Shown here in pieces: positions 1 through 64,000 of a stretch of DNA of 64,000 nucleotides. Numbering within the stretch: the stretch's first letter is position 1; every line of letters begins with the position of its first letter. Below the pieces are notes generated by a model that had not been told where the DNA came from, did not search any database, and worked only from the letters and a program-made list of their open reading frames with translations. Made by a program: the position numbers and the translations under genes. Source of the DNA: an uncultured Enterobacteriaceae bacterium (GTDB lineage Bacteria; Myxococcota_A; UBA796; GCA-2862545); assembly GCA_964655065.1 (NCBI GenBank), contig CAZZLC010000019.1, positions 1 to 64,000 of the forward strand. The letters are read 5' to 3'.

Positions 1-24
1 AAGCTCTCGTCGGTGGGTGCTTGC

Positions 25-762
25 TCAACCTGCTGGAGGGAGAGCCCCACGTCCTGGGACCAGCTTTCGGAAGAGCACCAGGTGCCCCAACAGAGCGCCG
101 GCCACGCAGATGGACACGATCCAGGCGTAGGGAGCGTGGAAGGGCAGCCACACCGGCGGGTCCTCCAGGTACTGCCGCATCGGGGTGGGAGCGGAGGTCG
201 CCGCGATGCGCACCACGTTCACGAGCAAGGCGAGCCCGACGAGATTGAACCCCCAGGCCACCGCGCGGGGGACCGGCCTCACGAGGGCGAACCCACCGAT
301 GACGATCGCGAGCAGGCCGGTGACCACATCGAGGTTCTCCCCCTCCCAGGTCATCTGCACGGGCAGGGTGCCGCCCTCCATCCAGGCGTGGAGCACGAGC
401 TCGAGAGGAAACCGAAAGGCGTGGAAGCCCACCAGCACGCCGAGCGGCAGGGCGGCGAGACGAGCGCCGGCGGGGGAGGCCGCCGTGACGGTGGCGACCA
501 CGAACGACGTGGCAGGGAGGGCCATCACGGCGAGCGGCGCGGCTTCGAGCAGCCCAGAGGCAGGGATGGCGGCGGTGAGCCCGAGCCAGGACAGCATGGC
601 CAAGGCACCGAGCCCCCACCATCGACGGGCCACCTTCGGGTCGGACTCCGACCACGCGATCCCCGCGACGATGGCGGACGCCACCGCCAGCACGACCGCC
701 ACGAACGCGGCGGTGCTCGGAACGGACGGGACCACGAATGGCGCAACGTCGGCTGGTGTCAC
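25..762 (-). CDS. hypothetical integral membrane protein
   Basis: Minus-strand ORF 25..996. The C-terminal ~245 aa have protein-like, Trp-rich composition with several hydrophobic helices, whereas the N-terminal ~80 aa are Arg/Pro-rich junk. A GTG at 762 sits 36 nt downstream of the acyl-CoA dehydrogenase stop. Start is uncertain. Confidence 0.45.
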   Translation of the reverse strand: MTPADVAPFVVPSVPSTAAFVAVVLAVASAIVAGIAWSESDPKVARRWWGLGALAMLSWLGLTAAIPASGLLEAAPLAVMALPATSFVVATVTAASPAGARLAALPLGVLVGFHAFRFPLELVLHAWMEGGTLPVQMTWEGENLDVVTGLLAIVIGGFALVRPVPRAVAWGFNLVGLALLVNVVRIAATSAPTPMRQYLEDPPVWLPFHAPYAWIVSICVAGALLGHLVLFRKLVPGRGALPPAG

Positions 763-797
763 GTCGCGATTGTCGCACACGCGCTGCCGAGAGCGCG

Positions 798-2609
798 TCA
801 GAACCCGGCGTCGGGCATCGTGAGCGACGTGTCGTCCATCTGCTTCAGCAGGTTCGCCTGGCGCTCGATGCGGGTCAGCTCGTAGCGGGTGAAGAAGCGG
901 GCGGTGTGCAGCTTGCCACGCAAGAAATCGGCGCGCTCGGCGTTGGCCTGGGGCAAGCCCCTCACGGCAGCGGCCGCCTGCTCGAGCCACATCCACGCGA
1001 TCACCACGTGGCCGAGCAGGTGGAGGTACTCGGTCGCGTTGGCGAGGAAGCCGCGGATCCGGCCCTGCATCGCCGCCATACCGAGGGTCGTCGTGGTGTC
1101 CGCGACGAGGTTCGTGGCCTTCTCGAGCGCCTCGCAGAGTTCCTCGAGCTCCTGGGGGCCGCGATGCCGGGCCACCGCACCCTGGATCGCTCCGAGCAGC
1201 GTTCGAAACGCCCGTCCCCCGTGCATCGTCACCTTGCGGCCCAGCAGGTCGAGCCCCTGGATCCCGTTCGTGCCCTCGTGGATGGGGTTCAGCCGGTTGT
1301 CTCTGTAGTACCTCTCGATCGGCCAGTCGCGGGTGTAGCCGGCCCCTCCGAGGATCTGGATGGCCAGGTCGTTCGCCTTGGGCCCGTGCTCGGATGGCCA
1401 GGCCTTGGCGATGGGCGTGAGCACCTGCAGCAGGTCGTCGAGCCGCTCACGCTCGTCGGGAGCGGCGGTGGCCAGGTCGTCGATGAGACGCGCGCAGTAC
1501 AGCCCGAGCCCGAGTCCTCCCTCCACGTAGGCCTTCTGGGTGAGGAGCATGCGTCGCACGTCCGCGTGCTCGACGATGGCGACCGGCGGAGCGCTCGGAT
1601 CGCGCTGGTCGGGGTGGCGACCCTGACGCCGGTCCCGCGCATAGGCGAGCGACACCCGGTAGCCCGCGTACCCGATCATCGTCGCCCCGAGGCCCACGCC
1701 GGTGCGGGCCTCGTTCATCATGTGGAACATGCAGCGAAGGCCTTGGTTCGGCTCGCCGACAATCGTGGCCACGGCCGGCTGGTCGGCGCCGAACGACAGC
1801 GCGGTGTTGACGGTGCCTCGGTAGCCCATCTTGTGATTCAGGCCGGTCAGGGTGACCCCGTTGCGCGCGCCCACTCGCCCGTCGTCGCCGACGTGATCGC
1901 GGGGAACCGCGAACAGGCTGATTCCCCGGACGCCCGGTGGAGCGTCGACGATGCGTGCCAGCACGAGGTGCACGATGGTCTCGGACAGCTCGTGCTCACC
2001 ACCCGAGATCCACATCTTGTCTCCCTCGATGTGGTAGGTGCCGTCTGGCTGCGGGATGGCCCGGGTGCGGAGATCCGCCAGCGACGAGCCTGCCTCGGGC
2101 TCCGACAGCACCATGGTGCCGAAGAATCGTCCCTCGAGCATGGGGCCGAGGTAGCGCGCCCTCTGGTCGTCGGAGCCGAAGGTACGCAGCAGGTTGGCGG
2201 CGGCCGAGGTCAGGAACGGGTAGGCGACGGCACTGGGGTTCGCCGCGAAGAACGCACAGGCCATCGCCTGGGCGACGACGTAGGGCAGACCGAGCCCGCC
2301 CAGCTCCACCGGGAACGGACCCCCGAGGTACCCCGCCTCGATGTAGGTCGAGACGGCGTCGCCGAGCGAGTCGGGGAGCTTCACGCGGCCACCGTCCAGG
2401 AGCTGGGGCTCCTCGGCGTCGTGCTCGGCCGCGATCGGAGCGAAGACCTCGGCGGCGAGCTGGATGGCGGAGTCGAGGAGCGCGTCGAAGTCGTCCCGAT
2501 CGTGCTCGGTGAACGGCGGACGCTCGCACAGGGTGTCGACGCCGAGCACGTCGTAGAGCACGAACGACAGGTCCCGTCCGAGGTGCTCGAACACAGGGGC
2601 GTGATTCAC
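798..2609 (-). CDS. acyl-CoA dehydrogenase, large (~600 aa) family
   Basis: Strong family similarity, including the 'MWISGGEH' catalytic-region motif and a long C-terminal helical domain. Probable GTG start at 2609 overlaps the upstream stop (GTGA). The remaining N-terminal part of the ORF, up to 3110, is Arg/Pro-rich junk. Confidence 0.85.
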   Translation of the reverse strand: MNHAPVFEHLGRDLSFVLYDVLGVDTLCERPPFTEHDRDDFDALLDSAIQLAAEVFAPIAAEHDAEEPQLLDGGRVKLPDSLGDAVSTYIEAGYLGGPFPVELGGLGLPYVVAQAMACAFFAANPSAVAYPFLTSAAANLLRTFGSDDQRARYLGPMLEGRFFGTMVLSEPEAGSSLADLRTRAIPQPDGTYHIEGDKMWISGGEHELSETIVHLVLARIVDAPPGVRGISLFAVPRDHVGDDGRVGARNGVTLTGLNHKMGYRGTVNTALSFGADQPAVATIVGEPNQGLRCMFHMMNEARTGVGLGATMIGYAGYRVSLAYARDRRQGRHPDQRDPSAPPVAIVEHADVRRMLLTQKAYVEGGLGLGLYCARLIDDLATAAPDERERLDDLLQVLTPIAKAWPSEHGPKANDLAIQILGGAGYTRDWPIERYYRDNRLNPIHEGTNGIQGLDLLGRKVTMHGGRAFRTLLGAIQGAVARHRGPQELEELCEALEKATNLVADTTTTLGMAAMQGRIRGFLANATEYLHLLGHVVIAWMWLEQAAAAVRGLPQANAERADFLRGKLHTARFFTRYELTRIERQANLLKQMDDTSLTMPDAGF

Positions 2610-3664
2610 GTCAGGTTCTCCTTCGTTTCGAGGCGGTAGAAGCGCTGGGCATTGCCGGCAAACAAGGCCTTGCGTTCTGCCTCGGTGCGGTCGGCGGTGA
2701 TGCGATCGAACGCACCGTACAGCGTCGCCAGCGAGGTGGAGACCTTGTCCATCGGAAAGTTGGACGCGAAGGAGCACCGGTCGGGGCCGAAGAGGCCGAG
2801 GGCGAAGCGTACGTGCGGACCGAGGAGCTCGGCCAGCGCATCGGCGTCGATGGGCTCGCGCGTGTGCAGTCCGAAGCCCAGGATCGGCATCAGGAGCCCG
2901 GAGAGCTTCAGGTGCACGTGGGGCAGCTCGGCGAGGGCGGCCAGATCGTCGCGCCAGCGCGCCTCGATGTCGGCGCGCTCGCGGTCGGGCAGGCCTCCGA
3001 ACGGCCCACCGAGGCCGATCGGGGTCCCGACGTGGTCCAGGATGACCCGGGTGTCGGGGTAGGCCGCGGCGACCTTGCGGAACGCCGCGAGCTGGTGGCT
3101 GTACATCCACGCGTCGAACGTCAGGTCTCGTTCACCGAGTCTCGCGTAGCCCCGGTGCCAGGCCGGGTTCGACAGCAGCTCGGGGTCCGGGGTCCAGTCG
3201 TGGATCCCGCGGTGAGGGCTACACGACAGCTTGTGGCGGACCCCGCGAAAGCGGGGGCTCGCAGCCAGGTGAGCGTCGAGCAGGGCGTCGAGGTGCGGAT
3301 ACGCCAGATCAGCGGCCCCGACGATGCCCAGGAGGAGCCCGTGGTCCTCGAGCCCCTCGAGCCAGCGGGTCTCTGCCGCGACGGCGAGCGCATCGCGGGC
3401 CTGCCAGCTCGCCTCGACGTGCACCACCCCGCGGATGTCGAGGTCGGCGACGTCCTGACGGTAGTGGGGGGGCAGGTAGTCGGCCGCGACATGGTCGACC
3501 TTGCCGACGAAGTCGAGGGCCGCCTTGGGGAACAGGACACTGGCGGCTCCCCGGGCGACCCGCCGCGACCAGGCGTAAAGCGTCGCCAGCGGGCTCGCAG
3601 CGCGCGGCGTGCTCCGCGGGGCCCACAGGTGGACGTGCGGGTCGATGATGGGCGGCATAGCCAT
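2606..3664 (-). CDS. amidohydrolase-2 family metal-dependent hydrolase (TIM barrel)
   Basis: N-terminal 'IDPHVHLW' metal-binding motif and 'ILDHVGTP' are typical of PF04909 amidohydrolases. ATG start at 3664; stop overlaps the acyl-CoA dehydrogenase start. Confidence 0.8.
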   Translation of the reverse strand: MAMPPIIDPHVHLWAPRSTPRAASPLATLYAWSRRVARGAASVLFPKAALDFVGKVDHVAADYLPPHYRQDVADLDIRGVVHVEASWQARDALAVAAETRWLEGLEDHGLLLGIVGAADLAYPHLDALLDAHLAASPRFRGVRHKLSCSPHRGIHDWTPDPELLSNPAWHRGYARLGERDLTFDAWMYSHQLAAFRKVAAAYPDTRVILDHVGTPIGLGGPFGGLPDRERADIEARWRDDLAALAELPHVHLKLSGLLMPILGFGLHTREPIDADALAELLGPHVRFALGLFGPDRCSFASNFPMDKVSTSLATLYGAFDRITADRTEAERKALFAGNAQRFYRLETKENLT

Positions 3665-3858
3665 CTCGGGCCTCCAGAGTCGAGCGTCCAGCTTACCGGA
3701 GGTGGCCGAGGCCTCGCGCCACCCGCTGGGCTGACAGCGATGTCGCGGTTCCCCGATGTCGAGCTGGGGCGCAGCTCGTGAGGATCGGGTTCGGCAGCGC
3801 TGGAACGGTCCTTGCTTGGCCGAGCATGACCACGAAACGGACAGGGAGGACGTGCGAC

Positions 3859-5496
3859 ATGATGTGGACCCTTCTCACGGCGCTCGGGACCGACGCCTTC
3901 GCGTGCGGCGGATTGTTCTGCAACGTCGCCCAGCCGGTGGTGCAGAACGCCGAGCGCATCGTCTTCGACGTCGATCGGGACGAAGGACTCGTCGAGGCGC
4001 ACGTCCAGATCAGCTACGAGGGCCCCTCCGAGGAGTTCGCGTGGGTGGTTCCCGTCGCCACGGAGCCCGATCTGTTCCTCTCGAGCCAGGCCCTGTTCGA
4101 CACACTCGCGGTGCAGACCGCCCCGCAGTTCCGGCTCGACGTGATCGAAGAGGGCGACTGCCGCTCTGGCAACGGAGGCTTCATCGGCGTGCGCGGAGGC
4201 TCCGAGGACTTCTTGGCGCCCGAGTCCCCGCAGGCCGACAGCGGCGGGGTGGTGGTCGTCGCCCAGGCCAAGGTGGGCCCTTACGAGACGCTCACCCTGC
4301 AGGCGAACTCCTCGACCGAGCTCCTCGAGTTCCTCCAGCGCAACGCCTACGACCTGCCCGACGACCTCGACCCCGTCCTGCGGCCCTACGTGGCCGACGG
4401 CGCCTACTTCGTCGCCCTCCGTCTCTCGAAGAACAACGACGCAGGCGACATCGCCCCCCTCGGGATGAGGTACGCGGGCGAGAAGGCGAGCATCCCGATC
4501 CAGCTCACCTCCATCGCAGCGGCCGACGACCTGCGCCTCGAGGTCTACGTCTTCTCGGACGTCCGCGCCGTGCCCGAGACCTACCTGCACGTCCAGATCA
4601 ACGACGCGGCGATCGACTGGTGGAACGCAGGGCAGAACTACCCCGACGTCATCACGCAGGCCGCCGACGAGGCTGGCGGCCGCGCGTTCGCGACCGACTA
4701 CTTCGGTGACGCGCCGGGTGGCTACACCATCGACCCAGGGCTCGAGGGGCGCCTGCGCGCGGCGGAGACGGGCTCGCAGTGGGTGAACATCGCGCTGTTC
4801 GAGACTGGCGTGGCCATCAACGAAGAGATGGCGGGAGTCATCGCCGAGGCGGTCGGGCTGCCGGCGAGCATCGACCCGATCGACTTTGCGAACTGCCCCG
4901 ATTGCTTCGGGGACTGGAGTCAGGGCCCCGAGCTCGACACTGCGGCCGCGACCGACCTGTATGCCGAGTTCGTCATCGAGCCGCTGGTCGAGGCGGAGGA
5001 TCTGTTCGATCGTCGCCGGCTCACCCGGATGACCTCGTCGCTGTCGGCCAACGAGATGACGGAGGACCCCGTCTTCGCGCTCAACCACGACATGGACGAC
5101 GAGGAGGACTTCGTCTCCAACGTCCGCACGGCCGAGCTCGTGTACGACTGCGAGGGCGGAAAGCTCCGGAACCGGGCCGAGCGTCGGCTCATCCTCTCGG
5201 ATGGTCGCGCGATCTACCTGCCGAGCGAGAAGTGGATCGTGGACAACCAGACCTCCGAGTTCGAGCTCATCTCCGAGCTCGGGGCCACCAAGGCCAAGAT
5301 CATCGAGCGCACCGGCGAGTCGGGGGAACCCGAGATCATCCGCGACTTCACGAACCGCCTGTTCGACCTCGTCGATCAGCACAACGCGAACCTGCTCGCG
5401 AGCTGTGCGGGTTGTCGCGTGGGGACCGGCGCGCCGGGGCTGGGCGTGCTCGGGTTGCTGCTCGCGGTGGTGGGGCTGCGTCGCCGGGGTCGTTAA
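3859..5496 (+). CDS. secreted DUF2330-like protein with MYXO-CTERM-like C-terminal sorting tail
   Basis: ATG at 3859 is preceded by a GGGAGGA RBS. Signal peptide 'MMWTLLTALGTDAFA' is followed by a CGGLFC motif. The composition is non-biased and Asp/Glu-rich. The C-terminus 'SCAGCRVGTGAPGLGVLGLLLAVVGLRRRGR' combines a Cys pair, a Gly-rich stretch, a TM segment and an Arg cluster. Confidence 0.75.
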   Translation: MMWTLLTALGTDAFACGGLFCNVAQPVVQNAERIVFDVDRDEGLVEAHVQISYEGPSEEFAWVVPVATEPDLFLSSQALFDTLAVQTAPQFRLDVIEEGDCRSGNGGFIGVRGGSEDFLAPESPQADSGGVVVVAQAKVGPYETLTLQANSSTELLEFLQRNAYDLPDDLDPVLRPYVADGAYFVALRLSKNNDAGDIAPLGMRYAGEKASIPIQLTSIAAADDLRLEVYVFSDVRAVPETYLHVQINDAAIDWWNAGQNYPDVITQAADEAGGRAFATDYFGDAPGGYTIDPGLEGRLRAAETGSQWVNIALFETGVAINEEMAGVIAEAVGLPASIDPIDFANCPDCFGDWSQGPELDTAAATDLYAEFVIEPLVEAEDLFDRRRLTRMTSSLSANEMTEDPVFALNHDMDDEEDFVSNVRTAELVYDCEGGKLRNRAERRLILSDGRAIYLPSEKWIVDNQTSEFELISELGATKAKIIERTGESGEPEIIRDFTNRLFDLVDQHNANLLASCAGCRVGTGAPGLGVLGLLLAVVGLRRRGR

Positions 5497-5505
5497 CCCA
5501 CCGGG

Positions 5506-6510
5506 GTGACGCCCTCGCCGCCGGTTCGGGAGCGGTGGCTGTCGGTCGCGCCCATGATGGACGTCACGGACCGCCACTTCCGCTTCTTCGTACGCCAGCT
5601 GACCCGCCACACCCTCCTCTACACGGAGATGGTGGTGGCGCAGGCCTTGGTGCACGGAGACCGCGCTCGGTTCCTCGCCTACGACCCGTGCGAGCACCCT
5701 CTCGCGCTGCAGCTCGGCGGTGACGACCCCGCGATGCTCGCGGACTGCGCGGTCATGGCCGAGGACCATGGCTTCGACGAGGTCAACCTCAACGTGGGGT
5801 GTCCGAGCTCTCGGGTCCAGGCCGGGCGGTTCGGAGTGGTGCTGATGCGCGATCCTGACCGCGTAGCCCAGGTCGTGGCTGCGATGAAGTCCCGGGTGTC
5901 GGTGCCCGTGACCGTCAAGCACCGCATCGGGCTCGACGAGCTCGACCGCTACGAGGACATGAGGGGGTTCGTCGACCGCGTGGCCGAGGCGGGGGCCGAC
6001 CGCTTCACGGTGCACGCGCGCAAGGCGTGGACCCAGGGGCTGTCCCCCAAGCAGAACCGGAACGTGCCTCCGCTGCGCTACGACGACATCTACCGGCTCA
6101 AGGCAGAGCGGCCCGACCTCGTCATCGAGATCAACGGCGGCATCCTGGCCCCGGCGGATGCCAAGGCCCACCTCACCCGGGTCGATGCCGTGATGATCGG
6201 ACGCGGCGCCCGCGACGACCCCTATCGGTTCGCTACCGCCGACCAGGAGCTCTTCGGGTCCCCGAGACCCGTGGTGTCGAGGGAGGCGGTCGCCCGGGCC
6301 ATGCAGGACTACCTGGACCGGACGCTCGCGGCGGACCCACACTGCAAGCCGCACCACGTCACCCGACACCTGGCCCCGCTCTACGCGGGGCAGCCCGGAG
6401 CCAAGCTCTGGCGGCGGACGCTCGCCGAGAGCACCCAGTCGGGTCCCCGGGCCATCGCGGAAGCACTGGCGGCCCGTCGCGACCGGGTCAGCTCCCTGAC
6501 GACCCCTTGA
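5506..6510 (+). CDS. dusA: tRNA-dihydrouridine synthase A
   Basis: Near-collinear with E. coli DusA. Shared stretches include 'SVAPMMDVTDRHFR', 'LLYTEMV', 'LQLGG.DPA', 'NLNVGCPS' and 'HARKAWTQGLSPKQNR'. GTG start at 5506. Confidence 0.9.
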   Translation: MTPSPPVRERWLSVAPMMDVTDRHFRFFVRQLTRHTLLYTEMVVAQALVHGDRARFLAYDPCEHPLALQLGGDDPAMLADCAVMAEDHGFDEVNLNVGCPSSRVQAGRFGVVLMRDPDRVAQVVAAMKSRVSVPVTVKHRIGLDELDRYEDMRGFVDRVAEAGADRFTVHARKAWTQGLSPKQNRNVPPLRYDDIYRLKAERPDLVIEINGGILAPADAKAHLTRVDAVMIGRGARDDPYRFATADQELFGSPRPVVSREAVARAMQDYLDRTLAADPHCKPHHVTRHLAPLYAGQPGAKLWRRTLAESTQSGPRAIAEALAARRDRVSSLTTP

Positions 6511-6847
6511 ACCGATCGTCTTCGTCGCGGAACAGGAAGTTGAAGGTGGTGAGCGAGCCGTAGCTGCGGGTGACGTAGACCTGCAGCTCGGCCTTGTCGG
6601 CCGGGTCGAGCTTGTCGTGGTTGTTGATCTTCTGCTCGAGCACGCGCAGCTTCTCGCGGACCGCGGTGATCTTCCTGAACAGGGTGTGGACGTCGATCTC
6701 CTTGACGGTGCGCCCTTCGCGGTCTCGGAACACGACGTGTCCCGTCACGAGCCGGCGGGACAGCTCGATCTCCCCGCCCCCGGCCTCGTCGCGGAGCGCC
6801 TGCTGCACCGCCTCCACCACCATCTCGAACATGTCGCTCGACTCCAC
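6488..6847 (-). CDS. hypothetical conserved small protein (114-119 aa)
   Basis: Non-biased, charged, protein-like composition. A likely ATG start at 6832 (MFEMVV...) has GGAG 9 nt upstream; a GTG at 6847 is the alternative. It lies 22 nt downstream of the mutH stop on the same strand. No family is recognised. Confidence 0.5.
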   Translation of the reverse strand: MESSDMFEMVVEAVQQALRDEAGGGEIELSRRLVTGHVVFRDREGRTVKEIDVHTLFRKITAVREKLRVLEQKINNHDKLDPADKAELQVYVTRSYGSLTTFNFLFRDEDDRFKGSSGS

Positions 6848-6869
6848 GACGCCTCCTCGATCACGGCGA

Positions 6870-7616
6870 TCACTTGGGTAACAGCAACGCTCGCGCCACC
6901 ACCGCGGCCGTGAACGAGGGGCGCAGGTAGAAGCCGCGAGGGTGATCGCGGACCCAAGCGGCCCGGTCGTCGAGCGCCCAGGTGCGCGCGCCCGCGTCGG
7001 CGGCCTTGGGGCGGACCTGCAGCGCCTTCCCGAGCTTGCCGTCGATGCGACTCAGATCCCCGAGAGCGACGAGCGCGTTGAACTCGCTCCAGTCGGCCTC
7101 GAGCTGCCGAGACTCCTCGGGGCTCGGCGTCCACAGGAACGCGGTCCCCACCCGTCGCTCCCCTGGCGCACCGTCGCCCACGATCGGTACCCAGAGCACG
7201 CGAGAAAGCTTGCGGCGTACCCAGCTGTCCGACCAGCTCCCGAGGTCGGCCGTGGAGAGCGGTGCCGTGCAGACGTAGGTCGACTGCCGGGGCCGGCCTC
7301 GGTCGTCGACGGGGATCGTCTTGAGCTCTACCCCGAGGTGGGGAAAGTCCGGCATGGCGCGAGAGGTGGCGGTGGCGCCCAGCGCGCGCTCGATCAGCAC
7401 CCCTGTCCACCCCTTGGCGCGGTGGAGCGTCGCGGGCACGGGCATGGCGTGGTTCCGCGCGATTGTGCCCAGCGGGTGCCCCGCGAGGGCCCGGGCGCGC
7501 GAGAGCAGCAACTCCTCGGACCGTGGCGGCGGCTGCTGCCCGACCGGGGCTTCGGAGTCCTTCACGACGTCCTCGAGTGATTCGTGTACGCTACGCGTCC
7601 ATCCGTTCACCGGCAA
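6870..7616 (-). CDS. mutH: DNA mismatch repair endonuclease MutH homolog
   Basis: Collinear with E. coli MutH over its whole length. Matching stretches include 'GVELKTIPVD', 'RVLWVPIVGDG..RRVG', 'LQVRPKAADAGARTWAL' and 'PRGFYLRPSFTAAVVA'. The ORF opens with TTG at 7616, but alignment suggests the real start is the GTG at 7565, giving about 231 aa. Confidence 0.8.
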   Translation of the reverse strand: MPVNGWTRSVHESLEDVVKDSEAPVGQQPPPRSEELLLSRARALAGHPLGTIARNHAMPVPATLHRAKGWTGVLIERALGATATSRAMPDFPHLGVELKTIPVDDRGRPRQSTYVCTAPLSTADLGSWSDSWVRRKLSRVLWVPIVGDGAPGERRVGTAFLWTPSPEESRQLEADWSEFNALVALGDLSRIDGKLGKALQVRPKAADAGARTWALDDRAAWVRDHPRGFYLRPSFTAAVVARALLLPK

Positions 7617-7630
7617 CCTTGGAGAGCCGC

Positions 7631-8119
7631 ATGTTGATGATGGCGATGGCGATGGCGACGGCAGAGGCGGCGGGCTTCGGGAGCTCCGTGGGCATCACCC
7701 CGCGAGGGGGCCCGGGTGTGTTCTGGCCGAGCTTCGACGTTCACGCCGATCCGATCGTGCTGCAGATCCACGCGCTCGAGTTCCTCGATTCCCTCACCGA
7801 CGATCAGGTCTACTTCGGCGCGAACCTGTACTTCGACGCCGGGAGGCGGGCGTTCGGCCGCAACGGCTTCGAGGGCGTCGTGCAGCCCGGGATCAGCCTC
7901 GACATCGCTGCGAATCCGGCGACGCTCGTGCTGCTCGGGGAGTGCCGCGTGGGCTTCGAGCACTCGACCGACGGTGGCGGCTTCGGCGTCTACGCCGTAC
8001 CCGCGCTCGGCGTCGGCGTCGGCGAGCCCGATCTCGTCCCCGGTGTCGACGACGACAGCCCGTTGGTGGTCGGCGGGGCGCTGCAGATCAGCGCCTGGCT
8101 GGGCAGCGCCCGCAACTGA
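7631..8119 (+). CDS. putative small outer-membrane beta-barrel protein
   Basis: ATG at 7631 has a GGAGAG RBS. A signal-like N-terminus 'MLMMAMAMATAEAA' is followed by alternating hydrophobic beta-strand patterns and a C-terminal '..LQISAW'. It is divergent from mutH. Confidence 0.4.
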   Translation: MLMMAMAMATAEAAGFGSSVGITPRGGPGVFWPSFDVHADPIVLQIHALEFLDSLTDDQVYFGANLYFDAGRRAFGRNGFEGVVQPGISLDIAANPATLVLLGECRVGFEHSTDGGGFGVYAVPALGVGVGEPDLVPGVDDDSPLVVGGALQISAWLGSARN

Positions 8120-8125
8120 TCCGGA

Positions 8126-9451
8126 TCAGAAGAGGGGCGGGGGCGGCGGGGGCTCGTCGCCCTCGAGCTCCTGCTTGATCTCCTCGACGTCGAGGGCGGG
8201 CTTCCACATCGCCCACCCCTTCTGCCACACGTGATGCTTGGCCTCGGGGGCCTGGCGGATGGCGGCCACGATCTCGCCCACCGACTTCTTGGACTGGCCA
8301 TCGGGGCCCGCGTAGTGGTAGACCGCCGCGCCGGGGGGCGGCGGCGGCACGGCGGGCAGCTGGGCCGCGATCTCGGGCACGTCGCTCGCGGGCTTCCAGG
8401 ACGGCCAGCCAGCCTGCCACACCACGTGCCGGGCGTCGGGCTCGGCGACCACGCGCCGAACGACCTCCTCGACGCCGTGGGGACCGCTCTGACCGCCGGG
8501 ACCCGCGTAGTGGAACTGCGACAGGCTGGGCGCGGGCGGAGGCGTTGCGGGGGCCGCCGCTGGAGCCGCCGGAGCAGTGCCGGCCTGGGCCATCGTCTGG
8601 CCGATCTGGTTGCCGAGCCCGAAGCCGACTCCCATGCTGGCGCCGACCCCGCCCACTCCGGGGTTCGCGGCCGCGGTCTCGATCGCGTCGGCGGCCTTCA
8701 TCTGGGTGTAGGTGCCCATGTCGCCGAGAACGCCCATCTTGGTCCGGCTGTCGAGGGCCTTCTCGACCTCGGCGGGGAGCGTGATGCTCTGGATGGTGAA
8801 GTCGGTGAGCGTGATGCCGTAGGACTCCACGAACCCCGGGTTCATGGTGTCACGCAGCTGGTCACCGAGGTTCTGGTAGTTGCTGGCGAGATCGAGGACC
8901 GCGAGCTGCGACTGGCCGACGACCTGAGCGAGCGAGCCCTGCAGCTTGCGCTTGAGCTGCCCGTTGATCTCGTCGGTGGTGAAGAGGCCGTCCGTGCCGA
9001 CGACCTGACGGAGGAAGGTCGCAGGGTTGGTGATGCGGTAGCTGAAGATGCCGTGGGCTCGCAGTCGGACGGGGCCGAACTCCGCGTCGCGCATCATGAG
9101 CGGGCTGCTCGTGCCCCAGCCGTTGTCCATGAACTGGCGGGTGTTCATGAAGTAGATGTCGCCCTTGTAGGGCTCCTCGAGCTTGTAGACGATCGACTGG
9201 AAGAAGCGCATGATCGGCGCGTTGTTCGTGTCGAGCGTGTGGGTGCCTGGCTCGAACACCTCGGACAGCTGGCCTTCGGCCACGAAGACGCAGACCTGGC
9301 CCTCGCGGACCACGACCTTGCTCTTGTCGGTGATCGCCTGGTTGAAGGTGGGGTAGCGATACACCAGCGTGTCCCTGGTGTCGTCGGTCCAGTCGATCAC
9401 TTCGAGCAGCTGCGCGCCCGCGTGCTGCCGCAACCTGTCCCAGAGGCCCAT
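8126..9451 (-). CDS. SPFH/band-7 domain protein with two C-terminal DUF4339-like repeats
   Basis: N-terminal 'MGLWDRLR..EVIDWTDDTRDTLVYRYP' is typical of the YdjI-like SPFH family. A Pro-rich linker follows, then two ~45-aa tandem repeats ('YHYAGP.GQS...HVWQ.GW..WKPA.DV.EI'). ATG start at 9451. Confidence 0.8.
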   Translation of the reverse strand: MGLWDRLRQHAGAQLLEVIDWTDDTRDTLVYRYPTFNQAITDKSKVVVREGQVCVFVAEGQLSEVFEPGTHTLDTNNAPIMRFFQSIVYKLEEPYKGDIYFMNTRQFMDNGWGTSSPLMMRDAEFGPVRLRAHGIFSYRITNPATFLRQVVGTDGLFTTDEINGQLKRKLQGSLAQVVGQSQLAVLDLASNYQNLGDQLRDTMNPGFVESYGITLTDFTIQSITLPAEVEKALDSRTKMGVLGDMGTYTQMKAADAIETAAANPGVGGVGASMGVGFGLGNQIGQTMAQAGTAPAAPAAAPATPPPAPSLSQFHYAGPGGQSGPHGVEEVVRRVVAEPDARHVVWQAGWPSWKPASDVPEIAAQLPAVPPPPPGAAVYHYAGPDGQSKKSVGEIVAAIRQAPEAKHHVWQKGWAMWKPALDVEEIKQELEGDEPPPPPPLF

Positions 9452-9528
9452 CGCTTCTCCTCCACCGTCGGCGAGTACCAGTCCGAAGGCAACGTAGTCT
9501 GCGCGACCGATCGGACAACGACCAACCG

Positions 9529-10224
9529 GTGTCCCGGGTGACCACTACCCATTGTCGCTCGAGGCTATCTTACGTGCACTGGGGAGGGGCATTGCACAGC
9601 GAGACCACCCTCGGCGTCGCGGAGCGGGTCGGATGGCTCGGGATTGGTGCGCTCCTGCTCGTCGGGACCGTGCTCGGAGCCGGCATCGTCTCCGAGCAGA
9701 CGACCGTGGGCGTGGACCTGCTACTGGCCGGCGCGTCGGCCGCGGCGATCGGGGCGGCGACCTGGGTGGGCGGCACGCTGCGCACGGTGGCGTCGCTGCC
9801 TCTGCAGATCGCCCCCGTCGTCTCGCGCGGCGTGTCCGGAGGTCAGCCCGTGTACCGCTTCCGGGCCCAGCTCGGTCGAGGACGCACGCTCCGTGACCCC
9901 GTCGCCACAGTGAGCTGGCTGCCCGACGGCGGCGACGAGCAGGCACTCGAGCCGTGGATTCCCGCGGATTCCCTCTGTGGCCCGTTCACCTTTCTGGCCC
10001 GCGACCCTCGGCGGGTCGTCACGGGCGAGGGGCAGTTCGTGGTCCGGCTCCAGGTCCGGGCCGACGGCGACGCCTGGGTCGCCGAGCAGCGCATCGACAG
10101 CCAGGCGGTCACCGAGGGCCCGTTCGAGGGCGTGACGGTGGGGCGTCGGGGCGTGCGCTTCACGGGCGCGTGGCAGCAGGTCTCGGCCCCCCTGGAGTCG
10201 TCACCGGGCGACCGCGCGGAGTGA
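9529..10224 (+). CDS. hypothetical membrane protein
   Basis: Protein-like composition with two predicted TM helices near the N-terminus. An alternative TTG start at 9592 is preceded by GGGGAGGGG. The antisense ORFs across it are Arg-rich junk. Confidence 0.4.
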   Translation: MSRVTTTHCRSRLSYVHWGGALHSETTLGVAERVGWLGIGALLLVGTVLGAGIVSEQTTVGVDLLLAGASAAAIGAATWVGGTLRTVASLPLQIAPVVSRGVSGGQPVYRFRAQLGRGRTLRDPVATVSWLPDGGDEQALEPWIPADSLCGPFTFLARDPRRVVTGEGQFVVRLQVRADGDAWVAEQRIDSQAVTEGPFEGVTVGRRGVRFTGAWQQVSAPLESSPGDRAE

Positions 10225-10230
10225 GACGGT

Positions 10231-10881
10231 TCAGCGAGTCGCCTGGCTGACCGTTCGGGCGGCCTGCTCCCCGATCACCCGGCTGCCCTCCAGGGAGGGG
10301 TGGACCCGATCGGCGACGAAGTAGGCCTCGTCGGTCACGCTCGAGACGTCCACGAACCAGGCCCCGGGCACCCGCTCGGCCAGCGCCGCGACACGACGGC
10401 CGAGCTCCACGAGCTCCTCGTCGCAGCGGTCGAACCCGAAGCGAGCTCCCTCGGGGAATCGCGCGTAGCCGACGTACAACACGCGCGTACCCTGCGTCCG
10501 GGCCTGTTCTACGAGGTCGACCAGCGCTCCCGACCGTGTGTCGGCGGCGATCAGCTCGTCCATGACGGCGTCGCACGCCTCGCAGCCACAGCGCCCGTTG
10601 AGGTCGTTGGCGCCGCCGTTCAGCAGGAGCCAGTCCCAGGAGCCATCGAGTCGCTGCTCGGGGACGGTGGTCACGCCGCCGCCCGGAGTCACCCAGGCCC
10701 CGTTCTGCGCCACGTTGGTCACGACGTGGCCCGTCCGGTTCGCCACGATGTCGGGGATCGAGGCTCCCCGGCCCCGGTGTGCAGCGAGGATGCTGTCACC
10801 GACCGCGAGGATTCGAGCAGGCGAGGAGCGCTTCGGCGCGCACGCGAGGGTCGTGGCGAGGAGACAGAACAACCAGGTCAT
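10231..10881 (-). CDS. SGNH/GDSL-family hydrolase lipoprotein
   Basis: ATG at 10881. Lipobox 'LLATTLAC' is followed by an 'ILAVGDSI' GDS(L) block and an 'LLLNGGANDL' block. The upstream part of the 753-aa ORF is junk. Confidence 0.75.
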   Translation of the reverse strand: MTWLFCLLATTLACAPKRSSPARILAVGDSILAAHRGRGASIPDIVANRTGHVVTNVAQNGAWVTPGGGVTTVPEQRLDGSWDWLLLNGGANDLNGRCGCEACDAVMDELIAADTRSGALVDLVEQARTQGTRVLYVGYARFPEGARFGFDRCDEELVELGRRVAALAERVPGAWFVDVSSVTDEAYFVADRVHPSLEGSRVIGEQAARTVSQATR

Positions 10882-10941
10882 CGACGAGCTCCCGCTACCG
10901 GGCGTATAGGCTCGTCCGATCGTGCGCGAGGAGATCCCGCG

Positions 10942-12135
10942 GTGAATCTGAAGCTCGACCTCGTGGCGCTCGTCGTCGCGAACATGGTGGGGGTCGGCGT
11001 GTTCGCGACGTCGGGCCTCGCGTTGGCGGACGTGCCCGACCCGTGGGGGTTGCTCGGGCTGTGGGGGCTGGGCGGCGTCTACGCGGCCCTCGGGGCCCTC
11101 GCCTACGGCGGGCTCGCCCGGGCGCTTCCCGACAACGGCGGTGAGCACCACCTCCTGCGCAGTCTCGGGTACCCGTCGCTCGGGTTTGCCGCGGGGGTGG
11201 TGTCCCTCACCGCGGGGTTCGCGGGTCCGCTCGCCGCGGCCGCCCACGCACTGGATGCCTACCTGGGGACCGGGGCCGGGGCCCTCGCGCTCGTCGGCTT
11301 CGGGTTGCTCCACGGTCTCCGCGCGGAGCTCGGGCTGCGGCTGCAGACGCTGGCCGTGGTCGCCAAGGTCGCGCTGGTCGGGCTGGTCGTGGGGTTGGCG
11401 CTCGTCGCCGCGGGCGAGCTCCCTCCCGCGGGGGCCGAGGTGGCGCCGACCGCCGCCTTCGGCGTCTTCGTCTGGATCACCTTCTCGTACACGGGGTTCA
11501 ACGCGGCGGTGTACCTGGCCGGTGAGCACCCGCCGGCCGATGTCGCTCGCGCCGGCGTGGTCGGTGCGCTGGCCGTGACCGCGCTCTACCTCTCCCTCAA
11601 CGCCGCCTTCGTGCTGACCGGACCCGTCGCGGACGTCGTGGGCCGGGAAGACGTCGCGGTGGCTGCCGCCGAGCGGGTGGGCGCCGAGGCTGTGCTCGTG
11701 ACCCGCTTCGTGGCCGGCACCGCCCTCGTCACCTCGGTGAGCTCGCTCGCGGTGGCGGGGGGCCGGGTGGTTCAGAGCATGGCCCGGGCAGGCGATCTCG
11801 GTCCGTTCCTGGTAGGGCTCGGGGACCGTCCGGGTCCCGGAGTGGTTGGGATCGCGGGGCTCGCCCTCGCGGGCTACCTCGTGACCGACCTCCGGGAGAT
11901 CCTCGGCTTCGCAGGGTGGATGCTCGCCGGGAGCAGCACGCTCGTGGTGGCCGCAGGGCTCGCGGGCGGCGTTCTGAGAGAGGTTCGGGCCGCCTCGGCG
12001 GCCTTCGTGACGGGCACCGTGCTCGTGCTCGTCGGGTCGGCCCAGTACCAGCCCCGGCAGGCGGCACTGGCGGCAGGCGCGTTCGTGGTGGCCGCGCTGG
12101 CCCACCGGCTGCGGGCCTACGTCGCGCGCGACTGA
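10942..12135 (+). CDS. APC-family amino acid permease
   Basis: GTG at 10942 is preceded by a GAGGAG RBS. The protein is polytopic and Gly/Ala/Val-rich, with an 'FSYTGFNAAVYLAGE' APC consensus region. It is divergent from the SGNH gene. Confidence 0.8.
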   Translation: MNLKLDLVALVVANMVGVGVFATSGLALADVPDPWGLLGLWGLGGVYAALGALAYGGLARALPDNGGEHHLLRSLGYPSLGFAAGVVSLTAGFAGPLAAAAHALDAYLGTGAGALALVGFGLLHGLRAELGLRLQTLAVVAKVALVGLVVGLALVAAGELPPAGAEVAPTAAFGVFVWITFSYTGFNAAVYLAGEHPPADVARAGVVGALAVTALYLSLNAAFVLTGPVADVVGREDVAVAAAERVGAEAVLVTRFVAGTALVTSVSSLAVAGGRVVQSMARAGDLGPFLVGLGDRPGPGVVGIAGLALAGYLVTDLREILGFAGWMLAGSSTLVVAAGLAGGVLREVRAASAAFVTGTVLVLVGSAQYQPRQAALAAGAFVVAALAHRLRAYVARD

Positions 12136-12160
12136 AGCGGGAGGGCTGCGAGACCGCGAC

Positions 12161-13189
12161 TCACCGCGTCTCCTCGTCCCAGCCGATGACCACGAGCTGG
12201 TTGTCCGCGACGGCGGAGACGGAGGTGAGAGAACGGTTCTCGCCCAGCAGGAAGAACGAGGTGCGCTCGTCGAGCTCGATGCCGCAGGCGTCGGGAGCCG
12301 CTCCCCACGCGCCGCCGTCGCGACGGACGAGGAGGCGCCGTGCGTAGCCCGACAGCAGCGCGACCTCGACCATGGCGACCTCGGTGTGGGCGCTCGCGGC
12401 GGTCCGGTAGGGCAGCGCGAGGGGGGTCGTGGGCGGGACCGAACCCTCGGGGGCGAGCGTGAGCAGCGACAACGGCGCATCGGGGGGCTCACGCTCGACG
12501 ATGGCGCCGTCGAGGTCGATCCAGGCCAGCTCGGTCGCGTCGGAGCCCTCGAGGTTCAGGAGCACGCCGAGCTTGCCGGGGGTCGACACCAGCGCCTCGA
12601 CGGCGACGATCGGCGGTAGCGCGGCGAGGGCCGGAGCACCCACCTCCAGTCGGGTCACCCCGATCGTCGGTGCGGCCTCCAGACCCGGGTAGACCTCCTC
12701 CGCCACGTAGGCGAAGCCACTCTCGGCCGCGTCGTCGCAGGAGGCCGCGGCGTACGCGGGCACGAGCGTCGGCTCGAGGCTGCAGGTCCAGGCAAAGGCC
12801 TCCCGCGCCGGCAGCTTTCCGGGGTGGCTCCCCGCGAGGCGCACGTCGACGGTGAAGTCCTCGCCGGGCACCCGACCGGTGAGCACCTGCTGGTCGAACG
12901 CGTGGCACAGCTCGTGGCGCAAGGCGGTGGCCATCTGCTCGGGCTCGTCTTGCCCCACCCAGATGTTTCGGCGCACCGATCGGTAGCGGCCCTCGACGCG
13001 CCAGTCGCGCACCGACCACACCTCGACCTTGGTGAGGCAGAGCTCGGCCGGAGCCGAGGCCCGAGCAAACGTCTGCCAGACGTCGTCGAGCGTGGACTCC
13101 TCGATTGACGAGGCGCCCGTCACGGGCAGCGTCTCGGGGTCGTCGGAGCAGACCTGGGAGCGGCACGCCACCAAGAGAATCGCGATCAT
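12161..13189 (-). CDS. lipoprotein with HExxH (zincin-like) motif, putative metallopeptidase
   Basis: ATG at 13189 overlaps the upstream stop (ATGA). Lipobox 'LLVACRS'; 'RHELCHAFD' contains an HExxH motif. The rest of the 624-aa ORF is junk. Confidence 0.65.
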   Translation of the reverse strand: MIAILLVACRSQVCSDDPETLPVTGASSIEESTLDDVWQTFARASAPAELCLTKVEVWSVRDWRVEGRYRSVRRNIWVGQDEPEQMATALRHELCHAFDQQVLTGRVPGEDFTVDVRLAGSHPGKLPAREAFAWTCSLEPTLVPAYAAASCDDAAESGFAYVAEEVYPGLEAAPTIGVTRLEVGAPALAALPPIVAVEALVSTPGKLGVLLNLEGSDATELAWIDLDGAIVEREPPDAPLSLLTLAPEGSVPPTTPLALPYRTAASAHTEVAMVEVALLSGYARRLLVRRDGGAWGAAPDACGIELDERTSFFLLGENRSLTSVSAVADNQLVVIGWDEETR

Positions 13190-15996
13190 GGGTTGGTGAC
13201 GGTCCCCTGCCAGTGGTCCTTCGCGCGCGCGCTCGTGGCGATGCCAGCGCGAGACCCGTTGATGCGGCCGACCCAGTCGTCGGGCCACACGTGGATGCCG
13301 CCCCACAGGCGCGACTGCCCGGCCTGGTCGGCGGCGTCGTAGTAGGACGCCCACTGCAGACGAACCTCGACGCTCGGCCCCTGCTCGAAGACGAGGTAGC
13401 CGTTCTGCCGGGCCACGAACTCGTGCAGCCCGCCGGGGAACCACGGCGACCCGGTGTACGCCGTGAGCGCCTCGGCTGCGGCGCGCGAGAACGTGCTGTG
13501 GCCGGACGTGTAGCCGGGGAACGCGGGGGTCACGAAGGTGCGGCGCTGGTAGGGGATCCAGTCGAGGGCCCGCATCCACCGGAGCTCCGTGAACTCGCCG
13601 TCGCGGTCTCCTGGCTCTCCGGGCCACGACCACACCGCGAGCTCGCCCAGGTGGAACTTCAGGTGGTGGTGTCGCGCGCCGGGTGCCGCGCTCTCCTCGG
13701 TGATCAGCTCGACGAGTCCGGGCACGAGCGGAAGTCCGTCGGGCGAGTAGCTGGGCAGGTCGGGGTCGGTACGCTGGCCGTTCTGCGCCATCCACCGGAT
13801 CAGCGTGATGGGTCGAGGGCCGAGCGTGTCCCGCTTGAGCTCCCAGGCGCTGATCGCGGCGTCGTGGACCGCGGCGGTGACCGTCAGGTACAGCCCGACG
13901 TCCCACGCGAGCCGATCGACGGGCTCCCCCTCGCCGAACGGGACCAGCTCGTTCGCGGCGAGCCGATCGCTCACCTCGTTGGCGATCTTGGTCCAGTGGC
14001 CCGGTGGGGTCTCCGACGACGGACCATCCGCCCACATCTCGGCCACCACCCGCGTGAAGTCGCCGCGCGGGACCACGTTCGGGGCATAGGGCTGGCCGGT
14101 GACCGGGTTGAGAGCGTAGCCGTTGCCGTCGTCGGCCCCGAGCGTGTTGTTCCCCCGGCCGGCCGGCCCGATGTCGATCTCCACACCGTCGAGGTGGTCG
14201 AGCTCGGCGGTCTTGCGGATCACCTCGACCACCCAGTCCACCATCTCGGGGTCACTCACCCGAGGCCCTCGCGGGAGCCCGTCCCCGTCGACGAGGCCCG
14301 CGGTGGGGTCGGCGTAGCGTCCCGTCTCGGGGTCGGGCTCGATGGCGAAGGGCTCCACGGACCGCCAGTGGGGGCCAATGTAGTCCTGCACGCTGCTGTC
14401 GAGCACGATCCCGTTCTGGGTCTCGGCGGTGGCCAGGTTCAGCTGCTGCCAGACGTCGGGATCGTCCACGCTCACGCCAGGCCGGTCGACGACCAGCACG
14501 GGGTTGGTCGGAGTCCACCCGGTGGTGTCGGCGTAGCCGTTGCGCTCGTTGGCGCCGTCTTCGAGGAAGCGGTCGATCACCGCCTGCCCGACCCGATTGC
14601 CGACCGCGATGCCGTCGTTGCCGTCGATGTGGGTGTCGTCCGGGTCGAGGCCCAGCACGTCCATGAACCGGTCGTAGCAGTCCAGGCTCACCTCGCCCCC
14701 GACCGCGCCCGCGTAGCGATGGGCGAGGACCCGGTAGGCGGCATAGGCGATCGCGGTGTCGGGATCGCCGGGGGCGGCCGTCTCCTCGGCCACCACGGGC
14801 ACCGCGGTGTCCTGGTAGGCGGCCCAGGCGTCGAACATCGCGATGGAGGTGTGCAGCAGGTTCCGGGCGTGGACCGGCGGATCGGGGATGTCGCGGCGGA
14901 CCGAGTTCAAGAGCTGCTCGTTCCACTGGCGGGCCATGCTGCCGGTCGGGAAGGGCTGCACCGCGTCGTCGGGACAGCTCGGTGGCGGGGCCACCACCGC
15001 GTCGGGCACGAACAGATCGTCGCCCACCGTGGCGGAGACGACCCCCTCGTCGAGGGCGGGGGACAGCACCCCGCCGCCCACGGCCCAGACGTCGCGGCCA
15101 TCGGACCACAGGGCGTGCACGGAGTCGGGCTCGGTGGTGAAGCCGAGATCCACGGTCTCGTAGTCGCGGCGGCCTCGCCTGGTCGCCGCATACCCGAACT
15201 CGCCGACCACCCAGGTGTGCCGGCCGTCGACGAAGAGGCCCTGCAGGAGGGGCGCTCCGGGCGGGGTCTCGTCGACGAACCCGTCGATCCCGCCGCGGAT
15301 GACCACGCCGCCGGCACTGCCCCCCACCGCGACCACGTCGTCGTCGTTGCCCGACACGGTGAACAGCGCGTCTCGGGTGCCGGAGGGAACGACCGAGAGC
15401 TCACGGCCGTCCCAGTGGAGGACCGTGCCCAGGCCGCCCACGATCCAGACGTCGTCGGCGCTGCGGCCCCACACCTTGAACAGCGAGGGCAGTTCGCCGT
15501 CTTCGGTCCGCGGCAGGTCGTCGGGGAGGTCGACCGTTCGCCAGGCCTCGCCGTCGTAGCGCCACACGAACCCGTCGCGGCCCGCAAAGCCGCCCACCGC
15601 CCAGACGTCGTCCGGTGAGACTCCCCACAGGCCGAAGATCGTCTGCAGGCCAAAACCAGGGGTGCGCATGCGCTCGAGCTCGTCGCCGTCCCAGCGGAGC
15701 ACGGTCGACCCGCCGCCGGCCAGCATCACCTCGTCGGCCGACCAGGCGTGCACCCACCAGAGCGGGTGGAGCTGGTCGTTGTCCACTGGCTCGAGCGGGC
15801 CATCGTCGCGGCTTCGCAGGACCACCGGCGGATCCGTGATCCCGGGCTGAGCCCCGACCACCCAGACGTCACCGTCCGCACCGGCCACGCTCGTGAACGC
15901 GGCGTCGGGTACCTGTGCCCGTTCGGTGAAGGCATCATCTGCCTTGCAGGCTCCCGTCGCGAGGAGGGAGAGGGCCAGCCAGGGACGCAGCGTCAT
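13186..15996 (-). CDS. large lipoprotein: N-terminal beta-propeller-like repeats plus C-terminal PAP2/vanadium-haloperoxidase-like domain
   Basis: ATG at 15996 has a GGAGG RBS; lipobox 'LLATGAC'. Six repeats of the 'D(D)VW(A/I)VGG' type form the N-terminal region. The C-terminal region carries KX6RP ('KRDTLGPRP'), 'TSGH' and SRX5HX3D ('SRLWGGIHVWPD') motifs. Confidence 0.75.
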   Translation of the reverse strand: MTLRPWLALSLLATGACKADDAFTERAQVPDAAFTSVAGADGDVWVVGAQPGITDPPVVLRSRDDGPLEPVDNDQLHPLWWVHAWSADEVMLAGGGSTVLRWDGDELERMRTPGFGLQTIFGLWGVSPDDVWAVGGFAGRDGFVWRYDGEAWRTVDLPDDLPRTEDGELPSLFKVWGRSADDVWIVGGLGTVLHWDGRELSVVPSGTRDALFTVSGNDDDVVAVGGSAGGVVIRGGIDGFVDETPPGAPLLQGLFVDGRHTWVVGEFGYAATRRGRRDYETVDLGFTTEPDSVHALWSDGRDVWAVGGGVLSPALDEGVVSATVGDDLFVPDAVVAPPPSCPDDAVQPFPTGSMARQWNEQLLNSVRRDIPDPPVHARNLLHTSIAMFDAWAAYQDTAVPVVAEETAAPGDPDTAIAYAAYRVLAHRYAGAVGGEVSLDCYDRFMDVLGLDPDDTHIDGNDGIAVGNRVGQAVIDRFLEDGANERNGYADTTGWTPTNPVLVVDRPGVSVDDPDVWQQLNLATAETQNGIVLDSSVQDYIGPHWRSVEPFAIEPDPETGRYADPTAGLVDGDGLPRGPRVSDPEMVDWVVEVIRKTAELDHLDGVEIDIGPAGRGNNTLGADDGNGYALNPVTGQPYAPNVVPRGDFTRVVAEMWADGPSSETPPGHWTKIANEVSDRLAANELVPFGEGEPVDRLAWDVGLYLTVTAAVHDAAISAWELKRDTLGPRPITLIRWMAQNGQRTDPDLPSYSPDGLPLVPGLVELITEESAAPGARHHHLKFHLGELAVWSWPGEPGDRDGEFTELRWMRALDWIPYQRRTFVTPAFPGYTSGHSTFSRAAAEALTAYTGSPWFPGGLHEFVARQNGYLVFEQGPSVEVRLQWASYYDAADQAGQSRLWGGIHVWPDDWVGRINGSRAGIATSARAKDHWQGTVTNP

Positions 15997-16055
15997 GGTG
16001 TCGACCTCCGAGGGGGGGGACGAATCCACAATAGCGCCGCGAGCGGCAGGTCGTG

Positions 16056-16721
16056 TCAGAGAAACCAGGGGTGGGCCAGCTTCAGCGCGTAGCCTCCCGC
16101 GATCCCCACGACGAAGCTGAACCAGGTCCGCGCGGTCATTCGTCGCACCCCCAGGGGGTTGGGCAGCACCGTGGTCTGGGCCTGGAACTCGGCGTAGCGA
16201 GGCTCGCGCCGCTGCCGGTGGTCCTGGTGGAGGGGGCCGAGCGTGCTGAGAACGAACAGGGAGCCCCAGAACCAGAGGTCGGCGGGCCAGCCGTTGACCA
16301 CGACGTGTCCGGCTGCGAGCAGGGCGGCGCCCACGGACTGGGGATGTCGGGTCACTGCGGCGATGCCACGTACCGTGGTGTCGGCGGTGGCGAGGTCTCC
16401 GTGGTGGGCCCCCAAGGCGTTGGGCGGGGCGTCCAGGGCGCTCGCGGCGAGCAGGCCAGTCCCGAACAGCATGACGAGCTCGAGCGGGCCCGTGACCGCC
16501 GGGTCCCGCACCACCCACAGCAAGGGATCGTCGGTGCGGTGAGCGAACCACAGCCAGACCAGCGGGACGAAGATCCCGAGCTGGACGAGCGAGTACAGCC
16601 CGAGGAAGGGCCCGTTGCCGAGTCGCTTCACGAGCGCGTCGCGCACCGGCGCGTGAGAGGGAACGAAGTGCAGGACGACGAACGCGACGGACAGGGCGGC
16701 AATGATGGGGAGCACGGTCAC
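16056..16721 (-). CDS. NnrU-family membrane protein
   Basis: Polytopic protein. The 'TRHPQSVGAALLAAGHVVVNGW' block resembles the NnrU/ICMT-like RHP motif. Confidence 0.7.
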   Translation of the reverse strand: MTVLPIIAALSVAFVVLHFVPSHAPVRDALVKRLGNGPFLGLYSLVQLGIFVPLVWLWFAHRTDDPLLWVVRDPAVTGPLELVMLFGTGLLAASALDAPPNALGAHHGDLATADTTVRGIAAVTRHPQSVGAALLAAGHVVVNGWPADLWFWGSLFVLSTLGPLHQDHRQRREPRYAEFQAQTTVLPNPLGVRRMTARTWFSFVVGIAGGYALKLAHPWFL

Positions 16722-16825
16722 CTCCGGCTTCCACTACCCAGGCTACACCCCGCGGCCTCCCTCGCGAGGGAGACGCGACCCCTCCGGGCGGGACGGCCCC
16801 CGAACCCGCGAGCGCGCGGTGAGTC

Positions 16826-18328
16826 CTATCGCGACGCCTCCGCCTGCTCGTGGGACTGGGCGAGCTGCTCGCGGAACAGCCGCCGCTCCACCTCGTGCAG
16901 CAGGGCCTCGAGCCCCTCGCCCGTCCTGGCGGAGACCGCGATGCCGTCGTACTCGTCGAGGCGCTGCCGCAAGACCTCCGGCTCGGCGATGTCGGACTTG
17001 TTCCACACCATGAGCTGGGCGGTGTCCTCGACGCCGAGTCGCGTGAGCACGTCGGTGACCGCCCGCACGTGATGCTCGACGTTGGGGTCGCTCGCGTCCA
17101 GGACGTGGAGCAGCAGGTCTGCCTCCTCGAGCTCCTCGAGGGTCGACTGGAACGCGGCCACCAGTGTCTGGGGCAGGTCCTCGATGAACCCGACCGTGTC
17201 GGTGAGCACGATCTCGCGCATCTCGGGGAACCGCATGCGTCGGGTGGTCGGGTCGAGCGTGGCGAAGAGCTGGTCTTCGGCGGTGACCTCCGACCGGGTC
17301 ATCCGGTTGAGCAGGGTCGACTTGCCGGCGTTGGTGTAGCCGACGATGCTCGCGACGGGGATGGACGACCGCTCTCGGCGCCCCCGCTGGGTCGCGCGTC
17401 GCTTGGTGAGCTGGGCGAGCTCGCGCTCGAGACGGGTCACTCGCTCCTGGGCTCGTCGCCGGTTGATCTCGAGCTTGGTCTCTCCGGGTCCACGCCCGCC
17501 GATTCCACCGGTGAGACGAGACATCGCGGTCGGCATCAGGGCGAGGCGCGGCATGCGGTAGCGAAGCTGGGCGAGCTCGACCTGGAGCTTGCCCTCGCGA
17601 GTGGTCGCGTGCTGGGCGAAGATGTCGAGGATCAGCTGGGTGCGATCCAGCACCTTGAGGTCCGTGCTCTGCGCGATGTTGCGGAGCTGCGAGGGGGAGA
17701 GCTCGCGGTCGAAGACGAGCACCTCGACCCCGAGGTGCATCGAGCGCACCACCAGGTCCTGGAGCTTGCCTTGGCCGATCACGGTGCGGCCGTCGAGCTT
17801 GCGGCGCTGCTGAAGCACCTGATCGACCACCGTGAGCCCCGCGGTGTCGGCGAGCCGTGCGAGCTCCGCGAGCCCGCGGCGGGAGTCCTCGACGCGACCC
17901 GTAGACACCGCCACGAGGATGGTGCGGTCCTTCCCTTCGATGCGGGTGAGCTGGGGCGAGCGCGCGAACTGCGCCTCGAGGTCGGTGATGAGCGCGAGCC
18001 AGTCCTCGTCCCACCGGTGGACCGACGGCACCTTCTCGACCCGGTACAGCTTGTCGGCCCCAGGCGCGCCCACGGCCTCGGGCTCGGGCGGCAGCAGGGT
18101 CGCGAACTCGATCTCGCCAGGCAGCCCGTCGGGAAGCGCACGGATGGTGGCCACCGCGTCGAGCTGAAGCAGGGCCAGGTCGGTGAGGTCGTCCTCGGAG
18201 AGCCCGCCAGGGCTGAGGTTGGTGAGGAGGAGCCGCACCCCGCGGAACCGCGCCGCGCCGGCGCGTCGGGGTCCGAGGTCGGGAAGGAAGACCCGGTGGG
18301 CATCCCCGACCACCACGCGGTCGACCAC
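16826..18328 (-). CDS. hflX: GTPase HflX (with N-terminal extension)
   Basis: Collinear with E. coli HflX from 'KDRTILVAV' onward. Shared motifs include 'LSPSQLRNI', 'DRTQLILDIFAQHATTREGKLQVELAQLRY', 'GPGETKLE', the G1 box 'GYTNAGKST', 'DTVGFI' and 'NKSD'. The start is uncertain because the reading frame stays open upstream as far as 18955; candidate GTGs are at 18328 and 18316. Confidence 0.8.
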   Translation of the reverse strand: MVDRVVVGDAHRVFLPDLGPRRAGAARFRGVRLLLTNLSPGGLSEDDLTDLALLQLDAVATIRALPDGLPGEIEFATLLPPEPEAVGAPGADKLYRVEKVPSVHRWDEDWLALITDLEAQFARSPQLTRIEGKDRTILVAVSTGRVEDSRRGLAELARLADTAGLTVVDQVLQQRRKLDGRTVIGQGKLQDLVVRSMHLGVEVLVFDRELSPSQLRNIAQSTDLKVLDRTQLILDIFAQHATTREGKLQVELAQLRYRMPRLALMPTAMSRLTGGIGGRGPGETKLEINRRRAQERVTRLERELAQLTKRRATQRGRRERSSIPVASIVGYTNAGKSTLLNRMTRSEVTAEDQLFATLDPTTRRMRFPEMREIVLTDTVGFIEDLPQTLVAAFQSTLEELEEADLLLHVLDASDPNVEHHVRAVTDVLTRLGVEDTAQLMVWNKSDIAEPEVLRQRLDEYDGIAVSARTGEGLEALLHEVERRLFREQLAQSHEQAEASR

Positions 18329-18384
18329 GCCGTTTCGGTCGAGCAACAAGCCGACCCGACGGCCGAGGCTCCGACTGATCTCGG

Positions 18385-19374
18385 TCAGCGCTCTCGCGAG
18401 CGTCGGGGAGACGAAGCTGCGACGGTCGACGCGCCGTCCGTAGAGGGCGCGGAGGGCTCGGGACTGCTGCTGCTTGAGGCCAGCGGTGTTGCCGTAGAGA
18501 GGCTCCAGACGAACTCCTGGTTCAATCCCGCAGAGGTATCGACCGCGAAACGCCCCCGCCAGCCCGCGGACCGGGCGTGCTCCCGCAGTCGCTCGACGTC
18601 CGACGCCGACACACCGGCGACCTCGATCTTCGGCGCCACCGTCTCGTAGAGGGCCTCGAAGAGGACCATGGCCGCGAGGAGCTGGCCAGCGGGCGCCGCG
18701 TGGTGGAGATCGTCGTCGTGCAGCGCCGTGTCGGGATCTTCGGCCAGGGTGGCCTCCCAGACATCCCCGACCGGAGCGACGGTGGCGCCGACGTCCTCGG
18801 CGGCTTGCGTGTAGTGCCTGCGGAGCTGGGCCTGCATGTCGCGGGGGCCATCGAAGCGGGTTCGACACAGCGCGTGGTCGGGGTGACGGGCCCAGGTCTC
18901 GAACAGCACGAGGCGGGATCCGGGCGATGTGCGAGCGACGCGACGGGCAAACCACCTCACGTCACGGGCGAAGCCTGTCGGATTGCCCGAGGCGGTGGGT
19001 CGCGTCGAGTGCTCCTGCAGCACGACGACGTCCCAGTCGCCCTCGGCGACCGCGGCGCGGGTCTCCGGGCTGCGACGGTGAAAGGCCAGGTCCTTGCCTC
19101 CTGGTGCGACCTGTCTCACCTCGGGGGCCGGCCAGCCCCCCGCCACCGCGAGCTCCCTCACGAGCGCGGGCACGGGGCCGCGGTGGGTGTAGCTGTTGCC
19201 GACGAACAGGATGCGCAGACGTCGCTCCAGGTGCACGGGTCCGTCGTAGCTTCCGACGAGGACGACGTCCGGGGGGGACGGCGGGGGCACCTGTGGCGGG
19301 CCCGATTGGCCAGCGAGGGTCCACAGCAGCACCAGGGCCCGCAGGGCGGTGCGGTAGGCAAGCGCGATCGACAT
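18385..19374 (-). CDS. secreted SGNH-like hydrolase-fold protein (DUF4886-like)
   Basis: ATG at 19374 followed by signal peptide 'MSIALAYRTALRALVLLWTLAG'. 'ILFVGNSYT' and 'VVVLQEHS' blocks are present. The C-terminal tail is Ser-rich and low-complexity. Confidence 0.65.
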   Translation of the reverse strand: MSIALAYRTALRALVLLWTLAGQSGPPQVPPPSPPDVVLVGSYDGPVHLERRLRILFVGNSYTHRGPVPALVRELAVAGGWPAPEVRQVAPGGKDLAFHRRSPETRAAVAEGDWDVVVLQEHSTRPTASGNPTGFARDVRWFARRVARTSPGSRLVLFETWARHPDHALCRTRFDGPRDMQAQLRRHYTQAAEDVGATVAPVGDVWEATLAEDPDTALHDDDLHHAAPAGQLLAAMVLFEALYETVAPKIEVAGVSASDVERLREHARSAGWRGRFAVDTSAGLNQEFVWSLSTATPLASSSSSPEPSAPSTDGASTVAASSPRRSRER

Positions 19375-19501
19375 CCCGATCGCTCATCGGTACGGCGCTC
19401 CCGAAATCGTAGGCCGACGAGCCGATGGTCACGACCGTGGTGCAGGACCCCGAGGCGCGGATGGCCTCCCGTGCGCTGCTGGCCGACGTTCACACCCTCG
19501 A

Positions 19502-21331
19502 GTGTCCCTTCGGGGCAGCCCCGTCGGTGGTGCGCGGTTAGACCGGCGGCCCGTGCAGAGAATCCCCTCCATCACTGCATCCGCCATCCTCGCTGGGGCC
19601 GCGTCGGGCTTCGGGTTGGCGGCGTGGACGGTCGCCGACCAGGCGTGGCTCTCGCAGGGCCGGTACCGGCTGATCGCCGAGGCGTTCGCCGAGTACCTGG
19701 TCGGCAGCGTGGTGGTGGTGGGCCTGGGCGTGCTCGCCAGCGTCGTCGCCCAGCGAATCGTCGAGCGTCGGCTCGAGCTGCGGTGGGTGTTCGGGTTCGC
19801 AGCGCTCGCCGCCCTGCCGACCCGCGCGGTCGCGAGCCTCCTCGAGCCGACCGCGGTCCTATGGAGCTACGACCGCACGATGTCCCCCCTCGCCTTCCTC
19901 GCCCGGGCGCTGTGCGAGCTCTGGTGGATCGACCTCGCGATGCTCACCGCCCTCGTGGCGGCCGGGTTCGCCATCGGTTTCCGCCCCCGGCGCGACTGGG
20001 TTCCCGCCGGTCCGCCGCGCGTGGCTCTGGTGGTGGTGGCGCTGGTCGGGCTCCTCGGCATCGGGGTGGCGATCGATCGCGAGCGCCCTCGCGAGGGGCA
20101 CGACGTCGTCGTCATCGTCATCGACACGCTCCGGGCCGACCACCTGTCCGCGTTCGGGCACGGGCGACCCACCTCGCCCCACCTCGAGAGGTTCGCGGCC
20201 GATGGGGTCCGGTTCGACAGCGCGATCAGCCCGGCCGCCTGGACCGCACCCGCCCTTACCGCCATCATGACCGGGCAGCTCGCGCGACGGTTCGGGTTCA
20301 CCAACCGCCCGATCCGCATTCCCAGCGACACCCCCACCCTCGTCGAGGCGATGCGCGACCACGGCTGGTCGACCCACGGCATCATCGCGAACATGTACGG
20401 CGGGCCCGCGATCGGGCTCGACCAGGGCTTCCTCACCTTCTCCACCGAGCACGTCGGCGGCGGGCCCTACGTGTCGAGCCAGGGCGTCGCCGATCTGGCC
20501 CTCGAGCGGATCGCCTGGCACGGGTCGCCGCCGCTCCACCTCCACCTCCACTTCAACGATCCGCACTCGGACTACGTGGACCACGAGGGCTGGAGCTGGT
20601 TCGTGCCCGGCGCGGTCCAGTCGCCGCAGGCGCTCCACGACCTCTGGACCGACGCACACGCGATTCCTCCGGACGTTCGGCAAGAGGTCGCCGCGCTCTA
20701 CGACGAGGAGATCGCCTACACCGATCTTCACGTCGGGCGCGTGCTCGACGCCCTGAGAGAGGCGGGTCGCTACGACGACGCGCTGATCGTGGTCACCGCC
20801 GACCACGGCGAGGAGCTCGGAGAGGACGACGAACACTACTTCGGGCACGGCGTCAAGGTGTCACGGGCGCTGACCCGGGTGCCCCTGATCGTGAAGCTCC
20901 CCGGCAACGTCCACGCGGGCCGCGTGGTCGACACGCCGGTGAGCCTGCTCGACCTCGCTCCCACGATCGGCCACGTCACGGGGGTGCCGTTCGAAGGTGA
21001 CGGCCAGGTGCTGCCCCTAGCCGACGGTCCGCCGGATCCCGGCCGCAGGGTGTTCAGCGAGACCATGAACCGTCAGAGGGAGTGGCTACGCAGCGTGGTC
21101 AGCCACCGGTACCGGCTCGTGCGCAACGAGGGCACTGGGGCGGTCGAGCTCTACGACCGGCTCGTGGATCCTGGAGAGGACGTACACGACCTTCATCCCG
21201 ACGTCGTGGCCGACCTGTCCGCCGCGCTCGACGAGTGGAGCGAGCTTGCGGGCCCGACGAGCCCAGCCGTGCTCGCCACGTTCACCGAAGAGGAGCGGGA
21301 GATGCTCGAGGAGCTCGGCTACGTCGAGTGA
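19502..21331 (+). CDS. sulfatase-family (alkaline phosphatase superfamily) hydrolase/transferase with N-terminal membrane domain
   Basis: Four to five N-terminal TM helices precede 'VVVIVIDTLRADHLSAFGH', a 'VVTADHGE' metal-ligand block and 'ELYDRLVDPGE'. There is no Cys/Ser-x-P-x-R FGly motif. GTG start at 19502, with alternatives downstream. Confidence 0.8.
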   Translation: MSLRGSPVGGARLDRRPVQRIPSITASAILAGAASGFGLAAWTVADQAWLSQGRYRLIAEAFAEYLVGSVVVVGLGVLASVVAQRIVERRLELRWVFGFAALAALPTRAVASLLEPTAVLWSYDRTMSPLAFLARALCELWWIDLAMLTALVAAGFAIGFRPRRDWVPAGPPRVALVVVALVGLLGIGVAIDRERPREGHDVVVIVIDTLRADHLSAFGHGRPTSPHLERFAADGVRFDSAISPAAWTAPALTAIMTGQLARRFGFTNRPIRIPSDTPTLVEAMRDHGWSTHGIIANMYGGPAIGLDQGFLTFSTEHVGGGPYVSSQGVADLALERIAWHGSPPLHLHLHFNDPHSDYVDHEGWSWFVPGAVQSPQALHDLWTDAHAIPPDVRQEVAALYDEEIAYTDLHVGRVLDALREAGRYDDALIVVTADHGEELGEDDEHYFGHGVKVSRALTRVPLIVKLPGNVHAGRVVDTPVSLLDLAPTIGHVTGVPFEGDGQVLPLADGPPDPGRRVFSETMNRQREWLRSVVSHRYRLVRNEGTGAVELYDRLVDPGEDVHDLHPDVVADLSAALDEWSELAGPTSPAVLATFTEEEREMLEELGYVE

Positions 21332-22647
21332 GGTCGTCGCGCGCGGCCGAGCGCGGTGAGCAGCTCGCGTCGGAACACGGGGTAGTCGACGGTGATGGTG
21401 TGTCGCGGCGTGTCGAGCTGCCGAACGTGCGGGCGGGACAGCTCGCGCCGGATCGCGCGCTCCCGGTTGGCCGGCGGAGACCACTGGCCCGTCCACCACT
21501 GCGCGAGGAGCTTCGACTGGAGCTCGGCGGCGGGCCAGATGCACCCGAGCGGCTGAAACAGCCCGACGAAAGCGAGGTCGTCACGGTCGGCCGGGATCAT
21601 CTTCAGGTACAATGGTACCGGTCCCTGGCTGTAGTCGAGAAAGCCCGGGTCGAAGAAGGGGTGCTCGATGCGAAAGCCCGTGCAGGCGATGATCGCGTCG
21701 TAGTCTTCGCGGGAGTCGTCGGCGAACACCACCGTGCGGCCCTCGAACCGGGCCACGTGGGGCACGGGCTGGATGCGGCCGTGCCGAATGAAGTACAGCA
21801 GCTCACTGTTGATGGTCGGATGGGTCGTCCCGATGTCGTGGTCGGGTTCGGGCAGCCCGTAGCTCGCGTTCGAGCCCTGCACGAAGCGCAGCAGCATCGT
21901 GTTGAGCCGCTGTCGCAAGGGGCCCGGGAGCATGCGACCGAGGCGACTGTTCGCCACGACGTTGTGGAGGTGGTCGCTCGGGACCCCGAAGATGAACTTC
22001 GGGACGATCCAGTAGCCGCGGCGCCACGAAAGATCGGTCCGAGCGCTGATCCGCGAAGTCTCCACCGCGACGTCGCACGCGCTGTTGCCTCCGCCGATCA
22101 CGAGCACGCGCTGTCCGCGGAAGGGCGCGGCGCGCTTGAAGTCGTGGCTGTGGACGTAGGTGCCCGTGAACGTGCCGGGCACGTCGGGCCAGCGCGGCGA
22201 CCAGTGGTGGCCGTTGGCCACGACGAGCCGGTCGAAGCGCTCGACCTCGGGCGGCGCCTCGCGATCGTGGTCGGGCACGGTCGCGACCTCGAACCCCCCG
22301 TCGGGCAGGGGACGGGCGTGGGTCACGAGCCGCCCGAAGCGCACGTGCTCGTATAGACCGAAGTGTCGGGCATAGCCCTTGAAGTACTCGGCGAGCTGCT
22401 CGTGAGAGGGGTAGTCCGGGTAGTGCTCGGGCATGGGGTACTCGTCGAACTGCGAGTAGGCCTTGCTCGAGATGATGTGGGTCGTCTCGAAGACGCTCGA
22501 GTGACCGGAGTCGGCGTCGAACACCCAGTTTCCGCCGACCTCGGTGCCCCGGTCGTAGATGACGATGTCGTCCAGTCCGGCCGCGAGGAGGGCGCGAGTC
22601 GCGGTCAGCCCGCAGGGTCCAGCTCCGATGACGCAGATACGAGGCAC
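21319..22647 (-). CDS. flavin-containing monooxygenase (FAD/NAD(P)-binding)
   Basis: Dinucleotide-binding motifs 'CVIGAGPCGL' and 'VLVIGGGNSACD', plus the FMO-identifying 'FDRLVVANGHHWSPRWP' region. GTG start at 22647. Confidence 0.8.
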   Translation of the reverse strand: MPRICVIGAGPCGLTATRALLAAGLDDIVIYDRGTEVGGNWVFDADSGHSSVFETTHIISSKAYSQFDEYPMPEHYPDYPSHEQLAEYFKGYARHFGLYEHVRFGRLVTHARPLPDGGFEVATVPDHDREAPPEVERFDRLVVANGHHWSPRWPDVPGTFTGTYVHSHDFKRAAPFRGQRVLVIGGGNSACDVAVETSRISARTDLSWRRGYWIVPKFIFGVPSDHLHNVVANSRLGRMLPGPLRQRLNTMLLRFVQGSNASYGLPEPDHDIGTTHPTINSELLYFIRHGRIQPVPHVARFEGRTVVFADDSREDYDAIIACTGFRIEHPFFDPGFLDYSQGPVPLYLKMIPADRDDLAFVGLFQPLGCIWPAAELQSKLLAQWWTGQWSPPANRERAIRRELSRPHVRQLDTPRHTITVDYPVFRRELLTALGRARRPHST

Positions 22648-22703
22648 GTGGTTCTCCCAGATCGCGGTCGGCCCCCTATCGTCGTTCTGGCTACGCGGAC
22701 AGC

Positions 22704-23851
22704 ATGCGCATTGGCTTCTCCGCTCCGCTCCCTCGATTCCTGCACGACTGGCTGGCGCGCGCGGTGCCCGCGCGGTTCACCCGGGTGGCGACCGCCGATC
22801 CGGAGGCGACCTGCCGGGGCGCGGTCTATCGACGGCACGGCGATGCCGACGTGCTCGAGGTCAGCGACGAGCTGCCGGTCCCTGCCCCCAGCCCTCACCA
22901 CGTGCGCGTCGCGGTCGCCGCTGCTGGCGTGAACCCGCTCGACTTCAAGCTCCGGCACCACGAGATCAGTCGCCTCGCGCTTCCTCTCCCGCGGAGCCCT
23001 GGCTGCGATCTCGCGGGGCGGGTGATCGACGCCCCGACGAACAGCGGGTTTGCGCCGGGGGACCCGGTGTTCGGCATGATGCCCTTTCTCGGCAACCCGT
23101 GGGGCGCGACCGCCGCTGTGGTTCCGGTCGAGCCCCGATTCCTCGCCCTCACCCCCGAGGCGCTGTCCGACGTAGAGGCTGCCGCGCTGCCGCTCACCGC
23201 CCTCACGTCTTCCAGGGTCTCCGTCGTGCGGTGCGGGCGCTCCGTCCCACGGCCGGGCGCTGGGCCCTCGTGCAGGCGGCCTCGGGCGGCACCGGCTCCG
23301 TCGCCGTCCAGCTGCTCGCGCGCCACTACGGCATGCGGGTCATCGGCACGTGTCGATCGCAGAACGCCGAGCTCGTGCGAGGGTTCGGGGCCGAGGTCGT
23401 GGTCGACCATACCCGCGAGGCGTTCGACGAAGTGGTGCGTGACGTCGACCTCGTCTTCGACCCCCTCGGGTTCCGCTACCGGACGCGGACCCTGCAGAGC
23501 GAGGTCCTCCGACGCGGAGGTCACTACGTCCACCTGGCCAGCTCCGACTGGACGCAGGGCCCTCCGAGTCGGTTCTCGGTACCCGAGGCGGGCCCGGGGC
23601 CGATGATCCGGGACTTCGGGCGCGCCCTGGCGAGCCGTGTGCTCGTGCCGCTCGGCCTGGCTCGCGCCCATGTCCATCACGTGTTCGTCCACCCCGACGG
23701 TCCGGGGCTCCGCGAGGTCTCGGAGAGGGTCCGACAGGGGCAGCTTCGACCTCACGTCGACACGGTCTACCCTCTCGAGGAGGTCGCCCGCGCCCACCGC
23801 CACGTCGAGTCGGGGCACACCCGCGGCAAGGTGGTGGTTCGGCTCGGGTAG
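22704..23851 (+). pseudogene. MDR-superfamily quinone oxidoreductase/zinc-type alcohol dehydrogenase, disrupted by a -1 frameshift near 23205-23208
   Basis: ORF 22704..23606 gives the N-terminal half ('AVYRRHGDADVLEV..PVPAP..HHVRVAVAAAGVNPLDFKLR..ALPLTALT'). ORF 22559..23851, in a different frame, gives the C-terminal half ('VFQGLRR..RWALVQAASGGTGSVAVQLL...GKVVVRL'). Inserting one nucleotide in 'ctcac^gtcttc' restores 'LTALT-VFQGL'. Confidence 0.7.
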
Positions 23852-25270
23852 CTACGCGCCCTCGACGAGCACGCCACGGCTCTCGACCCCGTGCCGACCG
23901 GCCGCCGTGACCACCCGGGCCTCCGCTCCGAGAGCGAGGATCGGCGTCGAGGCGGGGACGATCCGTTCGATCGACCAGCCTTCGCCGTCGGGAGCGTAGA
24001 CCACCCACCACCGCGCGTCCTCGTGCGCGAGGTGAACGCCGTCTTTCCGGCGCTCGACGGACGGCGGGGCGACCTCGACCTCCCGCAGGGCGAACACCGG
24101 AGGCGGCAGGGCCTTCGTCTCGTAGAGCTCGTCGCGAAAGACGCCGCGGATGCCGAGGGTGTCGTCGAGCAGGGGGCCGGTGTGAAACCAGATGTTCCCG
24201 GACGCGGCCTCGCGCGCGAGCGCGATCTCGCGCCGGAACTCGTCGACGGTGAAGCGGTCGTCGTCACCGAGCTTGGCGAGGAAGTTGCCCACGAAGGTGT
24301 AGCCGGGGCCCGGCAGGGCGGTCCACCACTCGAGCAGCGGCTCGTAGGGCTGCTTCGTGCGCTCGGTGGGCCAGTACAGCTGGGGCGCCAGGTAGTCCAC
24401 CAGGCCGCGCGCCTTCCAGGCCGGCGGATCGGCGTGGAGGCTCTCGTACTGGTCGAACGCCTCGATGCCTGGAGGCTGCCCGGGCCGGTAGAGCCCGAAC
24501 GGGCTGATCCCGAACCTCACCCACGGCTTCTCGTCGCGAACGACCTGCCCGAGCCGCTCCACCATCTGGTCCACGTTGGCCCTGCGCCACGCCGAGAGCT
24601 CGCGCCCGCCGCCGTGCGCCGCGTAGGTGGCCTGGTCGGGGAACCGCGCGTCGGTCGGGTAGGGGTAGAAGTAGTCGTCGAGGTGGACTCCATCGATGTC
24701 GTAGCGGTGCACGACGTCGGCGACGACCGCGGCGGTGTGGTCCTGGACCTCGGGCGCTCCGGGGTCCATCCACCGGTGTGCTCCGTAGCGGTGGACGTGC
24801 TCGTCCAGCGCTACCGCAACGTGGCTGTCGGCCACCGGGTCGTCGTGCTTCAGGCCCGCCCGGTAGGGGTTGAACCAGGCGTGGAGCTCCAACCCCCGGG
24901 CGTGGCTCGCGTGGACCGCGAACGCGAGCGGGTCGTAGCCCGGGTCCTGTCCCTGCGTCCCCGTGAGGTATCGGCTCCACGGCTCGAGCGCGCTGGCATA
25001 GAGGGCGTCGGCCTCGGGGCGGACCTGGAAGAAGATCGCGTTGAGTCCGGCCTCGGCGCTCGCGTCGAGGATGGCGAGCAGCTCCTGCTGCTGCTGCTCG
25101 GCGGAGAGGCCGGGTGCCGACGGCCAGTTGATGTTGTCCACGGTCGCGACCCAACCCCCCCGCAGCTCGCGGCGGTGGCTCACGTCGACGAGGGGAGGCG
25201 CCGGCGGCGGAGGAGGCGGCTCGAACCAGGAACACCCGGTGCCGCCGAGGAGAGCGAGTACGGTGGACAC
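23852..25270 (-). CDS. glycoside-hydrolase-like family 10 (YddW/UPF0748-type) lipoprotein
   Basis: 'GLNAIFFQVRPEADALYAS..EPWS' and 'HAWFNPYR' are characteristic of GHL10/PF02638. N-terminal 'VLALLGGTGC' forms a lipobox. GTG start at 25270. Confidence 0.75.
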   Translation of the reverse strand: MSTVLALLGGTGCSWFEPPPPPPAPPLVDVSHRRELRGGWVATVDNINWPSAPGLSAEQQQQELLAILDASAEAGLNAIFFQVRPEADALYASALEPWSRYLTGTQGQDPGYDPLAFAVHASHARGLELHAWFNPYRAGLKHDDPVADSHVAVALDEHVHRYGAHRWMDPGAPEVQDHTAAVVADVVHRYDIDGVHLDDYFYPYPTDARFPDQATYAAHGGGRELSAWRRANVDQMVERLGQVVRDEKPWVRFGISPFGLYRPGQPPGIEAFDQYESLHADPPAWKARGLVDYLAPQLYWPTERTKQPYEPLLEWWTALPGPGYTFVGNFLAKLGDDDRFTVDEFRREIALAREAASGNIWFHTGPLLDDTLGIRGVFRDELYETKALPPPVFALREVEVAPPSVERRKDGVHLAHEDARWWVVYAPDGEGWSIERIVPASTPILALGAEARVVTAAGRHGVESRGVLVEGA

Positions 25271-25275
25271 GTGGG

Positions 25276-26352
25276 TCAGCGTACCACCGCGGACCCTTCA
25301 CCGGGCTGGCGGACTCCGTCGGGCAGCGGCGTCCAGTGCGGAAGGTCGAGACGTGGCTCCCGAGGCGGGCTCACCTGGGTGGTACGGCCGAGGTCCACCA
25401 CCTCGTCGGTCCCGAGCCGACGCAGTCGACCCGAGCGCAAGAGGCTCGCCGCGCCCTGGCCCTGCACCGTCCAGACGCGCTCGCGGATGCCGCCGAGAGC
25501 CATGTCGTAGTCAGCGACGGCGTGCAGTCGGAGCTTGCCGCTCTCGACGAACTCCTGGAACGCACCGCCGCCTCCGGGTGGGTCCCGGGGCGAGCCGCCG
25601 GGGAGGAAGCGATTGGCCTCGACGCGCATCCGACCCGTCAGTTCGTCTCGCGGCATTCGGCCGTGCAGCCGGCCGAGCCCGTCCAGCATGCCCACCACCA
25701 CGGTGCGGTTGGCGGCGGCAAGGGTCTGGACGAGCCGGCGTCCCTGGTAGAGGTTCGCGTTGTGCACTGCCCGCTCGAAGCCATAGGTGCCGAGCTCCAG
25801 GTTGGCTGCGAGCAGCGGCTCCTCGTAGGTGAACCAGCGCGCGCCGTCCTGCCAGCCGGTCTCGGGGACCTCGAGGTGGAACGCCGAGATCGCCTGATCG
25901 AGAAGCAACGCGCCGAGCGCGGTCCGATCAGGCTGCTCCTTTGCGATGGTCACCGTGCCCGCTCCGTGGATCCGAAGCCGCACCGCGGTGCGGGCCAGTT
26001 GCGCCGCGATCTCGGCGAGCGCCCGCTCGACGTGCCGTCGGTCGCGCGGACGCTGCCAGGCGTCGTAGGTCACCACGCGCACCGACGCGCGCTCGATCTC
26101 GCACTGGACCCAGCCCCCCTTGCGCTTGGGCTTGGTGACCCGGCAGTGGAGCATCGCCTCGACCTGCCACGCCGGACAGCGGAACGAGCGGCCGTCGAGC
26201 CCCAGGGTCAGCGGCGCATCGGCGTCGATGGTCTCGCTGGCCACCCACCAGCGCGTGTCCTGCCACGGAGAGAGCGGGTCACCGTAGACCGTGATCTCGG
26301 CGTCGGGGCCGGGCTCGGCCGCCCAGACCAGTGCAATCGTCAACCACAGCAC
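25276..26352 (-). CDS. hypothetical secreted protein
   Basis: Signal-like N-terminus 'LWLTIALVWAAEP', followed by non-biased composition. It is co-oriented with the downstream GHL10 gene with a 5-nt gap. GTG start at 26352, with a TTG alternative. Confidence 0.55.
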   Translation of the reverse strand: MLWLTIALVWAAEPGPDAEITVYGDPLSPWQDTRWWVASETIDADAPLTLGLDGRSFRCPAWQVEAMLHCRVTKPKRKGGWVQCEIERASVRVVTYDAWQRPRDRRHVERALAEIAAQLARTAVRLRIHGAGTVTIAKEQPDRTALGALLLDQAISAFHLEVPETGWQDGARWFTYEEPLLAANLELGTYGFERAVHNANLYQGRRLVQTLAAANRTVVVGMLDGLGRLHGRMPRDELTGRMRVEANRFLPGGSPRDPPGGGGAFQEFVESGKLRLHAVADYDMALGGIRERVWTVQGQGAASLLRSGRLRRLGTDEVVDLGRTTQVSPPREPRLDLPHWTPLPDGVRQPGEGSAVVR

Positions 26353-26425
26353 GTGCGCACCCCCGCCCCCACTCGTGCGAGCTGTGCCGAACCTGCAAAG
26401 GGCACCGTGCGAGTGCGGTGGTCGA

Positions 26426-27769
26426 CTATACCGTCTGCGAGTAGCGCCCCTGGCCCTGCTCGCGGGCGAGCGAGGGGTCGAAGGCCATGGCGACCACGCG
26501 AAGGAAGAAGCGCCCCTTCTCGGTGACGACCACCCGCTCCGGCGACACCTCGACCAGCTGGTCCGAGACCAGCGGGTCCAGCTGCCTCAGGCTCCACGAC
26601 CACGTCTCGGGCAGCCGGCCGAAGCGGTCCACGATCTCGTGAGCCAGCACCTCGCCTCGACACAGGATCGACTCGATGATCGCCGCGTGGACGCGATCGT
26701 CTGCAGTCGAGAGGTAGGCCCGGGTCACGGGGACGCGACCCTCCTCGATGGCGCGCCACCACTTGCCGAGGTGCGACTCGACCTGGACGTAGGCGCCGTC
26801 GACCTCGCTGATCCCCGAAGGGCCGAGGGCGACCACGGGGAGCGCGGCATAGGGGGTGTAGCCCATGAAGTTGCGCCCGATGGTCCCGTTCGAGAGCGCA
26901 TTGGCGAGGGGATCGCCGGGCCGCGCGTAGTGGTCGAAGCCGATCGCGACGTAGCCTGCTTCGGTGAGCAGGTGATGGGCCGTGAGTCGCAACTCCGCGC
27001 GCTCGTCGGCGCCGGGCAGCGTCGAGGGGTCGATGGCCCGCTGATGGCGCTTCAGCCAGGGGACGTGGGCGTAGCCGAAGACGGAGAGCCGCTCGGGTCG
27101 CCACCGCAGGATGTGGAGCAGCGTGTCGGTGAGGGTGTCGGCCGTCTGGTGGGGGAGGCCGGTCATCACGTCGACGTTGATCGAGTCGATGCCCCGGGAC
27201 CGGGCCAGCGTCACGAGCTCTTCGATGGCGTCCCGGGACTGCGGCCGGTTCACGGCGGCGAGCACGGTGGGATCGAGGGACTGGACGCCGAGCGACAGGC
27301 GCGTAACGCCGTCCCTGACCAGCGCGTCGAGGCGTCGCTCGTCGGTGACCATCGGGTCGACCTCGACGCTGATCTCGCAGCCGTCCACGAGGTATCCGGC
27401 GCGCCGAATCGTCGCGAAGAGGCGGTGGAGCTGCTTGGGGTCGAGCCAGGTGGGCGTCCCGCCGCCGAGGTGAACCCACCGCATGGCCAGGGGCGGGGTG
27501 GCGTCCACCTGGCGGTCCAGCGCGGCGAGGTAGCGGTCCCCAGCGGACTGTCGCCGGCTCACCACCATGTTGCAGCCACAGTAGACGCACTGGTCCTTGC
27601 AGAAGGGCACGTGGACATAAAGCGCGGTGGGACGGTCGAGACGGCCGAGCACGTCGGCCCAGGCCCGGGGTCCTGGCTCGTTGGACCAGCGCGGGACGGG
27701 GGGGTAACTCGTATAGCGAGGACCCGGCCGGGCATATCGCTCGATGAGGTCGGAGGAGATGGCGACCAT
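26426..27769 (-). CDS. hemN: oxygen-independent coproporphyrinogen III oxidase (radical SAM)
   Basis: Radical-SAM CxxxCxxC cluster 'HVPFCKDQCVYCGC'. Length 447 aa with a HemN-type C-terminal domain. ATG start at 27769. Confidence 0.9.
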   Translation of the reverse strand: MVAISSDLIERYARPGPRYTSYPPVPRWSNEPGPRAWADVLGRLDRPTALYVHVPFCKDQCVYCGCNMVVSRRQSAGDRYLAALDRQVDATPPLAMRWVHLGGGTPTWLDPKQLHRLFATIRRAGYLVDGCEISVEVDPMVTDERRLDALVRDGVTRLSLGVQSLDPTVLAAVNRPQSRDAIEELVTLARSRGIDSINVDVMTGLPHQTADTLTDTLLHILRWRPERLSVFGYAHVPWLKRHQRAIDPSTLPGADERAELRLTAHHLLTEAGYVAIGFDHYARPGDPLANALSNGTIGRNFMGYTPYAALPVVALGPSGISEVDGAYVQVESHLGKWWRAIEEGRVPVTRAYLSTADDRVHAAIIESILCRGEVLAHEIVDRFGRLPETWSWSLRQLDPLVSDQLVEVSPERVVVTEKGRFFLRVVAMAFDPSLAREQGQGRYSQTV

Positions 27770-27822
27770 GGGGCACTCCGGAGGAGACGGGCAACCGAGA
27801 CGAGCATCAGCACGCGCCGTCC

Positions 27823-28515
27823 ATGCACGTCTCGTGCCAGGCTGGCTGGTCGGCTCGAAGGGCGTTGATGGCGAGGTCTGAGGTCACCCATCCGTTCTCG
27901 CCGCCGCGTGCTGGGCTTGGGAGCGCGGGCGATATCGCACGACCGGTGACCCAGTCGGACGTGCGCCGAGACCTCGAGCATCGGGGCTTCGAGGTCACCG
28001 CGGGGGAGGCGGGTGAGCTGCGCGCCGTGCGGACCCGGTTCCACGGTGAGCTGCTGACGCGCATCGACACCGTGGTCTGGGTGCGCCGGATTCCGGTGGT
28101 CGATGCCGAGACGGTTCGGGCCGATCGGGAGCGCCTCGCCGAGTGGGTGCGGGAGAACCAGCTCCCCCGGTTCCGCTCTCGCATGACCGTGCTCGCGTAC
28201 CACGCCGACCGCTCGACGGCGGAGGCCCGTGCGCTCGCGCTCGCAGGCCCCACCATGCGGAGCGGTCGCTTCCACGGACTCGGCATCCGAGATCGCGATG
28301 GGATTCACGCGTTTCGGAGCGTGCGTCTGCGGGGGCTCGCGTTCTTTCCCCTGCTCAACTTCCTGGTGCTCACCACGCTCGCGCCGCAGCAGCGGCCCGA
28401 GCCCCGCGTGGTCTGGGTCTGGGCGATCATCCTCACCCTGGGTCAGCTCCCTCTCGTGGTCGTGCTCGGCTGGATCGCCCTGACGCTCGCTCGCGCCCGC
28501 GGGTGGTGGCCGTGA
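27823..28515 (+). CDS. hypothetical protein with C-terminal TM segments
   Basis: Protein-like composition after roughly aa 16 ('MARSEVTHP...'). The C-terminus is 'FFPLLNFLVLTTL...VVWVWAIILTLGQLPLVVVLGWIALTL'. It is divergent from hemN. Confidence 0.4.
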   Translation: MHVSCQAGWSARRALMARSEVTHPFSPPRAGLGSAGDIARPVTQSDVRRDLEHRGFEVTAGEAGELRAVRTRFHGELLTRIDTVVWVRRIPVVDAETVRADRERLAEWVRENQLPRFRSRMTVLAYHADRSTAEARALALAGPTMRSGRFHGLGIRDRDGIHAFRSVRLRGLAFFPLLNFLVLTTLAPQQRPEPRVVWVWAIILTLGQLPLVVVLGWIALTLARARGWWP

Positions 28516-28525
28516 CAGCGGAGGA

Positions 28526-29572
28526 TCAGGTCGCGAGCTGGCTCACGATGGTGGAGAACGCTCCGGGGACCGTCTTCAAGAAGGGCACCATCAGCCGCCG
28601 GATCACGGGCACGTCGCGCAAGGCGAGGAGGCCCTCGGTGAGCGTCCAGTACCGCCAGGTGGCGGCTCGCCACCGCCGCTCGTACCGATCGGGTCTGTCG
28701 TCGACGATGCAGGCGATCGCAGCCTCGGCGGTCGAGATCCCCAGCCGGATGCCCTCGCCGGTGATGGGGTCGAGGTAGCCCGACGCGTCCCCCACGAGCA
28801 GGACGCGGCCCAACTGATGGCGCCGCGCTCGACGCTCGAAGGGTCCTCGACCCCGAACGGCGGTGCACGGGTCGCCGGTGAGCTTCTCCGCGAGGGCGGG
28901 AAACCTCGTCAGCAGGGTCGAGAAGCGCCCCTCGGCTCCGCGTCCCTCGGGAAGGGGCTCGCCCGCGAACAGGATCGCCACCCCGACCTGGTCGGGACCG
29001 ACCGGCGTGACGTAGGCCTCGGCGTCGGGCGCCCAGTGGACCTCGACGAACGGGGACCACGGCGCCTGGGTGAAGTGTCGGCGCAGCCCCATGCGAACCC
29101 GTCGGCGAGTCGGGCGATCGAGCCCCAGCGACCGTCGGGTGGGCGAGTAGAGCCCGTCCGCAGCGACGAACCAGCGGGCCCGCTGTCCGTTGACGAGCAC
29201 GTGGTCTTCGGCGGGCTTCACCTCGTCGACCCTCGCATGACGGAACGCGACGCCGAGCGACGCGGCGCGCTCCCGGAGCGCTCGGTGGAGCGTGGTCCGC
29301 CGTACGCCCAGGCCCGGCCCCTGGCTGAATCGCCCCTCGGCCGTCCACGGCCCGTCGACGTAGCGGATGCCGAAGAACGGGTGGCTCACTTCGGGGTTCA
29401 CCCCGAGGCCGGCGAGTGCGGTCACCGCGCCTGGCATCAGGCCTTCGCCGCAGGCCTTGTCGATCACGCCCTCGCGAGGCTCGAACACGGTGGGGGCCCG
29501 ACCCGCCCTGGCGGCCAGGATCGCGGTCACCAGGCCTGCCGGGCCCCCTCCAGCGATCGCGAGGTCCAGCAC
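28526..29572 (-). CDS. FAD-dependent oxidoreductase (geranylgeranyl-reductase/flavin monooxygenase family)
   Basis: N-terminal 'LAIAGGGPAGL' FAD-binding fingerprint and a 'GDASGYLDPITGEGI' second FAD motif. It is the last gene of the PKS operon. Confidence 0.8.
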   Translation of the reverse strand: MLDLAIAGGGPAGLVTAILAARAGRAPTVFEPREGVIDKACGEGLMPGAVTALAGLGVNPEVSHPFFGIRYVDGPWTAEGRFSQGPGLGVRRTTLHRALRERAASLGVAFRHARVDEVKPAEDHVLVNGQRARWFVAADGLYSPTRRSLGLDRPTRRRVRMGLRRHFTQAPWSPFVEVHWAPDAEAYVTPVGPDQVGVAILFAGEPLPEGRGAEGRFSTLLTRFPALAEKLTGDPCTAVRGRGPFERRARRHQLGRVLLVGDASGYLDPITGEGIRLGISTAEAAIACIVDDRPDRYERRWRAATWRYWTLTEGLLALRDVPVIRRLMVPFLKTVPGAFSTIVSQLAT

Positions 29573-29576
29573 GGGG

Positions 29577-31310
29577 TCAGCTCCTCGTCCAGCGCGACAG
29601 GTAGCCCCAGGCGCTCCGCGCCATCGCTCCGGCCACGAGCCACGGGGTCACTTGCCGAGGGGGATCGAGCTCGCCCGCCTTGAACCGACGCACGGACTCC
29701 CGACGTCGCAGCTTCCCGCTCGACGTGCGAGGCAGGGTCCCCGGCTCGAGGAGCAGCACCAGGTCGGGATCGAGGCCGGTTCGGGAGAGCACGGCCTTGC
29801 GGACGTCCTCGGCGAGCCCCTCCCGCAGCTCGCGGCACTCCACGAACATCAACAGCCGCTCCCCGTCACTGTCGACGTCAGAGGCCGCGACCACGCAGCC
29901 CTTGCGGACCTCGGCGAGCGCCTCCGTGGCGAGCTCGAGATCGGTGGCCGCGTGGTTCTGTCCAGCTACGATCACGACGTCCTTGTCCCGTCCGGTGATG
30001 TAGAGCTCCCCTTCGAGGAAGAAGCCCAGGTCACCCGTGTCGAGCCAGCCATCTGCGAACGGCTGCGCCTCGCGGTCGAGGTAGCCCCGCATGACCGAGG
30101 GGCTGCGGACCCAGATGCGCCCCACGCGAGCCTCTGGCACGTCGGCGCCAGACTCGTCGCGGACGGCCACCGCAGTGTCCCGGAGCGGTACGCCCACGCT
30201 GGCGAGCTCGAGCCCCGTCTCCGCGACGACCGCCTCGCCCACGGCGAGCCTGGACCGATCGAACGACCGCGTCGTGAACGGCTTCGAGGGGTCGGAGAAG
30301 GTGACGGCGAGCGAGGCCTCGGCGAGGCCATAGACGGGCGTGAGCGCCTCGGGCCGAAGACCGTACCGGGCGAACCGCTCGTTGAACCGGCGGAGACTCG
30401 AGGGGGCCACGGGCTCGGCGCCGTTCAGGGCGAGCCGCCAGCTCGACAGGTCGACCCCTTCGAGCTCCTCGTCGGTGACACGGTCGGCGACGAGGGAGTA
30501 CGCGAAGTTCGGCGCGGGACACACGGTGACGCGGTGGCGCGAGAGGACCCGGAGCCAGAGGGCCGGTCGCGACAGGAACACCTCGGGCGGAATCAGGGCG
30601 AGGGGGCCTGGCCCCATGACCGCCACGAACACGCAGCCGATGAGTCCCATGTCGTGGTAGAGCGGCAGCCACGACGCTCCAGTCTGCTCGAAGCCCGCAT
30701 CGAGCGGCAGAAAGTCGAGGATCATCCTCACGTTCGCGGTGGCTTGCCCGTGCGTGAGCGCAACGGGCTTGGGGTGGTGCGTGGTGCCCGAGGAGAACTG
30801 CACCATCGCCAGGTCGTCGAGACCCAACTCGGGAAACTCCACGTCCGGTGCCGGATCACCGAGGGTCCCCGCGTCGACCGTTCCGCAGGGGAGCGCCGCG
30901 CGGGCCACGACCTCGCCGAGCAGGGACCGAATCCGTCGGCTCGTGATCAGGGCCGTGGCGTCGACCGCTCGCAGCATGGCGACCGTGCGATCCACGTACT
31001 CGTCGAGACGCCCGAGCCGAACCGGCGGGTACAGCGGCGTGGGCACGGCGCCGAGAAGCTGACAGCCGAAGAACGCGTCGAAGAACGGGAACTCGGTCTG
31101 CAGCACGATGCCCACCCGGTCCCCGCGCCGGATCCCGCGAGCGCTCAGGGTCCGAGCTGCCGCGAGAGCGCGTTGGTGGATCTCCGACCAGTGCAGCGAG
31201 AGCTCGCGCTCGCGTCGGTCCACGATCGTCACCACGTGGCGAGCGTCGGCCCTGGCCGCCACGTTGGCGAGGTGCCAGGTCAGCGGCTCGAGGGGACGAT
31301 CGCCGGTCAT
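29577..31310 (-). CDS. fatty acyl-AMP ligase (FAAL)
   Basis: AMP-binding core 'FSSGTTHHPKPVALTHGQ'. The FAAL-type insertion and C-terminal region ('LYITGRDKDVVIVAGQNH') are present. ATG at 31310 overlaps the ACP stop (ATGA). The ORF as listed extends to 31334. Confidence 0.85.
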   Translation of the reverse strand: MTGDRPLEPLTWHLANVAARADARHVVTIVDRRERELSLHWSEIHQRALAAARTLSARGIRRGDRVGIVLQTEFPFFDAFFGCQLLGAVPTPLYPPVRLGRLDEYVDRTVAMLRAVDATALITSRRIRSLLGEVVARAALPCGTVDAGTLGDPAPDVEFPELGLDDLAMVQFSSGTTHHPKPVALTHGQATANVRMILDFLPLDAGFEQTGASWLPLYHDMGLIGCVFVAVMGPGPLALIPPEVFLSRPALWLRVLSRHRVTVCPAPNFAYSLVADRVTDEELEGVDLSSWRLALNGAEPVAPSSLRRFNERFARYGLRPEALTPVYGLAEASLAVTFSDPSKPFTTRSFDRSRLAVGEAVVAETGLELASVGVPLRDTAVAVRDESGADVPEARVGRIWVRSPSVMRGYLDREAQPFADGWLDTGDLGFFLEGELYITGRDKDVVIVAGQNHAATDLELATEALAEVRKGCVVAASDVDSDGERLLMFVECRELREGLAEDVRKAVLSRTGLDPDLVLLLEPGTLPRTSSGKLRRRESVRRFKAGELDPPRQVTPWLVAGAMARSAWGYLSRWTRS

Positions 31311-31549
31311 CGGGCCTCGTCGAGGCGCCGGCACACGATGCGCACGACGTCGTCGAGGGTGGTCGCCGCGGCGTCGTCCTCGGGATCGAAGCAGATCTCG
31401 AAGTGATCCTCGATCGCGACCACCAGCGCGAGCCGCTGGATCGAGTCGAGCGACTCCGAGAGGTCGCCCTCGGGGACGGGGCCGGCGAACTTGAGCTCTT
31501 CGCGAACCACCGCGAGGATCTTGGCGCGAACGGTGTCAGGGTCGGCCAT
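31307..31549 (-). CDS. acyl carrier protein
   Basis: An 80-aa four-helix pattern with the phosphopantetheine-site motif 'LDSIQRLALV' (a DSL/DSI variant). ATG start at 31549. Confidence 0.8.
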   Translation of the reverse strand: MADPDTVRAKILAVVREELKFAGPVPEGDLSESLDSIQRLALVVAIEDHFEICFDPEDDAAATTLDDVVRIVCRRLDEAR

Positions 31550-32072
31550 CGGCGGACTCCAGCGATGCGAGGGCTGCGTTCTCGCACCGGATGCGCACGG
31601 TGAGCAGGGCGGCGTTCAGGACGGTGAAGGCGGCTGCGGTGAGCCACGCCGAGTGGACGAGCGGGAGCGCGAAGCCCTCGACGACGACCGCCACATAGTT
31701 CGGGTGGGGCAGGAACCGGTAGGGGCCGCCCGTGACCCGCGCAAGGCCGGGCACGACGATCACTCGGGTGTTCCACTGTGGACCGAGGGTCGTGATGCAC
31801 CACCATCGCAGCACCTGGGCGGCCACGACGAGCCCCAGCATCGGCCAGCCGAGGGCCGCGACGAAGACCCGGTCGAGCAGCCACACCTCCAGCGGGGCCG
31901 CGACGAGGAAGGCCAGGTGCAACATCACCATCGCGGGCCAGTGCCCTCTTCCGTGCTCCACCCCTCCTCGCGCGAAGCTCCACGCCGCGTTGCGGCGCGA
32001 CACCGCGAGCTCGGCGAGCCTCTCCAGGGCCACGGCCCCCATCAGCGCGGTGTAGGCAGCCTCGGTCACCAT
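31536..32072 (-). CDS. ICMT/phospholipid-methyltransferase-family membrane O-methyltransferase
   Basis: ATG at 32072 overlaps the PKS stop (ATGGTGA). A 178-aa polytopic protein with C-terminal 'GPYRFLPHPNYVAVVVEGFALPLV', typical of ICMT/PEMT-like enzymes such as SrsB and FtpB. Confidence 0.8.
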   Translation of the reverse strand: MVTEAAYTALMGAVALERLAELAVSRRNAAWSFARGGVEHGRGHWPAMVMLHLAFLVAAPLEVWLLDRVFVAALGWPMLGLVVAAQVLRWWCITTLGPQWNTRVIVVPGLARVTGGPYRFLPHPNYVAVVVEGFALPLVHSAWLTAAAFTVLNAALLTVRIRCENAALASLESADGRP

Positions 32073-33187
32073 CGGAGGAGGACCAACTCCGAGCAGAATC
32101 CAGGGCCCATCGCCACCATGAGGCCGTGCGAGCCAGGCGCGGGCGACACGTTGGCCAGCGTGTCGGCCAGTACGAAGAGCACCGATGCGCTCGACAGGTT
32201 CCCGACGCGCTCCAGCGAGTCCCAGGAGCGGGCGAGCGCACCGCCCGGCAGCTCGAGGGCCTCCTCGAAGGCTGTGAGCACGCGGGGGCCGCCGGTGTGG
32301 CAGACCCAGGTGCTCACGTCGTCGCGGGTGAGCCCGTGCTGCGCGAGGAAGCCGTCGACGTCTTCGCGGAGGTGTCGGTGCACCATGTCGGGGACTTCGG
32401 CCGACAGCACGATCTTGAAGCCGGAGTCCCCGATGTCCCACCCCATGACGTGCTCGGTGTCGGGATAGAACCGGCTCGCGGTCGCGATCACGCTCGGCCC
32501 CTGCCCACGGCGAGCAGACCCCGTGGCCACCAGCGCCGCGGCGCCATCGCCGAACAACCCGCTCGCGATGAGGTTGGGGATCGACAGGTCGGCGCGCTGC
32601 AGCGTGAGCGAGCACAGCTCCACCGACAGCAACACGGCGACGTGCTCGGGCCAGGCCCGGAGGTAGTCGTTCAGTCGGGCGGTGCCCGCGACGCCCGCGA
32701 CGCAGCCGAGCCCGAAGAGCGGGAGCCGCTTGACGTCGGTTCGGAAGCCGAGGCGGTTGACGAGCCGGGCGTCGATCGAGGGGGCCGCGATCCCGGTCAC
32801 CGACGTGAAGTAGATGGCGTCGACATCGGTGGGCGCGAGGCCGGCCGATTCCAGCGCGCCCGTGACCGCCTGGGCGCCGACCTCCGTGCCGACCTCGATG
32901 AAGGCGCGGTTGGCGGCGCCGAAACCGTCGAGCTTCTCGTAAGCCTCCATCGGCAGCGCCAGGTGACGTCCGCCCACCTTCACCGCCCGGTGGAGCTGCT
33001 CGACCCGGGCCGGGTTGTGGTGCTGGGTGCCCCACACCCGCAGAAACGCCGCGAGCAGCTCCTCCTGGTCGTAGGAGTGCGGAGGGAGGGCGGTACCGAC
33101 CGATGAGATTTGCACGCCGACTCGTAGCGACTCGCCGACGACGAAACCAGCCACGAATCGCTGCGTAGAGCACCGGCTCCGGGGCAC
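32066..33187 (-). CDS. type III polyketide synthase (chalcone/stilbene synthase family)
   Basis: Active-site Cys block 'GLGCVAGVAG', His block 'VCHTGGPRVL' and Asn block 'GNLSSASVLFVL'. The GTG at 33187 is only 4 nt from the sensor-kinase stop. An alternative GTG start at 33115 would give 'MQISSVGTALPPH'. Confidence 0.9.
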   Translation of the reverse strand: MPRSRCSTQRFVAGFVVGESLRVGVQISSVGTALPPHSYDQEELLAAFLRVWGTQHHNPARVEQLHRAVKVGGRHLALPMEAYEKLDGFGAANRAFIEVGTEVGAQAVTGALESAGLAPTDVDAIYFTSVTGIAAPSIDARLVNRLGFRTDVKRLPLFGLGCVAGVAGTARLNDYLRAWPEHVAVLLSVELCSLTLQRADLSIPNLIASGLFGDGAAALVATGSARRGQGPSVIATASRFYPDTEHVMGWDIGDSGFKIVLSAEVPDMVHRHLREDVDGFLAQHGLTRDDVSTWVCHTGGPRVLTAFEEALELPGGALARSWDSLERVGNLSSASVLFVLADTLANVSPAPGSHGLMVAMGPGFCSELVLLRW

Positions 33188-33191
33188 CCGG

Positions 33192-34727
33192 TCAGTCGTC
33201 GAGGGTCTGGCGAACGATCGCGAGCAGCTCTCGCGGCACGAACGGCTTGGCCAGGAACCGTCCGCGGTGCTCCCCGACGACCTCGTCCGTGTAGCCGCTG
33301 ATGAAGATCACGGGCAGGTCTTCGCTCACGGCGTCTGCCACCTCGATGCCGCTCATGCCGGGCATCATCACGTCGGTGACCAGAAGGTCCACCGCGTTCG
33401 TTTCGAGGTAGGACAGCCCCTCCGGGCCGCTCGACACGGCGTGGACGTCGTAGCCGGCGGTGCGGAGCATGCGCTGGACGGTACGCCGCACCTGATCGTC
33501 GTCGTCGATGAGCAGGATGCGCTCCTCGCCGCCGCGACGCTCGGCGTCTTCGTGCCGCGAAGGAGCGGGCCGAGGGGGCTCGACCGGAGGCGCGGCGACC
33601 CTGGGAAGAGCCATCTCGAAGCGGGCGCCGTGGGGTTCCACCGAGCGAGCGTCGACCGTGCCTCCGGACTGCGCCACGAAGCCGTGGACGCTCGCCAACC
33701 CGAGCCCCGAGCCCGTACCGCGCTTCGTCGTGTAGAAGGGCTCGAAGACGTGGGGGAGGACCTCCGCCGGGATGCCCCCGCCGGTATCCTGGACGGCGAA
33801 CACCACGCTCCCGTCGCGCTCCCGGAGCTCGATGCGCAGGAGCCCGCCCCGGGGCATGGCGTCGGCTGCGTTGATCACGAGGTTCATCAGCGACGTCTCG
33901 AGCTGTGTGACGTCGACGCGAATCCCCAGTCCCGAGGGGACGGCTGGCGCGTCGATCTCGAGCACGAGGTCGTCGCGGAGCACCTGGCGGAACAACGACC
34001 CGCTCCGGGCCAGGTACTGCGCGGGGTCGATCACCTCGGGCCGGAGCACCTGGCGGCGACCGAACGCGAGCAGCTGCTCGGTGAGGCTCACTCCCCGCTC
34101 CGCGCTGCCGACGATTCCGGCCACGCACTCGAGCGCCTCGGTGGGATCGCGCAGCTCCTGCAGCAGGCTCCGCAGCACGTCGGCGTCGGCCCGCAGCGCG
34201 GTGAGGAGGTTGTTGAAGTCGTGGGCCACCCCACCCGCGAGGCGTCCGACCGCCTCGAGGCGGTCGGCGTGTGCCAACCGCGACCGTAGCTCGAGGAGCT
34301 CGCCGAGATCGGTCATGGTGACCAGCCGCTGGCCCATTCCAAAGGGGACGTGCGTGCACGCGATAGGTCGAGTGGTCCCGTCGGCGCGCTTCGCGATCGC
34401 CGGCTCGACGCTCGTGTCCAGGTATTGACCGAGACGGCGACCGAGCATCTCGCCTGGCCTGGCGACCACCAGATCCTCGGCGGCGGGGTTGGCGTCGAGG
34501 ATCAGCCCATCGTCGGTGATGACGACCAAGCCGTCGGACGTGGCCTCGAACAAGCCCTTGTAGTGAGCCTCCGAGACGCGCAGGGCCTCCTCGACGGCCG
34601 ATTGCTCGGCCATCTCGGCGTGAAGGTCCGCCTTGGGCTGGCGGCCGGCGACGAGACGGCACGCCAACACCGTCGCGACGATCGCGACGATGAGGATCGC
34701 CCAGGTCTCCCAGCCCGTGCCCGTCAT
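33192..34727 (-). CDS. hybrid sensor histidine kinase/response regulator (TM-PAS-HisKA-HATPase-REC)
   Basis: An N-terminal TM segment is followed by a PAS-like region. H-box 'VAHDFNNLL', N/G-boxes 'LVINAADAM' and 'DTGGGIP..GSGLGL', and a C-terminal receiver ('LLIDDDDQVRR...LVTDVMMPGMSG'). ATG start at 34727. Confidence 0.85.
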   Translation of the reverse strand: MTGTGWETWAILIVAIVATVLACRLVAGRQPKADLHAEMAEQSAVEEALRVSEAHYKGLFEATSDGLVVITDDGLILDANPAAEDLVVARPGEMLGRRLGQYLDTSVEPAIAKRADGTTRPIACTHVPFGMGQRLVTMTDLGELLELRSRLAHADRLEAVGRLAGGVAHDFNNLLTALRADADVLRSLLQELRDPTEALECVAGIVGSAERGVSLTEQLLAFGRRQVLRPEVIDPAQYLARSGSLFRQVLRDDLVLEIDAPAVPSGLGIRVDVTQLETSLMNLVINAADAMPRGGLLRIELRERDGSVVFAVQDTGGGIPAEVLPHVFEPFYTTKRGTGSGLGLASVHGFVAQSGGTVDARSVEPHGARFEMALPRVAAPPVEPPRPAPSRHEDAERRGGEERILLIDDDDQVRRTVQRMLRTAGYDVHAVSSGPEGLSYLETNAVDLLVTDVMMPGMSGIEVADAVSEDLPVIFISGYTDEVVGEHRGRFLAKPFVPRELLAIVRQTLDD

Positions 34728-34809
34728 GCTCGCACCCGTGTGTCCCCTGCGTTGCGGGGCACTCTACCAGCGTTCCCGTGAGCGGACACCTTTTGGCGGA
34801 CCCGGAACC

Positions 34810-35235
34810 TCAGCGGGTCAGCCGAGCGTCCACCGACAACGAGCCCGGACCGACGAACACCAGCAACACGAACGCCGCCATCACCGCGATCGGGTCCAGC
34901 GCGGCGCCGATTCGGGCGGGGGTGAGGTACGGGACGGTCGAGATGGCGAGCACGAGGGCGACGAGGAACGACACCGGCCGCGTGGCGAAGCCGACCACGA
35001 CGAGGAAACCACCGAAGAACTGAACGAACGAAGCCGTGGCCCCGTAGGCGGTGTCGGCGACGTTCTGGAGTCCGAGCGGTGCCAGGGCCGAGTAGCCGAT
35101 GGAAGCCCACTGTCGCGCGCCTCCAGCCACGTTTCCCCAGCCCTGAACCATCATCACGAGTCCGAGCACCACCCGGCAGACGGCCGTACCGACCCCGGAC
35201 CACGACTCGAGCCCGGGCCACGTCAACCAACGCAT
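34810..35235 (-). CDS. DoxX-family membrane protein
   Basis: ATG at 35235 has a GGAGG RBS. A 141-aa protein with four TM segments, including 'RVVLGLVMMVQGWGNV' and 'FLVVVGFATRPVSFLVALVL'. Confidence 0.75.
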   Translation of the reverse strand: MRWLTWPGLESWSGVGTAVCRVVLGLVMMVQGWGNVAGGARQWASIGYSALAPLGLQNVADTAYGATASFVQFFGGFLVVVGFATRPVSFLVALVLAISTVPYLTPARIGAALDPIAVMAAFVLLVFVGPGSLSVDARLTR

Positions 35236-35972
35236 CTCGACCTCCGTGGGGCGCGGTCGACGTGTCGCTCCGCAGCCTCGCGGACGCGGTGTACCTCGTC
35301 TTCGGTCAGGGTGTCGCGCCAGGCTTCGGGACGCACCGCCGATGCTTCGCGCCTGCCGACGGCGTCCACGAGCATCGCTCCGATGCTGGCCTGACTCCGC
35401 TCCGACCAGTCCAGCCCGAGCTGCCGGTACAAGCGGTGGAACCCGACGAAGGGCTCTCCGACCAGCTCGTCGTCCCAGGCGATGGCGAAGTCTCGTCGCC
35501 GCTCCTGGTAGCCCGCGAGCCACTCGCACGCGGCGAGCCACTCGGTGAATGCCTGCTCGATCCAGTGTTCCGGATCCGGGTCCGGGGACTCGCGCTTGTG
35601 GCGGGCGGCGACGCTCAGGGGGTGGGTGCCGAGGCACACGACGCGACACCCGCACTCGTCGGCGAGCCACTCGGCGAACGCGAGCCCCTCGGGCACACTG
35701 GCCACCGGCTGGTAACCGAGCCTCGCCTGCATGGTCTGGCGGAGCGCTCGACGCAGCGCCACGAACATTCCATCGTGCGAGGACTGGCGCATCGCGGTGG
35801 TGAAGGAGGGATGGAGCAGCCTCCTCACCGCCTGGGGTGGAGTGCCGGTCTCGGTGGGTGGCAGCTCGGTGGGCTGCAGAACGTAGGCGCGCGGGGCTGC
35901 CGCGAGCCCGTCACGGACCCACGCACTCACGGAGGGCTCTCCGCCCACGACCACGACAGCCCTGGATTCCAC
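35223..35972 (-). CDS. hypothetical protein (weak sulfotransferase-like P-loop resemblance)
   Basis: GTG start at 35972. Non-biased composition with 'VVVVGGEPSVSAW' near the N-terminus. Overlaps the DoxX start by 13 nt. Function is not established. Confidence 0.45.
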   Translation of the reverse strand: MESRAVVVVGGEPSVSAWVRDGLAAAPRAYVLQPTELPPTETGTPPQAVRRLLHPSFTTAMRQSSHDGMFVALRRALRQTMQARLGYQPVASVPEGLAFAEWLADECGCRVVCLGTHPLSVAARHKRESPDPDPEHWIEQAFTEWLAACEWLAGYQERRRDFAIAWDDELVGEPFVGFHRLYRQLGLDWSERSQASIGAMLVDAVGRREASAVRPEAWRDTLTEDEVHRVREAAERHVDRAPRRSRCVG

Positions 35973-36015
35973 CCGTCACCCCATTGTCCGAGTGTAGCCT
36001 ACCGACTTTGGAGGG

Positions 36016-37638
36016 CTATTCGTCGGCCGGTTCGACTCGCACGGGACGGGGCCGCTCGTCGAGGCGACCTTCGAAGCCCCGCCGGGGATCCGCCTTGTCG
36101 GTCTCCGGATCGAGAATGCCGACCTCGTTGCCCTCGAGTCGAGCCATCCAGGTGGCCGCGGTCGCGTCGCCGACCACGTTGGTGGCGGTGCGGAACATGT
36201 CCAGGAGGCGATCCACCCCGAGCACCAGAGCCAGCCCCTCGGTGGGGACCCCGATGGCCGTGAGCACCAGCGCCAGGGTGATCATGCCCGCGCCAGGCAC
36301 GCCGGCCGCCCCCACCGACGCGAGCGTCGCGCTGGTGACGATCGTGATCTGATCCCCGAGCGACAGGTCGATGCTGTAGATCTGCGCGATGAAGATGGCT
36401 GCGACGCCCTGATAGAGCGCCGTGCCGTCCATGTTCACCGTCGCTCCCAGGGGGAGCACGAAGCTCGACACCTCGGGGCTGACGTTCACGTTGTCCTCGA
36501 CGCATTCCTTGGTGACGGGCAGGGTCGCGGAGGAGCTCGAGGTCGAGAACGCGAGGAGGATCGCCGGTCGGATCGCGCCGACGAAACCAGGGAAGCCGAG
36601 CCGTGCCCCGAAGGTGACGATGCTGCCGTACGTGATCGCGGCGTGGAGCACGAGGGCCACCACGACGACGATCGCGTAGACCGACAGGGCCGCGAGGACC
36701 GACAGCCCGGTGCTCCCCACGACTTCGAACAGCAGAGCGGCGACGCCGTAGGGCGCGAGGGCCATCGCCACGTGGACCAGCATCACCATCGCCTCGTTGA
36801 GCCCGTCGAGGAAGTCGACCACGGGCCGCGCGCGCTTGCTGGGAAGCAGCGTGAGCGCGATGCCCAGCATGAGCCCGAAGAAGATGATCTGCAGCATCTC
36901 GCCGTTGGCGAGGCTGGAGAGCGGGTTGGTGGGAATGATGCCGACCACCTGCTCGACGAGGCTCGGCGCGCCGGCGGCCGAGGACACGGTGGAGGTAGCG
37001 GCGCCCTCGTAGCTCGCGAGGAGCTGGCTCCGGTCGGACTCCGTCATGTAGGTGCCGGGCTTGACGAGATTGGCGAGCCCGACGCCGATGGTCAGCGCGA
37101 TCACCGTGGTCGTGGTGAACAGGATCAGGGTGCGGGCGCCGAGGCGGCCGAGCTTGCGAAAGTCACCGAGGGACGCGACCCCCACCACGAGAGACGCGAA
37201 CACGAGCGGTACGACCACCATCTTGATGAGCGCGAGGAACAGGTCCCCGATCCAGGAGGTCGCGTCGACCAGCCACTGCCCTGTGCGCGCGTAGCGACGG
37301 ACGGTGGGCACGTCCGTGGCGACGTAGCCGGTCACGAGGCTGCCTGGTTCGATGTCCGACGCCTCGCTCACCCCCCGGTCCACCAGCCGGAGTCGCTGGC
37401 TCGCACCGACGCGGAACTCGATCTCCACGAATCGACCGTCGACGTCGCGCACCACGCGGGCCTGGGTGGTCCCGCCGGCCAGCGGCTCGAGGGCGGCGTC
37501 GCGGGTCGGCGCCCGACGGACCACGTCGCCCGACCACTCGACCCCGTCCTGGGGCAGCAGCATGGAGTTGGGCCCGACGAGGAAGCCGAGCAGGACGCCG
37601 ACCACCATGCCGACGAGGATCTTGGTGTAGAGCTGCAT
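36016..37638 (-). CDS. dicarboxylate/amino-acid:cation symporter (DAACS family, GltP/DctA-like)
   Basis: ATG at 37638. Family blocks include 'VLPLGATVNMDGTALYQGVAAIFIAQ' and 'LASVGAAGVPGAGMITLALVL'. An ~95-aa soluble insertion follows TM1. Confidence 0.85.
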   Translation of the reverse strand: MQLYTKILVGMVVGVLLGFLVGPNSMLLPQDGVEWSGDVVRRAPTRDAALEPLAGGTTQARVVRDVDGRFVEIEFRVGASQRLRLVDRGVSEASDIEPGSLVTGYVATDVPTVRRYARTGQWLVDATSWIGDLFLALIKMVVVPLVFASLVVGVASLGDFRKLGRLGARTLILFTTTTVIALTIGVGLANLVKPGTYMTESDRSQLLASYEGAATSTVSSAAGAPSLVEQVVGIIPTNPLSSLANGEMLQIIFFGLMLGIALTLLPSKRARPVVDFLDGLNEAMVMLVHVAMALAPYGVAALLFEVVGSTGLSVLAALSVYAIVVVVALVLHAAITYGSIVTFGARLGFPGFVGAIRPAILLAFSTSSSSATLPVTKECVEDNVNVSPEVSSFVLPLGATVNMDGTALYQGVAAIFIAQIYSIDLSLGDQITIVTSATLASVGAAGVPGAGMITLALVLTAIGVPTEGLALVLGVDRLLDMFRTATNVVGDATAATWMARLEGNEVGILDPETDKADPRRGFEGRLDERPRPVRVEPADE

Positions 37639-37791
37639 CCCACCCCCGGGGGGACCGCCTCGGGCCCCGTCCGTCCGGGCGCGTTTAATGCGTTCGTGGG
37701 AGAGGAGCCGGTTGTCGTGGGCATCGTGGCCGTGGGCTGCCGCGAAACGATGCACCCCGCAGCGCAGGCGGGCGCGAGAGATACGGCGCGC

Positions 37792-37814
37792 TTACCGATC
37801 CCTACCGATCGGTA
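37792..37814. promoter_or_regulatory. putative TetR operator: perfect 12-bp palindrome TACCGATCGGTA preceded by a direct half-site repeat TTACCGATC
   Basis: The palindrome at 37803-37814 lies 17 nt upstream of the tetR ATG, inside the divergent intergenic region shared with the DAACS transporter gene. Confidence 0.4.
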
Positions 37815-37830
37815 GAGGCGCAAGGGAACG

Positions 37831-38412
37831 ATGACGGTGAGTGGCGTTCGAGCCAGGATTTTGGAGGAGGCCGTGCGGCTGTTCTCTCGCAACGGCTACG
37901 GCTCGACGTCGGTCCGCGAGGTCGCCGAGGCGGCCGGAATCACCAAGCCGACCCTCTATTATCACTTCGGCAGCAAAGAGGGCCTGTTCGAGGCGCTCAT
38001 CGACCACCACCTCACGGGCCTCGAAGCTCTCGTGGGCGAGGCGGTGACCTCGGCCGGGGGGGTGGTCGACCGCATCCGGACCTTCGCGAAGACCTACCTT
38101 CTCGGAGCCGCGGAGGAGGCCGATGCGCTGCGCTTCCTGCTCACCTGCAGCCTGCCGGACACCCGGGACAACGCAAACCCCCATTGTGGGGTGTTCGGGC
38201 GTGTCTTGCAAATCGTGACTCCGCTGCAGGACGTGATCCGCCAAGGAGTCACCAGCGGCGAGCTGCGGCGGGATCTCGATCCCGAAGTCGCGGTCTTCGC
38301 CCTCGTGGGTGCTCTCAACCTCCACCTCGCAGCGGCCCTCGAAGGTCGCGCGGTGCGAGGCGACACCGTCGATTCGATTCTCAACCTCTGGTTCCGTGGA
38401 GTGGCGGCATGA
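37831..38412 (+). CDS. TetR-family transcriptional regulator
   Basis: N-terminal HTH 'ILEEAVRLFSRNGYGSTSVREVAEAAGITKPTLYYHFGSKEGLF'. Stop overlaps the start of the membrane-fusion-protein gene (ATGA). Confidence 0.85.
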   Translation: MTVSGVRARILEEAVRLFSRNGYGSTSVREVAEAAGITKPTLYYHFGSKEGLFEALIDHHLTGLEALVGEAVTSAGGVVDRIRTFAKTYLLGAAEEADALRFLLTCSLPDTRDNANPHCGVFGRVLQIVTPLQDVIRQGVTSGELRRDLDPEVAVFALVGALNLHLAAALEGRAVRGDTVDSILNLWFRGVAA

Positions 38413-39491
38413 TCCCGCTCGTGCTTTCTTTTTTCGCAGGGTGTGCCGTCAATGCCGAGCAGGCATCGAACACGGTGACGCCGGGGAAGCTCGCTTCAGC
38501 GACCGCCGCCCGCGTCGAGGTCGTGGTCCTCGAGTCGGGTGAGGCCAAGCTGGAGCTCGACCTGCCCGGCGAGGTCGGAGGCGAGCGTGACGCGAACCTC
38601 GCCGCGGCCAACGGCGGCTACGTCGAGCAGGTGTTCGTGTCCGACGGCCAGGAAGTCACGGCTGGCCAGGTCCTCGCCTACATCGACGCCTCGCTCTACC
38701 GGGCCCAGCTCGACCAGGCCACCGCGCAGCTCGAGCAGGCGGAGGCCGAGCTCTCGCGAGTCGAGAAGCTCGGCGACCTCGCCAGTCAAGCCCAGATCGA
38801 CGGTGTCACGACCCAGGCCAAGGTCTCCCGCGCGTCGCTCCGGCAAGCCCAGACCCGGCTCGCCCGAGCCGTCATCCGCGCGCCGTTCAGCGGGGTGGTG
38901 GCCGATGTGGCCGTCGAGGCCGGCGAATCCGTGGGACCGGGCACGCCGGTGATTCGCGTGGTCCAGCTCGACCCCGCGGTGGTGAACCTCTCAGTCGCCG
39001 ACCGAGACGTCGTCTCGCTCGAGCGGGGCATGCCGGTCGAGGTCACCGCCGCGTCGCGGTCCGAGACGTTCGACGGCACCGTCTCCCGGGTCTCGCCCGT
39101 CGCCGACCTGCGCACCCGTTCGTTCCCCGTCGAGGTCGAGGTCCCGAACGAGCGACGGCTCCTGCTGCCGGGCATGATCGCCCGGGTGAAGGCCGAGCGC
39201 CCTCTGTTCGAGGACGCGATGGTCATCCCGCAGGACTGGATCGTGACCAAGCGGGACCGCCGCGGTGTCTTCGTGGTCGAGGAGAACACGGCGGTGTGGC
39301 GCGACGTGAAGCTCGGCGAGGTCCTGCACGATCGCGTGCTCGTCACCGACGGGCTGGCCGCCGGCGACCGGGTCGTGGTCACCGGTCACCGCGATCTGGT
39401 CGACGGCGACGCGCTCGTCGTCTCCCGCGAGGGCCGTTGCTGTAGCGACGGTCGCACCACCTTTGGCAACCAGGTCGAACGGGAGCCCTGA
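38409..39491 (+). CDS. efflux RND periplasmic adaptor (membrane fusion protein), lipoprotein
   Basis: ATG at 38409. Lipobox 'LSFFAGCAV', followed by a coiled-coil hairpin ('YRAQLDQATAQLEQAEAELSRVEKL'), a lipoyl/beta-barrel region and a C-terminal 'VVVTGHRDLVDGDALVV'. Confidence 0.85.
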   Translation: MIPLVLSFFAGCAVNAEQASNTVTPGKLASATAARVEVVVLESGEAKLELDLPGEVGGERDANLAAANGGYVEQVFVSDGQEVTAGQVLAYIDASLYRAQLDQATAQLEQAEAELSRVEKLGDLASQAQIDGVTTQAKVSRASLRQAQTRLARAVIRAPFSGVVADVAVEAGESVGPGTPVIRVVQLDPAVVNLSVADRDVVSLERGMPVEVTAASRSETFDGTVSRVSPVADLRTRSFPVEVEVPNERRLLLPGMIARVKAERPLFEDAMVIPQDWIVTKRDRRGVFVVEENTAVWRDVKLGEVLHDRVLVTDGLAAGDRVVVTGHRDLVDGDALVVSREGRCCSDGRTTFGNQVEREP

Positions 39492-42400
39492 TGCGTTCCG
39501 CCATCCACTGGCTCGTCACGCACCCCACCACGATCGCGATTGCAGCGATCTGCGTCTTCCTCTTCGGGCTCAACTCCTACGTGAGCCTGCCGCGGGAGTC
39601 GTCGCCCGACATCACGATCCCCGTCGTGATCGTCACGACGCCGTACGTGGGGGTTTCGCCCGAGGACATCGAGTCCCTCGTCACCGTTCCGATGGAGAAC
39701 GAGCTCGCCTCGCTCAAGAACACCAAGGAGATGAGGTCGACGTCGGCCGAGGGCATCTCGATCGTCGTCATCGAGTTCGAGCCCGACACCGTGGTCGAGG
39801 ACGCCCTGCAGCGCGTCCGTGACCGGGTGGGACGGGTGCGTCCGACCTTGCCGGCCGACGCCGAGGATCCCTCGGTGCGGGAGATCTCGTTCTCCGACGT
39901 TCCGGTCGTGCTCATCACGCTCGCAGGACCGGTCGGCGAGGCGAAGCTGAAGGAGCTGGCCGAAGACCTCCAGGACGACCTCACTCGGGTGCCCGGGGTG
40001 CTCGAGGTCGAGCTGACCGGCGGCACCGAGCGCCAGATCACGGTGGAGGTCCTGCCCGAGCGGCTCTCGTACTACGGGTTCTCGCTCGACGACGTCACGA
40101 GCGCGATCAAGAACGAGAACGTCAACATCCCCGGCGGCAACATCGAGACCGGTCGCGGGAACTTCCTCCTCCGCACGCCCGGGGAGTTCGACGAGGCCCG
40201 CGAGGTGGAGCGCGTCGCGGTGAAGCGGGTCGGTGACCGTCCGGTGTTCGTCCGTGACCTCGCCCGCGTGGTCGACGGGTACGAGCCTCGGGAGACCTAC
40301 TCTCGACTCCGCGGCGAGGCCTCGGTGTCGCTCGCCATCAAGAAGCGGGCGGGCGCCAACATCCTCGACGTGACCACCATGGCCAAGGAGCTCGCCGAGG
40401 AGCATGCCCAGCGCTGGCCCGAGACCGTGAGCTGGCGAGCGCTCGGCGACCAGTCGAAGGCCATCCGCGACATGGTCAGCGACCTGCAGAACAACATCAT
40501 CACCGCCTTGCTGCTCGTCGTCGGCGTGATCGTGATGTTCATGGGCTGGCGACCGAGCGTGTTCGTGGCGGTGTCCATCCCGCTGTCGATGCTCGGCAGC
40601 ATGCTGGTGCTCGAGGTGCTGGGCTTCACGCTCAACATGGTGGTGCTGTTCAGCCTGATCCTCGCGCTGGGGATGCTCGTCGACAACGCAATCGTCGTCG
40701 TCGAGAACGTCTACCGTCACAAGGAGATGGGCAAGGACAACATCCAAGCTGCGGTCGACGGCACCGAGGAGGTCGCGGTCGCCGTCGCGGCGAGCACGGC
40801 GACGACCGTGGCCGCCTTCCTCCCGCTCGTGTTCTGGACCGGCATCATGGGCGAGTTCATGGGGTTCCTGCCCAAGACGGTGATCATCGTGCTGATGATG
40901 TCGCTCGTGGTCGCCGTGGGTGTGCTTCCCGTGTTGATGGGCCGGCTTCTGCCGCAGCAGGTGGACGCGAAGGACCTGAAGGACGGCGAGCTCCGCAACG
41001 CCGAGCTCGACCCGATCATGGACCGCTACCGGACGTTCCTCCGGAGCTCGATCCGATGGCGCTACTCCACGTTTGCCATCGGGGCCTCGGCCTTCCTCGT
41101 CACCTTCGGGATCTACTGGTTCCTCAACCACGGCACCGAGTTCTTCCCCTCGACCGAGCCCGAGCGAGCCATCGTGGGGGTGCAGCTGCCGCAGGGCTCC
41201 GATGTCGACACCACCGACCAGGTGGTGCGCGCCGTCGAGCTCGTGCTGGCTTCGGAGGCCAACGTCGACACCTGGGCGGCCGACGTCGGCGTGAGCTCGG
41301 GCGGAAACCAGCTGCAGGGCTCGAGCGCGCGGCCAAACGAGGCGCGCGTCACCGTCGACTTCCTCCCCGACCGGAACACCGCCAAGCCCGGCGAGGCCCA
41401 GCGTATCGAACCCACGTCGCTCACCGTCGACCGACTCCGCGCGAAGCTGCAGGAGCTGCCCGGGGCCAAGATCACGGTCGAGCCACAGGTCATGGGGCCG
41501 CCCGTCGGCAAGGACATCAACATCGAGGTCTCGGGCGAGGACTACGACGAGATCGGGGAGATCGTGCTCAAGCTGCGCCGCGAGCTCGAGAACACCGTCG
41601 CCGGACTCGCCGACGTCGACGACAACTACGGGGTGGGCCGACCCGAGCTGCGGCTGCGCATCGACCGCGGAGCCGCCAAGCGAGTCGGGGTCAGCACGGC
41701 GTCCATCGGCAACGCGGTCCGCACCGCCATCGCGGGCGGGGTGGCCACCACCCTGCGCGAGGGTGAGGACGAGATCGACATCGTGGTGCAGCTCACCCCG
41801 GAGTACCGGGAGGATCTGCAGCGCGTCCTCGATCTCCGTCTGCCCGGCCGCGAGGACACCAGCCCCGACACCTTCCCCGTGCCCATCTCCGCCGTGGCGT
41901 CCTACGAGCTCGTCGGAGGGTCGTCGGGCATCAACCACATCGACCAGGACATGGTCGTGACCATCACGGGCGACGTCGCCGAGGGCTTCAACGCCAACGA
42001 GGTCCGGGGCGACGTCCAGGCGTTCCTCGACGGGTACGACTTCCCGAGCGGGGTGACCACCGCCCTCACCGGGGCCAACGAGGAGCAGGACGAGTCGCTG
42101 CAGTTCCTGGTTCGAGCCTTCTTCATCGCCGTCGCGTTGATCCTGCTCGTCCTGGTGACCCAGTTCGACAGCATCACCATGCCGGCGATCATCCTCGCCA
42201 CGGTGGTGCTGTCGCTCATCGGCGTGCTGTGGGGGCTGCTGGTCACCGGGACGCCCTTCGGCATCATGATGACGGGGATCGGCGTCATCTCGCTCGCCGG
42301 GGTCGTGGTCAACAACGCGATCGTGCTTCTCGACTACGTGCAGCAGCTCCAGGGCAGGGGGCTCTCCACGGAGGAGGCGCTGGTCGAGGCGGGGCTCACC

Positions 42401-44041
42401 CGCTTCCGCCCCGTCATGCTGACCGCGATCACCACCGCGCTCGGGCTGCTCCCGATGGCGCTCGGCGCCTCGTTCGACTTCTTCGAGCTCAAGCTGATCC
42501 TGGGCAGCAACTCGGCGGCGTTCTGGGGCCCCATGGCGATTGCCGTGATCTTCGGGTTGTCCTTCGCGACGGTGCTCACCCTGGTGATGGTGCCCGTTCT
42601 GTTCAGCATCAACGAGGACCTTCGCCACCGCTTGTTCCCGCGCCGCGCCGCCGCGACCGTCGCGGCCGCGATCCCGTTCGCCCTGCTCGTGCTCGTGCCG
42701 AGCGACGCGCGCGCGCTCACGCTGGACGAGGCCTGGCGCGCGGCGGAGCAGGAAGACCTCTCGCTCCTCATCGCCAAGGAGGACCTGGTCCAGACGAGCA
42801 CCCTCGTCGGCCAGGCCTGGGCGACCCTGTCGCCGACCCTGGCGACCAGCGCGACCTACGTGATCAACAACCAGGAGATCGTGCTCGACTTCGACGCGAG
42901 CGAGCAACAGCGGCAGCTCGGCGAGGCGCTGAACCCCATCCTCGAGTCGGTCGGCCAGCCTCCCGCGCTGCCCACCGAGAACTGCGGCCCCAACGAGACG
43001 CCGGACGGCGATTTCTGCCTCGAGCAGGGCGAACCCATCGTCGTGCAGGAGCAGTTCTTCTGGCAGGGCGACATCACGCTGCGGCAGACCCTGTTCAGCG
43101 GCGCGGCGTTCCCCGCCCTGCAGTCCGCCCAGCGTCTCACCGCCGCTGCGCGAGCCGACGTCCGCGATGCCACGCTGCGCTCCAAGGCCAACGTGGCCCG
43201 AGCCTACTACGGGCTGCTCGCTGCCCAGCAGGGGGTCCGGGTGTCCGAGAAGGCGCTCGACCTGGCGACCGCGCAGCTCGAGCTCGCCCAGCGTCGGCGG
43301 GACGCCGGGATCACCGACCGTCGCGCGCTCGTGTCCGCGCAGCTCGGGGTCAGCCAGGCGCAGCGCGATCTCGAGTCCGCACGCGAGGGCCTGGTCGACG
43401 CCGAGACCTCGTTCGAGCTCCTCACCGGGCTGCGCGACCAGTCCCTCGAGATGCCTCCGCCCTTCGTGGTCCCCGCCGAGCTCGACTCGGCGGTGTCCAC
43501 GGCGCTCGCCCAGCGCCCCGATCTGCAGGCGGCCGAGCTCCGGGTCCGCGCCCTCAGGGCCGAGAAGGTCGCCCAGAGCATGCGGTGGATGCCGCGAATC
43601 GACGGTATCGGCTCGATCGACTTCACCCAGAACGTCGGGTTCAACGACCGGAACACGACCTGGCGCATTGCGCTCACCGCGTCCTGGGACATCTGGGACG
43701 GCGGGTTTCGCATCGCCGACCGGCGCAACGCCGCGAGCCGCATGCGGGCGGCGCAGTATGCCCAGCAACTCCAGGAGCGGCAGGCCGAGCGCGAGGTGAA
43801 GGTCGCGTTCGAGTCCCACCGTCGCGCCCTCGCGGCCGTGGTGGCGGTCGAGGACGAGCAGTCGCTCGCCGACGAGAACCTCCTGCTCACCGAGCGGAGC
43901 TTCGAGGCAGGCAGCGCGACCTGGCTCGAGCTCGAGCAGGCTCGGCTCCAGGTGGAGGCCACGGCGCTGTCGCTGCTCCAGGAGCGCACCGCCCGCGACC
44001 TTGCCGCGATCGACCTGCTGGTCCGGACCGGCGCCCTCTGA
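39491..44041 (+). CDS. RND efflux transporter (AcrB-like, 12 TM) fused in-frame to a TolC-like outer membrane factor domain (1516 aa)
   Basis: Residues 1-~1045 are a typical HAE-type RND pump, with conserved 'LGMLVDNAIVVVENV' and 'GVVVNNAIVLLDYV' TM4/TM10 blocks. Residues ~1053-1516 are collinear with OMF/TolC repeats ('LTLDEAWRAAEQEDLSLLIAKEDL...', '...DLAAIDLLVRTGAL'). No stop codon separates them. The junction segment 'RRAAATVAAAIPFALLVLVPSDARA' resembles a signal peptide. Confidence 0.85.
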   Translation: MRSAIHWLVTHPTTIAIAAICVFLFGLNSYVSLPRESSPDITIPVVIVTTPYVGVSPEDIESLVTVPMENELASLKNTKEMRSTSAEGISIVVIEFEPDTVVEDALQRVRDRVGRVRPTLPADAEDPSVREISFSDVPVVLITLAGPVGEAKLKELAEDLQDDLTRVPGVLEVELTGGTERQITVEVLPERLSYYGFSLDDVTSAIKNENVNIPGGNIETGRGNFLLRTPGEFDEAREVERVAVKRVGDRPVFVRDLARVVDGYEPRETYSRLRGEASVSLAIKKRAGANILDVTTMAKELAEEHAQRWPETVSWRALGDQSKAIRDMVSDLQNNIITALLLVVGVIVMFMGWRPSVFVAVSIPLSMLGSMLVLEVLGFTLNMVVLFSLILALGMLVDNAIVVVENVYRHKEMGKDNIQAAVDGTEEVAVAVAASTATTVAAFLPLVFWTGIMGEFMGFLPKTVIIVLMMSLVVAVGVLPVLMGRLLPQQVDAKDLKDGELRNAELDPIMDRYRTFLRSSIRWRYSTFAIGASAFLVTFGIYWFLNHGTEFFPSTEPERAIVGVQLPQGSDVDTTDQVVRAVELVLASEANVDTWAADVGVSSGGNQLQGSSARPNEARVTVDFLPDRNTAKPGEAQRIEPTSLTVDRLRAKLQELPGAKITVEPQVMGPPVGKDINIEVSGEDYDEIGEIVLKLRRELENTVAGLADVDDNYGVGRPELRLRIDRGAAKRVGVSTASIGNAVRTAIAGGVATTLREGEDEIDIVVQLTPEYREDLQRVLDLRLPGREDTSPDTFPVPISAVASYELVGGSSGINHIDQDMVVTITGDVAEGFNANEVRGDVQAFLDGYDFPSGVTTALTGANEEQDESLQFLVRAFFIAVALILLVLVTQFDSITMPAIILATVVLSLIGVLWGLLVTGTPFGIMMTGIGVISLAGVVVNNAIVLLDYVQQLQGRGLSTEEALVEAGLTRFRPVMLTAITTALGLLPMALGASFDFFELKLILGSNSAAFWGPMAIAVIFGLSFATVLTLVMVPVLFSINEDLRHRLFPRRAAATVAAAIPFALLVLVPSDARALTLDEAWRAAEQEDLSLLIAKEDLVQTSTLVGQAWATLSPTLATSATYVINNQEIVLDFDASEQQRQLGEALNPILESVGQPPALPTENCGPNETPDGDFCLEQGEPIVVQEQFFWQGDITLRQTLFSGAAFPALQSAQRLTAAARADVRDATLRSKANVARAYYGLLAAQQGVRVSEKALDLATAQLELAQRRRDAGITDRRALVSAQLGVSQAQRDLESAREGLVDAETSFELLTGLRDQSLEMPPPFVVPAELDSAVSTALAQRPDLQAAELRVRALRAEKVAQSMRWMPRIDGIGSIDFTQNVGFNDRNTTWRIALTASWDIWDGGFRIADRRNAASRMRAAQYAQQLQERQAEREVKVAFESHRRALAAVVAVEDEQSLADENLLLTERSFEAGSATWLELEQARLQVEATALSLLQERTARDLAAIDLLVRTGAL

Positions 44042-44085
44042 TACCGGCATCCCGCACCCGAGGTGGGTGATCCCGGGGAGAGACG

Positions 44086-45234
44086 ATGAAGATCGCACTG
44101 TTCAGCGTGCTGCTCGCTGGCTGCACCCAGTTCGACGCGGTGGAGGATGCCTGTCACCCCGAGGGCCGGGTGCCCGGAGCCGAGGAAGGGACGCTCGAGG
44201 CCTCCGCGATCGATGCGATGAACTGCTACCGCAGGCTCTCGGGCCTCGGCCGGGCCAACGTCGCCTCGACCATCCAGGACGCGCTCGTGGGGCACGCGAG
44301 CTACGTGCTGCAGAACCCGGACGCCGAGCGGGTGTTCGGCCCCGACGGGCCTACCGCCTACCTCGTACAGGATGCGACCGAGCCCGGCTTCACGGGTGCG
44401 CGGGCCGCGACCCGCTTCGATCGCGCCGGCTACGTGTTCACCGACCCCGACGCCGTGTCCGTGCGCGAGGTGCTCTACGTCGCGTGGAGGGGCGCGGGAC
44501 TCCCACTCAACGACGCCGATGGCAACCTGCTGTCCGGGGGGGCAGCGATGGACGAGCTCCTGCGCCGGGCCGACTTCCGCGAGGTCGCGATGCAGCGGTC
44601 GTGGGTCGACGGCGGCTACACCGAGATCGAACTCGACGAGGACTGGTGGGGAAGGTCCGGTCTCTGCGACGTCCGCGCCGACCTCTGCGACAACGGCCCC
44701 CGCGTGCCCCCGGGCTTCGAGGGACGCGCCTATTACCTCGCCGTGGTCCACACCGACCCGCCGGCCCAGCGCACGCTCCTCCCGTTCTCGTTCCCCAAGC
44801 TGGACCAGGTCGCGGTGCCGCTGTTCTCGCCGTCGTTCGACCTCGACGATGCCGACCCCCTCACGGGAGTCGGAGCGTCCGTGCAGATCAGCTACCCCAT
44901 CTCGATCTTCGGCAACGCGTCCGACCCCGAGACCGCCGACCTCGCCGCCCAGAACGTCTACGGCATGTCGTTCGAGAACGCGCGGGTCGCCGACGAAGAC
45001 GGGGTTCGCTACGAAACCCGCGTGGTGCTTCCCGGCGACTCGGCGTCGGGGCGGTACCCCTCGGGCATCAACCTCCGGCGGAGCGCCGCGGTCTACATCG
45101 ACCGGCCCTTCGCGCCGTCGACGACCTACTTCTTCACGGGTGAGCTCACCACGAACGAGGCGATCTACGACGTCGCCTTCTCGTTCACGACCGCGGACGG
45201 CGACGAGGGGCTCCTCCCGGACGGTGCCTTCTGA
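44086..45234 (+). CDS. hypothetical lipoprotein
   Basis: ATG at 44086 with a GGGGAGAG RBS. Lipobox 'LLAGCT'. The 382-aa protein has Asp-rich, non-biased composition. Confidence 0.6.
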   Translation: MKIALFSVLLAGCTQFDAVEDACHPEGRVPGAEEGTLEASAIDAMNCYRRLSGLGRANVASTIQDALVGHASYVLQNPDAERVFGPDGPTAYLVQDATEPGFTGARAATRFDRAGYVFTDPDAVSVREVLYVAWRGAGLPLNDADGNLLSGGAAMDELLRRADFREVAMQRSWVDGGYTEIELDEDWWGRSGLCDVRADLCDNGPRVPPGFEGRAYYLAVVHTDPPAQRTLLPFSFPKLDQVAVPLFSPSFDLDDADPLTGVGASVQISYPISIFGNASDPETADLAAQNVYGMSFENARVADEDGVRYETRVVLPGDSASGRYPSGINLRRSAAVYIDRPFAPSTTYFFTGELTTNEAIYDVAFSFTTADGDEGLLPDGAF

Positions 45235-46100
45235 TGCACGCGGTGACCCGGCCGCCTGCCCCGTTCGAGACGGCCGACGGTGCGCTGCGGGTCCACCTCG
45301 TGCCCGATGCGCGCGACAACCTGGTGTGGATCGCACAGTGCGTGGCCACCGGGCGCGCGGTCATCGTCGACGGTCCCACGGCCGGACCGGCGCTCGAGCA
45401 CGCCGCCGCCCACGGTATCGATGTGGTCGGCGTGTGGAACACCCACACCCACGGCGATCACGTGGGGGTGAACCACGATCTGCAGCGCCGTGGTCGGCTG
45501 GACGGGCTCGAGGTGGTGGGGCCGGCGAAGCGGGCGAGCGAGATCCCGGGGCTCACCACGCCGGTCGGCGAGGGCGACGTGGTGCGTATCGGCGAGGTCG
45601 AGGGTCGGGTGATGCTCACCGAAGGCCACCTCGACGGTCACGTCTCCTACGTGGTCGGTGATGTCCTCTTCTGCGGCGACACCCTGTTCGCGGGCGGCTG
45701 TGGGTACCTGTTCGACGGGCCTCCGAGCAAGATGTTCGACTCGCTGACGAGGCTGGCTGCCCTGCCCGGCGAGACCCGGGTCTGCTGCGCGCACGAGTAC
45801 ACGCAGGACAACCTGCGGTTCGCCTGGTCGGTCGAGCCCGACAACGAGGCTCTCGCCGAACGCATCCGACGCGTGTGGACGATCCGGGGCGAGGGCGGAA
45901 GTGCGGTTCCCTCGACCATCGAGGAGGAACGAGCCACCAACCCGTTCCTCCGGCCCGGCTCCCCGAGCCTGCTCGCCGCGTTGGCGGCCGCGGACGCCGA
46001 AGCCGACCTCACGACCCCCGAGCGCGTGTTCGCCGCGACACGCCGCCTCAAGGACACCAAGGCCTACCGCAGCCGGGGTGACGAGACGCTGCCGCTGTGA
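45234..46100 (+). CDS. gloB: hydroxyacylglutathione hydrolase (glyoxalase II), MBL fold
   Basis: Metallo-beta-lactamase motif 'WNTHTHGDHVGVN', the GloB-type 'EGHLDGHVSY' block and the C-terminal substrate-binding region. ATG at 45234 overlaps the upstream stop (TGATG). Confidence 0.85.
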   Translation: MHAVTRPPAPFETADGALRVHLVPDARDNLVWIAQCVATGRAVIVDGPTAGPALEHAAAHGIDVVGVWNTHTHGDHVGVNHDLQRRGRLDGLEVVGPAKRASEIPGLTTPVGEGDVVRIGEVEGRVMLTEGHLDGHVSYVVGDVLFCGDTLFAGGCGYLFDGPPSKMFDSLTRLAALPGETRVCCAHEYTQDNLRFAWSVEPDNEALAERIRRVWTIRGEGGSAVPSTIEEERATNPFLRPGSPSLLAALAAADAEADLTTPERVFAATRRLKDTKAYRSRGDETLPL

Positions 46101-46106
46101 CGCGCA

Positions 46107-47012
46107 TCAGTCTTCGAGGATGTCCTCGGGTGCGCTGAACCGCAAGGCGATCTGGTGCACGAGCGTCCGCCAGGCGAAGTCCTGGCCAGCGATGGGCATC
46201 AGCAGCGCGTAGTCGAGCCCGCCGCCCCGCTTGGTGACCAGCCCGAAGCCAGCGGTCAGTCTCGTCCGGGAGATGGGGCCGTCGCGAAACACGCCGAGAC
46301 GCACCCGCGAGGTCTCGGAGGGGGCGAGCTCGGCCCCTACGGCCACGGTGACCGGCGAGTCGGCGATCGGATCGCGGCTCGCCCACACGTTCGCCTCCAG
46401 CGCCAACCGGTCCGCCGCGTCGATCCGGCCGCCGAACACGAAGGAGAGCGCTCGGTCCTGGGGGGAGTCGATCGGCACGAAGTTGCGCACCCCGACCCCG
46501 AGCGTGACCCAGTCGACGGGGCGCAGGCCGACCCCCACGTGGAGGTCGGCGGTGGACCCGCGGCCGTCTCGGTCGTGGTTGAACCGCGAGAACAGCAGCC
46601 CTGCCCCCACCGAGAGCCGGCGGTTCAGCACGGGGACGCCGAACGCCAAGGTGAAGTCGTCCTCCCGGCGGCGGTTCTCCAGCTCTTCGCCAGGGAGGCT
46701 CCAGCCAGGGAGCTGGCTCTGCCGCAGCTCCGGGTCGAACCGGTCGCCGGCGTAGGCGAGTCCGGCGCCGAAGCGCTTGGACGTGCGCGCATCGAGCGCA
46801 GTGGCTGCCCACTGGAGATCCCCTTCGGGACCGAAGCGCACGTGGGCGTGGAAGTCGTAGCGCTCCACGAGCCCGATGAGGCCGGGATTGAGCGTGATGG
46901 CGGCGTTGTCGTGGGGCGAGGCGACGCCGGTGCCGCCCATGGCGGCCGAGTTGGCCCCCTGGACCACGTCGGCCGCGAGTGCCGTCGCGCCCACGAAGAG
47001 GAGATTCACCAT
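46107..47012 (-). CDS. putative outer-membrane beta-barrel protein
   Basis: ATG at 47012 has an AGGAG RBS. Signal peptide 'MVNLLFVGATALAA', followed by an amphipathic beta-strand pattern throughout. It is divergent from priA. Confidence 0.55.
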   Translation of the reverse strand: MVNLLFVGATALAADVVQGANSAAMGGTGVASPHDNAAITLNPGLIGLVERYDFHAHVRFGPEGDLQWAATALDARTSKRFGAGLAYAGDRFDPELRQSQLPGWSLPGEELENRRREDDFTLAFGVPVLNRRLSVGAGLLFSRFNHDRDGRGSTADLHVGVGLRPVDWVTLGVGVRNFVPIDSPQDRALSFVFGGRIDAADRLALEANVWASRDPIADSPVTVAVGAELAPSETSRVRLGVFRDGPISRTRLTAGFGLVTKRGGGLDYALLMPIAGQDFAWRTLVHQIALRFSAPEDILED

Positions 47013-47137
47013 CCGAACGGGCTCCTGGTGGTGTCCCCACGGGTACCTCGGTCCCCGGGGCAGGTCCAACGGACCTGGTCATTCGTGACCGGGCGTCGGC
47101 GGACAGATGCGGGCCCCCCTGGGCGTTACCCGGAGAC

Positions 47138-49612
47138 GTGGAGTCTGCCCTGTCCGCATCGCCCTCCTCGCCCCACAGCCTGTTCCCGGACCGGTCGACG
47201 GGTGCCTACGTCGACGTGGTGTTGCCCCGACCGCTCACGGGGGCGCTCACCTATGCGGTGCCCGCGCCCCTTCACCCCGTGCAGCTCGGCCACGTGGTGC
47301 TCGTCCCGCTGGGCCGCCAGCTCGAGACCGCCTACGTCGTGGGAGAGAACCCGGAGCCGGCGTTCGATCTGGACAAGATCAAGCCCATTCAGCGTCTCCT
47401 CGACCCGGTCCCCGCCTTCGACGAGCGGCAGCTCGAGTTCCTGTCGTGGGCGGCCGACTACTACCTCGCGCCCCTCGGCATGGTCATCCACACCGCGCTG
47501 CCCTCGGGCATCCGAGCCAAGACGCTCCGGACTGTCGTGCCCGCCGACGAAGGGGCGCTGGCCTTGACTCGGGCCGAGTCGTCGGACCCCTCCGAGCTGC
47601 AGGTCCTGCGCGAGGTGATCGCCCGGCCGGGCCTCACCCGTCGCGGCATCCAGCGACGACTTCGCGACGAGCTCGATCCCGACGAGGTGCGAAAGGTGAT
47701 CGACCGACTGGTCCGCCGGCGCTGGATTGCCTGGGAGGAGCGCGAGGTGGGCGAGACCCGGGGCGAGGTCCGCACCGTGGCGCTCGTACACGGAGCGAGC
47801 CCGGACGGGGGGCTCGGCACGCGCATGGCCGCCTTGATCGACGCGCTGCGGGCGGCCGGGGGTCCCGTGGATCTCGACGTGCTCCTCGCGGATCAGGGCA
47901 GCTCGGCGCGCGACTCCCTCAAGCGGCTCGAGGAGCGTGGTCTCGTCGAGCTCGGGACCCGGGAGCGTCGCGACGTGCTGCTCGACGCCCCCGCGCTCGG
48001 CTCGCCGGTCCCGCCGCCGCTCAACCAGGACCAGAAGGCCGCCCTCGACGCGATCCTGGCTCCCGGGGTCCAGACGGTGCTCTTGTTCGGAGTCACGGGG
48101 TCGGGCAAGACCGAGGTGTTCCTCGGCGCGGCCCAGCAGGTGCTGGCGGCGGGCCGACAGGTGCTGGTCCTGGTGCCCGAGATCGGGCTGACCCCCCAGC
48201 TGGTGGGGCGGTTCCGGGCTCGCTTCGGCGACCGGATCGCGGTGCTCCACTCCGGTCTCACCGGGCTCGAGCGCCTTGCCCAGTGGCGGCGCATCCGGGC
48301 TGGCGAGGTCGACGTCACGATCGGGGCGCGATCCGCGCTCTTCGCGCCGTTCCGGGAGCTCGGACTCGTGGTCGTCGACGAAGAGCACGACGACTCGTAC
48401 AAGCAGGACGAGGGCGTGTCCTACAACGCGCGGGATCTGGCGGTGGTGCTCGGCCTGCGCGAGGGCTGCCCCGTGGTCCTGGCGTCGGCCACCCCGTCGC
48501 TCGAGAGCTGGCAGAACGCCCAGCGAGGCCGCTACGGGCTCGTTCGCCTCCCCGAGCGTGCCACCCCGCGGCCCGTGCCGAGGGTGCAGGTCGTCGACCT
48601 CTCGGGGCTCGACGGATCTCCCCTGCTCGCGCCCGTCGTGGAGGAGGCGCTCGACGACACGTTCGCCCGGGGCGCCCAGGCGATCGTGCTCTACAACCGC
48701 CGGGGCTATGCGACGCTGGTGAGCTGCGAGGCGTGCGGGGCCGGCTACGAGTGCCCGAACTGCGGCATCTCCATGACGCTCCACAAGCGCGAGCGCCGCA
48801 TGGTCTGCCACTACTGCGCGCTCAAGCTCGACTACAGCAGCGTGTGTCCCGTCTGCAAGGCGCCGGAGCTCCGCGAGTCCGGTAAAGGCACCGAGCGGGT
48901 CGAGGAGACGCTCCAGAGGCGATTCCCGAACGTGGCGATGGGTCGGCTCGACGCCGACACCACTCGGGAGCGCGGGGCGCTGCACCGAATCCTCGCGGAG
49001 TTTCGCGCTGGAGAGACCCAGTTGCTGGTGGGTACGCAGATCGTGGCCAAGGGGCACGACTTCCCCGGCGTCCAGACGGCGGTGGTGATCAGCGCCGATC
49101 AAGCCCTGCGGCTCCCCGACTTCCGTTCCGCGGAGCGGACGGCGGCGTTGCTCGTGCAGCTCGCGGGTCGGGCGGGGCGAGGCTCGGTCGCCGGCCAGGT
49201 GTTCGTGCAGACCCGCGACCCGTCTCACTACGTGCTGCAGCACCTCGACGACGTCGAGGGCTTCTACGGCGTCGAGCTCAAGCACCGATCGCTGCTTCGC
49301 TATCCGCCGTTCTCGCGGCTCTGCCTCGTCAAGCTCGACGGGGTCGACCGAGGCCTCGTGTGGCGCACCATTCGTGACCTCGCGAGCGATCTTCGGGACG
49401 CGGCGCGCTCCCGACCGGGGCTGAAGGTGCTGGGGCCTGCTCCGGCCGCCCTGCCTCGGATCGTGGGACGCTGGCGGTTCCAGCTCATCGTGCGGGGCGA
49501 GCACGTCGGCGCCTGGGTGGAATTCCTGCGCTCGCTGCGCCCGCGGCTCGAGGCGCGCCCCCCCAAGGGGGTGCGCATCCACATCGACGTCGATCCGCGA
49601 AGCTTGCTGTGA
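47138..49612 (+). CDS. priA: primosomal protein N' (replication restart helicase PriA)
   Basis: Walker A 'GVTGSGKTEV', DEAH-like 'VVVDEEHD' and the Cys-rich zinc-binding region 'CEACGAGYECPNCGISMTLH...CHYCA...CPVC'. C-terminal helicase motifs 'LLVGTQIVAKGHDFP' and 'QLAGRAGR' are also present. GTG at 47138 is the proposed start; the frame is open from 46979. Confidence 0.85.
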   Translation: MESALSASPSSPHSLFPDRSTGAYVDVVLPRPLTGALTYAVPAPLHPVQLGHVVLVPLGRQLETAYVVGENPEPAFDLDKIKPIQRLLDPVPAFDERQLEFLSWAADYYLAPLGMVIHTALPSGIRAKTLRTVVPADEGALALTRAESSDPSELQVLREVIARPGLTRRGIQRRLRDELDPDEVRKVIDRLVRRRWIAWEEREVGETRGEVRTVALVHGASPDGGLGTRMAALIDALRAAGGPVDLDVLLADQGSSARDSLKRLEERGLVELGTRERRDVLLDAPALGSPVPPPLNQDQKAALDAILAPGVQTVLLFGVTGSGKTEVFLGAAQQVLAAGRQVLVLVPEIGLTPQLVGRFRARFGDRIAVLHSGLTGLERLAQWRRIRAGEVDVTIGARSALFAPFRELGLVVVDEEHDDSYKQDEGVSYNARDLAVVLGLREGCPVVLASATPSLESWQNAQRGRYGLVRLPERATPRPVPRVQVVDLSGLDGSPLLAPVVEEALDDTFARGAQAIVLYNRRGYATLVSCEACGAGYECPNCGISMTLHKRERRMVCHYCALKLDYSSVCPVCKAPELRESGKGTERVEETLQRRFPNVAMGRLDADTTRERGALHRILAEFRAGETQLLVGTQIVAKGHDFPGVQTAVVISADQALRLPDFRSAERTAALLVQLAGRAGRGSVAGQVFVQTRDPSHYVLQHLDDVEGFYGVELKHRSLLRYPPFSRLCLVKLDGVDRGLVWRTIRDLASDLRDAARSRPGLKVLGPAPAALPRIVGRWRFQLIVRGEHVGAWVEFLRSLRPRLEARPPKGVRIHIDVDPRSLL

Positions 49613-50620
49613 TCAGGTCGGGGTGAGCACGCCGCCCGGGTACACGATCGTGTCGACGTGGTCGCCTTCGGGCACCGTGCAGCCGTCCCACACCACGCAC
49701 CGGGTCAGCGATGCGCCGCTGGGAATGCGGGCCCCGGCGCCGATCACGCTCTCCTCGATGCGCGCTCGGCCCGCGAACTCGACGCCGTCGCCGATCCAGG
49801 CGGGACCTTCGACCTCGACGCCCTCGGGAGGAGTCGGCGCAGCGCCCGCGGTCTCCCCGGAGGCCCTTCGGGCCCAGGCCGCCCTCGGCATCGGGTCGAG
49901 GGCGAGCCCGACGCGGCCGCAGAGCACGTCGAGGTTCGCCTCGAGGTAGGCCTTCGGGTTGCCCGCATCGAGCCAGGGACCCGGGTTGCGGATGCCCGTG
50001 ACCTTTCGCTCCGGAACCAACTTCACGTAGGCCGTGCGGATGATGCAGGCGAACTCGTCGGGAGGAACGAGCTCGAGGGCTCGACGGTCCATGGCGTGGA
50101 TGCCCGTGAAGTGGGTGTCCTCGTTGCGCTCCCCCTCGGGCTCGACGCTCGCGAGCGAGGTGATGCGCCACACCGTGCCGGCGCTGTCGGCGGCGACGAT
50201 GCCGTACTTCTGGTCGTCGTCGGGGTAGGGTCGCAGCGACATCGCGGCCCCGCCCGGGCGAACGGCGCCGATCAGGGCGGTCAGGTCGGTGTCGTGGAGC
50301 ACGTCGCCGTTGAGCACGGCGAAGACCGGATCCAGCTCGTTCGCGACCTTGCGGAGGCCGCCGCCCGTGCCGAGGACGTCGGGCTTCTCGGTCGAGACCG
50401 TGACGTTGACGTCCTCGTGAAGCCCCGCCCACGCCTCGATCTGCTCGGCCAGCCAGTGGGCGTTCACCACCACGTGCTGGAGGCCGTGTCGCGCGCAGAG
50501 GCGAAGCGAGTAGGCGAGCAGCGGAACGCCGCACACGGGCACCAGCGGCTTGGGGCGGTGGTCCGTGAGCGGCCGGAGGCGGGTGCCGAGTCCGGCAGCG
50601 AGAACAAAGGCTTGAAACAC
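49613..50620 (-). CDS. sugar-phosphate nucleotidyltransferase with C-terminal left-handed beta-helix (GMPP/RmlA-like)
   Basis: N-terminal 'VLAAGLGTRLRPLT' NTP-transferase motif and C-terminal hexapeptide repeats. GTG start at 50620. Confidence 0.8.
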   Translation of the reverse strand: MFQAFVLAAGLGTRLRPLTDHRPKPLVPVCGVPLLAYSLRLCARHGLQHVVVNAHWLAEQIEAWAGLHEDVNVTVSTEKPDVLGTGGGLRKVANELDPVFAVLNGDVLHDTDLTALIGAVRPGGAAMSLRPYPDDDQKYGIVAADSAGTVWRITSLASVEPEGERNEDTHFTGIHAMDRRALELVPPDEFACIIRTAYVKLVPERKVTGIRNPGPWLDAGNPKAYLEANLDVLCGRVGLALDPMPRAAWARRASGETAGAAPTPPEGVEVEGPAWIGDGVEFAGRARIEESVIGAGARIPSGASLTRCVVWDGCTVPEGDHVDTIVYPGGVLTPT

Positions 50621-50795
50621 GGGAACTCCACATTTCCGTCGTGCGACGAGCGGGAACGTCGGGACACGCGGGTACGTATCTGGTCCTCGGACCTGGACCC
50701 CCCACGGTTCAGGGGCGACCGACGCGGGATGCGGTCTGGGAGTGGTCGCCGTCCTCGTCGACTCCGCTCCTGCGGACGGCGGGCTCCCGGCGAGG

Positions 50796-50825
50796 TTGAC
50801 CCAAGGTCGCGTTCCGCGAGAGAAT
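50796..50825 (+). promoter_or_regulatory. candidate sigma70-like promoter (TTGACC-N18-GAGAAT) upstream of the small-protein genes
   Basis: Hexamer-like elements sit in the 260-nt intergenic region, 55 nt upstream of the 50881 start. Sequence-only evidence, weak. Confidence 0.25.
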
Positions 50826-50880
50826 CGATGGCGACAGGCCTCCGGAGGGTTAGCCGCCTCGTCCTACCTGGAGCGGTCCC

Positions 50881-51300
50881 GTGTCGATCCTGCTCGCACT
50901 CGCCGTCGTTGCTCGCGCCGATCCCCCCGTGGACGACACCCCACCCACGGATCCGCCCGAGGTCCTCTCCAAGCGGGAGGCCCGGGAGCTCGCCCGGCGA
51001 CTTGCAGAGCTGACTCCCGAGGCTCCGGGTGACGGTCGGTCCAGGGGCAGCCGCCGCGCCAAGCGCCAGGCGATCGAGCCCGCTTCCGTGCAACCCGCAC
51101 GGCTGTCTCGGGTTTCGGTGTGCCAGGAGCTCGTACCCAAGGCACCGTCGCTCTCCGAGGAGACCCTCGACGCGCTCAAGGCGACTTGCCCGAGCTGGTT
51201 CCCCGTGCCTGCCCCGCCGACTTTTTGTCGCATCGACCCCTGCGTGACCGACCTGAAGGTCGAGGAGGGGCCCGACCTGACTGCGACGGCGCCTCGCTGA
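50881..51300 (+). CDS. hypothetical small secreted Cys-containing protein
   Basis: GTG start with GGAG 7 nt upstream. Signal-like 'MSILLALAVVARA'. The C-terminal region contains four Cys residues. Confidence 0.35.
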   Translation: MSILLALAVVARADPPVDDTPPTDPPEVLSKREARELARRLAELTPEAPGDGRSRGSRRAKRQAIEPASVQPARLSRVSVCQELVPKAPSLSEETLDALKATCPSWFPVPAPPTFCRIDPCVTDLKVEEGPDLTATAPR

Positions 51301-51383
51301 CCCAGACCGCGCGAGTGTCGTTGCAGGGGCGAGGATCTCGACCCCGGGTATGTTAGCGTCAGTCGCCCACCGGGAGGACCACC

Positions 51384-51740
51384 ATGGTCGCGCGCACTCT
51401 CCTCGTCCTTGGCCTCTCGAGCCTCGTTGGCTGTGAGAAGCCCCCCATCTACTCGAACATCAACAAGGTGATCGTCCATCACCAGACGGTGGCGAGCGGT
51501 ACCCAGAAGACGGAGCTCGTCGGACAGCAGCTGCAGCGCGCCATCCGGTGCCTCTACACCACCGAAGAGGTCACCGAAGAGGAGGCCCTCCAGCAGGACT
51601 TCATCCAGGCCATCGTGGTGATCCAGGTGGTGGACCGCATCGGCGACCGGATGTTCGAGCTCTTCACGAACGAGAACTTCAAGGGCAACAAGGGCAAGTA
51701 CTACCGGAACCGCTGCATCCACGCCATCGTGCGGCGCTGA
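51384..51740 (+). CDS. hypothetical small lipoprotein
   Basis: ATG with a GGGAGGA RBS and lipobox 'LSSLVGCEK'. Composition is non-biased, Gln/Glu-rich and relatively AT-rich for this genome. Confidence 0.55.
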   Translation: MVARTLLVLGLSSLVGCEKPPIYSNINKVIVHHQTVASGTQKTELVGQQLQRAIRCLYTTEEVTEEEALQQDFIQAIVVIQVVDRIGDRMFELFTNENFKGNKGKYYRNRCIHAIVRR

Positions 51741-51756
51741 GCGGTTCTCGCCGTGG

Positions 51757-51924
51757 TCAGCGGCCGGCGGGGGCCTCCAGGGTAGCCGCCGGCTCTTCGC
51801 TGCTCTCTGCGCCCACCGTCGCCCAGGTGACGACGAGGAGGCCACAGCAGAGGGCCACGAAGACCATGAAGAGCACGCTCGGTCGGGGGCTCTCTTCCTG
51901 CTTGACGGTCAGTGAACGGGCCAT
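51757..51924 (-). CDS. hypothetical single-TM small protein (55 aa)
   Basis: ATG at 51924 with a GGGAGA RBS. A single TM segment '[21 protein letters not shown]'. It is the C-terminal part of a longer junk ORF and is convergent with the lipoprotein gene. Confidence 0.3.
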
Positions 51925-52161
51925 GGGGTCTCCCGGGATGGGCCACGACCGCGGTCGCGACTGCGGGGATGTAGGACGCCGGTCCCCGGGGTGCCACCCA
52001 CCGCGTCTGGAACCCCGTCCATTCCGAGACTCTCTCGGATCGTCCGGCCGCGATCGGCGTCCCCGTCGGGTCACGAGCAGAGATACGAGAGCCCGCCTGG
52101 GGGTAGCGGTGAGCGAGCTTCGCGAGGTCTCGGAACGCCCGGACGTCACGGCGGTCCAGTA

Positions 52162-52605
52162 GTGCGGGCGGTGGTCCAGCGGGTCGGCGAGGCGTCGGTG
52201 ACCGTCGACGGCAAGGTGGTGGGCGCAATCGAGCAGGGTGTGCTCGTCCTCCTCGGGGTGGCGAGGGGAGATGGTCCCGACCAGGGCGCCTGGCTCGCCC
52301 AGAAGGTAGCCCAGCTCCGTATCTTCGAGGATGACGACGGCAAGATGAACCGCTCGCTTCTCGACATCGATGGCGGGGCCCTCGTGGTGAGTCAGTTCAC
52401 GCTGTACGGCGACGTCCGGAAGGGACGCCGCCCGAGCTTCGTGGGAGCGGCCGCGCCCGAGACGGCCGAGCCCCTCTACGAGGCCTTCTGCGACGCCCTG
52501 GCGGCCGCCGGAGTGGCCAGGGTGGAGCGGGGGACCTTCGGTGCGCACATGGACGTGCGCTTGCTCAACGACGGACCCGTGACCCTGGTGATCGACCATG
52601 ACTGA
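52162..52605 (+). CDS. dtd: D-aminoacyl-tRNA deacylase
   Basis: Collinear with E. coli Dtd, sharing 'VVQRV..ASVTVDG', 'LVLLGV', '[14 protein letters not shown]' and '[10 protein letters not shown]'. GTG at 52162 gives a 148-aa protein. Confidence 0.85.
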
Positions 52606-53392
52606 GCTCGACGTCGCCCTCGAGGCAGCCCACGCCGCGGCGGCGGCCATCGCTGCCTCCGGGCCCCTCTCGGTGAAGCACAAGGGGACCTTCGATCTGG
52701 TGACCCAGGCCGATGTCGCGGCCGAGCGGGCCATCCGCGAGGTTCTCGAGCGTCACACCCCCGACGTGGCGATCCTCGGTGAGGAGGGCGGGGGCACCGA
52801 GGCCTCCACCCGCTGGGTGGTCGACCCCATCGACGGCACGACCAACTTCGTCCACGGCGTGCCGCACTTCGGCATCTCCGTCGCCCTCGAGGTCGACGGC
52901 GAGCCCGTGGTCGGCGTCATCCACAACCCGGGACGCGGGGAGACGTGGCGCACCGCGAAGGGTCAGGGCGCCTGGCTCGGCGACCAGCGACTCGTCGTGA
53001 GCGAGACCCGGGAGCTCTCGGCGGCCCTGTGCGCGACGGGGTTCACGGTGCACCGCGATCGCATCGCGCTTCCGCTCGCGATGACCGAAGCGGTCCTGCA
53101 CCACTGCCACGGGATTCGTCGCTTCGGGGCCGCCTCCATGGACCTCGCCTACGTCGCGGCGGGCCACTTCGACGCGTACTTCGAGCTCTACCTGTCGCGG
53201 TGGGATGCCGCGGCGGGGATCCTCCTCGTCCGCGAGGCGGGGGGACGCGTCGAGGCCCTACCCGGCCGGGCTCTCGGCGACCATCCCGCCCCGCTGGCGA
53301 CCAACGGCTGGTTGCACGACGCGTTGTTCTCGCTAATCGAGGCGACCCTGCGCGAGCACGACGCAGGACCACGAGGAGGGCAACCGTCATGA
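52598..53392 (+). CDS. suhB: inositol monophosphatase family protein (SuhB-like)
   Basis: IMPase motifs '[14 protein letters not shown]' and '[15 protein letters not shown]'. ATG overlaps the dtd stop. Confidence 0.8.
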
Positions 53393-54555
53393 AACCCTGG
53401 TTCTGGATGCTCTGGCTGCTCGCCGCAGTGGGCTGCGCGAAGTCGGGGCGGTCCGTGGCCGAGTACGACATCACGCGCGGCGCGCTCAGCGACGCGACCG
53501 GCTACGAGACGCTGCAGGCCGAGGCCGAGGCCGAGTATGCCCCTTCTCGGAAGGCGCGCGCCGGGCGCACCGCCGCCCCGCCTGCGCCTCCGCCCTCGAC
53601 CACGGTCTCACCGGTCGAACCGCCACGGCCTGACCGCATGGTCCACTACGACGGATTCGCGCGCATGCGGGCCACGCGGCCGAGCGAGACCGTCGATGCC
53701 GTCGCGAAGCTCGCCACCGACGTGGGAGGGCGGGTGGATCGCCTCACCGACACCCAGGCCACCGTGCGGGTGCCCGTGGCGTCGTTCGACGAGGTGTGGG
53801 CCGCGGTGCTCGACCTGGGGGACGTGCTCTCCAAGCAGGTGCGCGCCGACGACATCACCGACCAGTTTCGCGACATCGACCTCCGCGTGAAGACCCTCCG
53901 CACCATGCAGCAGCGCTTGATCCGGCTGCTGTCCCGGGCCCGCACCGAGGAGGAGAAGCTCGCCCTGCTCGAGCAGATCACCAGGGTCACCGAGGAGCTC
54001 GACCGCACGGAGTCGCAGCTCCGGGCGCTCCGCGATCTCGCCTCGATGTCGCGGATCAGCGTGGCGGTGGAACCCCGCGAGCTCGGCCGTCAGCAGGCCG
54101 AAGGGCTGGTCCTCTCCGGCTTCGAGTGGCTCCGCTCGCTGTCGCCGTTCAATCGGTCCGTGTGGGGCGACGACAAGCGCATCGAGCTGCCCACCCCCGA
54201 CGAGATGGTGTCGCTCACGAAGAACGGGCCCTGGATCGCCGAGAGCCCGGACCGGACCGTGATCTGGACCATGCGGGTGGAAAACGATCCCCGTGGCGAC
54301 GCGGACTTCTGGCGGAAGTCGCTCCACGAGGTGCTGGCGAGCGACTTCGAGAATGTGGCCACCCGTGACGTGGGCAACTGGGCGTGCTCGACGTTCGACG
54401 AGCCCGGCGCCGACGAGCCCTACCGCTGGCAGGTGTGCCTCACCGAGAGGGGCCGTCACGTCGAGGTGGTTCAGACCTACTTCCCCGGCCCGGCGCAGGT
54501 GGAACGCTTCGCCGAGCGCGTCGATGCCGCGCTCACGGGTGGAGGTGAGGCATGA
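53389..54555 (+). CDS. DUF4349-family lipoprotein
   Basis: ATG at 53389 with a GAGGAGGG RBS. Lipobox 'LAAVGCAKS', a Pro-rich linker, then a coiled-coil region ('DIDLRVKTLRTMQQRLIRLLSRARTEEEKLALLEQITRVTEELDRTESQLRALRD'). Confidence 0.7.
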   Translation: MKPWFWMLWLLAAVGCAKSGRSVAEYDITRGALSDATGYETLQAEAEAEYAPSRKARAGRTAAPPAPPPSTTVSPVEPPRPDRMVHYDGFARMRATRPSETVDAVAKLATDVGGRVDRLTDTQATVRVPVASFDEVWAAVLDLGDVLSKQVRADDITDQFRDIDLRVKTLRTMQQRLIRLLSRARTEEEKLALLEQITRVTEELDRTESQLRALRDLASMSRISVAVEPRELGRQQAEGLVLSGFEWLRSLSPFNRSVWGDDKRIELPTPDEMVSLTKNGPWIAESPDRTVIWTMRVENDPRGDADFWRKSLHEVLASDFENVATRDVGNWACSTFDEPGADEPYRWQVCLTERGRHVEVVQTYFPGPAQVERFAERVDAALTGGGEA

Positions 54556-55544
54556 TCGCGCTGATCGGACTCGTGTTCGGGGCGACCGCCGCCGAGCCCC
54601 AGCCGACGCGGGTCACCGCCGTCGTGACCGTCGCGGTCGCCCAGCGAGACGCGGCGGCCGACGCCCTCGTCGAGGGCGCCGAGGAGCTCGGCGGCTGGTT
54701 CCAGTCCCGCACCGACGACGGTGTGGAGCTGCGCGTTCCGACCGACAACGTGGATGCGATCCTCGACCGCGCAGCGGCGCAGGGCAAGGTTCTCGCCCGT
54801 TCGGTGGAGCGCAGCGACGTGGGGCAGGAGATCGCCGATCTTGCCGGCCGGCTCGAGGCCCGCAAGGAGGTCCTCGACGAGTACTTCCGTCTGCTCCGCT
54901 CGGCGGGCTCGAAGGCCATCGTGACCGTCGAGCGGCAGATCGTGAGGGCGATCGACGAGATCGAGCGCCTCGAGGGTCGGCTCAGGCTGCTCAACGACCA
55001 GGCGGCCTACGGCCGGGTCTCGGTCGACTTCCGCTTCCGGGATCGCGGCGCCCCCGCGAGGGACGGCGAGTCGTCGTGGGCGTGGATCAACACGCTCAAC
55101 GTCCAGGACGTCATCGCCGGACACCAGCTCGACCGGCCTGACTGGCGCTCGCGCGGCGCCTCGCTCGACGACCCGCCCGAGGGCTTCTCGGCCTGGAAGA
55201 AGGCGAGGCGATACCGGGCCGCCTCGCCCGACCGGGTGCTGTTCCGCGTGCGAACCGTGAAGCAGAAGCCCAAGGCTGAGCTCGACTTCTGGCGTGAGGC
55301 CGTCGCCAATCGCATGACCGATGCCGGGTACCGCGTCGTCGACCAGTCGTCGATCGAGGCCGGCGGGACCGAGGGGGCGATGCTCGAGCTCGCCGCCCCG
55401 CTCGGCAACCAGGACTGGAGCTACCTGCTCGCGATGTTCCCGCGCGGGCGCAAGATGGTGCTCGTCGAGGCCGCGGGAGAGGTCTCGGACTTCGCCGCAC
55501 GGCGCGAAGCCATCGTCGAGGCCATCGGTCGGGTCGAGCCCTGA
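54552..55544 (+). CDS. DUF4349-family protein, tandem paralog
   Basis: Overlaps the previous stop (ATGA). Same domain order as its neighbour, with 'RVTAVVTVAVAQRD...' and a coiled-coil 'EIADLAGRLEARKEVLDEYFRLLRSAGS...LEGRLRLLND'. Confidence 0.65.
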   Translation: MIALIGLVFGATAAEPQPTRVTAVVTVAVAQRDAAADALVEGAEELGGWFQSRTDDGVELRVPTDNVDAILDRAAAQGKVLARSVERSDVGQEIADLAGRLEARKEVLDEYFRLLRSAGSKAIVTVERQIVRAIDEIERLEGRLRLLNDQAAYGRVSVDFRFRDRGAPARDGESSWAWINTLNVQDVIAGHQLDRPDWRSRGASLDDPPEGFSAWKKARRYRAASPDRVLFRVRTVKQKPKAELDFWREAVANRMTDAGYRVVDQSSIEAGGTEGAMLELAAPLGNQDWSYLLAMFPRGRKMVLVEAAGEVSDFAARREAIVEAIGRVEP

Positions 55545-55561
55545 GCGCAGACGACCGACTC

Positions 55562-56413
55562 GTGGTCACCACCACGATCCGACACCTCGTGGGGTTCCTG
55601 CTCGGGTCGCTCGCGGTGGTGGGTCTGGTGTCGGTGGTCCTCGTGGGCGTCGTCGCGGTCCGGGTCCCCACGGGGAGTCCGGAGTTCGACCGGGCGATGG
55701 CCGCCGCGGTCGAGGATCCGACCTACGTCGGGCCCGTCAGTCTGCTCCAGGGATTCGGGCTGACCGCGCTCGCGCTCGGCCTCGGCTGGGCGCTCTCCCG
55801 TTCCGAGGGGGAGCGACTGGGCGACGTGCTCGGGCTCCGGGCGCCCTCGCCGGTGCTGTCGGTCACCGCCGCGGTGGGCGGGCTGCTCGTCTGGATCTGG
55901 CCCAGCTGGCTCGCGACGCAGCTCGTCGAGTGGTCGGGGGTCGAGTCCTCGGTCCAGTCGATCGGTGAGCTCCTCGTGGGCCCGTGGTCCGAGACCTGGG
56001 CGATGGTGCTCGCGGTGACGGTCGCGGCGCCGCTGTCCGAGGAGCTGCTGTTTCGCGGCTACCTCTGGCGGCTCGTGGAGAGAGCCTCCGGCTCGCGGGA
56101 GGCGGCCCTCGGGCTGTCCACCGTGCTCTTCGCGCTCTACCACGTCGACCCGGTGCACGTCGTCGCCCTGTTGCCCACCGCGGCGTTCCTCGGGTGGCTC
56201 CGTTACGCGTCGCGTTCCCTGTGGCCCGCGATCCTCGCCCACTTCGTGAACAACGCTGCCGCCGTGGTGGTGGTCCAGGTGCTGCCCGGCGACGTCGACG
56301 AACCCGGCCTCGCGCTTCTCGGAGGGGCAGCCTTCCTCGCGGTGGTGGGCGTCGGCGCGTGGCTTAGTCGCGAGCGATCTTCCGGAGGGCCCGCATCACC
56401 GACTCGTCGGTGA
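55562..56413 (+). CDS. CPBP-family (CAAX) intramembrane metalloprotease
   Basis: CPBP motifs 'EELLFRGYL', 'FALYH' and 'HFVNN'. A polytopic protein; GTG start at 55562. Confidence 0.8.
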   Translation: MVTTTIRHLVGFLLGSLAVVGLVSVVLVGVVAVRVPTGSPEFDRAMAAAVEDPTYVGPVSLLQGFGLTALALGLGWALSRSEGERLGDVLGLRAPSPVLSVTAAVGGLLVWIWPSWLATQLVEWSGVESSVQSIGELLVGPWSETWAMVLAVTVAAPLSEELLFRGYLWRLVERASGSREAALGLSTVLFALYHVDPVHVVALLPTAAFLGWLRYASRSLWPAILAHFVNNAAAVVVVQVLPGDVDEPGLALLGGAAFLAVVGVGAWLSRERSSGGPASPTRR

Positions 56414-56909
56414 TCGCCGGGTCGATCGTGGCCCACCGCACCCACCGGGCGGCCTTGGCGTCCGAGCCGGCACGGAGCGCTCGAGTCCCCGCCACGAACC
56501 GCAGGCGCAGATCGTAGTGGCGGTGCGGGGGCTGACCCTTCAGCGCAGGAATCTCGTGGACATCGACGTCGAAGAGTCCACTGCCCCACCGTCGCAGGTC
56601 GTGAAGCCCGGTCTCTTCGCCCACCTCGCGGCGCGCCGCCGCCTCGACCGAGACGTCGCCGGGCTCGAGGTGTCCGCCGGGCTGTAGCCAACGGTGGAGC
56701 TTGCCGTGCTCGATGAGCAGCACGTCATCACCATCCGGAGACAGCACGAACGCCGAGGCGGTGAAGTGCCCCGGCACGTAGTGCGCTCGTGAGGTGGGGT
56801 CGCTCGCGATGTCCGCGCGGGCGAGCGCCCGCATCTCTTCGACGAACCCGGCCTCCCGCTCGTCGGCCGGATCGTGCCGCGCGAGCAGGGCCCGGATGTC
56901 GTCGATCAC
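56364..56909 (-). CDS. NUDIX hydrolase
   Basis: GTG at 56909 overlaps the fadD-like stop (GTGA). Nudix box 'GGHLEPGDVSVEAAARREVGEETGL'. Confidence 0.75.
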   Translation of the reverse strand: MIDDIRALLARHDPADEREAGFVEEMRALARADIASDPTSRAHYVPGHFTASAFVLSPDGDDVLLIEHGKLHRWLQPGGHLEPGDVSVEAAARREVGEETGLHDLRRWGSGLFDVDVHEIPALKGQPPHRHYDLRLRFVAGTRALRAGSDAKAARWVRWATIDPAITDESVMRALRKIARD

Positions 56910-58750
56910 GCGGTCTTCTTCGCCGACGTGTACATGTCCTCGATGAGGTCCGCGAATCGGTCCTCGACGACCTTGCGCTTCACCTTGAGGCTCGCGGTGA
57001 GGATGCCGTTCTCGACGGTCATGGGCTCGGTGAGCAGGCGGAAGTACTTGATGCTCTCGAAGCTCGCGAGGCCATCGTTGACCTTGTCGACGTGTGCCTG
57101 GACGGCGGCCTTGACCTTGTCGTCCTGCGGCTGCGGGGTAGCGTCGTTCAGGGGGGCCCACACCTCGAGCTCCTCGGGGTCCAGGCTGATCAGCGCCACG
57201 CAGAAGTTCCGCCGGTCGCCGATGACCACGGCCTCCTGGACGATCTGGAAGTCCTTGAGGAGCCCCTCGATCTTTGCCGGCGCGACGTACTTGCCGCCGC
57301 TCGTCTTGATGAGCTCCTTCTTGCGACCGGTGATCTTGACGAAGCCCTCGGCATCCTTCGAGCCAAGGTCTCCGGTGTGGAACCAGCCCTCGTCGTCGAA
57401 GGCGTCCGACGTGGCCTCGGGCCGATTGAGGTAGCCCTGGGTGATGTTCGAGCCCTTGGCGAGGATCTCGCCGTCCTCGGCGATCACGATGTCGACACCG
57501 GGGAGCGCCTTGCCGACCGTGCCTAGCTTGAAGTCGTCGGGGCGGTTGACCGAGAGCGCGGGGCAGGTCTCGGTGAGCCCGTATCCCTCGATGAGATCGA
57601 GGTTCATGGCCAGGAAGAACTCGTGGACATCGGGGGAGAGCGGCGCCGAGCCCGACAGCAGGAGCTCGCAGTTGGTGAAGCCGAGGCGATCCCGAAGCCT
57701 CGACAGCACCAGCCGATCGGCGATGGCGAGCTGCAGGCCGGTGAAGAAGGGGATGGACTTGCCCTTGGCCCGGTAGGGAACCGTGGCCTTGCCCACGCCG
57801 ATCGCCCAGTCGAACAGACGCCGACGCAGCGGAGAGGCGCCGGCGACCGCGCCCTCGATGCGCGACTTCATCTTCTCGTAGACGCGGGGCGCGGAGGGGA
57901 AGAACCCGGGCTTCGAGGCCACGAGGTCGTCGACCAGGGTCGGCACCGAGGAGATGACGAGCGGGAACCCGAAGTACGGCCCGGCGGTCTCGATGAGTCG
58001 GCCGAAGCTGTGCGCGAGGGGGAGGAACAGGAACAACCCCGCGTCCTTCAGCGACTCGGGAAAGAGGTTGATCTCGTCCGTCTTCTCGAGGGTCGACAGC
58101 ATGTTGTCGTTGGTCTGGATCACCGCCTTCTGGGGCCCGGTGGTGCCCGACGTGTAGGTGTAGGTCGCCACGTCCTGGCGCGTCATGCCCGCGCGGCGCC
58201 GCTCGATCTCGGACTTCAGCGACGCGAGCTTCTCGCTGCCGCGCCGCTCGAGATCCTCGAGGCTCTCCCAGTCGCCGGCGGGGATCACGCCGGTGGGATC
58301 GATGACGACGATGTGCTTGACCTTGACGAGCTCGGGGCCGTACTGCTTGTCGAAGAACTCGAAGCCGTTCCGCATCTCGCGGACCTTCTCGAGCTGCTCC
58401 CCGTTCTCGGCAATGGCGATCACCGCCTTGGTGTCGGTGTGCATGTACCCGACCTCCTTGGGGAGGAGCGTCGCGTACACGGGCACGGTGCGAAGGCCGA
58501 CGGACAAGGCCGCGAAGTCGCACAGTACCCAGTCCATGCTGGTGTTGCCGATGATGGTGATGTGGGCATCGTCGGCCAAGGGTTCGTCCAGAGCGCTCAG
58601 CAGCCCGGCTGCGATGTTCTCGAGTCGGGGCGTGACGTCCTTCCAGGTGACCGAGCGGTAGCCCGAGGATTCCTTCACCTTGAAGGCAACGGCATCGGGG
58701 CTCTGCACCGTGCGATCGATCACCATTTGGCCGAGGGAGGTTGCCGCCAT
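56906..58750 (-). CDS. long-chain-fatty-acid--CoA ligase (FadD-like AMP-dependent synthetase)
   Basis: ATG at 58750 with a GGAGACG RBS. AMP-binding motifs 'YTSGTTGPQKAV', 'LIEGYGLTE', 'TGD' and 'SGGKYVAP'. The ORF as listed extends to 58864. Confidence 0.85.
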   Translation of the reverse strand: MAATSLGQMVIDRTVQSPDAVAFKVKESSGYRSVTWKDVTPRLENIAAGLLSALDEPLADDAHITIIGNTSMDWVLCDFAALSVGLRTVPVYATLLPKEVGYMHTDTKAVIAIAENGEQLEKVREMRNGFEFFDKQYGPELVKVKHIVVIDPTGVIPAGDWESLEDLERRGSEKLASLKSEIERRRAGMTRQDVATYTYTSGTTGPQKAVIQTNDNMLSTLEKTDEINLFPESLKDAGLFLFLPLAHSFGRLIETAGPYFGFPLVISSVPTLVDDLVASKPGFFPSAPRVYEKMKSRIEGAVAGASPLRRRLFDWAIGVGKATVPYRAKGKSIPFFTGLQLAIADRLVLSRLRDRLGFTNCELLLSGSAPLSPDVHEFFLAMNLDLIEGYGLTETCPALSVNRPDDFKLGTVGKALPGVDIVIAEDGEILAKGSNITQGYLNRPEATSDAFDDEGWFHTGDLGSKDAEGFVKITGRKKELIKTSGGKYVAPAKIEGLLKDFQIVQEAVVIGDRRNFCVALISLDPEELEVWAPLNDATPQPQDDKVKAAVQAHVDKVNDGLASFESIKYFRLLTEPMTVENGILTASLKVKRKVVEDRFADLIEDMYTSAKKTA

Positions 58751-58906
58751 CGTGTGTCGTCTCCGCTTCCACTGTGTGGTGGCGCCCCGTGACTGAACTG
58801 TCGGTCGGGTCGGTTTTTCGAGATACCACGCAACGCGCGTGTAATGCACACGGTGCGGCGTCAAAGCTAGGGCAAGATCTTCGAGACGGCGCGATCGAGC
58901 TTGACC

Positions 58907-59521
58907 CTAGGCCTGTCCAGCCGCCTGCAGAACCCCGCGCAAGTGTGGCGGACTCATGTCCATCGCGGCGCCGAGCTCGGTCAGGAACTGCTTCTCTTCG
59001 TCACTGAAGTATCCGTCCGCCGAAGCGACCGACAAAGCAGCGCGAATGACGATCTCCTTGCCGTAGTCGTTCAGTTGGCCCCGCACCTGCGCGACATAGT
59101 CGGTCAAGGGCTCGTCAGAGGCGGAGAGCTCCTCGGCCTCGGCGCGGATGCGCTCGGGATCCAGATTCCGGTCCGTGACCTGGCGGTAGAAGCGAGCGAC
59201 GGCCTCGATCTCCTGATCGTCGATCACCCCGTCGGCGATCATCATCTGGATCATGACGCGGCGCATCGCGACGTGGAACTCGGCCTCGATGGGCGCGGTG
59301 TCCGGCCCGGTCTCGGTGGCCCCGATGGGGAAGGTCCCTCGGCAGTGGCGACACTCGACGTACTCGCCGAGCAGGTCGAGCGGGAGCACAGGCACGCCGT
59401 AGAGGGTCACGAAGCGTCGGACGCGGCGATGCACGTAGGCGCGGTCGGCCCGGCAGGTGGGGCAGAAGAACCGGCCCTTGCCGTGGCGAAGGGGAATGCC
59501 GCGCGTCTCCACCCTGCTCAT
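58907..59521 (-). CDS. zinc-ribbon plus TerB-like domain protein
   Basis: ATG at 59521. N-terminal CxxC..CxxC ('CPTCRADRAY...CRHCRG') followed by a TerB-like helical domain ('MIADGVIDDQEIEAV', 'ADGYFSDEEKQFL'). Confidence 0.65.
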   Translation of the reverse strand: MSRVETRGIPLRHGKGRFFCPTCRADRAYVHRRVRRFVTLYGVPVLPLDLLGEYVECRHCRGTFPIGATETGPDTAPIEAEFHVAMRRVMIQMMIADGVIDDQEIEAVARFYRQVTDRNLDPERIRAEAEELSASDEPLTDYVAQVRGQLNDYGKEIVIRAALSVASADGYFSDEEKQFLTELGAAMDMSPPHLRGVLQAAGQA

Positions 59522-59609
59522 GGGCGACTCCGGGGAAGGGGGCCCCAGCTGGCGTCTCGGCGCCTTCGCGACGAGTTTCACGGTGACGTAACAGCGGGGT
59601 GACCCCCGC

Positions 59610-62600
59610 TCACGGAACGGCGATCGGCGCCCCCGTCGCGTGCTGAAGCGCGAGCCAGCTCCGCACCACCTCGTGCCGGGCTCGAGCCTCCTCCGCCTGC
59701 CGACGACTCGCGGCGGCCTGAAGCTGCAGCACGTCGATGATCGTGGATCGGCCCACTGCGTACTGGGCCTCCACGAGCCGCAGCGCCTCGCTGGCCTGGG
59801 CAAGCGCCGCCTCCCGCACGGGAACCGCCTCGCGGGCGACGCGGTAGCGCGCCTCGGCGTCGACCCACGCGAGCCCGATTTGGCGATCGAGCTCCTCCCG
59901 ATCCGCGCGCAGAGCGGCGAGCTGCCTGGTCAGCGAGCGATCCTGCGCCTGACGTGCGCCTCTCGCCACCGGGGTCCACGAGGCCACCACGGCGCCCTGG
60001 ATCCAGGTGTTGGGGTCCAGGACCTCGTTGTTCGTCCCGCTGAAGCGTCCCTCGAGGGTCACGCTGGGGAGGGCGTCTCCCCGCAGGGCGGTCCGTTGGC
60101 GTCGCACGGCCCGTAGTCCTGCGTCGAGGGCCTGCTGCTCGGGTCGGGTGGCCCTGTCGGAGAGGGCCTCCGGGAGGACGAAGGCCTCTTTCGTGCAGCT
60201 CACCGCTTCGTCCGCTCCGATCGCCGCGGCGAGGGCCACCTCGGCGACCCCACGCTGTTCGTCGAGAGCGAAGCGCTGCTGCACTGCGTCGAGCCGGGCC
60301 ACCTCGACCTGGAGCGCGTCCGCGCGGAGCACCCGGCCCTCGGCGAGCAGAGCCTCCACGCGGGCCGCCTGTCGCGCCAGTGACGCGATCTGGTCGTCGA
60401 GGGCGACGAGCCCTGCTGCGAGATCCCACTGATCGAGGCAGGCCCGGGCCGCGGCGAGCCGGGCGTCGCGCTCGGCAGCCAGGTACCGAGCGGCCTGCTG
60501 GTCGCTCGAGGCTCTGGCCGCCTGCCAGCGGGCCCAGTCCCCCGGAACGAGGACCGGCACCTGGAGGATGGCCGCCCCCTCGATGGTGTCCTGGGGCGTC
60601 TGGAGGATGTCGATGGGGATGTCCGGAGGGGCCAGTACCAGGTCCGTCTCGCGGCGGGTCGCGGTCACCTGACCGCTCACCGCGGGCAAGAACGCCTGCC
60701 CGAAGGCGGCCTGGGTCTCGGCCCGGGCGGCCGCCGCCCGGCGCTCGGCCGCGGCGACCGAGGGACGGGCCGACGCGGCGCGGTCCATCGCGGTGGCGAG
60801 GTCCACGTCGACGGCGCCTGCCGGACTCGGGAGCAGCAACTGCGCGATCCCCGCCGCGAGGGCCGGGCGGACACCCGGAGACAACCTGGGCCCCGCGCCC
60901 GACTCTCGGCGGAAGACGAGCACGTACAGAGCCGGCACCACGAGGAGGGTGAGCCCCGTGGAGGCCACCAGACCGCTGATCAGCGCGCTCGCGAGCGGCG
61001 GCCACAGCGTGCTCGACGAGAACAGGAGCGGCAGCATGCCCACGATGGTCGTCAGGGTGGTGAGCAGGATCGGCCGGGTGCGCTTGGTGACGGCATCGGA
61101 GACGGCCTCGACCAGCGGCGCGCCCTCGCGACGTCGCTGATCGATCCAGTCCACCAAGATGATCGCGTTGTTCACCACGATGCCGATCAGCGCGAACACG
61201 CCGAGGAGCGACGTGAACCCGAAGGGCTGTCCGGTGAGCACCAGCCCCGGGATCACGCCCGTGGCGGCGAGCGGCACGGTGGTGAGCACGATGGTGACTC
61301 GGCGGAACGAGCCGAACTGGGCGAGCAGGAACAGGAGCAACAGGAGCCCTCCCATCGGAGCCGCGACCAGGATCGCCGTGTTCGCGGTCTCGGAGCCTTC
61401 TGCCTCTCCGCCGATCTCGAGCCCGAGCCCGGCGCGCTCCACGATGGCCTCGATTTCGGGCCGGACCTCGGCGGCGACCTGGTTGAACGCGAAGCCGGGT
61501 CGCAGCTGTGCGGCCACGGTGGCGATGCGCCGTCGGTCGCGACGGTGCAGCACGGTGGGACGGAACTCGACGGAGGCTCGGGCGTAGTTCGCGAGGGGGG
61601 CGGGGCCGCGAGGGGACCACACGTCGATGGTGGGCAGGTCCGTGAGCGGGAACCGCTCGCCCGCCTCGGAGCGGACCACGATCGGGGTGGGCTCCTCGTC
61701 TGACCACAGCGAGCCGGCTCTCAACCCCCGCGTCTGGGCGAGGACCGCCTGTGCGACGGTGGCGGGGGCGATGCCCGCGAGCGCGGTGGTCTCGTCGACC
61801 ACCGTCATGGCGAGGGTCGGCGTTCCAGGTCCGAGATCGTGCCGGACGTCGGTCGTCGCCGGGTGGCTCCGCAGCACCTGGTGAATCGCGTTGGCGGCAT
61901 TCCACAGCTCGGAGACGTCGTCGCCGACGAGGCGGTAGGCGAGGGGCGCGACGAGCGGGGGCCCTTGCTCGAGCTTGCGGGCCACGAAGGCGGTGCCCGG
62001 GAGGTGCTCGCGCGCCTCCGCGCGGGCCCAGGCGATCAGGGGCTCGACGTCGCCCGTCGAGCGAGTGGTCACCAGCAGCTGGGCGATGTGGGGGGCCTGG
62101 GGTCGCCGACCGAGGTTGTAGTAGAAGGGCGGCGTGCTCCGGCCGACGAAGCTCGCCACCTGGGTGACCTCCGGGCGGGTGAGCAGGGCCCGCTCGAGCA
62201 CGGCCGCGGCCTCGCTCGTCGTCTCGAGGTGAGCACCTTCGGCGAGCTCCAGGGTGAACACCGCCTGATTGCGATCCCCGGCGGGAAAGAACTGCTGTCG
62301 CACGAGCGGCAGGAGCAGCAGGACTCCGAGCACCAGCAGCGAAGCAGCACCGACGGTGCTCCAGGGGTTCTCGGTGGGGAAGCGGGCCATCGTCTTCAGC
62401 CACACCCGGTCGGCGAGCGATCCCCGAGGGCTCGGTCGGAAGGCGAGCGCGGCGAGCGAGGGGGTCACCGTGATCGCGAAGACGAAACTCACGACCAGGG
62501 TGAGCATCACGAGCTGCGGGATCGCACGGGTGAAGTCTCCCGAGGGTCCCTCGGACAGCAGCAGGGGCACGAAGCTCGCGAGCGTCGTGCCCGTCGCGGT

Positions 62601-63896
62601 GAACAGCGGCCAGGCGAGCTCGCTGATGGTGCCGGTCGCTGCGTCCTCTCCGGAGTCCCCCTCGTCGATTCTGGCCTGAACGCGCTCCGCGACCACGATC
62701 GCGTTGTCGACGAGCAGGCCGAGCGACAGCACCAGGGCGGCGATCGAAATCTGCTGCAGCACTCCGCCGGACAGCGCGTAGATCCCGACCGAGGCCAGGG
62801 TCACCAGCGGTACGACGCTCGCGACGACCCCCCCGAGTCGCAGCCCCATGGTCACGATCAGCACCAGGCCGACGATGAACGCACCCTGAAGCAGGGAGCC
62901 ACCCAGATCGGCGAGGCGTCGGTCGACCCGCGCCGGCTGGTTGGTGACGATGGACAGCTCGAGCGGGGCGAGCTCCGTGGTGAGCGGCTCGAGCGCCGCC
63001 TGCACGGCGTCTCCGTACGCGACGACGTCGATCCCGGATCGCGGATTCACGCCCACGGCGAGTGCGGTGCGTCCGTCGAGCCTCATCAGCGCCTGGGTCG
63101 GCTGCTCGGGGTCGCGCCGAATCCGTGCGATCTGCGACAGCGGCACCGACGAGCCCGAGCCGATCGCGATCGGCATGTCCGCGAGCGCCTCCTGGTCGAC
63201 GAAGTCGCTTCGTGGGTCGACCACGACCGAGCGACCGCCGTCAGCGACGCGTCCTCCAGGCACGATCGAGGTGCGGAGCTCGATCTGCCGGGCGAGCGTC
63301 TGCTGGGACAGGCCGAAGCGGCGGACCGCTGCGTCGTCCACGCGAACCGTGATCTGCTCTCCGGGATCGGGGGTGATCGTCACCTCCCGGGTGTCGGGGA
63401 TGGCGCGGAGGGCGTCCTCGACGCGCTCGGCCGCCTTCAGCAGCTCCAGGCGATCGTCGCTGCCGGTGAGCGCGACGATCACGGCTTGCAGGCGGGTGAG
63501 CTCGATGTCGATGGTGATGGGAAGAGCGGCCGCAGGGAGCTCGGCCTGGACCTCGGCGAGCTCCTCCTTGACGTCGTCCCAGTAGGGATCGGGCTCGGCG
63601 ATGGTCTCGCGCAGGCGGACGGTGAGGATCGCGACCCCCGAGCGGGCGGTCGCGTCGAGGTGCTCGATGCCTTCGACATCGGCGAGTGCGTCTTCGATCG
63701 GTTCGACCACCAGGCGCTCCACCCGTTCGGCGTCCGCGCCGGGCAGCGGCGCGATCACCAGGGCGTTGCGGTTCGGGAACGTGGGGTCCTCCTGGCGGGG
63801 CATCACGAACCAGGCCACGAGGCCCGCGAGCGCGAGCGCTCCGGCGAGGAGGTAGATCAGGCGACGCTGGTCGAGGAGGAGTCGCGCGAGGTTCAC
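59610..63896 (-). CDS. RND efflux transporter fused in-frame to a TolC-like outer membrane factor domain (1428 aa), second copy
   Basis: GTG at 63896 overlaps the stop of an upstream membrane-fusion-protein gene (GTGA). Residues 1-~995 are an RND pump ('LGLLVDNAIVVAERV', 'GIVVNNAIILVDWI'). Residues ~1000-1428 are OMF-like ('...STIIDVLQLQAAASRRQAEEARARHEVVRSWLALQHATG'). The junction 'RRESGAGPRLSPGVRPALAAGIAQLLLPSPAGA' again has a hydrophobic stretch with an AxA site. Confidence 0.85.
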   Translation of the reverse strand: MNLARLLLDQRRLIYLLAGALALAGLVAWFVMPRQEDPTFPNRNALVIAPLPGADAERVERLVVEPIEDALADVEGIEHLDATARSGVAILTVRLRETIAEPDPYWDDVKEELAEVQAELPAAALPITIDIELTRLQAVIVALTGSDDRLELLKAAERVEDALRAIPDTREVTITPDPGEQITVRVDDAAVRRFGLSQQTLARQIELRTSIVPGGRVADGGRSVVVDPRSDFVDQEALADMPIAIGSGSSVPLSQIARIRRDPEQPTQALMRLDGRTALAVGVNPRSGIDVVAYGDAVQAALEPLTTELAPLELSIVTNQPARVDRRLADLGGSLLQGAFIVGLVLIVTMGLRLGGVVASVVPLVTLASVGIYALSGGVLQQISIAALVLSLGLLVDNAIVVAERVQARIDEGDSGEDAATGTISELAWPLFTATGTTLASFVPLLLSEGPSGDFTRAIPQLVMLTLVVSFVFAITVTPSLAALAFRPSPRGSLADRVWLKTMARFPTENPWSTVGAASLLVLGVLLLLPLVRQQFFPAGDRNQAVFTLELAEGAHLETTSEAAAVLERALLTRPEVTQVASFVGRSTPPFYYNLGRRPQAPHIAQLLVTTRSTGDVEPLIAWARAEAREHLPGTAFVARKLEQGPPLVAPLAYRLVGDDVSELWNAANAIHQVLRSHPATTDVRHDLGPGTPTLAMTVVDETTALAGIAPATVAQAVLAQTRGLRAGSLWSDEEPTPIVVRSEAGERFPLTDLPTIDVWSPRGPAPLANYARASVEFRPTVLHRRDRRRIATVAAQLRPGFAFNQVAAEVRPEIEAIVERAGLGLEIGGEAEGSETANTAILVAAPMGGLLLLLFLLAQFGSFRRVTIVLTTVPLAATGVIPGLVLTGQPFGFTSLLGVFALIGIVVNNAIILVDWIDQRRREGAPLVEAVSDAVTKRTRPILLTTLTTIVGMLPLLFSSSTLWPPLASALISGLVASTGLTLLVVPALYVLVFRRESGAGPRLSPGVRPALAAGIAQLLLPSPAGAVDVDLATAMDRAASARPSVAAAERRAAAARAETQAAFGQAFLPAVSGQVTATRRETDLVLAPPDIPIDILQTPQDTIEGAAILQVPVLVPGDWARWQAARASSDQQAARYLAAERDARLAAARACLDQWDLAAGLVALDDQIASLARQAARVEALLAEGRVLRADALQVEVARLDAVQQRFALDEQRGVAEVALAAAIGADEAVSCTKEAFVLPEALSDRATRPEQQALDAGLRAVRRQRTALRGDALPSVTLEGRFSGTNNEVLDPNTWIQGAVVASWTPVARGARQAQDRSLTRQLAALRADREELDRQIGLAWVDAEARYRVAREAVPVREAALAQASEALRLVEAQYAVGRSTIIDVLQLQAAASRRQAEEARARHEVVRSWLALQHATGAPIAVP

Positions 63897-64000
63897 GGCC
63901 GCACCTCCACCGGTTCGCCGACGACGAGGCCGATGTGGCCAGCCACGATGACGCGGTCACCGGGCGCGAGGTCCCCCTCGACCGCCACGGCGGAGCCCCG
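63894..64000 (-). CDS. efflux RND periplasmic adaptor (MFP), C-terminal fragment; gene continues beyond the window
   Basis: The minus-strand frame ending at the TGA at 63894-63896 reads '...GSAVAVEGDLAPGDRVIVAGHIGLVVGEPVEVRP*', a typical MFP C-terminus. It is not in the ORF track because its start lies outside the window. Confidence 0.6.

What the first reader, a model, noticed from the sequence alone, without database searches (positions are those of the whole stretch)
39491..44041. Inner-membrane RND pump and TolC-like outer-membrane factor encoded as one 1516-aa polypeptide
Tripartite RND efflux systems normally encode the inner-membrane pump, the periplasmic adaptor and the outer-membrane channel as three separate proteins. 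Here a canonical tetR-MFP-RND operon ends in a single open frame. A complete 12-TM AcrB-like pump (~1045 aa) is followed, with no stop codon, by a full-length TolC/OMF-like domain (~460 aa, both OMF repeats recognisable). Between them sits a 13th hydrophobic segment that could carry the chain from cytoplasm to periplasm. Either a giant two-membrane fusion protein is made, or a polyprotein is processed.
Basis: partly seen in the sequence, partly recalled or inferred. Interest (0 to 1): 0.85.

Follow-up and report, generated by a model that had tools for sequence, protein, structure and literature searches.

The report
RND pump and outer-membrane channel fused
One gene encodes both the inner-membrane drug pump and its outer-membrane exit channel, joined by what looks like an ordinary secretion signal, so the cell most likely makes one precursor and cuts it in two; this arrangement is conserved in many uncultured Myxococcota-type bacteria, and nine full-text searches found no description of it.

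Summary
Window 39491-44041 (+) is one stop-free 1516-aa ORF. Residues 8-1040 are a full AcrB-type RND permease (PF00873, E 2.5e-205) with 12 hydrophobic segments. Residues 1078-1516 are a full TolC-type OMF with two OEP repeats and a modelled TolC/OprM fold.

It is not an assembly error. At least 120 protein clusters of 1426-1558 aa (one 1269-aa fragment), 51-83% identical, share the architecture. Two lie on 6.9-Mb and 9.4-Mb contigs.

The junction has the features of a Sec signal peptide. It has a basic stretch and an apolar run (median 17 aa). Strict A-x-A occurs in 91 of 119 homologs against 1.8% background. The conserved mature OMF N-terminus (V/L)TL(D/E)EA follows directly. Unfused relatives carry an ordinary N-terminal signal peptide at the same place.

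Only about 7 residues (maximum 22) separate the hydrophobic core from the OMF. That is far too short to reach from the inner membrane to the OMF N-terminus at mid-barrel (at least 120 Å). In-frame start codons are not enriched at the junction.

Best explanation (inferred, not shown): a polyprotein cut by signal peptidase I after Ala1075. This would give a 13-TM RND and a free OMF in 1:1 ratio.

Verdict: a new variant of a known kind. Nine literature searches found no description. Interest 0.6.

The parts
37802..37815 (.). Perfect 14-bp palindrome CTACCGATCGGTAG, 16 bp upstream of the tetR ATG. It is a putative TetR operator (inferred).
   Evidence: One exact copy in the window; 0.14 matches with up to 2 mismatches expected by chance.
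37831..38412 (+). TetR-family repressor gene (193 aa).
   Evidence: (TetR_N, E 4.4e-21).
38409..39491 (+). Periplasmic adaptor (MFP) lipoprotein, 360 aa from ATG 38409, with lipobox FFAG|C. Its ATG overlaps the tetR TGA (ATGA). Its TGA overlaps the RND ATG (TGATG, 39489-39493).
   Evidence: (TIGR01730 RND_mfp, E 4e-68, above cutoff).
39491..44041 (+). Single 1516-aa ORF encoding the RND::OMF precursor.
39491..42622 (+). RND permease moiety, aa 1-1044, with 12 TM segments. TM4 carries 'DN' and TM10 'NN', where AcrB has DD and KN.
42623..42715 (+). Internal signal-peptide-like segment, also the 13th TM (aa 1045-1075: RHRLFPRR-AAATVAAAIPFALLVLV-PSDARA). The predicted signal peptidase I site lies after Ala1075, between nt 42715 and 42716. 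An in-frame TTG at 42632 has GAGGA 13 nt upstream.
   Evidence: AF2 pLDDT is below 50 here.
42716..44038 (+). Mature TolC-type outer-membrane factor, aa 1076-1516 (441 aa), starting LTLDEAW. Two OEP repeats. An extracellular-loop insert holds two Cys. The stop codon is 44039-44041.
44086..45234 (+). Conserved lipoprotein of unknown function (382 aa, lipobox LLAG|C). It is found downstream of the OMF in several fused loci and one unfused locus. It may belong to the operon (not shown).
   Evidence: (no Pfam hit).

Best explanation
The gene encodes a polyprotein precursor of two components of a tripartite RND efflux pump.

Inferred sequence of events. Translation starts at ATG 39491, coupled to the MFP gene, and the 12-TM RND permease is inserted co-translationally into the inner membrane. 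TM12 ends in the cytoplasm. A short basic linker follows. The next hydrophobic stretch (aa 1053-1069) enters the Sec translocon in the in-to-out orientation, exactly as an N-terminal signal peptide would, and starts export of the following 441-aa OMF domain into the periplasm. Signal peptidase I cuts at the conserved A-x-A site (ARA|LTLDEAW, after Ala1075). The RND keeps the signal segment as a 13th, C-terminal transmembrane helix. The released OMF folds, trimerises and is inserted into the outer membrane as any TolC-like protein. Mature RND, the lipoprotein adaptor encoded upstream and the OMF then assemble as a conventional tripartite pump under TetR control. The fusion gives strict 1:1 synthesis of pump and channel and removes the need for a separate OMF start codon.

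Shown: the single conserved ORF, the domain identities and fold, the signal-peptide-like features, their positional equivalence to real signal peptides in unfused relatives, and the lack of conserved internal starts.

Inferred: export, cleavage, the cleavage site, the fate of TM13 and the substrate.
For: 1. The fusion is real and selected. The best 120 homologous clusters (51-83% identity, 119 of them with at least 98% coverage) all carry PF00873 plus PF02321. They include genes on 9.4-Mb and 6.87-Mb contigs with the same MFP-RND::OMF synteny. At least 12 species-level MAGs in genome contigs carry it.

2. The junction looks like a signal peptide. Its sequence is poorly conserved, but it always has a basic n-region (median net charge +3) and an apolar run (median 17 aa). 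Strict A-x-A occurs in 91 of 119 against 1.8% per position background (about 12% for any of 7 positions). It sits directly before the conserved OMF N-terminus (V/L)TL(D/E)EA. There is no lipobox Cys.

3. Unfused relatives have a normal N-terminal signal peptide at the homologous place. Examples are L012 MKRFLLTLVGFGLATGTASA|VTLEEA, P0126, P0131 and P0144, and L086 MLTLLLLTGAHA|LTLDEAW. In L086 the RND TGA overlaps the OMF ATG (TGATG), so a 1-nt indel would fuse the frames. In an NJ tree, standalone OMFs intermingle with fused ones.

4. Geometry. Only a median of 7 residues (maximum 22) lie between the hydrophobic core and the OMF N-terminus. All length variation (7-50 aa) is on the cytoplasmic side. 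The RND periplasmic domain is 70 Å tall. The OMF alpha-barrel is 100 Å long, and the N-terminus emerges at its equatorial middle (PMC8277102). An intact chain would therefore have to span at least 120 Å.

5. There is no conserved internal initiation. In 14 fused loci, in-frame start codons make up 6.1% of junction codons against 9.0% in the RND body. With an SD-like motif the figures are 1.5% against 1.1%. Three loci have no in-frame start at the junction at all.

6. A lipoprotein MFP is retained and translationally coupled, as expected for a normal tripartite assembly.
Against: No experimental evidence of cleavage exists for any member. No trained signal-peptide predictor was available, so the site is assigned by rule and by homology. 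The loose (-3,-1) rule alone is uninformative in these Ala-rich proteins, with 68% expected by chance in 7 positions. In this window an in-frame TTG (42632) with GAGGA 13 nt upstream could allow some independent OMF translation. AF2 gives no confident structure for the junction. Natural bacterial precedents for signal-peptidase cleavage after a polytopic membrane protein are few. The one I know, Bradyrhizobium FbcH cytochrome b/c1, is from my own memory and was not retrievable here.
Confidence: 0.78

Rival explanations
1. The 160-kDa chain stays intact. One polypeptide would hold 13 helices in the inner membrane and a beta-barrel segment in the outer membrane, giving a covalently tethered two-membrane pump.
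For: There is no stop codon, and the frame is conserved in at least 120 clusters. Cleavage has not been shown experimentally.
Against: The periplasmic spacer between the hydrophobic core and OMF helix H1 has a median of 7 residues and a maximum of 22, at most about 25-75 Å fully extended. The OMF N-terminus sits at the equator of a 100-Å alpha-barrel above a 70-Å RND headpiece. The conserved A-x-A site would have no reason to persist. Standalone OMFs nest among fused ones with the same mature N-terminus.
Confidence: 0.05
2. The OMF is made mainly by independent translation from an internal start codon within the junction (TTG 42632 in this window). The read-through fusion product would be a by-product that is degraded.
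For: The window has an in-frame TTG with GAGGA 13 nt upstream. The unfused relative L086 uses a coupled ATG with a GGAGG.
Against: The GAGGA is formed by the conserved Glu-Asp codons of the RND C-terminus, and the 13-nt spacing is long. Across 14 fused loci, in-frame starts at the junction are not enriched (6.1% against 9.0% of codons). Three loci have none, and 7 have none with an SD-like motif. Without a stop codon every ribosome that translates the RND part also translates the OMF. Selection keeping the frame open over junctions of variable length would be unexplained.
Confidence: 0.07
3. The precursor is cut, but by a protease or at a site other than signal peptidase I at A-x-A. Candidates are a rhomboid or site-2 protease within TM13, or a periplasmic protease.
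For: Cleavage chemistry is untested. The h-region is at the long end for signal peptides in some members (up to 28 apolar residues).
Against: The feature conserved at the boundary is exactly the A-x-A plus short c-region of SPase I substrates, often with Pro or Gly at -4 to -6. It coincides with the signal-peptide cleavage position of unfused homologs. There is no Cys for signal peptidase II.
Confidence: 0.08
4. The fusion is a sequencing or assembly artefact, namely a missed stop or frameshift between separate RND and OMF genes.
For: Close unfused relatives differ by only a 1-nt frame offset (L086), so a single indel error could mimic a fusion in one assembly.
Against: The same fused frame occurs in at least 120 clusters from NCBI, JGI, ENA and Logan assemblies, with junction lengths from 14 to 75 aa. 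Two of the contigs are 6.9 Mb and 9.4 Mb.
Confidence: 0.01

Closest known systems
Tripartite RND efflux systems of the HAE-1 type (AcrAB-TolC, MexAB-OprM, MdtABC, MexJK)
   Same: The three components and the operon logic match: a TetR-type regulator, a lipoprotein adaptor, a 12-TM RND permease (best solved matches MdtB and MexK, E about 1e-94, full length) and a TolC-fold OMF.
   Different: RND and OMF are one ORF joined by an internal signal peptide. All solved RND chains matched are 1022-1069 aa and unfused. The proton-relay residues differ: TM4 is D-N rather than D-D, and TM10 is N-N rather than K-N. These are invariant in the family. Scores fall below NCBIfam subfamily cutoffs.
Unfused relatives of the same RND/OMF clade (loci L012, L011, L086)
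   Same: They share the 'DN/NN' RND subfamily, the same OMF clade, the OMF gene immediately downstream of the RND, and the same mature OMF N-terminus.
   Different: A stop codon ends the RND, and the OMF has its own start codon and N-terminal signal peptide. In L086 the two overlap as TGATG in different frames.
Bradyrhizobium japonicum FbcH cytochrome b/c1 polyprotein (from my own knowledge of Thony-Meyer et al., about 1989-1991; not retrieved here)
   Same: It has the same proposed logic. A polytopic inner-membrane protein is followed in one ORF by an exported partner, separated by an internal signal sequence that signal peptidase cleaves.
   Different: The proteins are unrelated. There the released partner stays in the inner membrane or periplasm, whereas here it must travel on to the outer membrane. 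No homology was tested.
Viral glycoprotein polyproteins processed by host signal peptidase at internal signal peptides (e.g. bunyavirus GPC; PMC7926653, seen)
   Same: An internal signal peptide following a membrane-spanning segment directs translocation and signalase cleavage.
   Different: The system is the eukaryotic ER and the proteins are unrelated. This is an analogy only.
Other natural fusions in efflux and RND machinery: fused dimeric adaptor DSY0927 and fused SecDF of Thermus (PMC4446572; PMC8277102)
   Same: They show that components of these machines are occasionally fused.
   Different: Those fusions join parts that sit in the same compartment and stay covalently linked. None joins an inner-membrane component to an outer-membrane one. 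Neither review mentions an RND-OMF fusion.

Membership tests
RND permease superfamily, AcrB/AcrD/AcrF type (PF00873) | Full-length match to the family profile above the curated cutoff | tested here: met
   residues 8-1040 match profile positions 5-1019 of 1021, 684.7 bits against a cutoff of 28.
RND permease superfamily, AcrB/AcrD/AcrF type (PF00873) | 12 TM segments with two large periplasmic loops (after TM1 and TM7) | tested here: met
   TM1 is 15-33, TM2-7 span 335-545, TM8-12 span 872-1034, with loops of about 300 aa after TM1 and TM7.
HAE-1 multidrug RND subfamily (AcrB/MexB/MdtBC) | Proton relay Asp-Asp in TM4 and Lys in TM10 (AcrB D407, D408, K940), and Arg in TM11 | tested here: not met
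   TM4 is D-N (118 of 120) and TM10 is N-N (119 of 120). The TM11 Arg is kept (118 of 120). The first Asp and the Arg are retained, so proton coupling is still plausible.
HAE-1 multidrug RND subfamily (AcrB/MexB/MdtBC) | Score above NCBIfam curated cutoffs for named subfamilies or equivalogs | tested here: not met
   the best is NF033617 at 585.5 bits against a cutoff of 1250. MdtB scores 369.7 against 1584.
Outer membrane factor (TolC/OEP, PF02321) | Two tandem OEP repeats above the curated cutoff | tested here: met
   2 stretches, 154.9 bits against a cutoff of 22.
Outer membrane factor (TolC/OEP, PF02321) | TolC fold: 4 beta-strands plus long and short helix pairs per protomer | tested here: met
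   the AF2 model (mean pLDDT 82) matches TolC, OprM, CusC and TOprJ1 at E about 1e-16, target-normalised TM-score 0.66-0.81 (top 30 matches), over about 450 columns.
Outer membrane factor (TolC/OEP, PF02321) | Synthesised as a separate pre-protein with an N-terminal signal peptide | tested here: not met
   the signal-peptide-like segment is internal, preceded by 1044 aa of RND.
NodT/OprM lipoprotein OMF subfamily | Lipobox with Cys at +1 of the mature protein | tested here: not met
   no Cys at +1 in any of the 117 family members scored. TIGR01845 scores 72 bits against a cutoff of 210.
Sec-type signal peptide cleaved by signal peptidase I | Positively charged n-region, apolar h-region, and small residues at -3 and -1 (A-x-A) | tested here: met
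   median net charge +3, apolar run median 17 aa, strict A-x-A in 91 of 119 against 1.8% per position background. The window has RR / AAATVAAAIPFALLVLV / PSDARA.
Sec-type signal peptide cleaved by signal peptidase I | Actual cleavage by LepB in vivo | not testable with these tools
   This needs proteomics, N-terminal sequencing or mutagenesis.
Tripartite RND efflux operon | An adjacent periplasmic adaptor (MFP) gene of the RND_mfp type | tested here: met
   TIGR01730 scores 229.8 bits against a cutoff of 94.9. The adaptor is translationally coupled and conserved in L081 and L082.
Tripartite RND efflux operon | Pump, adaptor and channel encoded as three separate polypeptides | tested here: not met
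   pump and channel share one ORF.

The most novel reading that the evidence does not exclude
The chain is not cleaved, or only part of the pool is cleaved. The pump and its exit duct would then stay covalently joined, giving a single polypeptide anchored in both membranes. That would need a tripartite architecture very different from AcrAB-TolC, for example an OMF whose N-terminal helices unfold or a much narrower periplasm at the pump site.
Probability: 0.05. Interest if true: 0.92.

Novelty: new variant of a known kind. Interest (0 to 1): 0.6.

Why it matters
If the polyprotein model is right, four things follow.

1. It would be the first case I know of in which an outer-membrane beta-barrel protein is made as the tail of an SRP-type, co-translationally inserted inner-membrane protein. 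That contrasts with the usual post-translational route for outer-membrane proteins.

2. It would be a natural experiment in enforced 1:1 pump-to-channel stoichiometry and in dedicated rather than shared OMF pairing, both debated in the efflux field.

3. The mature RND would carry a 13th helix derived from a signal peptide. This offers a way to study how retained signal segments are tolerated or used.

4. Current annotation hides the architecture. NCBI names these proteins 'efflux RND transporter permease subunit'. Counts of OMFs in Myxococcota-type genomes are therefore too low, and these OMFs are missed.

The mechanism is easy to test by expression and N-terminal mapping.

Tried and rejected
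- Literature. Nine full-text searches, plus 'fused/fusion' look-ups in two large reviews and one Myxococcus transporter census, found no natural RND-OMF fusion. The FbcH precedent could not be retrieved.
- Genome scan. The taxonomic survey is therefore incomplete, and no cultured organism was identified.
- Source record. The exact look-up of the window protein returned no contig. The closest named relatives are Myxococcota MAGs.
- Loose cleavage rule. The loose (-3,-1) rule is expected by chance in 68% of 7-residue windows in these Ala-rich proteins. I dropped it in favour of strict A-x-A.
- First regex. My first regex for the OMF start mis-placed three sequences, including the query. I replaced it with alignment columns.
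- Internal initiation. I tested it and found no enrichment.
- NJ tree. The tree of OMF domains is star-like, so it shows intermingling of fused and standalone forms but cannot count fusion or fission events.
- Representative search. The 50%-representative search returned many fragments, so it could not size the fused family.
- Promoter and terminator scan. It gave nothing useful in this 68-72% G+C region.
- AF2. It gives no confident conformation for the junction.
Full report
**1. Observation**

The ORF list gives 39491..44041 (+), 1516 aa, with an ATG start. The translation is stop-free, and the DNA across 42400-42900 shows no stop in frame. G+C is 64-72% throughout, with no compositional break at the junction.

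- Pfam places ACR_tran on residues 8-1040 (profile positions 5-1019 of 1021, E 2.5e-205). Two OEP stretches lie between 1078 and 1516 (E 2.7e-45).
- NCBIfam agrees. RND permease models cover residues 7-1040. TolC and NodT models cover 1195-1516. All scores fall below the subfamily cutoffs.
- A 19-residue hydropathy scan finds 12 TM segments arranged as in AcrB. TM1 is followed by a loop of about 300 aa, then TM2-7, another loop of about 325 aa, then TM8-12. A 13th segment lies at 1053-1071. There are no hydrophobic segments in 1076-1516.
- phmmer against PDB sequences aligns residues 9-1046 to AcrB 6-1042. The best matches are MdtB and MexK (E about 1e-94). Every solved RND chain matched is 1022-1069 aa, so none carries an OMF.
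- An AlphaFold2 model of residues 973-1516 (16-sequence alignment, mean pLDDT 82) has the OMF secondary-structure order: short H1/H2, two strands, a 66-residue helix, a 36-residue helix, then the same pattern repeated.
- Foldseek matches that model over about 450 columns to TolC, OprM, CusC, SilC and TOprJ1. E is about 1e-16 and target-normalised TM-scores are 0.66-0.81 for the top 30.

**2. Operon context**

- tetR is 37831-38412 (TetR_N, E 4.4e-21).
- The adaptor ORF is listed from TTG 38184. Its plausible start is ATG 38409, which gives MIPLVLSFFAG|C, a lipoprotein signal. That ATG overlaps the tetR stop (ATGA).
- The adaptor passes the TIGR01730 cutoff (229.8 bits against 94.9).
- Its TGA overlaps the RND ATG (cccTGATGcgt, 39489-39493), and a GGGAG lies 5 nt upstream.
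- A perfect 14-bp palindrome, CTACCGATCGGTAG, sits 16 bp before the tetR ATG.
- The fused ORF ends at TGA 44039-44041. A lipoprotein gene starts 44 bp later.

**3. The fusion is not an artefact**

The full protein was searched against 5.8 billion clustered proteins. The 120 best clusters all carry PF00873 plus PF02321 at 51-83% identity. All but one are 1426-1558 aa with at least 98% coverage; P0021 is a 1269-aa fragment with 83% coverage. They come from NCBI, JGI, ENA and Logan assemblies.

Two of them lie on contigs of 9,398,701 and 6,870,412 bp, named '36x' and '35x'. Both show the same (TetR)-MFP-RND::OMF order. A partial scan of one genome per species found fused single-frame ORFs in at least 12 MAGs. 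These are labelled Myxococcota, Deltaproteobacteria, Oligoflexia, Proteobacteria or 'Alphaproteobacteria HK-STAS-MYXO'.

The junction length varies from 14 to 75 aa among homologs, yet the frame is always kept. The architecture is therefore conserved and under selection.

Source annotations read 'efflux RND transporter permease subunit' (NCBI) or 'AcrB/outer membrane protein TolC' (JGI). Automatic pipelines have thus seen both halves.

**4. Anatomy of the junction**

In the window the sequence reads ...MVPVLFSINEDLRHRLFPRR-AAATVAAAIPFALLVLV-PSDARA|LTLDEAWRAAEQEDLSL. In the alignment of 119 full-length homologs the segment between the RND end motif and the OMF is poorly conserved in sequence. 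Its physico-chemical pattern is constant:

- The 12 residues before the apolar run have a median net charge of +3.
- The apolar run has a median length of 17 residues, mostly 13-24.
- A short c-region follows, often with Pro or Gly.
- Strict A-x-A occurs in 91 of 119, against 1.8% per position elsewhere in the same proteins (about 12% for any of 7 positions).
- The predicted site lies 0-2 residues before the conserved (V/L)TL(D/E)EA in 114 of 119.
- There is no lipobox Cys.

E. coli TolC matures at ...SQA|ENLMQVYQQA (my own knowledge). That is the homologous position.

**5. Unfused relatives**

- L012: the RND ends with a stop. The next gene, in another frame, starts MKRFLLTLVGFGLATGTASA|VTLEEAVAAAEE.
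- L011: a single stop separates the RND from an in-frame OMF that has its own Met and signal peptide.
- L086: the RND stop and the OMF start overlap as TGATG, preceded by GGAGG. The OMF begins MLTLLLLTGAHA|LTLDEAW. A 1-nt indel would fuse the frames.
- Standalone OMFs occur without an adjacent RND. P0122 is 52% identical and is found on three contigs. P0130 is another.
- In a rough NJ tree these standalone OMFs intermingle with the OMF moieties of fused proteins, and L011 and L012 branch basally.
- The RNDs of all four unfused loci share the family's TM4 'DN' and TM10 'NN' signature.

Fused and split states therefore interconvert within one clade, and the mature OMF start is the same in both. 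This argues that the final products are the same.

**6. Is the OMF translated on its own?**

In 14 fused loci, in-frame ATG, GTG or TTG codons make up 6.1% of junction codons against 9.0% in the RND body. With an SD-like motif upstream the figures are 1.5% against 1.1%. Three loci have no in-frame start at the junction, and seven have none with an SD motif.

The window has TTG 42632 with GAGGA 13 nt upstream. That GAGGA is made by the conserved Glu-Asp codons, and the spacing is long. Internal initiation is therefore not a conserved feature. With no stop codon, the OMF is translated by every ribosome that finishes the RND.

**7. Can the chain stay intact?**

The spacer between the 10-residue hydrophobic core and the conserved OMF N-terminus has a median of 7 residues and a maximum of 22. 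All large length variation (7-50 residues) lies on the cytoplasmic side.

The review PMC8277102 gives the dimensions. The RND periplasmic headpiece is 40 + 30 Å. The OMF alpha-barrel is 100 Å long, with the equatorial domain at its middle. In OprM the N-terminal extremity originates from that equatorial domain. In the model here, H1 and H2 together (36 residues) lead straight up to the first beta-strand, so the N-terminus is mid-barrel.

Even with direct RND-OMF contact, the chain would have to bridge at least about 120 Å. Seven extended residues give about 25 Å. An intact chain is therefore incompatible with a canonical assembly. The retained, coupled adaptor gene indicates that a canonical assembly is what forms.

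**8. Mechanism proposed (inferred)**

- The RND is inserted co-translationally.
- TM12 ends in the cytoplasm (established AcrB topology).
- The basic linker obeys the positive-inside rule.
- The apolar run enters SecYEG in-to-out, and the OMF is exported.
- Signal peptidase I cuts after Ala1075.
- The RND retains TM13 with a periplasmic C-terminus.
- The OMF proceeds to the outer membrane.

The benefit would be fixed 1:1 synthesis and no need for a separate initiation site. The substrate is unknown. The RND is nearest to MdtB and MexK, but its proton-relay signature differs. Confidence is about 0.97 that the fusion gene is real and functional. It is about 0.8 that the precursor is processed at or near the A-x-A site.

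**9. Comparison with known systems**

It works like an ordinary tripartite RND pump after processing. It is a member of the RND (PF00873) and OMF (PF02321) families by profile and by fold. It fails two defining features of the HAE-1 subfamily: the DD/K relay and the NCBIfam cutoffs. It also fails the 'separate pre-protein' feature of OMFs.

The nearest mechanistic analogues are the Bradyrhizobium FbcH cytochrome b/c1 polyprotein (my own knowledge; not retrievable) and viral polyproteins cut by signal peptidase at internal signal peptides (PMC7926653). Known natural fusions in this field are the dimeric adaptor DSY0927 and SecDF. Both join parts in one compartment and stay linked.

Nine literature searches and three papers gave no mention of an RND-OMF fusion. 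I cannot exclude an entry in TCDB or InterPro architecture tables.

**10. Verdict**

This is a real, conserved and apparently undescribed gene architecture. Its most likely mechanism is conventional. It is a new variant of a known kind, with interest 0.6.

Noticed in passing
window 44086-45234 (+); also L083 6307-7551, L013 7700-8650, L001 4677-5618, L081 12710-13846: A 382-aa lipoprotein (MKIALFSVLLAG|C) with no Pfam hit lies 44 bp downstream of the fused gene. Homologs (23-37% identity) follow the OMF in several fused loci and also follow the standalone OMF P0122. It could be an OMF-associated lipoprotein. A lipoprotein partner of E. coli TolC, YbjP, was recently described (bioRxiv 10.1101/2025.03.19.644130, seen; PDB 9tg4). 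No relationship to YbjP was tested.
   Followed up: partly
window 39491-42622, aa ~400-410 (TM4) and ~938-945 (TM10): The RND moiety has LVDNAIVVVEN in TM4 and VVNNAIVLLD in TM10. Asn replaces AcrB D408 and K940. These residues are invariant in 118-119 of 120 fused homologs and are also present in four unfused relatives. This defines a distinct RND subfamily with a one-Asp proton relay.
   Followed up: partly
window 37802-37815: A perfect 14-bp palindrome, CTACCGATCGGTAG, sits 16 bp upstream of the tetR start codon. It is a likely operator for autoregulation of the operon. A 2-mismatch copy lies at 12973-12986.
   Followed up: partly
window 38409-38412 and 39489-39493: tetR/MFP (ATGA) and MFP/RND (TGATG) overlap stop-to-start, which points to translational coupling along the operon. 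The mechanical ORF start of the MFP (TTG 38184) is probably wrong. ATG 38409 gives a lipoprotein signal, FFAG|C.
   Followed up: yes
window ~42900-43060 (aa ~1138-1190 of the ORF): The first extracellular loop of the OMF carries an insert of about 50 aa with two Cys (TENCGPNETPDGDFCLEQ), possibly a disulfide-bonded surface loop. Only 7 of 119 homologs have two Cys in the OMF part, and AF2 confidence is low there.
   Followed up: no
L083 5001-6278 (P0122), L087 2460-3767 (P0130), L086 253-1554 (P0140): Standalone OMFs of this clade have unusually short predicted signal peptides (9-13 aa, e.g. MLTLLLSLPARA, MLVAFVICATAGA) with no basic n-region. They look as if they derive from a fused or translationally coupled ancestor whose n-region was supplied by the RND tail.
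   Followed up: partly
L011 3109-6342 and L026 3-2516: Two unfused distant relatives have RND proteins that already end in an extra hydrophobic segment after TM12 (e.g. ...LKRILLTIGIILAILMAYVLITGLSAMNG*). This is followed by a separate OMF with its own signal peptide. A 13th helix on the RND may therefore pre-date or be independent of the fusion.
   Followed up: no
window 39386-44098 (-): A 1570-aa stop-free ORF runs antisense to the whole fused gene. I take it to be the usual by-product of about 68% G+C and strong codon bias on the sense strand, not a gene. It was not examined further.
   Followed up: no

What the first reader, a model, noticed from the sequence alone, without database searches (positions are those of the whole stretch)
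42620..42730. Signal-peptide-like segment embedded at the RND/OMF junction, with an in-frame TTG that could launch an independent OMF
The junction reads '...INEDLRHRLFPRRAAATVAAAIPFALLVLVPSDARA|LTLDEAW...'. A basic n-region (RR), an 18-residue hydrophobic h-region and an A-R-A cleavage motif sit exactly where a stand-alone OMF would begin. An in-frame TTG at 42632 would yield 'M-FPRRAAATV...', a textbook Sec signal peptide. Two routes are therefore possible: internal initiation in the same frame producing a free OMF, or signal peptidase I cutting the OMF off the fused pump after the 13th TM inserts. Both are unusual.
Basis: seen in the sequence. Interest (0 to 1): 0.7.

Follow-up and report, generated by a model that had tools for sequence, protein, structure and literature searches.

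The report
RND pump–outer-membrane channel polyprotein

Summary
ORF 39491..44041 (+) is a full RND permease (Pfam ACR_tran, residues 8-1040) joined in frame to a complete TolC-like outer membrane factor (OMF, residues 1076-1516). Between them lie a basic loop (S1039-R1052), a 17-residue hydrophobic core (A1053-V1069) and P-S-D-A-R-A (1070-1075).

The fusion is not an artefact. About a dozen independent assemblies carry the same ~1500-codon stop-free ORF, and 28 fused proteins were retrieved in at least three OMF clades.

In 28 non-redundant junctions of this clade, position -1 is Ala in 28/28, position -3 is small in 28/28 and position -6 is Pro in 21/28. The rest of the segment is the least conserved part of the protein. 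The predicted cut, ARA|LTLDEAW, aligns with the E. coli TolC junction SQA|ENLMQVY.

The TTG at 42632 is not conserved: the homologous codon is CTC or CTG in the two closest relatives. Five of 12 fused loci have no usable in-frame start. Its Shine-Dalgarno score is unremarkable.

Best reading: a polyprotein cut by signal peptidase I into a 13-helix pump and a free channel, as in the Bradyrhizobium cytochrome b/c1 precursor FbcH. Cleavage itself is inferred, not shown. I found no paper describing this architecture.

The parts
37831..38412 (+). TetR-family regulator gene. Its TGA stop overlaps the next gene's ATG (ATGA).
   Evidence: Pfam TetR_N, E 4.4e-21; sequence read.
38409..39491 (+). Periplasmic adaptor (MFP) gene. 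The likely true start is ATG 38409, giving MIPLVLSFFAGC, a very short lipoprotein-type signal with no basic residues. Its TGA stop shares one base with the RND ATG (TGATG).
   Evidence: NCBIfam RND_mfp 229.8 bits, above the 94.9 cut-off; translation and sequence. The start assignment is my inference.
39491..42604 (+). RND permease part of the fused ORF (residues 1-1038), running through TM12.
   Evidence: Pfam ACR_tran residues 8-1040 on profile positions 5-1019 of 1021, E 2.5e-205. A profile of the family aligns to the C-terminal end of solved RND pumps such as MexK, MdtB and AcrB 685-1029 of 1049.
42605..42646 (+). Basic loop after TM12 (S1039-R1052, SINEDLRHRLFPRR). Inferred to be cytoplasmic and to act as the n-region of the internal signal.
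   Evidence: Four Arg and one His against two acidic residues. 27 of 28 fused homologues have at least 3 K/R here.
42614..42618 (+). GAGGA, Shine-Dalgarno-like, formed by the codons for E1042-D1043, ending 13 nt before the TTG.
   Evidence: Duplex energy -5.6 kcal/mol; 22% of background positions score as well or better; four putative starts in the window (called on ORF and Pfam evidence only) score -6.0 to -8.1.
42632..42634 (+). Judged an ordinary Leu codon.
   Evidence: The homologous codon is CTC in L001 and CTG in L006. There is no equivalent start in L001, L002, L006, L007 or L008.
42647..42697 (+). Hydrophobic core (A1053-V1069, AAATVAAAIPFALLVLV): the h-region, or 13th transmembrane helix.
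   Evidence: A 19-residue run free of D, E, K, R, H, N and Q, reaching into the c-region. AlphaFold predicts a helix at model residues 52-66 with low confidence. This is the least conserved part of the protein.
42698..42715 (+). c-region P1070-S-D-A-R-A1075. The predicted signal peptidase I cut lies between A1075 and L1076 (nt 42715|42716).
   Evidence: In 28 fused junctions, -1 is Ala in 28/28, -3 is A/S/T/V/G in 28/28 and -6 is Pro in 21/28. ARA|LTLDEAW aligns with the TolC junction SQA|ENLMQVY.
42716..44041 (+). Mature outer-membrane-factor part (L1076-L1516, plus the stop codon 44039-44041): a complete TolC-like protomer.
   Evidence: Two OEP stretches, E 2.7e-45. AlphaFold mean pLDDT 84 with four strands and the long helices. 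Foldseek best match is TolC 9tg4_A, target TM-score 0.79.
42869..43051 (+). Insertion of about 60 residues between the first two barrel strands (inferred to be a surface loop), with Cys1165 and Cys1176.
   Evidence: Model residues 127-187 lie between strands 116-126 and 188-202. Present in the window, P0001 and P0002 and absent from P0003-P0005. Cys positions.

Best explanation
The gene encodes a polyprotein.

1. The ribosome makes one 1516-residue chain.
2. The 12 helices of the RND pump insert into the inner membrane and leave the chain end in the cytoplasm.
3. The basic loop S1039-R1052 stays inside. The hydrophobic segment A1053-V1069 inserts as a 13th helix pointing outward, and the Sec machinery threads the OMF part into the periplasm.
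4. Signal peptidase I cuts after A1073-R-A1075.
5. The freed 441-residue OMF is then handled like any TolC-type protein: chaperones, BAM, trimer in the outer membrane.
6. The pump keeps the signal segment as an extra C-terminal helix.

The result is pump and channel in a fixed 1:1 ratio from one translation event, matching the 3:3 stoichiometry of the assembled machine. The adaptor comes from the overlapping upstream gene.

Shown here: the anatomy, its conservation, the conserved cleavage motif, and the lack of a conserved internal start. Inferred: membrane topology (by homology to AcrB), the cleavage itself, and the fate of the two products.
For: 1. **The fusion is real and conserved.** Full-length or near-full-length stop-free ORFs of 1465-1674 codons joining the RND part to the OMF end occur in L001, L002, L003, L005, L007, L008, L009, L010, L011 and L013, from different studies. 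28 retrieved proteins carry both an RND C-terminus and an OMF, including full-length P0040 (1524 aa), P0123 (1483), P0181 (1488), P0182 (1532) and P0184 (1550).
2. **The cleavage signature is conserved.** In 28 non-redundant junctions, -1 is Ala in 28/28 and -3 is Ala (19), Ser (6), Thr, Val or Gly. Position -2 is bulky or charged in 26 of 28 (Q, R, E, H, W, D; the other two are L and S). Position -6 is Pro in 21/28. Stand-alone relatives have A-x-A at the same column but no Pro at -6 (0 of 25), which suggests extra selection for cleavability in the fused forms.
3. **The segment behaves like a signal peptide.** It is 34-40% identical to the more distant homologues (63% to L001, the lowest region there too), against 61-85% for the RND part and 77-90% for TM12, yet charge, hydrophobicity and the c-region are kept.
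4. **The cut site matches TolC.** hhalign places ARA|LTLDEAW on SQA|ENLMQVY of E. coli TolC. That this is TolC's known cleavage site is established knowledge (22-residue signal). Pfam OEP position 1 falls two residues after the predicted cut.
5. **The OMF part is complete.** It has four strands and the long helices, with target TM-score 0.79 to TolC, so it looks built to sit in the outer membrane.
6. **There is no spacer.** No linker separates A-x-A from the first OMF helix. From the known AcrAB-TolC architecture, the OMF N-terminus lies well over 100 A from the inner membrane, so an uncut chain could not form a canonical pump (inference from established structures).
7. **Fused and stand-alone OMFs are interleaved** in a rough tree. 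This is expected if both states yield the same mature protein.
Against: - No experiment or proteomic data was available; cleavage is inferred.
- No dedicated signal-peptide predictor could be run, so the site call rests on rules and alignment.
- A-x-A is easy to find in Ala-rich, high-GC proteins, so the motif alone is weak. The case rests on its fixed position, the Pro at -6 and the alignment to TolC.
- An extra 13th helix on an RND pump has no characterised precedent that I know of.
- In a second fused clade (P0085, P0101), a low-complexity spacer of about 60-80 residues follows the A-x-A site, so tethering is not physically excluded there.
- The tree is neighbour-joining without support values.
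Confidence: 0.66

Rival explanations
1. Internal initiation. Ribosomes start at TTG 42632 inside the long ORF and make a free OMF precursor (M-FPRRAAATV...ARA) with its own N-terminal Sec signal. The fused chain is a by-product or is made in parallel.
For: The TTG is in frame. Initiation there would give a textbook n-h-c signal of 28 residues. A GAGGA lies upstream. Seven of 12 fused loci have some in-frame ATG/GTG/TTG in the loop.
Against: - The homologous codon is CTC in L001 and CTG in L006, so the TTG is a window-specific synonymous variant.
- L001, L002, L006, L007 and L008 have no start codon upstream of the hydrophobic core.
- The other loci with a start codon have no SD-like sequence (energies +1.9 to -3.2).
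- The window's SD score of -5.6 ranks 13th of 112 in-frame NTG codons, 22% of background positions are as good, and the spacing is 13 nt.
- By my rough estimate, Met in the loop (about 11 of 28) is close to what composition predicts.
- No convincing internal promoter: the one weak sigma-70-like match lies about 440 nt upstream, at 42165-42192.
Confidence: 0.1
2. Uncleaved fusion. The hydrophobic segment is a permanent 13th helix and the OMF part stays tethered to the pump, either non-functional or working in a non-canonical way.
For: Cleavage was not shown. The uncharged runs (h-region plus c-region) are 12-28 residues, and the longer ones could serve as stable anchors. A second fused clade has a long spacer that would allow tethering.
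Against: - Ala at -1 (28/28), a small residue at -3 and Pro at -6 (21/28) have no reason to be conserved in a plain anchor.
- The helix sequence itself is the least conserved region, which argues against specific packing.
- There is no spacer before the first OMF helix in this clade.
- The OMF part keeps all four barrel strands, and relatives exist as free OMF genes.
Confidence: 0.12
3. Artefact or decaying gene. The fusion comes from a sequencing or assembly error, or from a recent loss of a stop codon with no functional meaning.
For: A related locus, L004, has separate genes with an ATGA overlap, where a single-base indel could fuse the frames. One related contig, L012, looks chimeric at exactly this junction.
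Against: The same in-frame fusion appears in about a dozen independent assemblies spanning 43-77% identity over the junction+OMF query, with both halves well conserved, and in two further distant clades.
Confidence: 0.03

Closest known systems
Tripartite RND efflux systems (AcrAB-TolC, MexAB-OprM type) with TetR-family regulator
   Same: Same three components and gene order: regulator, adaptor, RND permease, OMF. The RND part matches ACR_tran end to end, the OMF part has the TolC fold, and the adaptor matches RND_mfp.
   Different: The permease and the OMF are one polypeptide, so the OMF signal peptide is internal. A 2021 review of tripartite systems (PMC8277102), searched for 'fused', 'fusion protein' and 'gene fusion' in the first 300,000 characters held, mentions no such natural fusion. 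Scores fall below NCBIfam cut-offs for every named subfamily.
FbcH cytochrome b/c1 precursor of Bradyrhizobium japonicum (Thony-Meyer, James, Hennecke, PNAS 1991, 88:5001)
   Same: From my own knowledge of that paper: a polytopic inner-membrane protein whose C-terminus is cytoplasmic is followed in one ORF by an internal signal sequence and an exported protein, and the two are separated by cleavage at that signal. This is the closest mechanistic precedent.
   Different: The proteins are unrelated, and the released part there stays at the inner membrane, whereas here it must travel to the outer membrane. I could only confirm that the reference exists, not read it.
E. coli TolC precursor
   Same: Non-lipoprotein OMF with an A-x-A site directly before the first helix. 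SQA|ENLMQVY aligns with ARA|LTLDEAW.
   Different: TolC is an orphan gene with an N-terminal 22-residue signal. Sequence identity is only about 15-19%. The window protein has an extra loop of about 60 residues with two Cys between the first two strands.
Viral polyproteins cut by host signal peptidase at internal signal sequences (bunyavirus and pestivirus glycoprotein precursors)
   Same: Alternating membrane segments and A-x-A-type sites let one chain yield several membrane or lumenal proteins (PMC7926653 and PMC5636883, as listed).
   Different: These use the eukaryotic ER machinery. They are unrelated proteins and serve only as an analogy.

Membership tests
RND permease superfamily (Pfam PF00873, AcrB/AcrD/AcrF) | End-to-end match to the family profile | tested here: met
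   Residues 8-1040 on profile positions 5-1019 of 1021, E 2.5e-205, 684.7 bits against a cut-off of 28.
RND permease superfamily (Pfam PF00873, AcrB/AcrD/AcrF) | Twelve transmembrane helices with both ends in the cytoplasm | not tested
   Inferred from full-length homology to AcrB-type pumps. No topology predictor was run.
Named NCBIfam RND subfamilies (RND_permease_2, CusA/CzcA, MdtB, MdtC and others) | Score above the curated cut-off | tested here: not met
   Best hit is RND_permease_2 at 585.5 bits against a cut-off of 1250; all others are also below cut-off.
Outer membrane factor / TolC family (Pfam PF02321 OEP) | Two OEP repeats | tested here: met
   Two stretches, E 2.7e-45, 154.9 bits against a cut-off of 22.
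Outer membrane factor / TolC family (Pfam PF02321 OEP) | TolC protomer fold: four barrel strands plus long helices | tested here: met
   AlphaFold mean pLDDT 84.2, with strands at 116-126, 188-202, 369-379 and 389-398 and helices of 66-68 residues. Foldseek hits TolC, OprJ-like, CusC and OprM at E about 1e-16, with target TM-score up to 0.82.
Outer membrane factor / TolC family (Pfam PF02321 OEP) | Signal peptide at the N-terminus of the translated protein | tested here: not met
   The signal-like segment starts at residue 1039 of a 1516-residue chain.
NodT/OprM lipoprotein OMF subfamily | Lipobox with Cys at +1 | tested here: not met
   The mature end is LTLDEAW with no Cys near the site. TIGR01845 scores 72.2 bits against a cut-off of 210.
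Sec-type signal peptide cut by signal peptidase I | Basic n-region, hydrophobic h-region, and a c-region with small residues at -1 and -3 | tested here: met
   RHR..RR, then 17 hydrophobic residues, then PSDARA. In 28 homologues, -1 is Ala in 28/28 and -3 is small in 28/28.
Sec-type signal peptide cut by signal peptidase I | Demonstrated cleavage | not testable with these tools
   Needs N-terminal sequencing or mass spectrometry.
Polyprotein with internal signal peptide (FbcH type) | Polytopic membrane protein ending in the cytoplasm, followed in frame by a signal sequence and an exported protein | tested here: met
   The domain order is shown; the topology of the RND end is inferred by homology.
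Polyprotein with internal signal peptide (FbcH type) | Two separate mature proteins found in the cell | not testable with these tools
   No expression or proteomic data.
Nested gene with internal translation start | Start codon and ribosome-binding site conserved in relatives | tested here: not met
   The TTG is replaced by CTC or CTG in the closest relatives. Five of 12 loci have no candidate start. SD scores are at background level.

The most novel reading that the evidence does not exclude
A widespread, undescribed way of building tripartite efflux pumps. The outer-membrane beta-barrel channel is made as the C-terminal part of the inner-membrane pump and released by signal peptidase I at an internal signal peptide. 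This fixes pump:channel stoichiometry at 1:1 and leaves the pump with a 13th helix. Genomes have switched repeatedly between the fused and split states. As far as I know, this would be the first outer-membrane protein known to be born as part of an inner-membrane transporter polyprotein.
Probability: 0.55. Interest if true: 0.7.

Novelty: new variant of a known kind. Interest (0 to 1): 0.58.

Why it matters
**If cleavage is confirmed**, it shows that bacteria can couple the synthesis of an inner-membrane transporter and its outer-membrane partner in a single chain, using the ordinary signal peptidase as the separating enzyme. That gives a natural system for several open questions:
- how pump:channel stoichiometry is set;
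- how an outer-membrane protein is handed from a membrane-inserted precursor to the periplasmic chaperones;
- whether an extra C-terminal helix changes RND pump behaviour.

**For genome annotation**, automatic pipelines name these ~1500-residue proteins inconsistently: as a pump alone, as a channel alone (truncated copies called 'outer membrane protein TolC'), or in one case as both. Signal-peptide predictors that look only at N-termini will miss the exported half.

**If cleavage does not happen**, the finding is only an odd domain fusion.

Tried and rejected
- **Exact look-up of the window protein** in public assemblies: not on record.
- **First related-loci scan** with the 19-sequence alignment failed for lack of a conserved stretch. 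It worked after I reduced the alignment to six sequences.
- **phmmer of the OMF part against PDB sequences** gave only weak hits (OprJ-like at 1e-11) and did not cover the N-terminus. A profile search was swamped by RND hits. I fetched E. coli tolC and used hhalign instead.
- **Literature searches** for a natural RND-OMF fusion found nothing relevant. This is absence in the held library, not proof of novelty.
- **The FbcH paper** (PMC51795) is not held, so its content is cited from memory.
- **Promoter scan:** one weak sigma-70-like match at 42165-42192, about 440 nt upstream of the junction, not pursued. The scan covers only one promoter type.
- **My automatic cleavage-site picker** mis-set the site in P0009, P0011 and P0018 and shifted it by two residues in L005. 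I replaced it with a motif-anchored version.
- **Considered and rejected:**
  - Signal peptidase II: no Cys at the site.
  - Frameshift or readthrough: both halves are in one frame with no stop.
  - Initiation inside TM12: it would give a non-signal N-terminus.
Full report
**1. What is in the sequence**

The + strand carries one uninterrupted ORF, 39491..44041, of 1516 codons.
- Pfam matches the AcrB/AcrD/AcrF profile from end to end at residues 8-1040 (E 2.5e-205).
- Pfam matches two outer-membrane-efflux-protein (OEP) repeats from residue 1078 (E 2.7e-45).
- NCBIfam agrees on both halves, but no named subfamily reaches its cut-off.

The upstream genes are packed tightly:
- A TetR-family regulator lies at 37831..38412.
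- A periplasmic adaptor follows. Its likely start is ATG 38409 (MIPLVLSFFAGC...), which overlaps the TetR stop as ATGA.
- The adaptor's stop shares one base with the pump's ATG.

The junction reads S1039-INEDLRHR-L1048-FPRR-A1053...V1069-PSDARA1075 | L1076-TLDEAW.
- L1048 is the TTG at nt 42632-42634 and is in frame.
The only correction is that the hydrophobic core is 17 residues, not 18.

**2. Is the fusion real?**

Yes.
- A protein search with the last 50 residues of the pump plus the OMF found 35 relatives. Many cover the whole query, and eight carry both Pfam domains.
- Genome and metagenome scans returned 13 loci. Ten are full-length or near-full-length stop-free ORFs of 1465-1674 codons in that reading frame, running from the RND part to the OMF stop or the contig end: L001, L002, L003, L005, L007, L008, L009, L010, L011 and L013. 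L006 is a fragment of another.
- These loci come from different studies: Myxococcota and 'Deltaproteobacteria' MAGs, marine and other metagenomes.
- An exhaustive HMMER search of 1.84 billion representatives, followed by a local BLAST classification, gave 28 proteins that hold both an RND C-terminus and an OMF. Full-length examples range from 1483 to 1550 residues.
- Public sources name them 'multidrug efflux pump', 'CzcA family heavy metal efflux pump', or in one case 'AcrB/outer membrane protein TolC'.

**3. Relatives with separate genes**

- In L004 a pump gene (2843..6001) ends in TGA overlapping the ATG of a 424-residue OMF gene (5998..7272), with a GGGAG upstream. Its pump C-terminal tail differs visibly from the fused clade's.
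- P0005 and P0016 are orphan OMF genes with no pump next to them.
- A rough neighbour-joining tree of 143 OMF domains places fused proteins in at least three clades. Within the window's clade, fused and free forms are interleaved. The tree has no support values, so I use it only to say that the two states have interchanged more than once.

**4. The junction behaves like a signal peptide**

- Across fused homologues the loop after TM12 holds at least 3 Lys/Arg in 27 of 28 cases. It is followed by an uncharged run of 12-28 residues.
- I anchored each sequence on the conserved first OMF helix (x-T-L-D/E-E-A). In 28 non-redundant junctions:
  - Position -1 is Ala in 28/28.
  - Position -3 is Ala 19, Ser 6, Thr 1, Val 1, Gly 1.
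  - Position -2 is Q, R, E, H, W or D in 26 of 28; the other two are L and S.
  - Position -6 is Pro in 21/28.
- This is the classical signal peptidase I pattern.
- The 25 free relatives have A-x-A at the same column but no Pro at -6. I read that as extra pressure to keep the internal site accessible.
- Apart from these features the segment is the least conserved part of the protein:
  - It is 34-40% identical to the more distant homologues and 63% to L001, where it is also the lowest-scoring region.
  - The RND part is 61-85% identical and TM12 77-90%.

**5. Where the cut would fall**

- I fetched E. coli K-12 tolC. Its product starts MKKLLPILIGLSLSGFSSLSQA-ENLMQVY.
- A profile of the window protein and its free relatives aligns to TolC with 96% probability. 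The alignment places ARA|LTLDEAW on SQA|ENLMQVY.
- That the 22-residue TolC signal is removed there is established knowledge.
- The alignment inside the signal region itself carries little weight. The register is set by the first helix.

**6. The OMF half is complete**

- An AlphaFold model of residues 1001-1516, built with the 19-sequence alignment, has mean pLDDT 84.2.
- It shows TM12 as a helix, the hydrophobic segment as a low-confidence helix, a break over the c-region, and then four strands and the long helices.
- Foldseek finds TolC, OprJ-like, CusC, OprM and others at E about 1e-16, with target TM-scores up to 0.82.
- There is no spacer between A-x-A and the first helix. In known AcrAB-TolC assemblies the OMF N-terminus sits at the equatorial level of the periplasmic tunnel, far from the inner membrane.
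- From those structures I infer that an uncut chain could not form a canonical pump.

**7. The TTG**

- In the two closest relatives the same Leu is encoded by CTC (L001) and CTG (L006).
- Of 12 fused loci with DNA, five have no in-frame ATG/GTG/TTG upstream of the hydrophobic core: L001, L002, L006, L007 and L008.
- The six other loci that do have a start codon show no SD-like pairing, with energies of +1.9 to -3.2 kcal/mol.
- In the window, the GAGGA is the Glu-Asp codon pair and ends 13 nt before the TTG.
  - Its score of -5.6 ranks 13th of 112 in-frame NTG codons in this ORF.
  - 22% of background positions do as well.
  - Four putative gene starts in the window (called on ORF and Pfam evidence only) score -6.0 to -8.1.
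- Internal initiation cannot be excluded for this one organism, but nothing singles the codon out, and it cannot be the family's mechanism.

**8. Mechanism proposed**

The chain is inserted as a 13-helix protein, with the basic loop holding the TM12-TM13 hairpin on the cytoplasmic side. The OMF part is translocated and signal peptidase I cuts at 1075|1076. The OMF then goes to the outer membrane, and the pump keeps the signal segment. Pump and channel are made 1:1.
- Shown: the anatomy, its conservation, the cleavage motif, and the absence of a conserved start.
- Inferred: topology, cleavage, and the fate of the products.

A plausible origin is a one-base change in an overlapping ATGA gene pair like that of L004. 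Such a change would join a basic pump tail to a minimal signal peptide. This is speculation.

**9. Comparison with what is known**

- The components are ordinary: a tripartite RND system under a TetR regulator.
- The architecture is not described in the 2021 Chemical Reviews survey of tripartite systems, as far as the held text goes. None of six literature searches found it either.
- The closest mechanistic precedent I know is FbcH of Bradyrhizobium japonicum, a cytochrome b/c1 precursor split at an internal signal sequence. I could confirm the reference but not read the paper.
- I rate the finding a new variant of a known kind, not a new kind of system.

**10. Verdict**

| Item | Verdict or confidence |
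|---|---|
| Observation | Confirmed |
| Interpretation | Partly supported: the signal peptidase route yes, the TTG route no |
| Polyprotein-cleavage model | 0.66 |
| Internal initiation | 0.10 |
| Uncleaved tether | 0.12 |
| Artefact | 0.03 |
| Other (for example, a different protease) | Remainder |

Interest is 0.58. A specialist would find the architecture surprising and easy to test, but the key step is still inferred.

Noticed in passing
Proteins P0004, P0005, P0016, P0037, P0043, P0047, P0051, P0052, P0053, P0060 and others; loci L004 5998, L014 3870, L016 1994: Free OMF relatives of this clade have extremely short predicted signal peptides of 9-18 residues with no basic n-region (for example MLLLSSGYA|LTLEEAW and MLLVSSLALA|VTLEEAW). 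In three loci there is no in-frame start codon further upstream, so these are not gene-calling errors.
   Followed up: partly
window 38409-38444: The adaptor (MFP) of this operon also starts with a minimal signal, MIPLVLSFFAGC (lipobox-like, 11 residues before Cys, no basic residue). Its ATG overlaps the TetR stop (ATGA), and a terminator-like hairpin with a T-run sits at 38403-38435 across this start.
   Followed up: partly
window 42869-43051 (residues 1127-1187; Cys1165 at 42983-42985, Cys1176 at 43016-43018): An insertion of about 60 residues lies between the first two barrel strands of the OMF part, so it is probably a cell-surface loop. It has a predicted helix and two Cys that could form a disulfide. 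It is present in the window, P0001 and P0002 and absent from P0003-P0005.
   Followed up: partly
L012 535-2184: In a low-coverage seawater contig (2.5x), the OMF reading frame continues upstream into sequence with no resemblance to an RND pump (...VMPFDQINPVTGPIYVEGAEPGDVLKITLDSF...). The two are joined at TPALA|LTLEDA, matching L008 from that point on. This is probably a chimeric assembly.
   Followed up: no
Proteins P0085, P0101/P0182, P0113, P0148 (second fused clade); P0123/P0181 (third): Distant RND-OMF fusions (24-27% identity in the OMF part). In P0085 and P0101 the internal A-x-A site is followed by a low-complexity spacer of about 60-80 residues rich in Ser, Thr, Asp and Gly before the OMF starts. 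P0123 has a possible lipobox-like LLLTC in the segment.
   Followed up: partly
Protein P0028 (607 aa): The precomputed Pfam domains list TetR_N together with OEP in one protein. This could be another fusion within this kind of operon, or a merged gene call.
   Followed up: no
Fused junctions, position -6 relative to the predicted cut: Pro at -6 occurs in 21 of 28 fused junctions and in 0 of 25 free relatives, whose few prolines fall at -5 or -4. This may mark a requirement for cutting an internal rather than an N-terminal signal.
   Followed up: partly

Follow-up and report, generated by a model that had tools for sequence, protein, structure and literature searches.

The stretch of DNA that we analysed (64,000 nt; hereafter the window) encodes an inner-membrane RND permease and a TolC-type outer-membrane channel (OMF) in a single open reading frame, F2 (59610..63896, (-) strand). 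Because no stop codon separates the two parts, every ribosome on the RND part must go on into the OMF. We consider it quite likely that the product is a polyprotein precursor cut by signal peptidase I, and we infer Sec translocation, cleavage and a selective benefit of the arrangement. On balance, it also seems fairly likely that RND-OMF fusions in general are obligate polyproteins cut by signal peptidase I, supplying two membranes from one gene, and that they evolved at least twice and are spread over several phyla.

The F2 ORF is complete (1428 aa plus a TGA stop, with a GTG start), as delimited from the ORF listing, the translation and Pfam matches, and its translation has zero internal stops. 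Pfam identifies ACR_tran at residues 5-994 (E 7.5e-132) and two OEP stretches (E 4.1e-28). The original prediction of an in-frame RND-OMF fusion on the strand opposite to that of another fusion in the window is borne out by the 1428-aa ORF without an internal stop, the presence of both Pfam domains and the TolC fold found with AF2 and Foldseek. The fusion goes beyond chance: both Pfam domains share a reading frame, and more than 230 independent database clusters preserve the architecture. A protein identical to F2 (P0001) is present in the NCBI-derived collection. A tRNA scan and an Rfam scan of the 64,000-nt window were both empty.

The RND permease part comprises residues 1-995 (60912..63896, (-) strand) and was delimited by Pfam ACR_tran and hydrophobic segments; it ends with TM12 (...VVPALYVLVF). 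The ACR_tran alignment pairs F2 residues 5-994 with profile positions 3-1020 of 1021 (441 bits, cutoff 28). This full-length profile match places the N-terminal part in the RND permease superfamily. Hydrophobic segments are grouped at residues ~13-31, 340-532 and 841-994. The motifs LVDNAIV (D396-N397) and VVNNAI (N908-N909) are invariant in 36 fused homologues. They would correspond to the relay positions of TM4 and TM10; where AcrB has D407/D408 and K940, F2 has D-N and N-N, respectively. The top NCBIfam match is RND_permease_2 (337.7 bits, below the cutoff of 1250), and scores against TIGR00914 (HME; 228.7 bits, cutoff 701) and TIGR00915 (HAE1; 212.4 bits, cutoff 940) are lower. As the RND part falls under all curated NCBIfam subfamily cutoffs (HAE1, HME and RND_permease_1/2), no subfamily or substrate class is assignable from these profiles.

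The OMF part comprises residues 1029-1428 (59613..60812, (-) strand) and was recognised by two OEP matches, AF2 and Foldseek. The OEP (PF02321) score is 98.9 bits against a cutoff of 22, with two tandem repeats, and the TolC family profile TIGR01844 matches residues 1032-1422 (2e-13; 50 bits, under its cutoff of 225). A TolC protomer consists of two beta-hairpins (four long strands of the barrel) and long alpha-helical hairpins; the AF2 monomer model (pLDDT 93.6) shows four such strands and long helical hairpins, as well as short strands in the equatorial region. Foldseek against the PDB returned 1yc9 (VceC), 3pik (CusC), 5azs (OprJ) and 1ek9 (TolC) with E values from 5e-16 to 9e-16 over ~410 columns, and OprM and OprN were also among the matches. 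TM-scores are 0.70-0.78 (target TM 0.73-0.78 for VceC, CusC, OprJ and TolC). As modelled, the C-terminal part of F2 is a complete TolC fold. A phmmer search of the OMF part against PDB sequences returned nothing, yet the fold matches; thus, the similarity lies at the profile and fold level.

Upstream of F2 is the end of a gene for an MFP (periplasmic adaptor), of which the last 35 codons and the stop are in the window (63893..64000, (-) strand). The rest of the gene lies past the window edge, and the tail is too short for a Pfam match. It ends in VIVAGHIGLVVGEPVEVRP before its TGA stop, which overlaps the F2 GTG start by 4 nt (GTGA, within CCGTGAACC). The 35-residue tail aligns with the C-terminus of the MFP that precedes a 77%-identical fusion in locus L001 (...VIVAGHIGLVVGERVE...). 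The overlap at 63893-63896 and this match support the earlier claim that F2 is preceded by its own, GTGA-coupled MFP. Full-length MFP genes were identified upstream of the fusions in L001, L002, L086 and L087. In homologous operons of both families described below, the genes run TetR-MFP-fusion and overlap by 1-4 nt, and a separate gene for the OMF is absent. The F2 locus is best explained as a tripartite RND efflux operon with the full form tetR, MFP, RND-OMF, of which tetR and most of the MFP gene are beyond the window here. From the TetR-regulated context, organic or toxic compounds are candidate substrates.

The two parts are joined by a 33-aa junction (residues 996-1028; 60813..60911, (-) strand) that, given its n/h/c pattern and its equivalence to the leaders of unfused channels, is a putative internal Sec signal peptide/TM13. 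The sequence is RRESGAGPRLSPGVRPALAAGIAQLLLPSPAGA followed by VDVDL, with the boundary between residues 1028 and 1029. It consists of an n-region RRESGAGPRLSPGVR (net charge +3), an h-region PALAAGIAQLLLP and a c-region SPAGA, and the signal peptidase I site is predicted between A1028 and V1029 (AGA, then V). The junction string quoted in the original prediction is exact, and its order (basic, hydrophobic, AxA) agrees with the sequence and the family statistics. The core of F2 itself is short and moderately hydrophobic (LAAGIAQLL, Kyte-Doolittle 2.09), and in the AF2 model residues 1009-1021 form a helix of lower confidence. Signal peptide-like segments are familiar at the N-terminus of precursors; the one in F2 is internal, after TM12.

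Across the F2 family (n = 111), the stretch from TM12 to the core carries a median net charge of +4, and 99 members have +2 or more there. In 68 of the 111 (61%), the core is followed by an A.A motif; in control windows the count averaged 34 (~31%) and never exceeded 47, and such motifs are fairly frequent by chance because these proteins are Ala-rich. Junctions of the F1 family (defined below) can be anchored on a conserved mature start, LTL(D/E)EAW. When aligned in this way, Ala is found in 82% at -3 and 64% at -1, Pro is the top residue at -6 (~40%), the Leu-rich core is at -8 to -15, and positions -26 to -30 are Arg-rich. Members with Pro at -1 have the sequence AxA followed by AP. In stand-alone OMF relatives, N-terminal leaders end exactly at the equivalent of the A1028-V1029 boundary (e.g., MNRLLPLLLTLFAVPAHA followed by LTLQEAM). 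The F2 junction has the character of a Sec/signal peptidase I signal: its n-region is basic, its hydrophobic h-region falls within the usual 7-15 residues, and positions -3 and -1 are occupied by small residues.

We also considered a lipoprotein junction, processed by signal peptidase II at a lipobox of the NodT/OprM type. This was rejected, as the F2 junction lacks Cys and the families have hardly any: among 114 F2-family sequences only 2 have a Cys near the site, and in a second set of 137 sequences (mostly F1-family) only 4 do. The OMF is thus of the TolC type and would be a substrate of signal peptidase I.

In AcrB-type pumps, the RND C-terminus is cytoplasmic after TM12. The orientation of the junction (N-in/C-out) would thus be the same as that of an N-terminal signal peptide. 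Under the proposed pathway, the inner-membrane pump and the outer-membrane channel would be translated as one precursor, and the 33-residue junction would enter SecYEG N-in/C-out, as an N-terminal signal peptide does, and thread the TolC-like part into the periplasm. Signal peptidase I would then cut after AGA, between A1028 and V1029. The released OMF of ~400 residues would trimerise and insert into the outer membrane, and the RND product would retain the junction as a 13th transmembrane helix. Together with the MFP, the RND and OMF products would assemble into an ordinary 3:6:3 pump.

The main alternative, which we regard as unlikely, is that the precursor stays uncleaved, so that the junction is a permanent 13th TM anchor and the OMF is covalently tethered to the pump. 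Most family junctions are hydrophobic enough to span a membrane. RND and OMF proteins are both trimers, which makes a 1:1 covalent link stoichiometrically possible. The geometry argues otherwise. The first conserved OMF residue follows the hydrophobic core at a median distance of 12 residues in the F2 family (IQR 8-19) and 8 residues in the F1 family (maximum 22). A typical tether of 8-12 residues extends to at most ~40 Å, and in the F2 model the OMF fold begins at V1029, right after AGA. Structures of TolC and AcrAB-TolC place the N-terminus of the OMF in the equatorial domain, over 100 Å away from the inner membrane, and any canonical pump needs it there. The few family members with spacers of 30-60 residues are those that fit a lasting tether better. 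Conservation of small residues at -3 and -1, and of Pro at -6, would also not be needed in a plain anchor, and insertion into the outer membrane requires release from the inner membrane. As the tether (median 8-12 residues) is too short to span the periplasm, we favour the cleaved polyprotein.

It is more improbable still that the OMF is made mainly by internal initiation, for example at the GTG of V1009 to give MRPALAAGIAQLLLPSPAGA followed by VD..., with the full-length product minor or non-functional. That GTG is just before the hydrophobic core of F2, would yield a textbook leader, and may be the ancestral OMF start. Against this, neither Val nor Met is conserved at the V1009 position in the family alignment, the full-length chain is made regardless, and the junction is under signal-peptide-like constraint that includes basic residues from the RND tail.

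A second fusion in the window, F1 (1516 aa; 39491..44041, (+) strand), has ACR_tran at residues 8-1040 and two OEP stretches, and is also preceded by an MFP. Its junction (42608-42715, (+) strand), read from the sequence, is ...RHRLFPRRAAATVAAAIPFALLVLVPSDARA followed by LTLDEAW, and its OMF part occupies 42716-44038 on the same strand. The MFP gene of the F1 operon (38409..39491, (+) strand) matches HlyD_D23 and HlyD_3 in Pfam and the NCBIfam model RND_mfp at 230 bits, above the cutoff of 94.9. The probable ATG start at 38409 overlaps the stop of tetR (ATGA), and the N-terminus, MIPLVLSFFAGC, is lipobox-like. The tetR gene (37831..38412, (+) strand) encodes a 193-aa regulator with an N-terminal helix-turn-helix that, judged by eye, is typical of the TetR family.

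BLASTP of F1 against F2 aligns the RND parts alone, at 27% identity; the OMF parts are unalignable. The original prediction named two alignments of the channel part whose failure would count against it. Strictly taken, one of them did fail, the OMF-to-OMF alignment in BLASTP, whereas the match to the TolC family stands at the profile level (OEP) and the fold agrees. F2 had also been called a second, independent fusion, and this is upheld: the values above indicate two separate fused families and no recent duplication. That F1 and F2 belong to separate, very distant families in fact strengthens the word independent.

Fused genes of both kinds are common in the databases. Among the best 120 matches to F2, 116 are 1400-1684 aa long; ~113 of them carry both PF00873 and PF02321, and three carry PF00873 alone. 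Among the best 120 matches to F1, the fusion is present in 119, with identities as low as 51%. The F2 architecture is shared by more than 110 database clusters of ~1440 aa, and the F1 family likewise has more than 110. Labels of the MAGs that contain fused genes include Myxococcota, Acidobacteriota/Thermoanaerobaculia/Holophagae, Desulfobacterales, Alphaproteobacteria and Rhodobacterales. The proposal that the fusion is a lineage-specific trait does not hold, given fused genes in MAGs of several phyla and unfused relatives nested among fused ones. In current annotation the fused genes go under one of two names, "efflux RND transporter permease subunit" and "TolC family protein", and certain gene callers break them in two.

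We regard it as extremely improbable that two ordinary overlapping genes were joined into the long ORF by an indel introduced in sequencing or assembly, or by a recent mutation, which would make F2 an artefact or pseudogene. RND and OMF genes do overlap by 1-4 nt in unfused relatives, so that one indel error creates such an ORF, and the window is apparently metagenome-assembled (identical proteins are on one 115,841-bp NCBI contig and the closest homologues are named Myxococcota MAGs). Against this, assemblies from NCBI, JGI, ENA and Logan, some with contigs of 5.0-9.4 Mb, contain the fusion in more than 230 clusters, and its junction is conserved in length and pattern. GC3 remains high where the ORF crosses the junction (0.83-0.97 in all 60-codon blocks of F2, junction-crossing blocks 961-1080 included), and the same window holds a second, unrelated fusion (F1). 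The original judgement that a sequencing artefact is unlikely is reinforced by homologues of 77%, 65% and ~40-48% identity that keep the uninterrupted ORF in independent assemblies, including megabase-scale metagenome contigs.

In a rough, unbootstrapped neighbour-joining tree, the F1 and F2 families are far apart and unfused relatives are nested among fused ones. Given this distance and the 27% identity of the RND parts of F1 and F2, the sequences indicate that RND-OMF fusion probably arose at least twice. We also scanned GTDB with conserved peptide patterns. Because these patterns fall in the RND part, most of what was retrieved was unfused RND genes, among them the informative Nannocystales loci described next; fusions were limited to L006, L009 and L027 and two truncated ones, L004 and L005.

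The closest unfused RND relatives (L007, L022 and P0112; 45-50% identity) have the same TetR-MFP-RND-OMF order, as separate genes in the P0112 operon, and an OMF leader at the position of the junction. They differ in having a stop codon, with an overlapping OMF start (ATGA/TGATG) or then a 105-nt gap. In the Nannocystales loci L007 and L022, the stop codon of the RND gene and the start codon of the OMF gene share nucleotides (ATGA, TGATG), and the OMF has its own leader. The OMF leaders of the three unfused relatives start with Met and have little or no basic n-region of their own. By gene arrangement, the coupled Nannocystales pairs are the putative evolutionary intermediate. Fusion may have originated from such translationally coupled RND/OMF genes, whose overlapping stop and start would be joined by a single frame-restoring indel. 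The likely benefit is that a pump and its cognate channel would always be made together, 1:1 and in one place.

The F2 system resembles AcrAB-TolC, MexAB-OprM and CusCBA in its MFP, 12-TM RND permease, TolC-fold OMF and TetR-regulated operon. It differs from them in that RND and OMF are joined in one ORF via a putative internal signal peptide, with no separate OMF gene. A parallel is FbcH of Bradyrhizobium japonicum, reportedly described by Thöny-Meyer and colleagues in 1989 and 1991 as a cytochrome b-c1 polyprotein whose internal signal is cleaved after translocation to give two subunits of one complex. FbcH likewise has a polytopic inner-membrane protein upstream of a periplasm-facing protein, with an internal signal sequence in one ORF. 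The proteins are unrelated, however, and the FbcH product remains attached to the inner membrane, whereas the F2 OMF must reach the outer membrane. Cleavage is said to have been demonstrated for FbcH, and is predicted for F2.

Joined subunits in efflux and secretion machines, as described in PMC4446572 and PMC8277102, include fused dimeric adaptors (e.g., DSY0927), Thermus SecDF, and engineered AcrA-AcrZ and AcrA-AcrA. In contrast to F2, these join parts of the same compartment that stay joined; none pairs the inner with the outer membrane or needs an internal signal peptide. We found no description of a natural RND-OMF fusion in the open-access literature, so novelty is unproven.

Tripartite efflux pumps are central to drug and metal resistance in Gram-negative bacteria, and how the right outer-membrane channel meets the right inner-membrane pump is still debated. 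In current AcrAB-TolC structures, there is hardly any contact between the RND and OMF proteins. Docking is thus an unlikely reason for a natural fusion, which instead points to selection for joint expression, a fixed 1:1 stoichiometry and biogenesis at a shared location. If processing occurs as proposed, these fusions would be a rare case of a bacterial polyprotein that is processed by signal peptidase into products in different membranes. Co-evolution analysis would gain hundreds of RND-OMF-MFP triplets that are certain to be cognate, and annotation would gain a rule for fused RND-OMF genes. The fusions would also offer a natural system for study of tripartite pump assembly and of how cognate pump-channel pairing is maintained.

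We identified a single ORF of 1428 codons at 59610-63896 on the reverse strand (F2), with a GTG start in the ORF listing and no internal stops in its translation. Pfam places an AcrB-type RND permease at residues 5-994 (E 7.5e-132) and two 'outer membrane efflux protein' (OEP) repeats in the C-terminal part (E 4.1e-28). F2 is thus an in-frame fusion of RND pump and TolC-like outer-membrane factor (OMF), as originally predicted. Third-position GC is 0.83-0.97 in all 60-codon blocks, including those crossing the junction, so the same frame is coding throughout. The RND part falls below all curated subfamily cutoffs (best RND_permease_2, 337 bits vs. a cutoff of 1250). The window end cuts an ORF whose last residues, ...VIVAGHIGLVVGEPVEVRP, precede a TGA that overlaps the F2 start. 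The 35 residues within the window correspond to the C-terminal end of the periplasmic adaptor (MFP) preceding a 77%-identical fusion in another assembly, indicating that F2 has its own MFP.

In a search of a 5.8-billion-protein collection with whole F2, 116 of the best 120 matches span 1400-1684 aa, nearly all with both Pfam domains. The fused proteins come from NCBI, JGI, ENA and Logan assemblies (some labeled 'multidrug efflux pump subunit AcrB/outer membrane protein TolC' by JGI), and several lie on very long contigs (5.0, 5.2 and 9.4 Mb). For F1, the other RND-OMF fusion in the window (39491-44041, forward strand, 1516 aa), 119 of the best 120 matches are fused, with identity down to 51%. 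A sequencing artefact, already considered unlikely, is rejected for F2 given the fused homologues across independent assemblies and megabase contigs. The design is not lineage-specific, as had been proposed, since the source names of fused genes include Myxococcota, Acidobacteriota, Thermoanaerobaculia, Holophagae, Desulfobacterales, Alphaproteobacteria and Rhodobacterales. The window probably derives from a Myxococcota MAG, as do its closest homologues.

RND permeases of the AcrB type have 12 transmembrane segments (TM) and both ends in the cytoplasm; therefore, anything fused to the C-terminus needs a route across the inner membrane. In F2, TM12 (...PALYVLVF) is followed by a basic stretch (RRESGAGPRLSPGVR, net charge +3), a hydrophobic stretch free of charged residues (PALAAGIAQLLLP) and SPAGA, directly preceding VDVDLATAMD.... 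This is the basic/hydrophobic/AxA junction of the original prediction, whose quoted string is exact (residues 996-1028; 60813-60911). The n/h/c-like pattern is kept across the F2 family (n=111 sequences) without conservation of individual residues; signal peptides typically conserve pattern rather than residues. Upstream of the core, the median net charge is +4 (at least +2 in 99/111), and 68/111 sequences have an A.A motif after it (random windows of the same proteins: mean 34, maximum 47). The site in the F1 family can be anchored because the mature OMF start, LTL[D/E]EAW, is well conserved. Ala occurs there at -3 in 82% and at -1 in 64% of sequences, the commonest residue at -6 is Pro (~40%), and the preceding positions are Leu-rich (-8 to -15), Ala-rich (-16 to -25) and Arg-rich (-26 to -30). 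Members with Pro at -1 read AxA/AP (slash, cut site). Stand-alone OMF relatives have ordinary N-terminal leaders ending exactly at the equivalent of A1028/V1029, the predicted cut (e.g., MKRMLVMLLALCSLPTTAHA/QEAISF... and MNRLLPLLLTLFAVPAHA/LTLQEAM...). From these features, we interpret the F2 junction as a retained signal peptide. A lipoprotein signal was rejected because cysteine is essentially absent near the site in the scanned fused-family sequences (no lipobox).

An AlphaFold2 model of F2 residues 940-1428 (alignment of 67 sequences; mean pLDDT 93.6) runs from TM11 and TM12 through a linker of lower confidence and a short helix (1009-1021) into a complete TolC-type protomer, which has four long strands in the barrel, short strands in the equatorial region and long hairpins of helices. 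Foldseek matches in the PDB are VceC, OprJ, CusC, TolC, SilC, CmeC, OprM, OprN and MtrE (E ~5e-16 to 4e-13 for the best 38, ~410 aligned columns; target-normalised TM-scores of ~0.70-0.78 for the top matches). Comparison with PDB chains by sequence only returned no match for the F2 OMF part; the F1 OMF found OprJ-like, CusC and OprM. The F2 OMF part alone has 718 library-wide phmmer matches. Among the best 150 (cluster representatives), ~30 are full-length fusions, a further dozen or so appear to be truncated fusions, and the remainder are OMFs of 410-460 aa that stand alone. In the F1 OMF part (42716-44038), the first OEP repeat is ~50 residues longer than the profile (residues ~1130-1200), and this extension, absent from F2, includes a Cys pair (...ENCGPNETPDGDFCLEQGEP...) and is possibly disulfide-bonded.

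We propose that the chain would be inserted co-translationally and that the junction, after TM12, would engage SecYEG with its N-terminus inside and C-terminus outside, translocating the OMF part. Signal peptidase I would cut after AGA, the freed OMF would fold, form trimers and enter the outer membrane, and the leader would stay on the RND protein as a 13th helix. Alternatively, the junction could be a mere anchor that keeps the OMF permanently joined to the pump. However, the small residues at -3/-1 and the frequent Pro at -6 are conserved and would be superfluous for an anchor. The OMF fold begins at V1029 in the model, and the spacer from the core to the first conserved OMF residue is short (median 12 residues, IQR 8-19, in the F2 family; median 8, maximum 22, in the F1 family). 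In TolC and AcrAB-TolC structures, the N-terminus of the OMF is found in the equatorial domain, halfway along the 100-Å helical barrel, above the ~70-Å RND headpiece and >100 Å from the inner membrane. A spacer of about a dozen residues cannot bridge this distance, which argues for the cleavage that we infer from the sequences and the model rather than for a tether. The selective benefit of the fusion may be obligatory 1:1 production of the cognate pair at one site.

The closest unfused RND relatives, from two Nannocystales MAGs, have an OMF gene directly downstream with overlapping stop and start. The overlap is ...CAATGATCGCC in the first pair, giving OMF MIAALLALVLVAPPSPSQA/RP..., and ...GTCTGATGACG in the second, giving OMF MTSMLLFVALAGAAPP.... 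Another unfused relative has the order TetR-MFP-RND-OMF with a 105-nt gap, and one has an operon without an OMF gene. One frame-restoring indel in an overlapping RND/OMF pair would yield a fusion, and the n-region would come from the basic tail of the RND protein. Several stand-alone OMF relatives begin 'MI...' with very short leaders without a basic residue, e.g., MIAALLALVLVAPPSPSQA (loci L007, 9020-9090, and L022, 5840-5900; proteins P0242, P0247, P0250 and P0270). Such leaders fit ATGA-overlapped starts behind an RND gene. Gene callers may have produced some of these OMFs by splitting true fusions; the start of P0249 (467 aa) clearly lies within TM12 of a fusion.

Pairwise alignment of the two fusions by BLASTP, a check suggested with the original prediction, succeeded for the RND parts (27% identity) and returned no alignment for the OMF parts. 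By sequence, F1 and F2 are related only distantly. In an unbootstrapped, and hence only indicative, neighbour-joining tree of 133 RND domains, F1-type fusions form one clade and F2-type fusions a separate clade, with many unfused clades in between. Unfused gammaproteobacterial pumps are the sister group of the F2-type clade, in which a few unfused members are nested. The separate clades and nested unfused members suggest that the fused architecture most likely arose at least twice, and was also lost or re-split. LVDNAIV in TM4 and VVNNAI in TM10 are common to both fused families (alignment A1; F2 395-399 and 906-911, F1 ~396-402 and 939-944). The corresponding residues of AcrB are DD and a Lys, so proton-relay chemistry may differ from that of textbook HAE1 pumps.

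Fused operons of both families have the order TetR-MFP-fusion and no separate OMF gene. The F1 operon is complete within the window: the MFP starts at the ATG at 38409, overlapping the stop of tetR (37831-38412; ATGA 38409-38412), and the fusion starts at 39491, overlapping the MFP stop (TGATG 39489-39493). Through these overlaps (37831-39493) the operon is fully translationally coupled. Its MFP begins MIPLVLSFFAGC, which is lipobox-like and suggests that this adaptor is probably a lipoprotein; the OMF is not. Divergent from this operon is a sodium:dicarboxylate symporter family gene (36016-37755, reverse strand; SDF, E 3e-119), whose listed 579-aa ORF probably starts ~140 codons too early. 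Adjacent ORFs of 536 and 330 aa at 52945-55544 (forward strand; 4-nt overlap) both match DUF4349 (E 2e-29 and 5e-26). Downstream of F2 on its strand (56364-59803, reverse) are two ORFs. One has a TerB domain (residues 179-285 of 298) and, as listed, extends into the 3' end of F2, which makes an internal real start probable; the other carries a NUDIX domain at its C-terminus (residues 689-802 of 821 as listed, the real start being uncertain). No tRNA genes or Rfam families were identified at threshold across the 64-kb window. GC stays at 67-73% along its whole length, and neither F1 nor F2 lies in an obvious compositional island.

Functionally, the F2 locus would be an ordinary tripartite RND pump. 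The nearest known architectural precedent is the FbcH cytochrome b-c1 polyprotein of Bradyrhizobium, which is reportedly cleaved at an internal signal sequence. In open-access reviews of tripartite pumps, the fusions named are those of adaptors and SecDF plus engineered AcrA constructs, and no natural RND-OMF fusion is among them (PMC4446572, PMC8277102). Targeted phrase searches of the open-access literature found none. Fused proteins already appear in public databases under generic names, so there is nothing new in the sequences themselves; their architecture and the processing it implies appear undescribed, at least within the open-access literature searched. The original observation is confirmed and, lineage specificity apart, its interpretation is supported. 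A specialist would see here a neat variation on pump biogenesis that can be tested, and not a new class of system.
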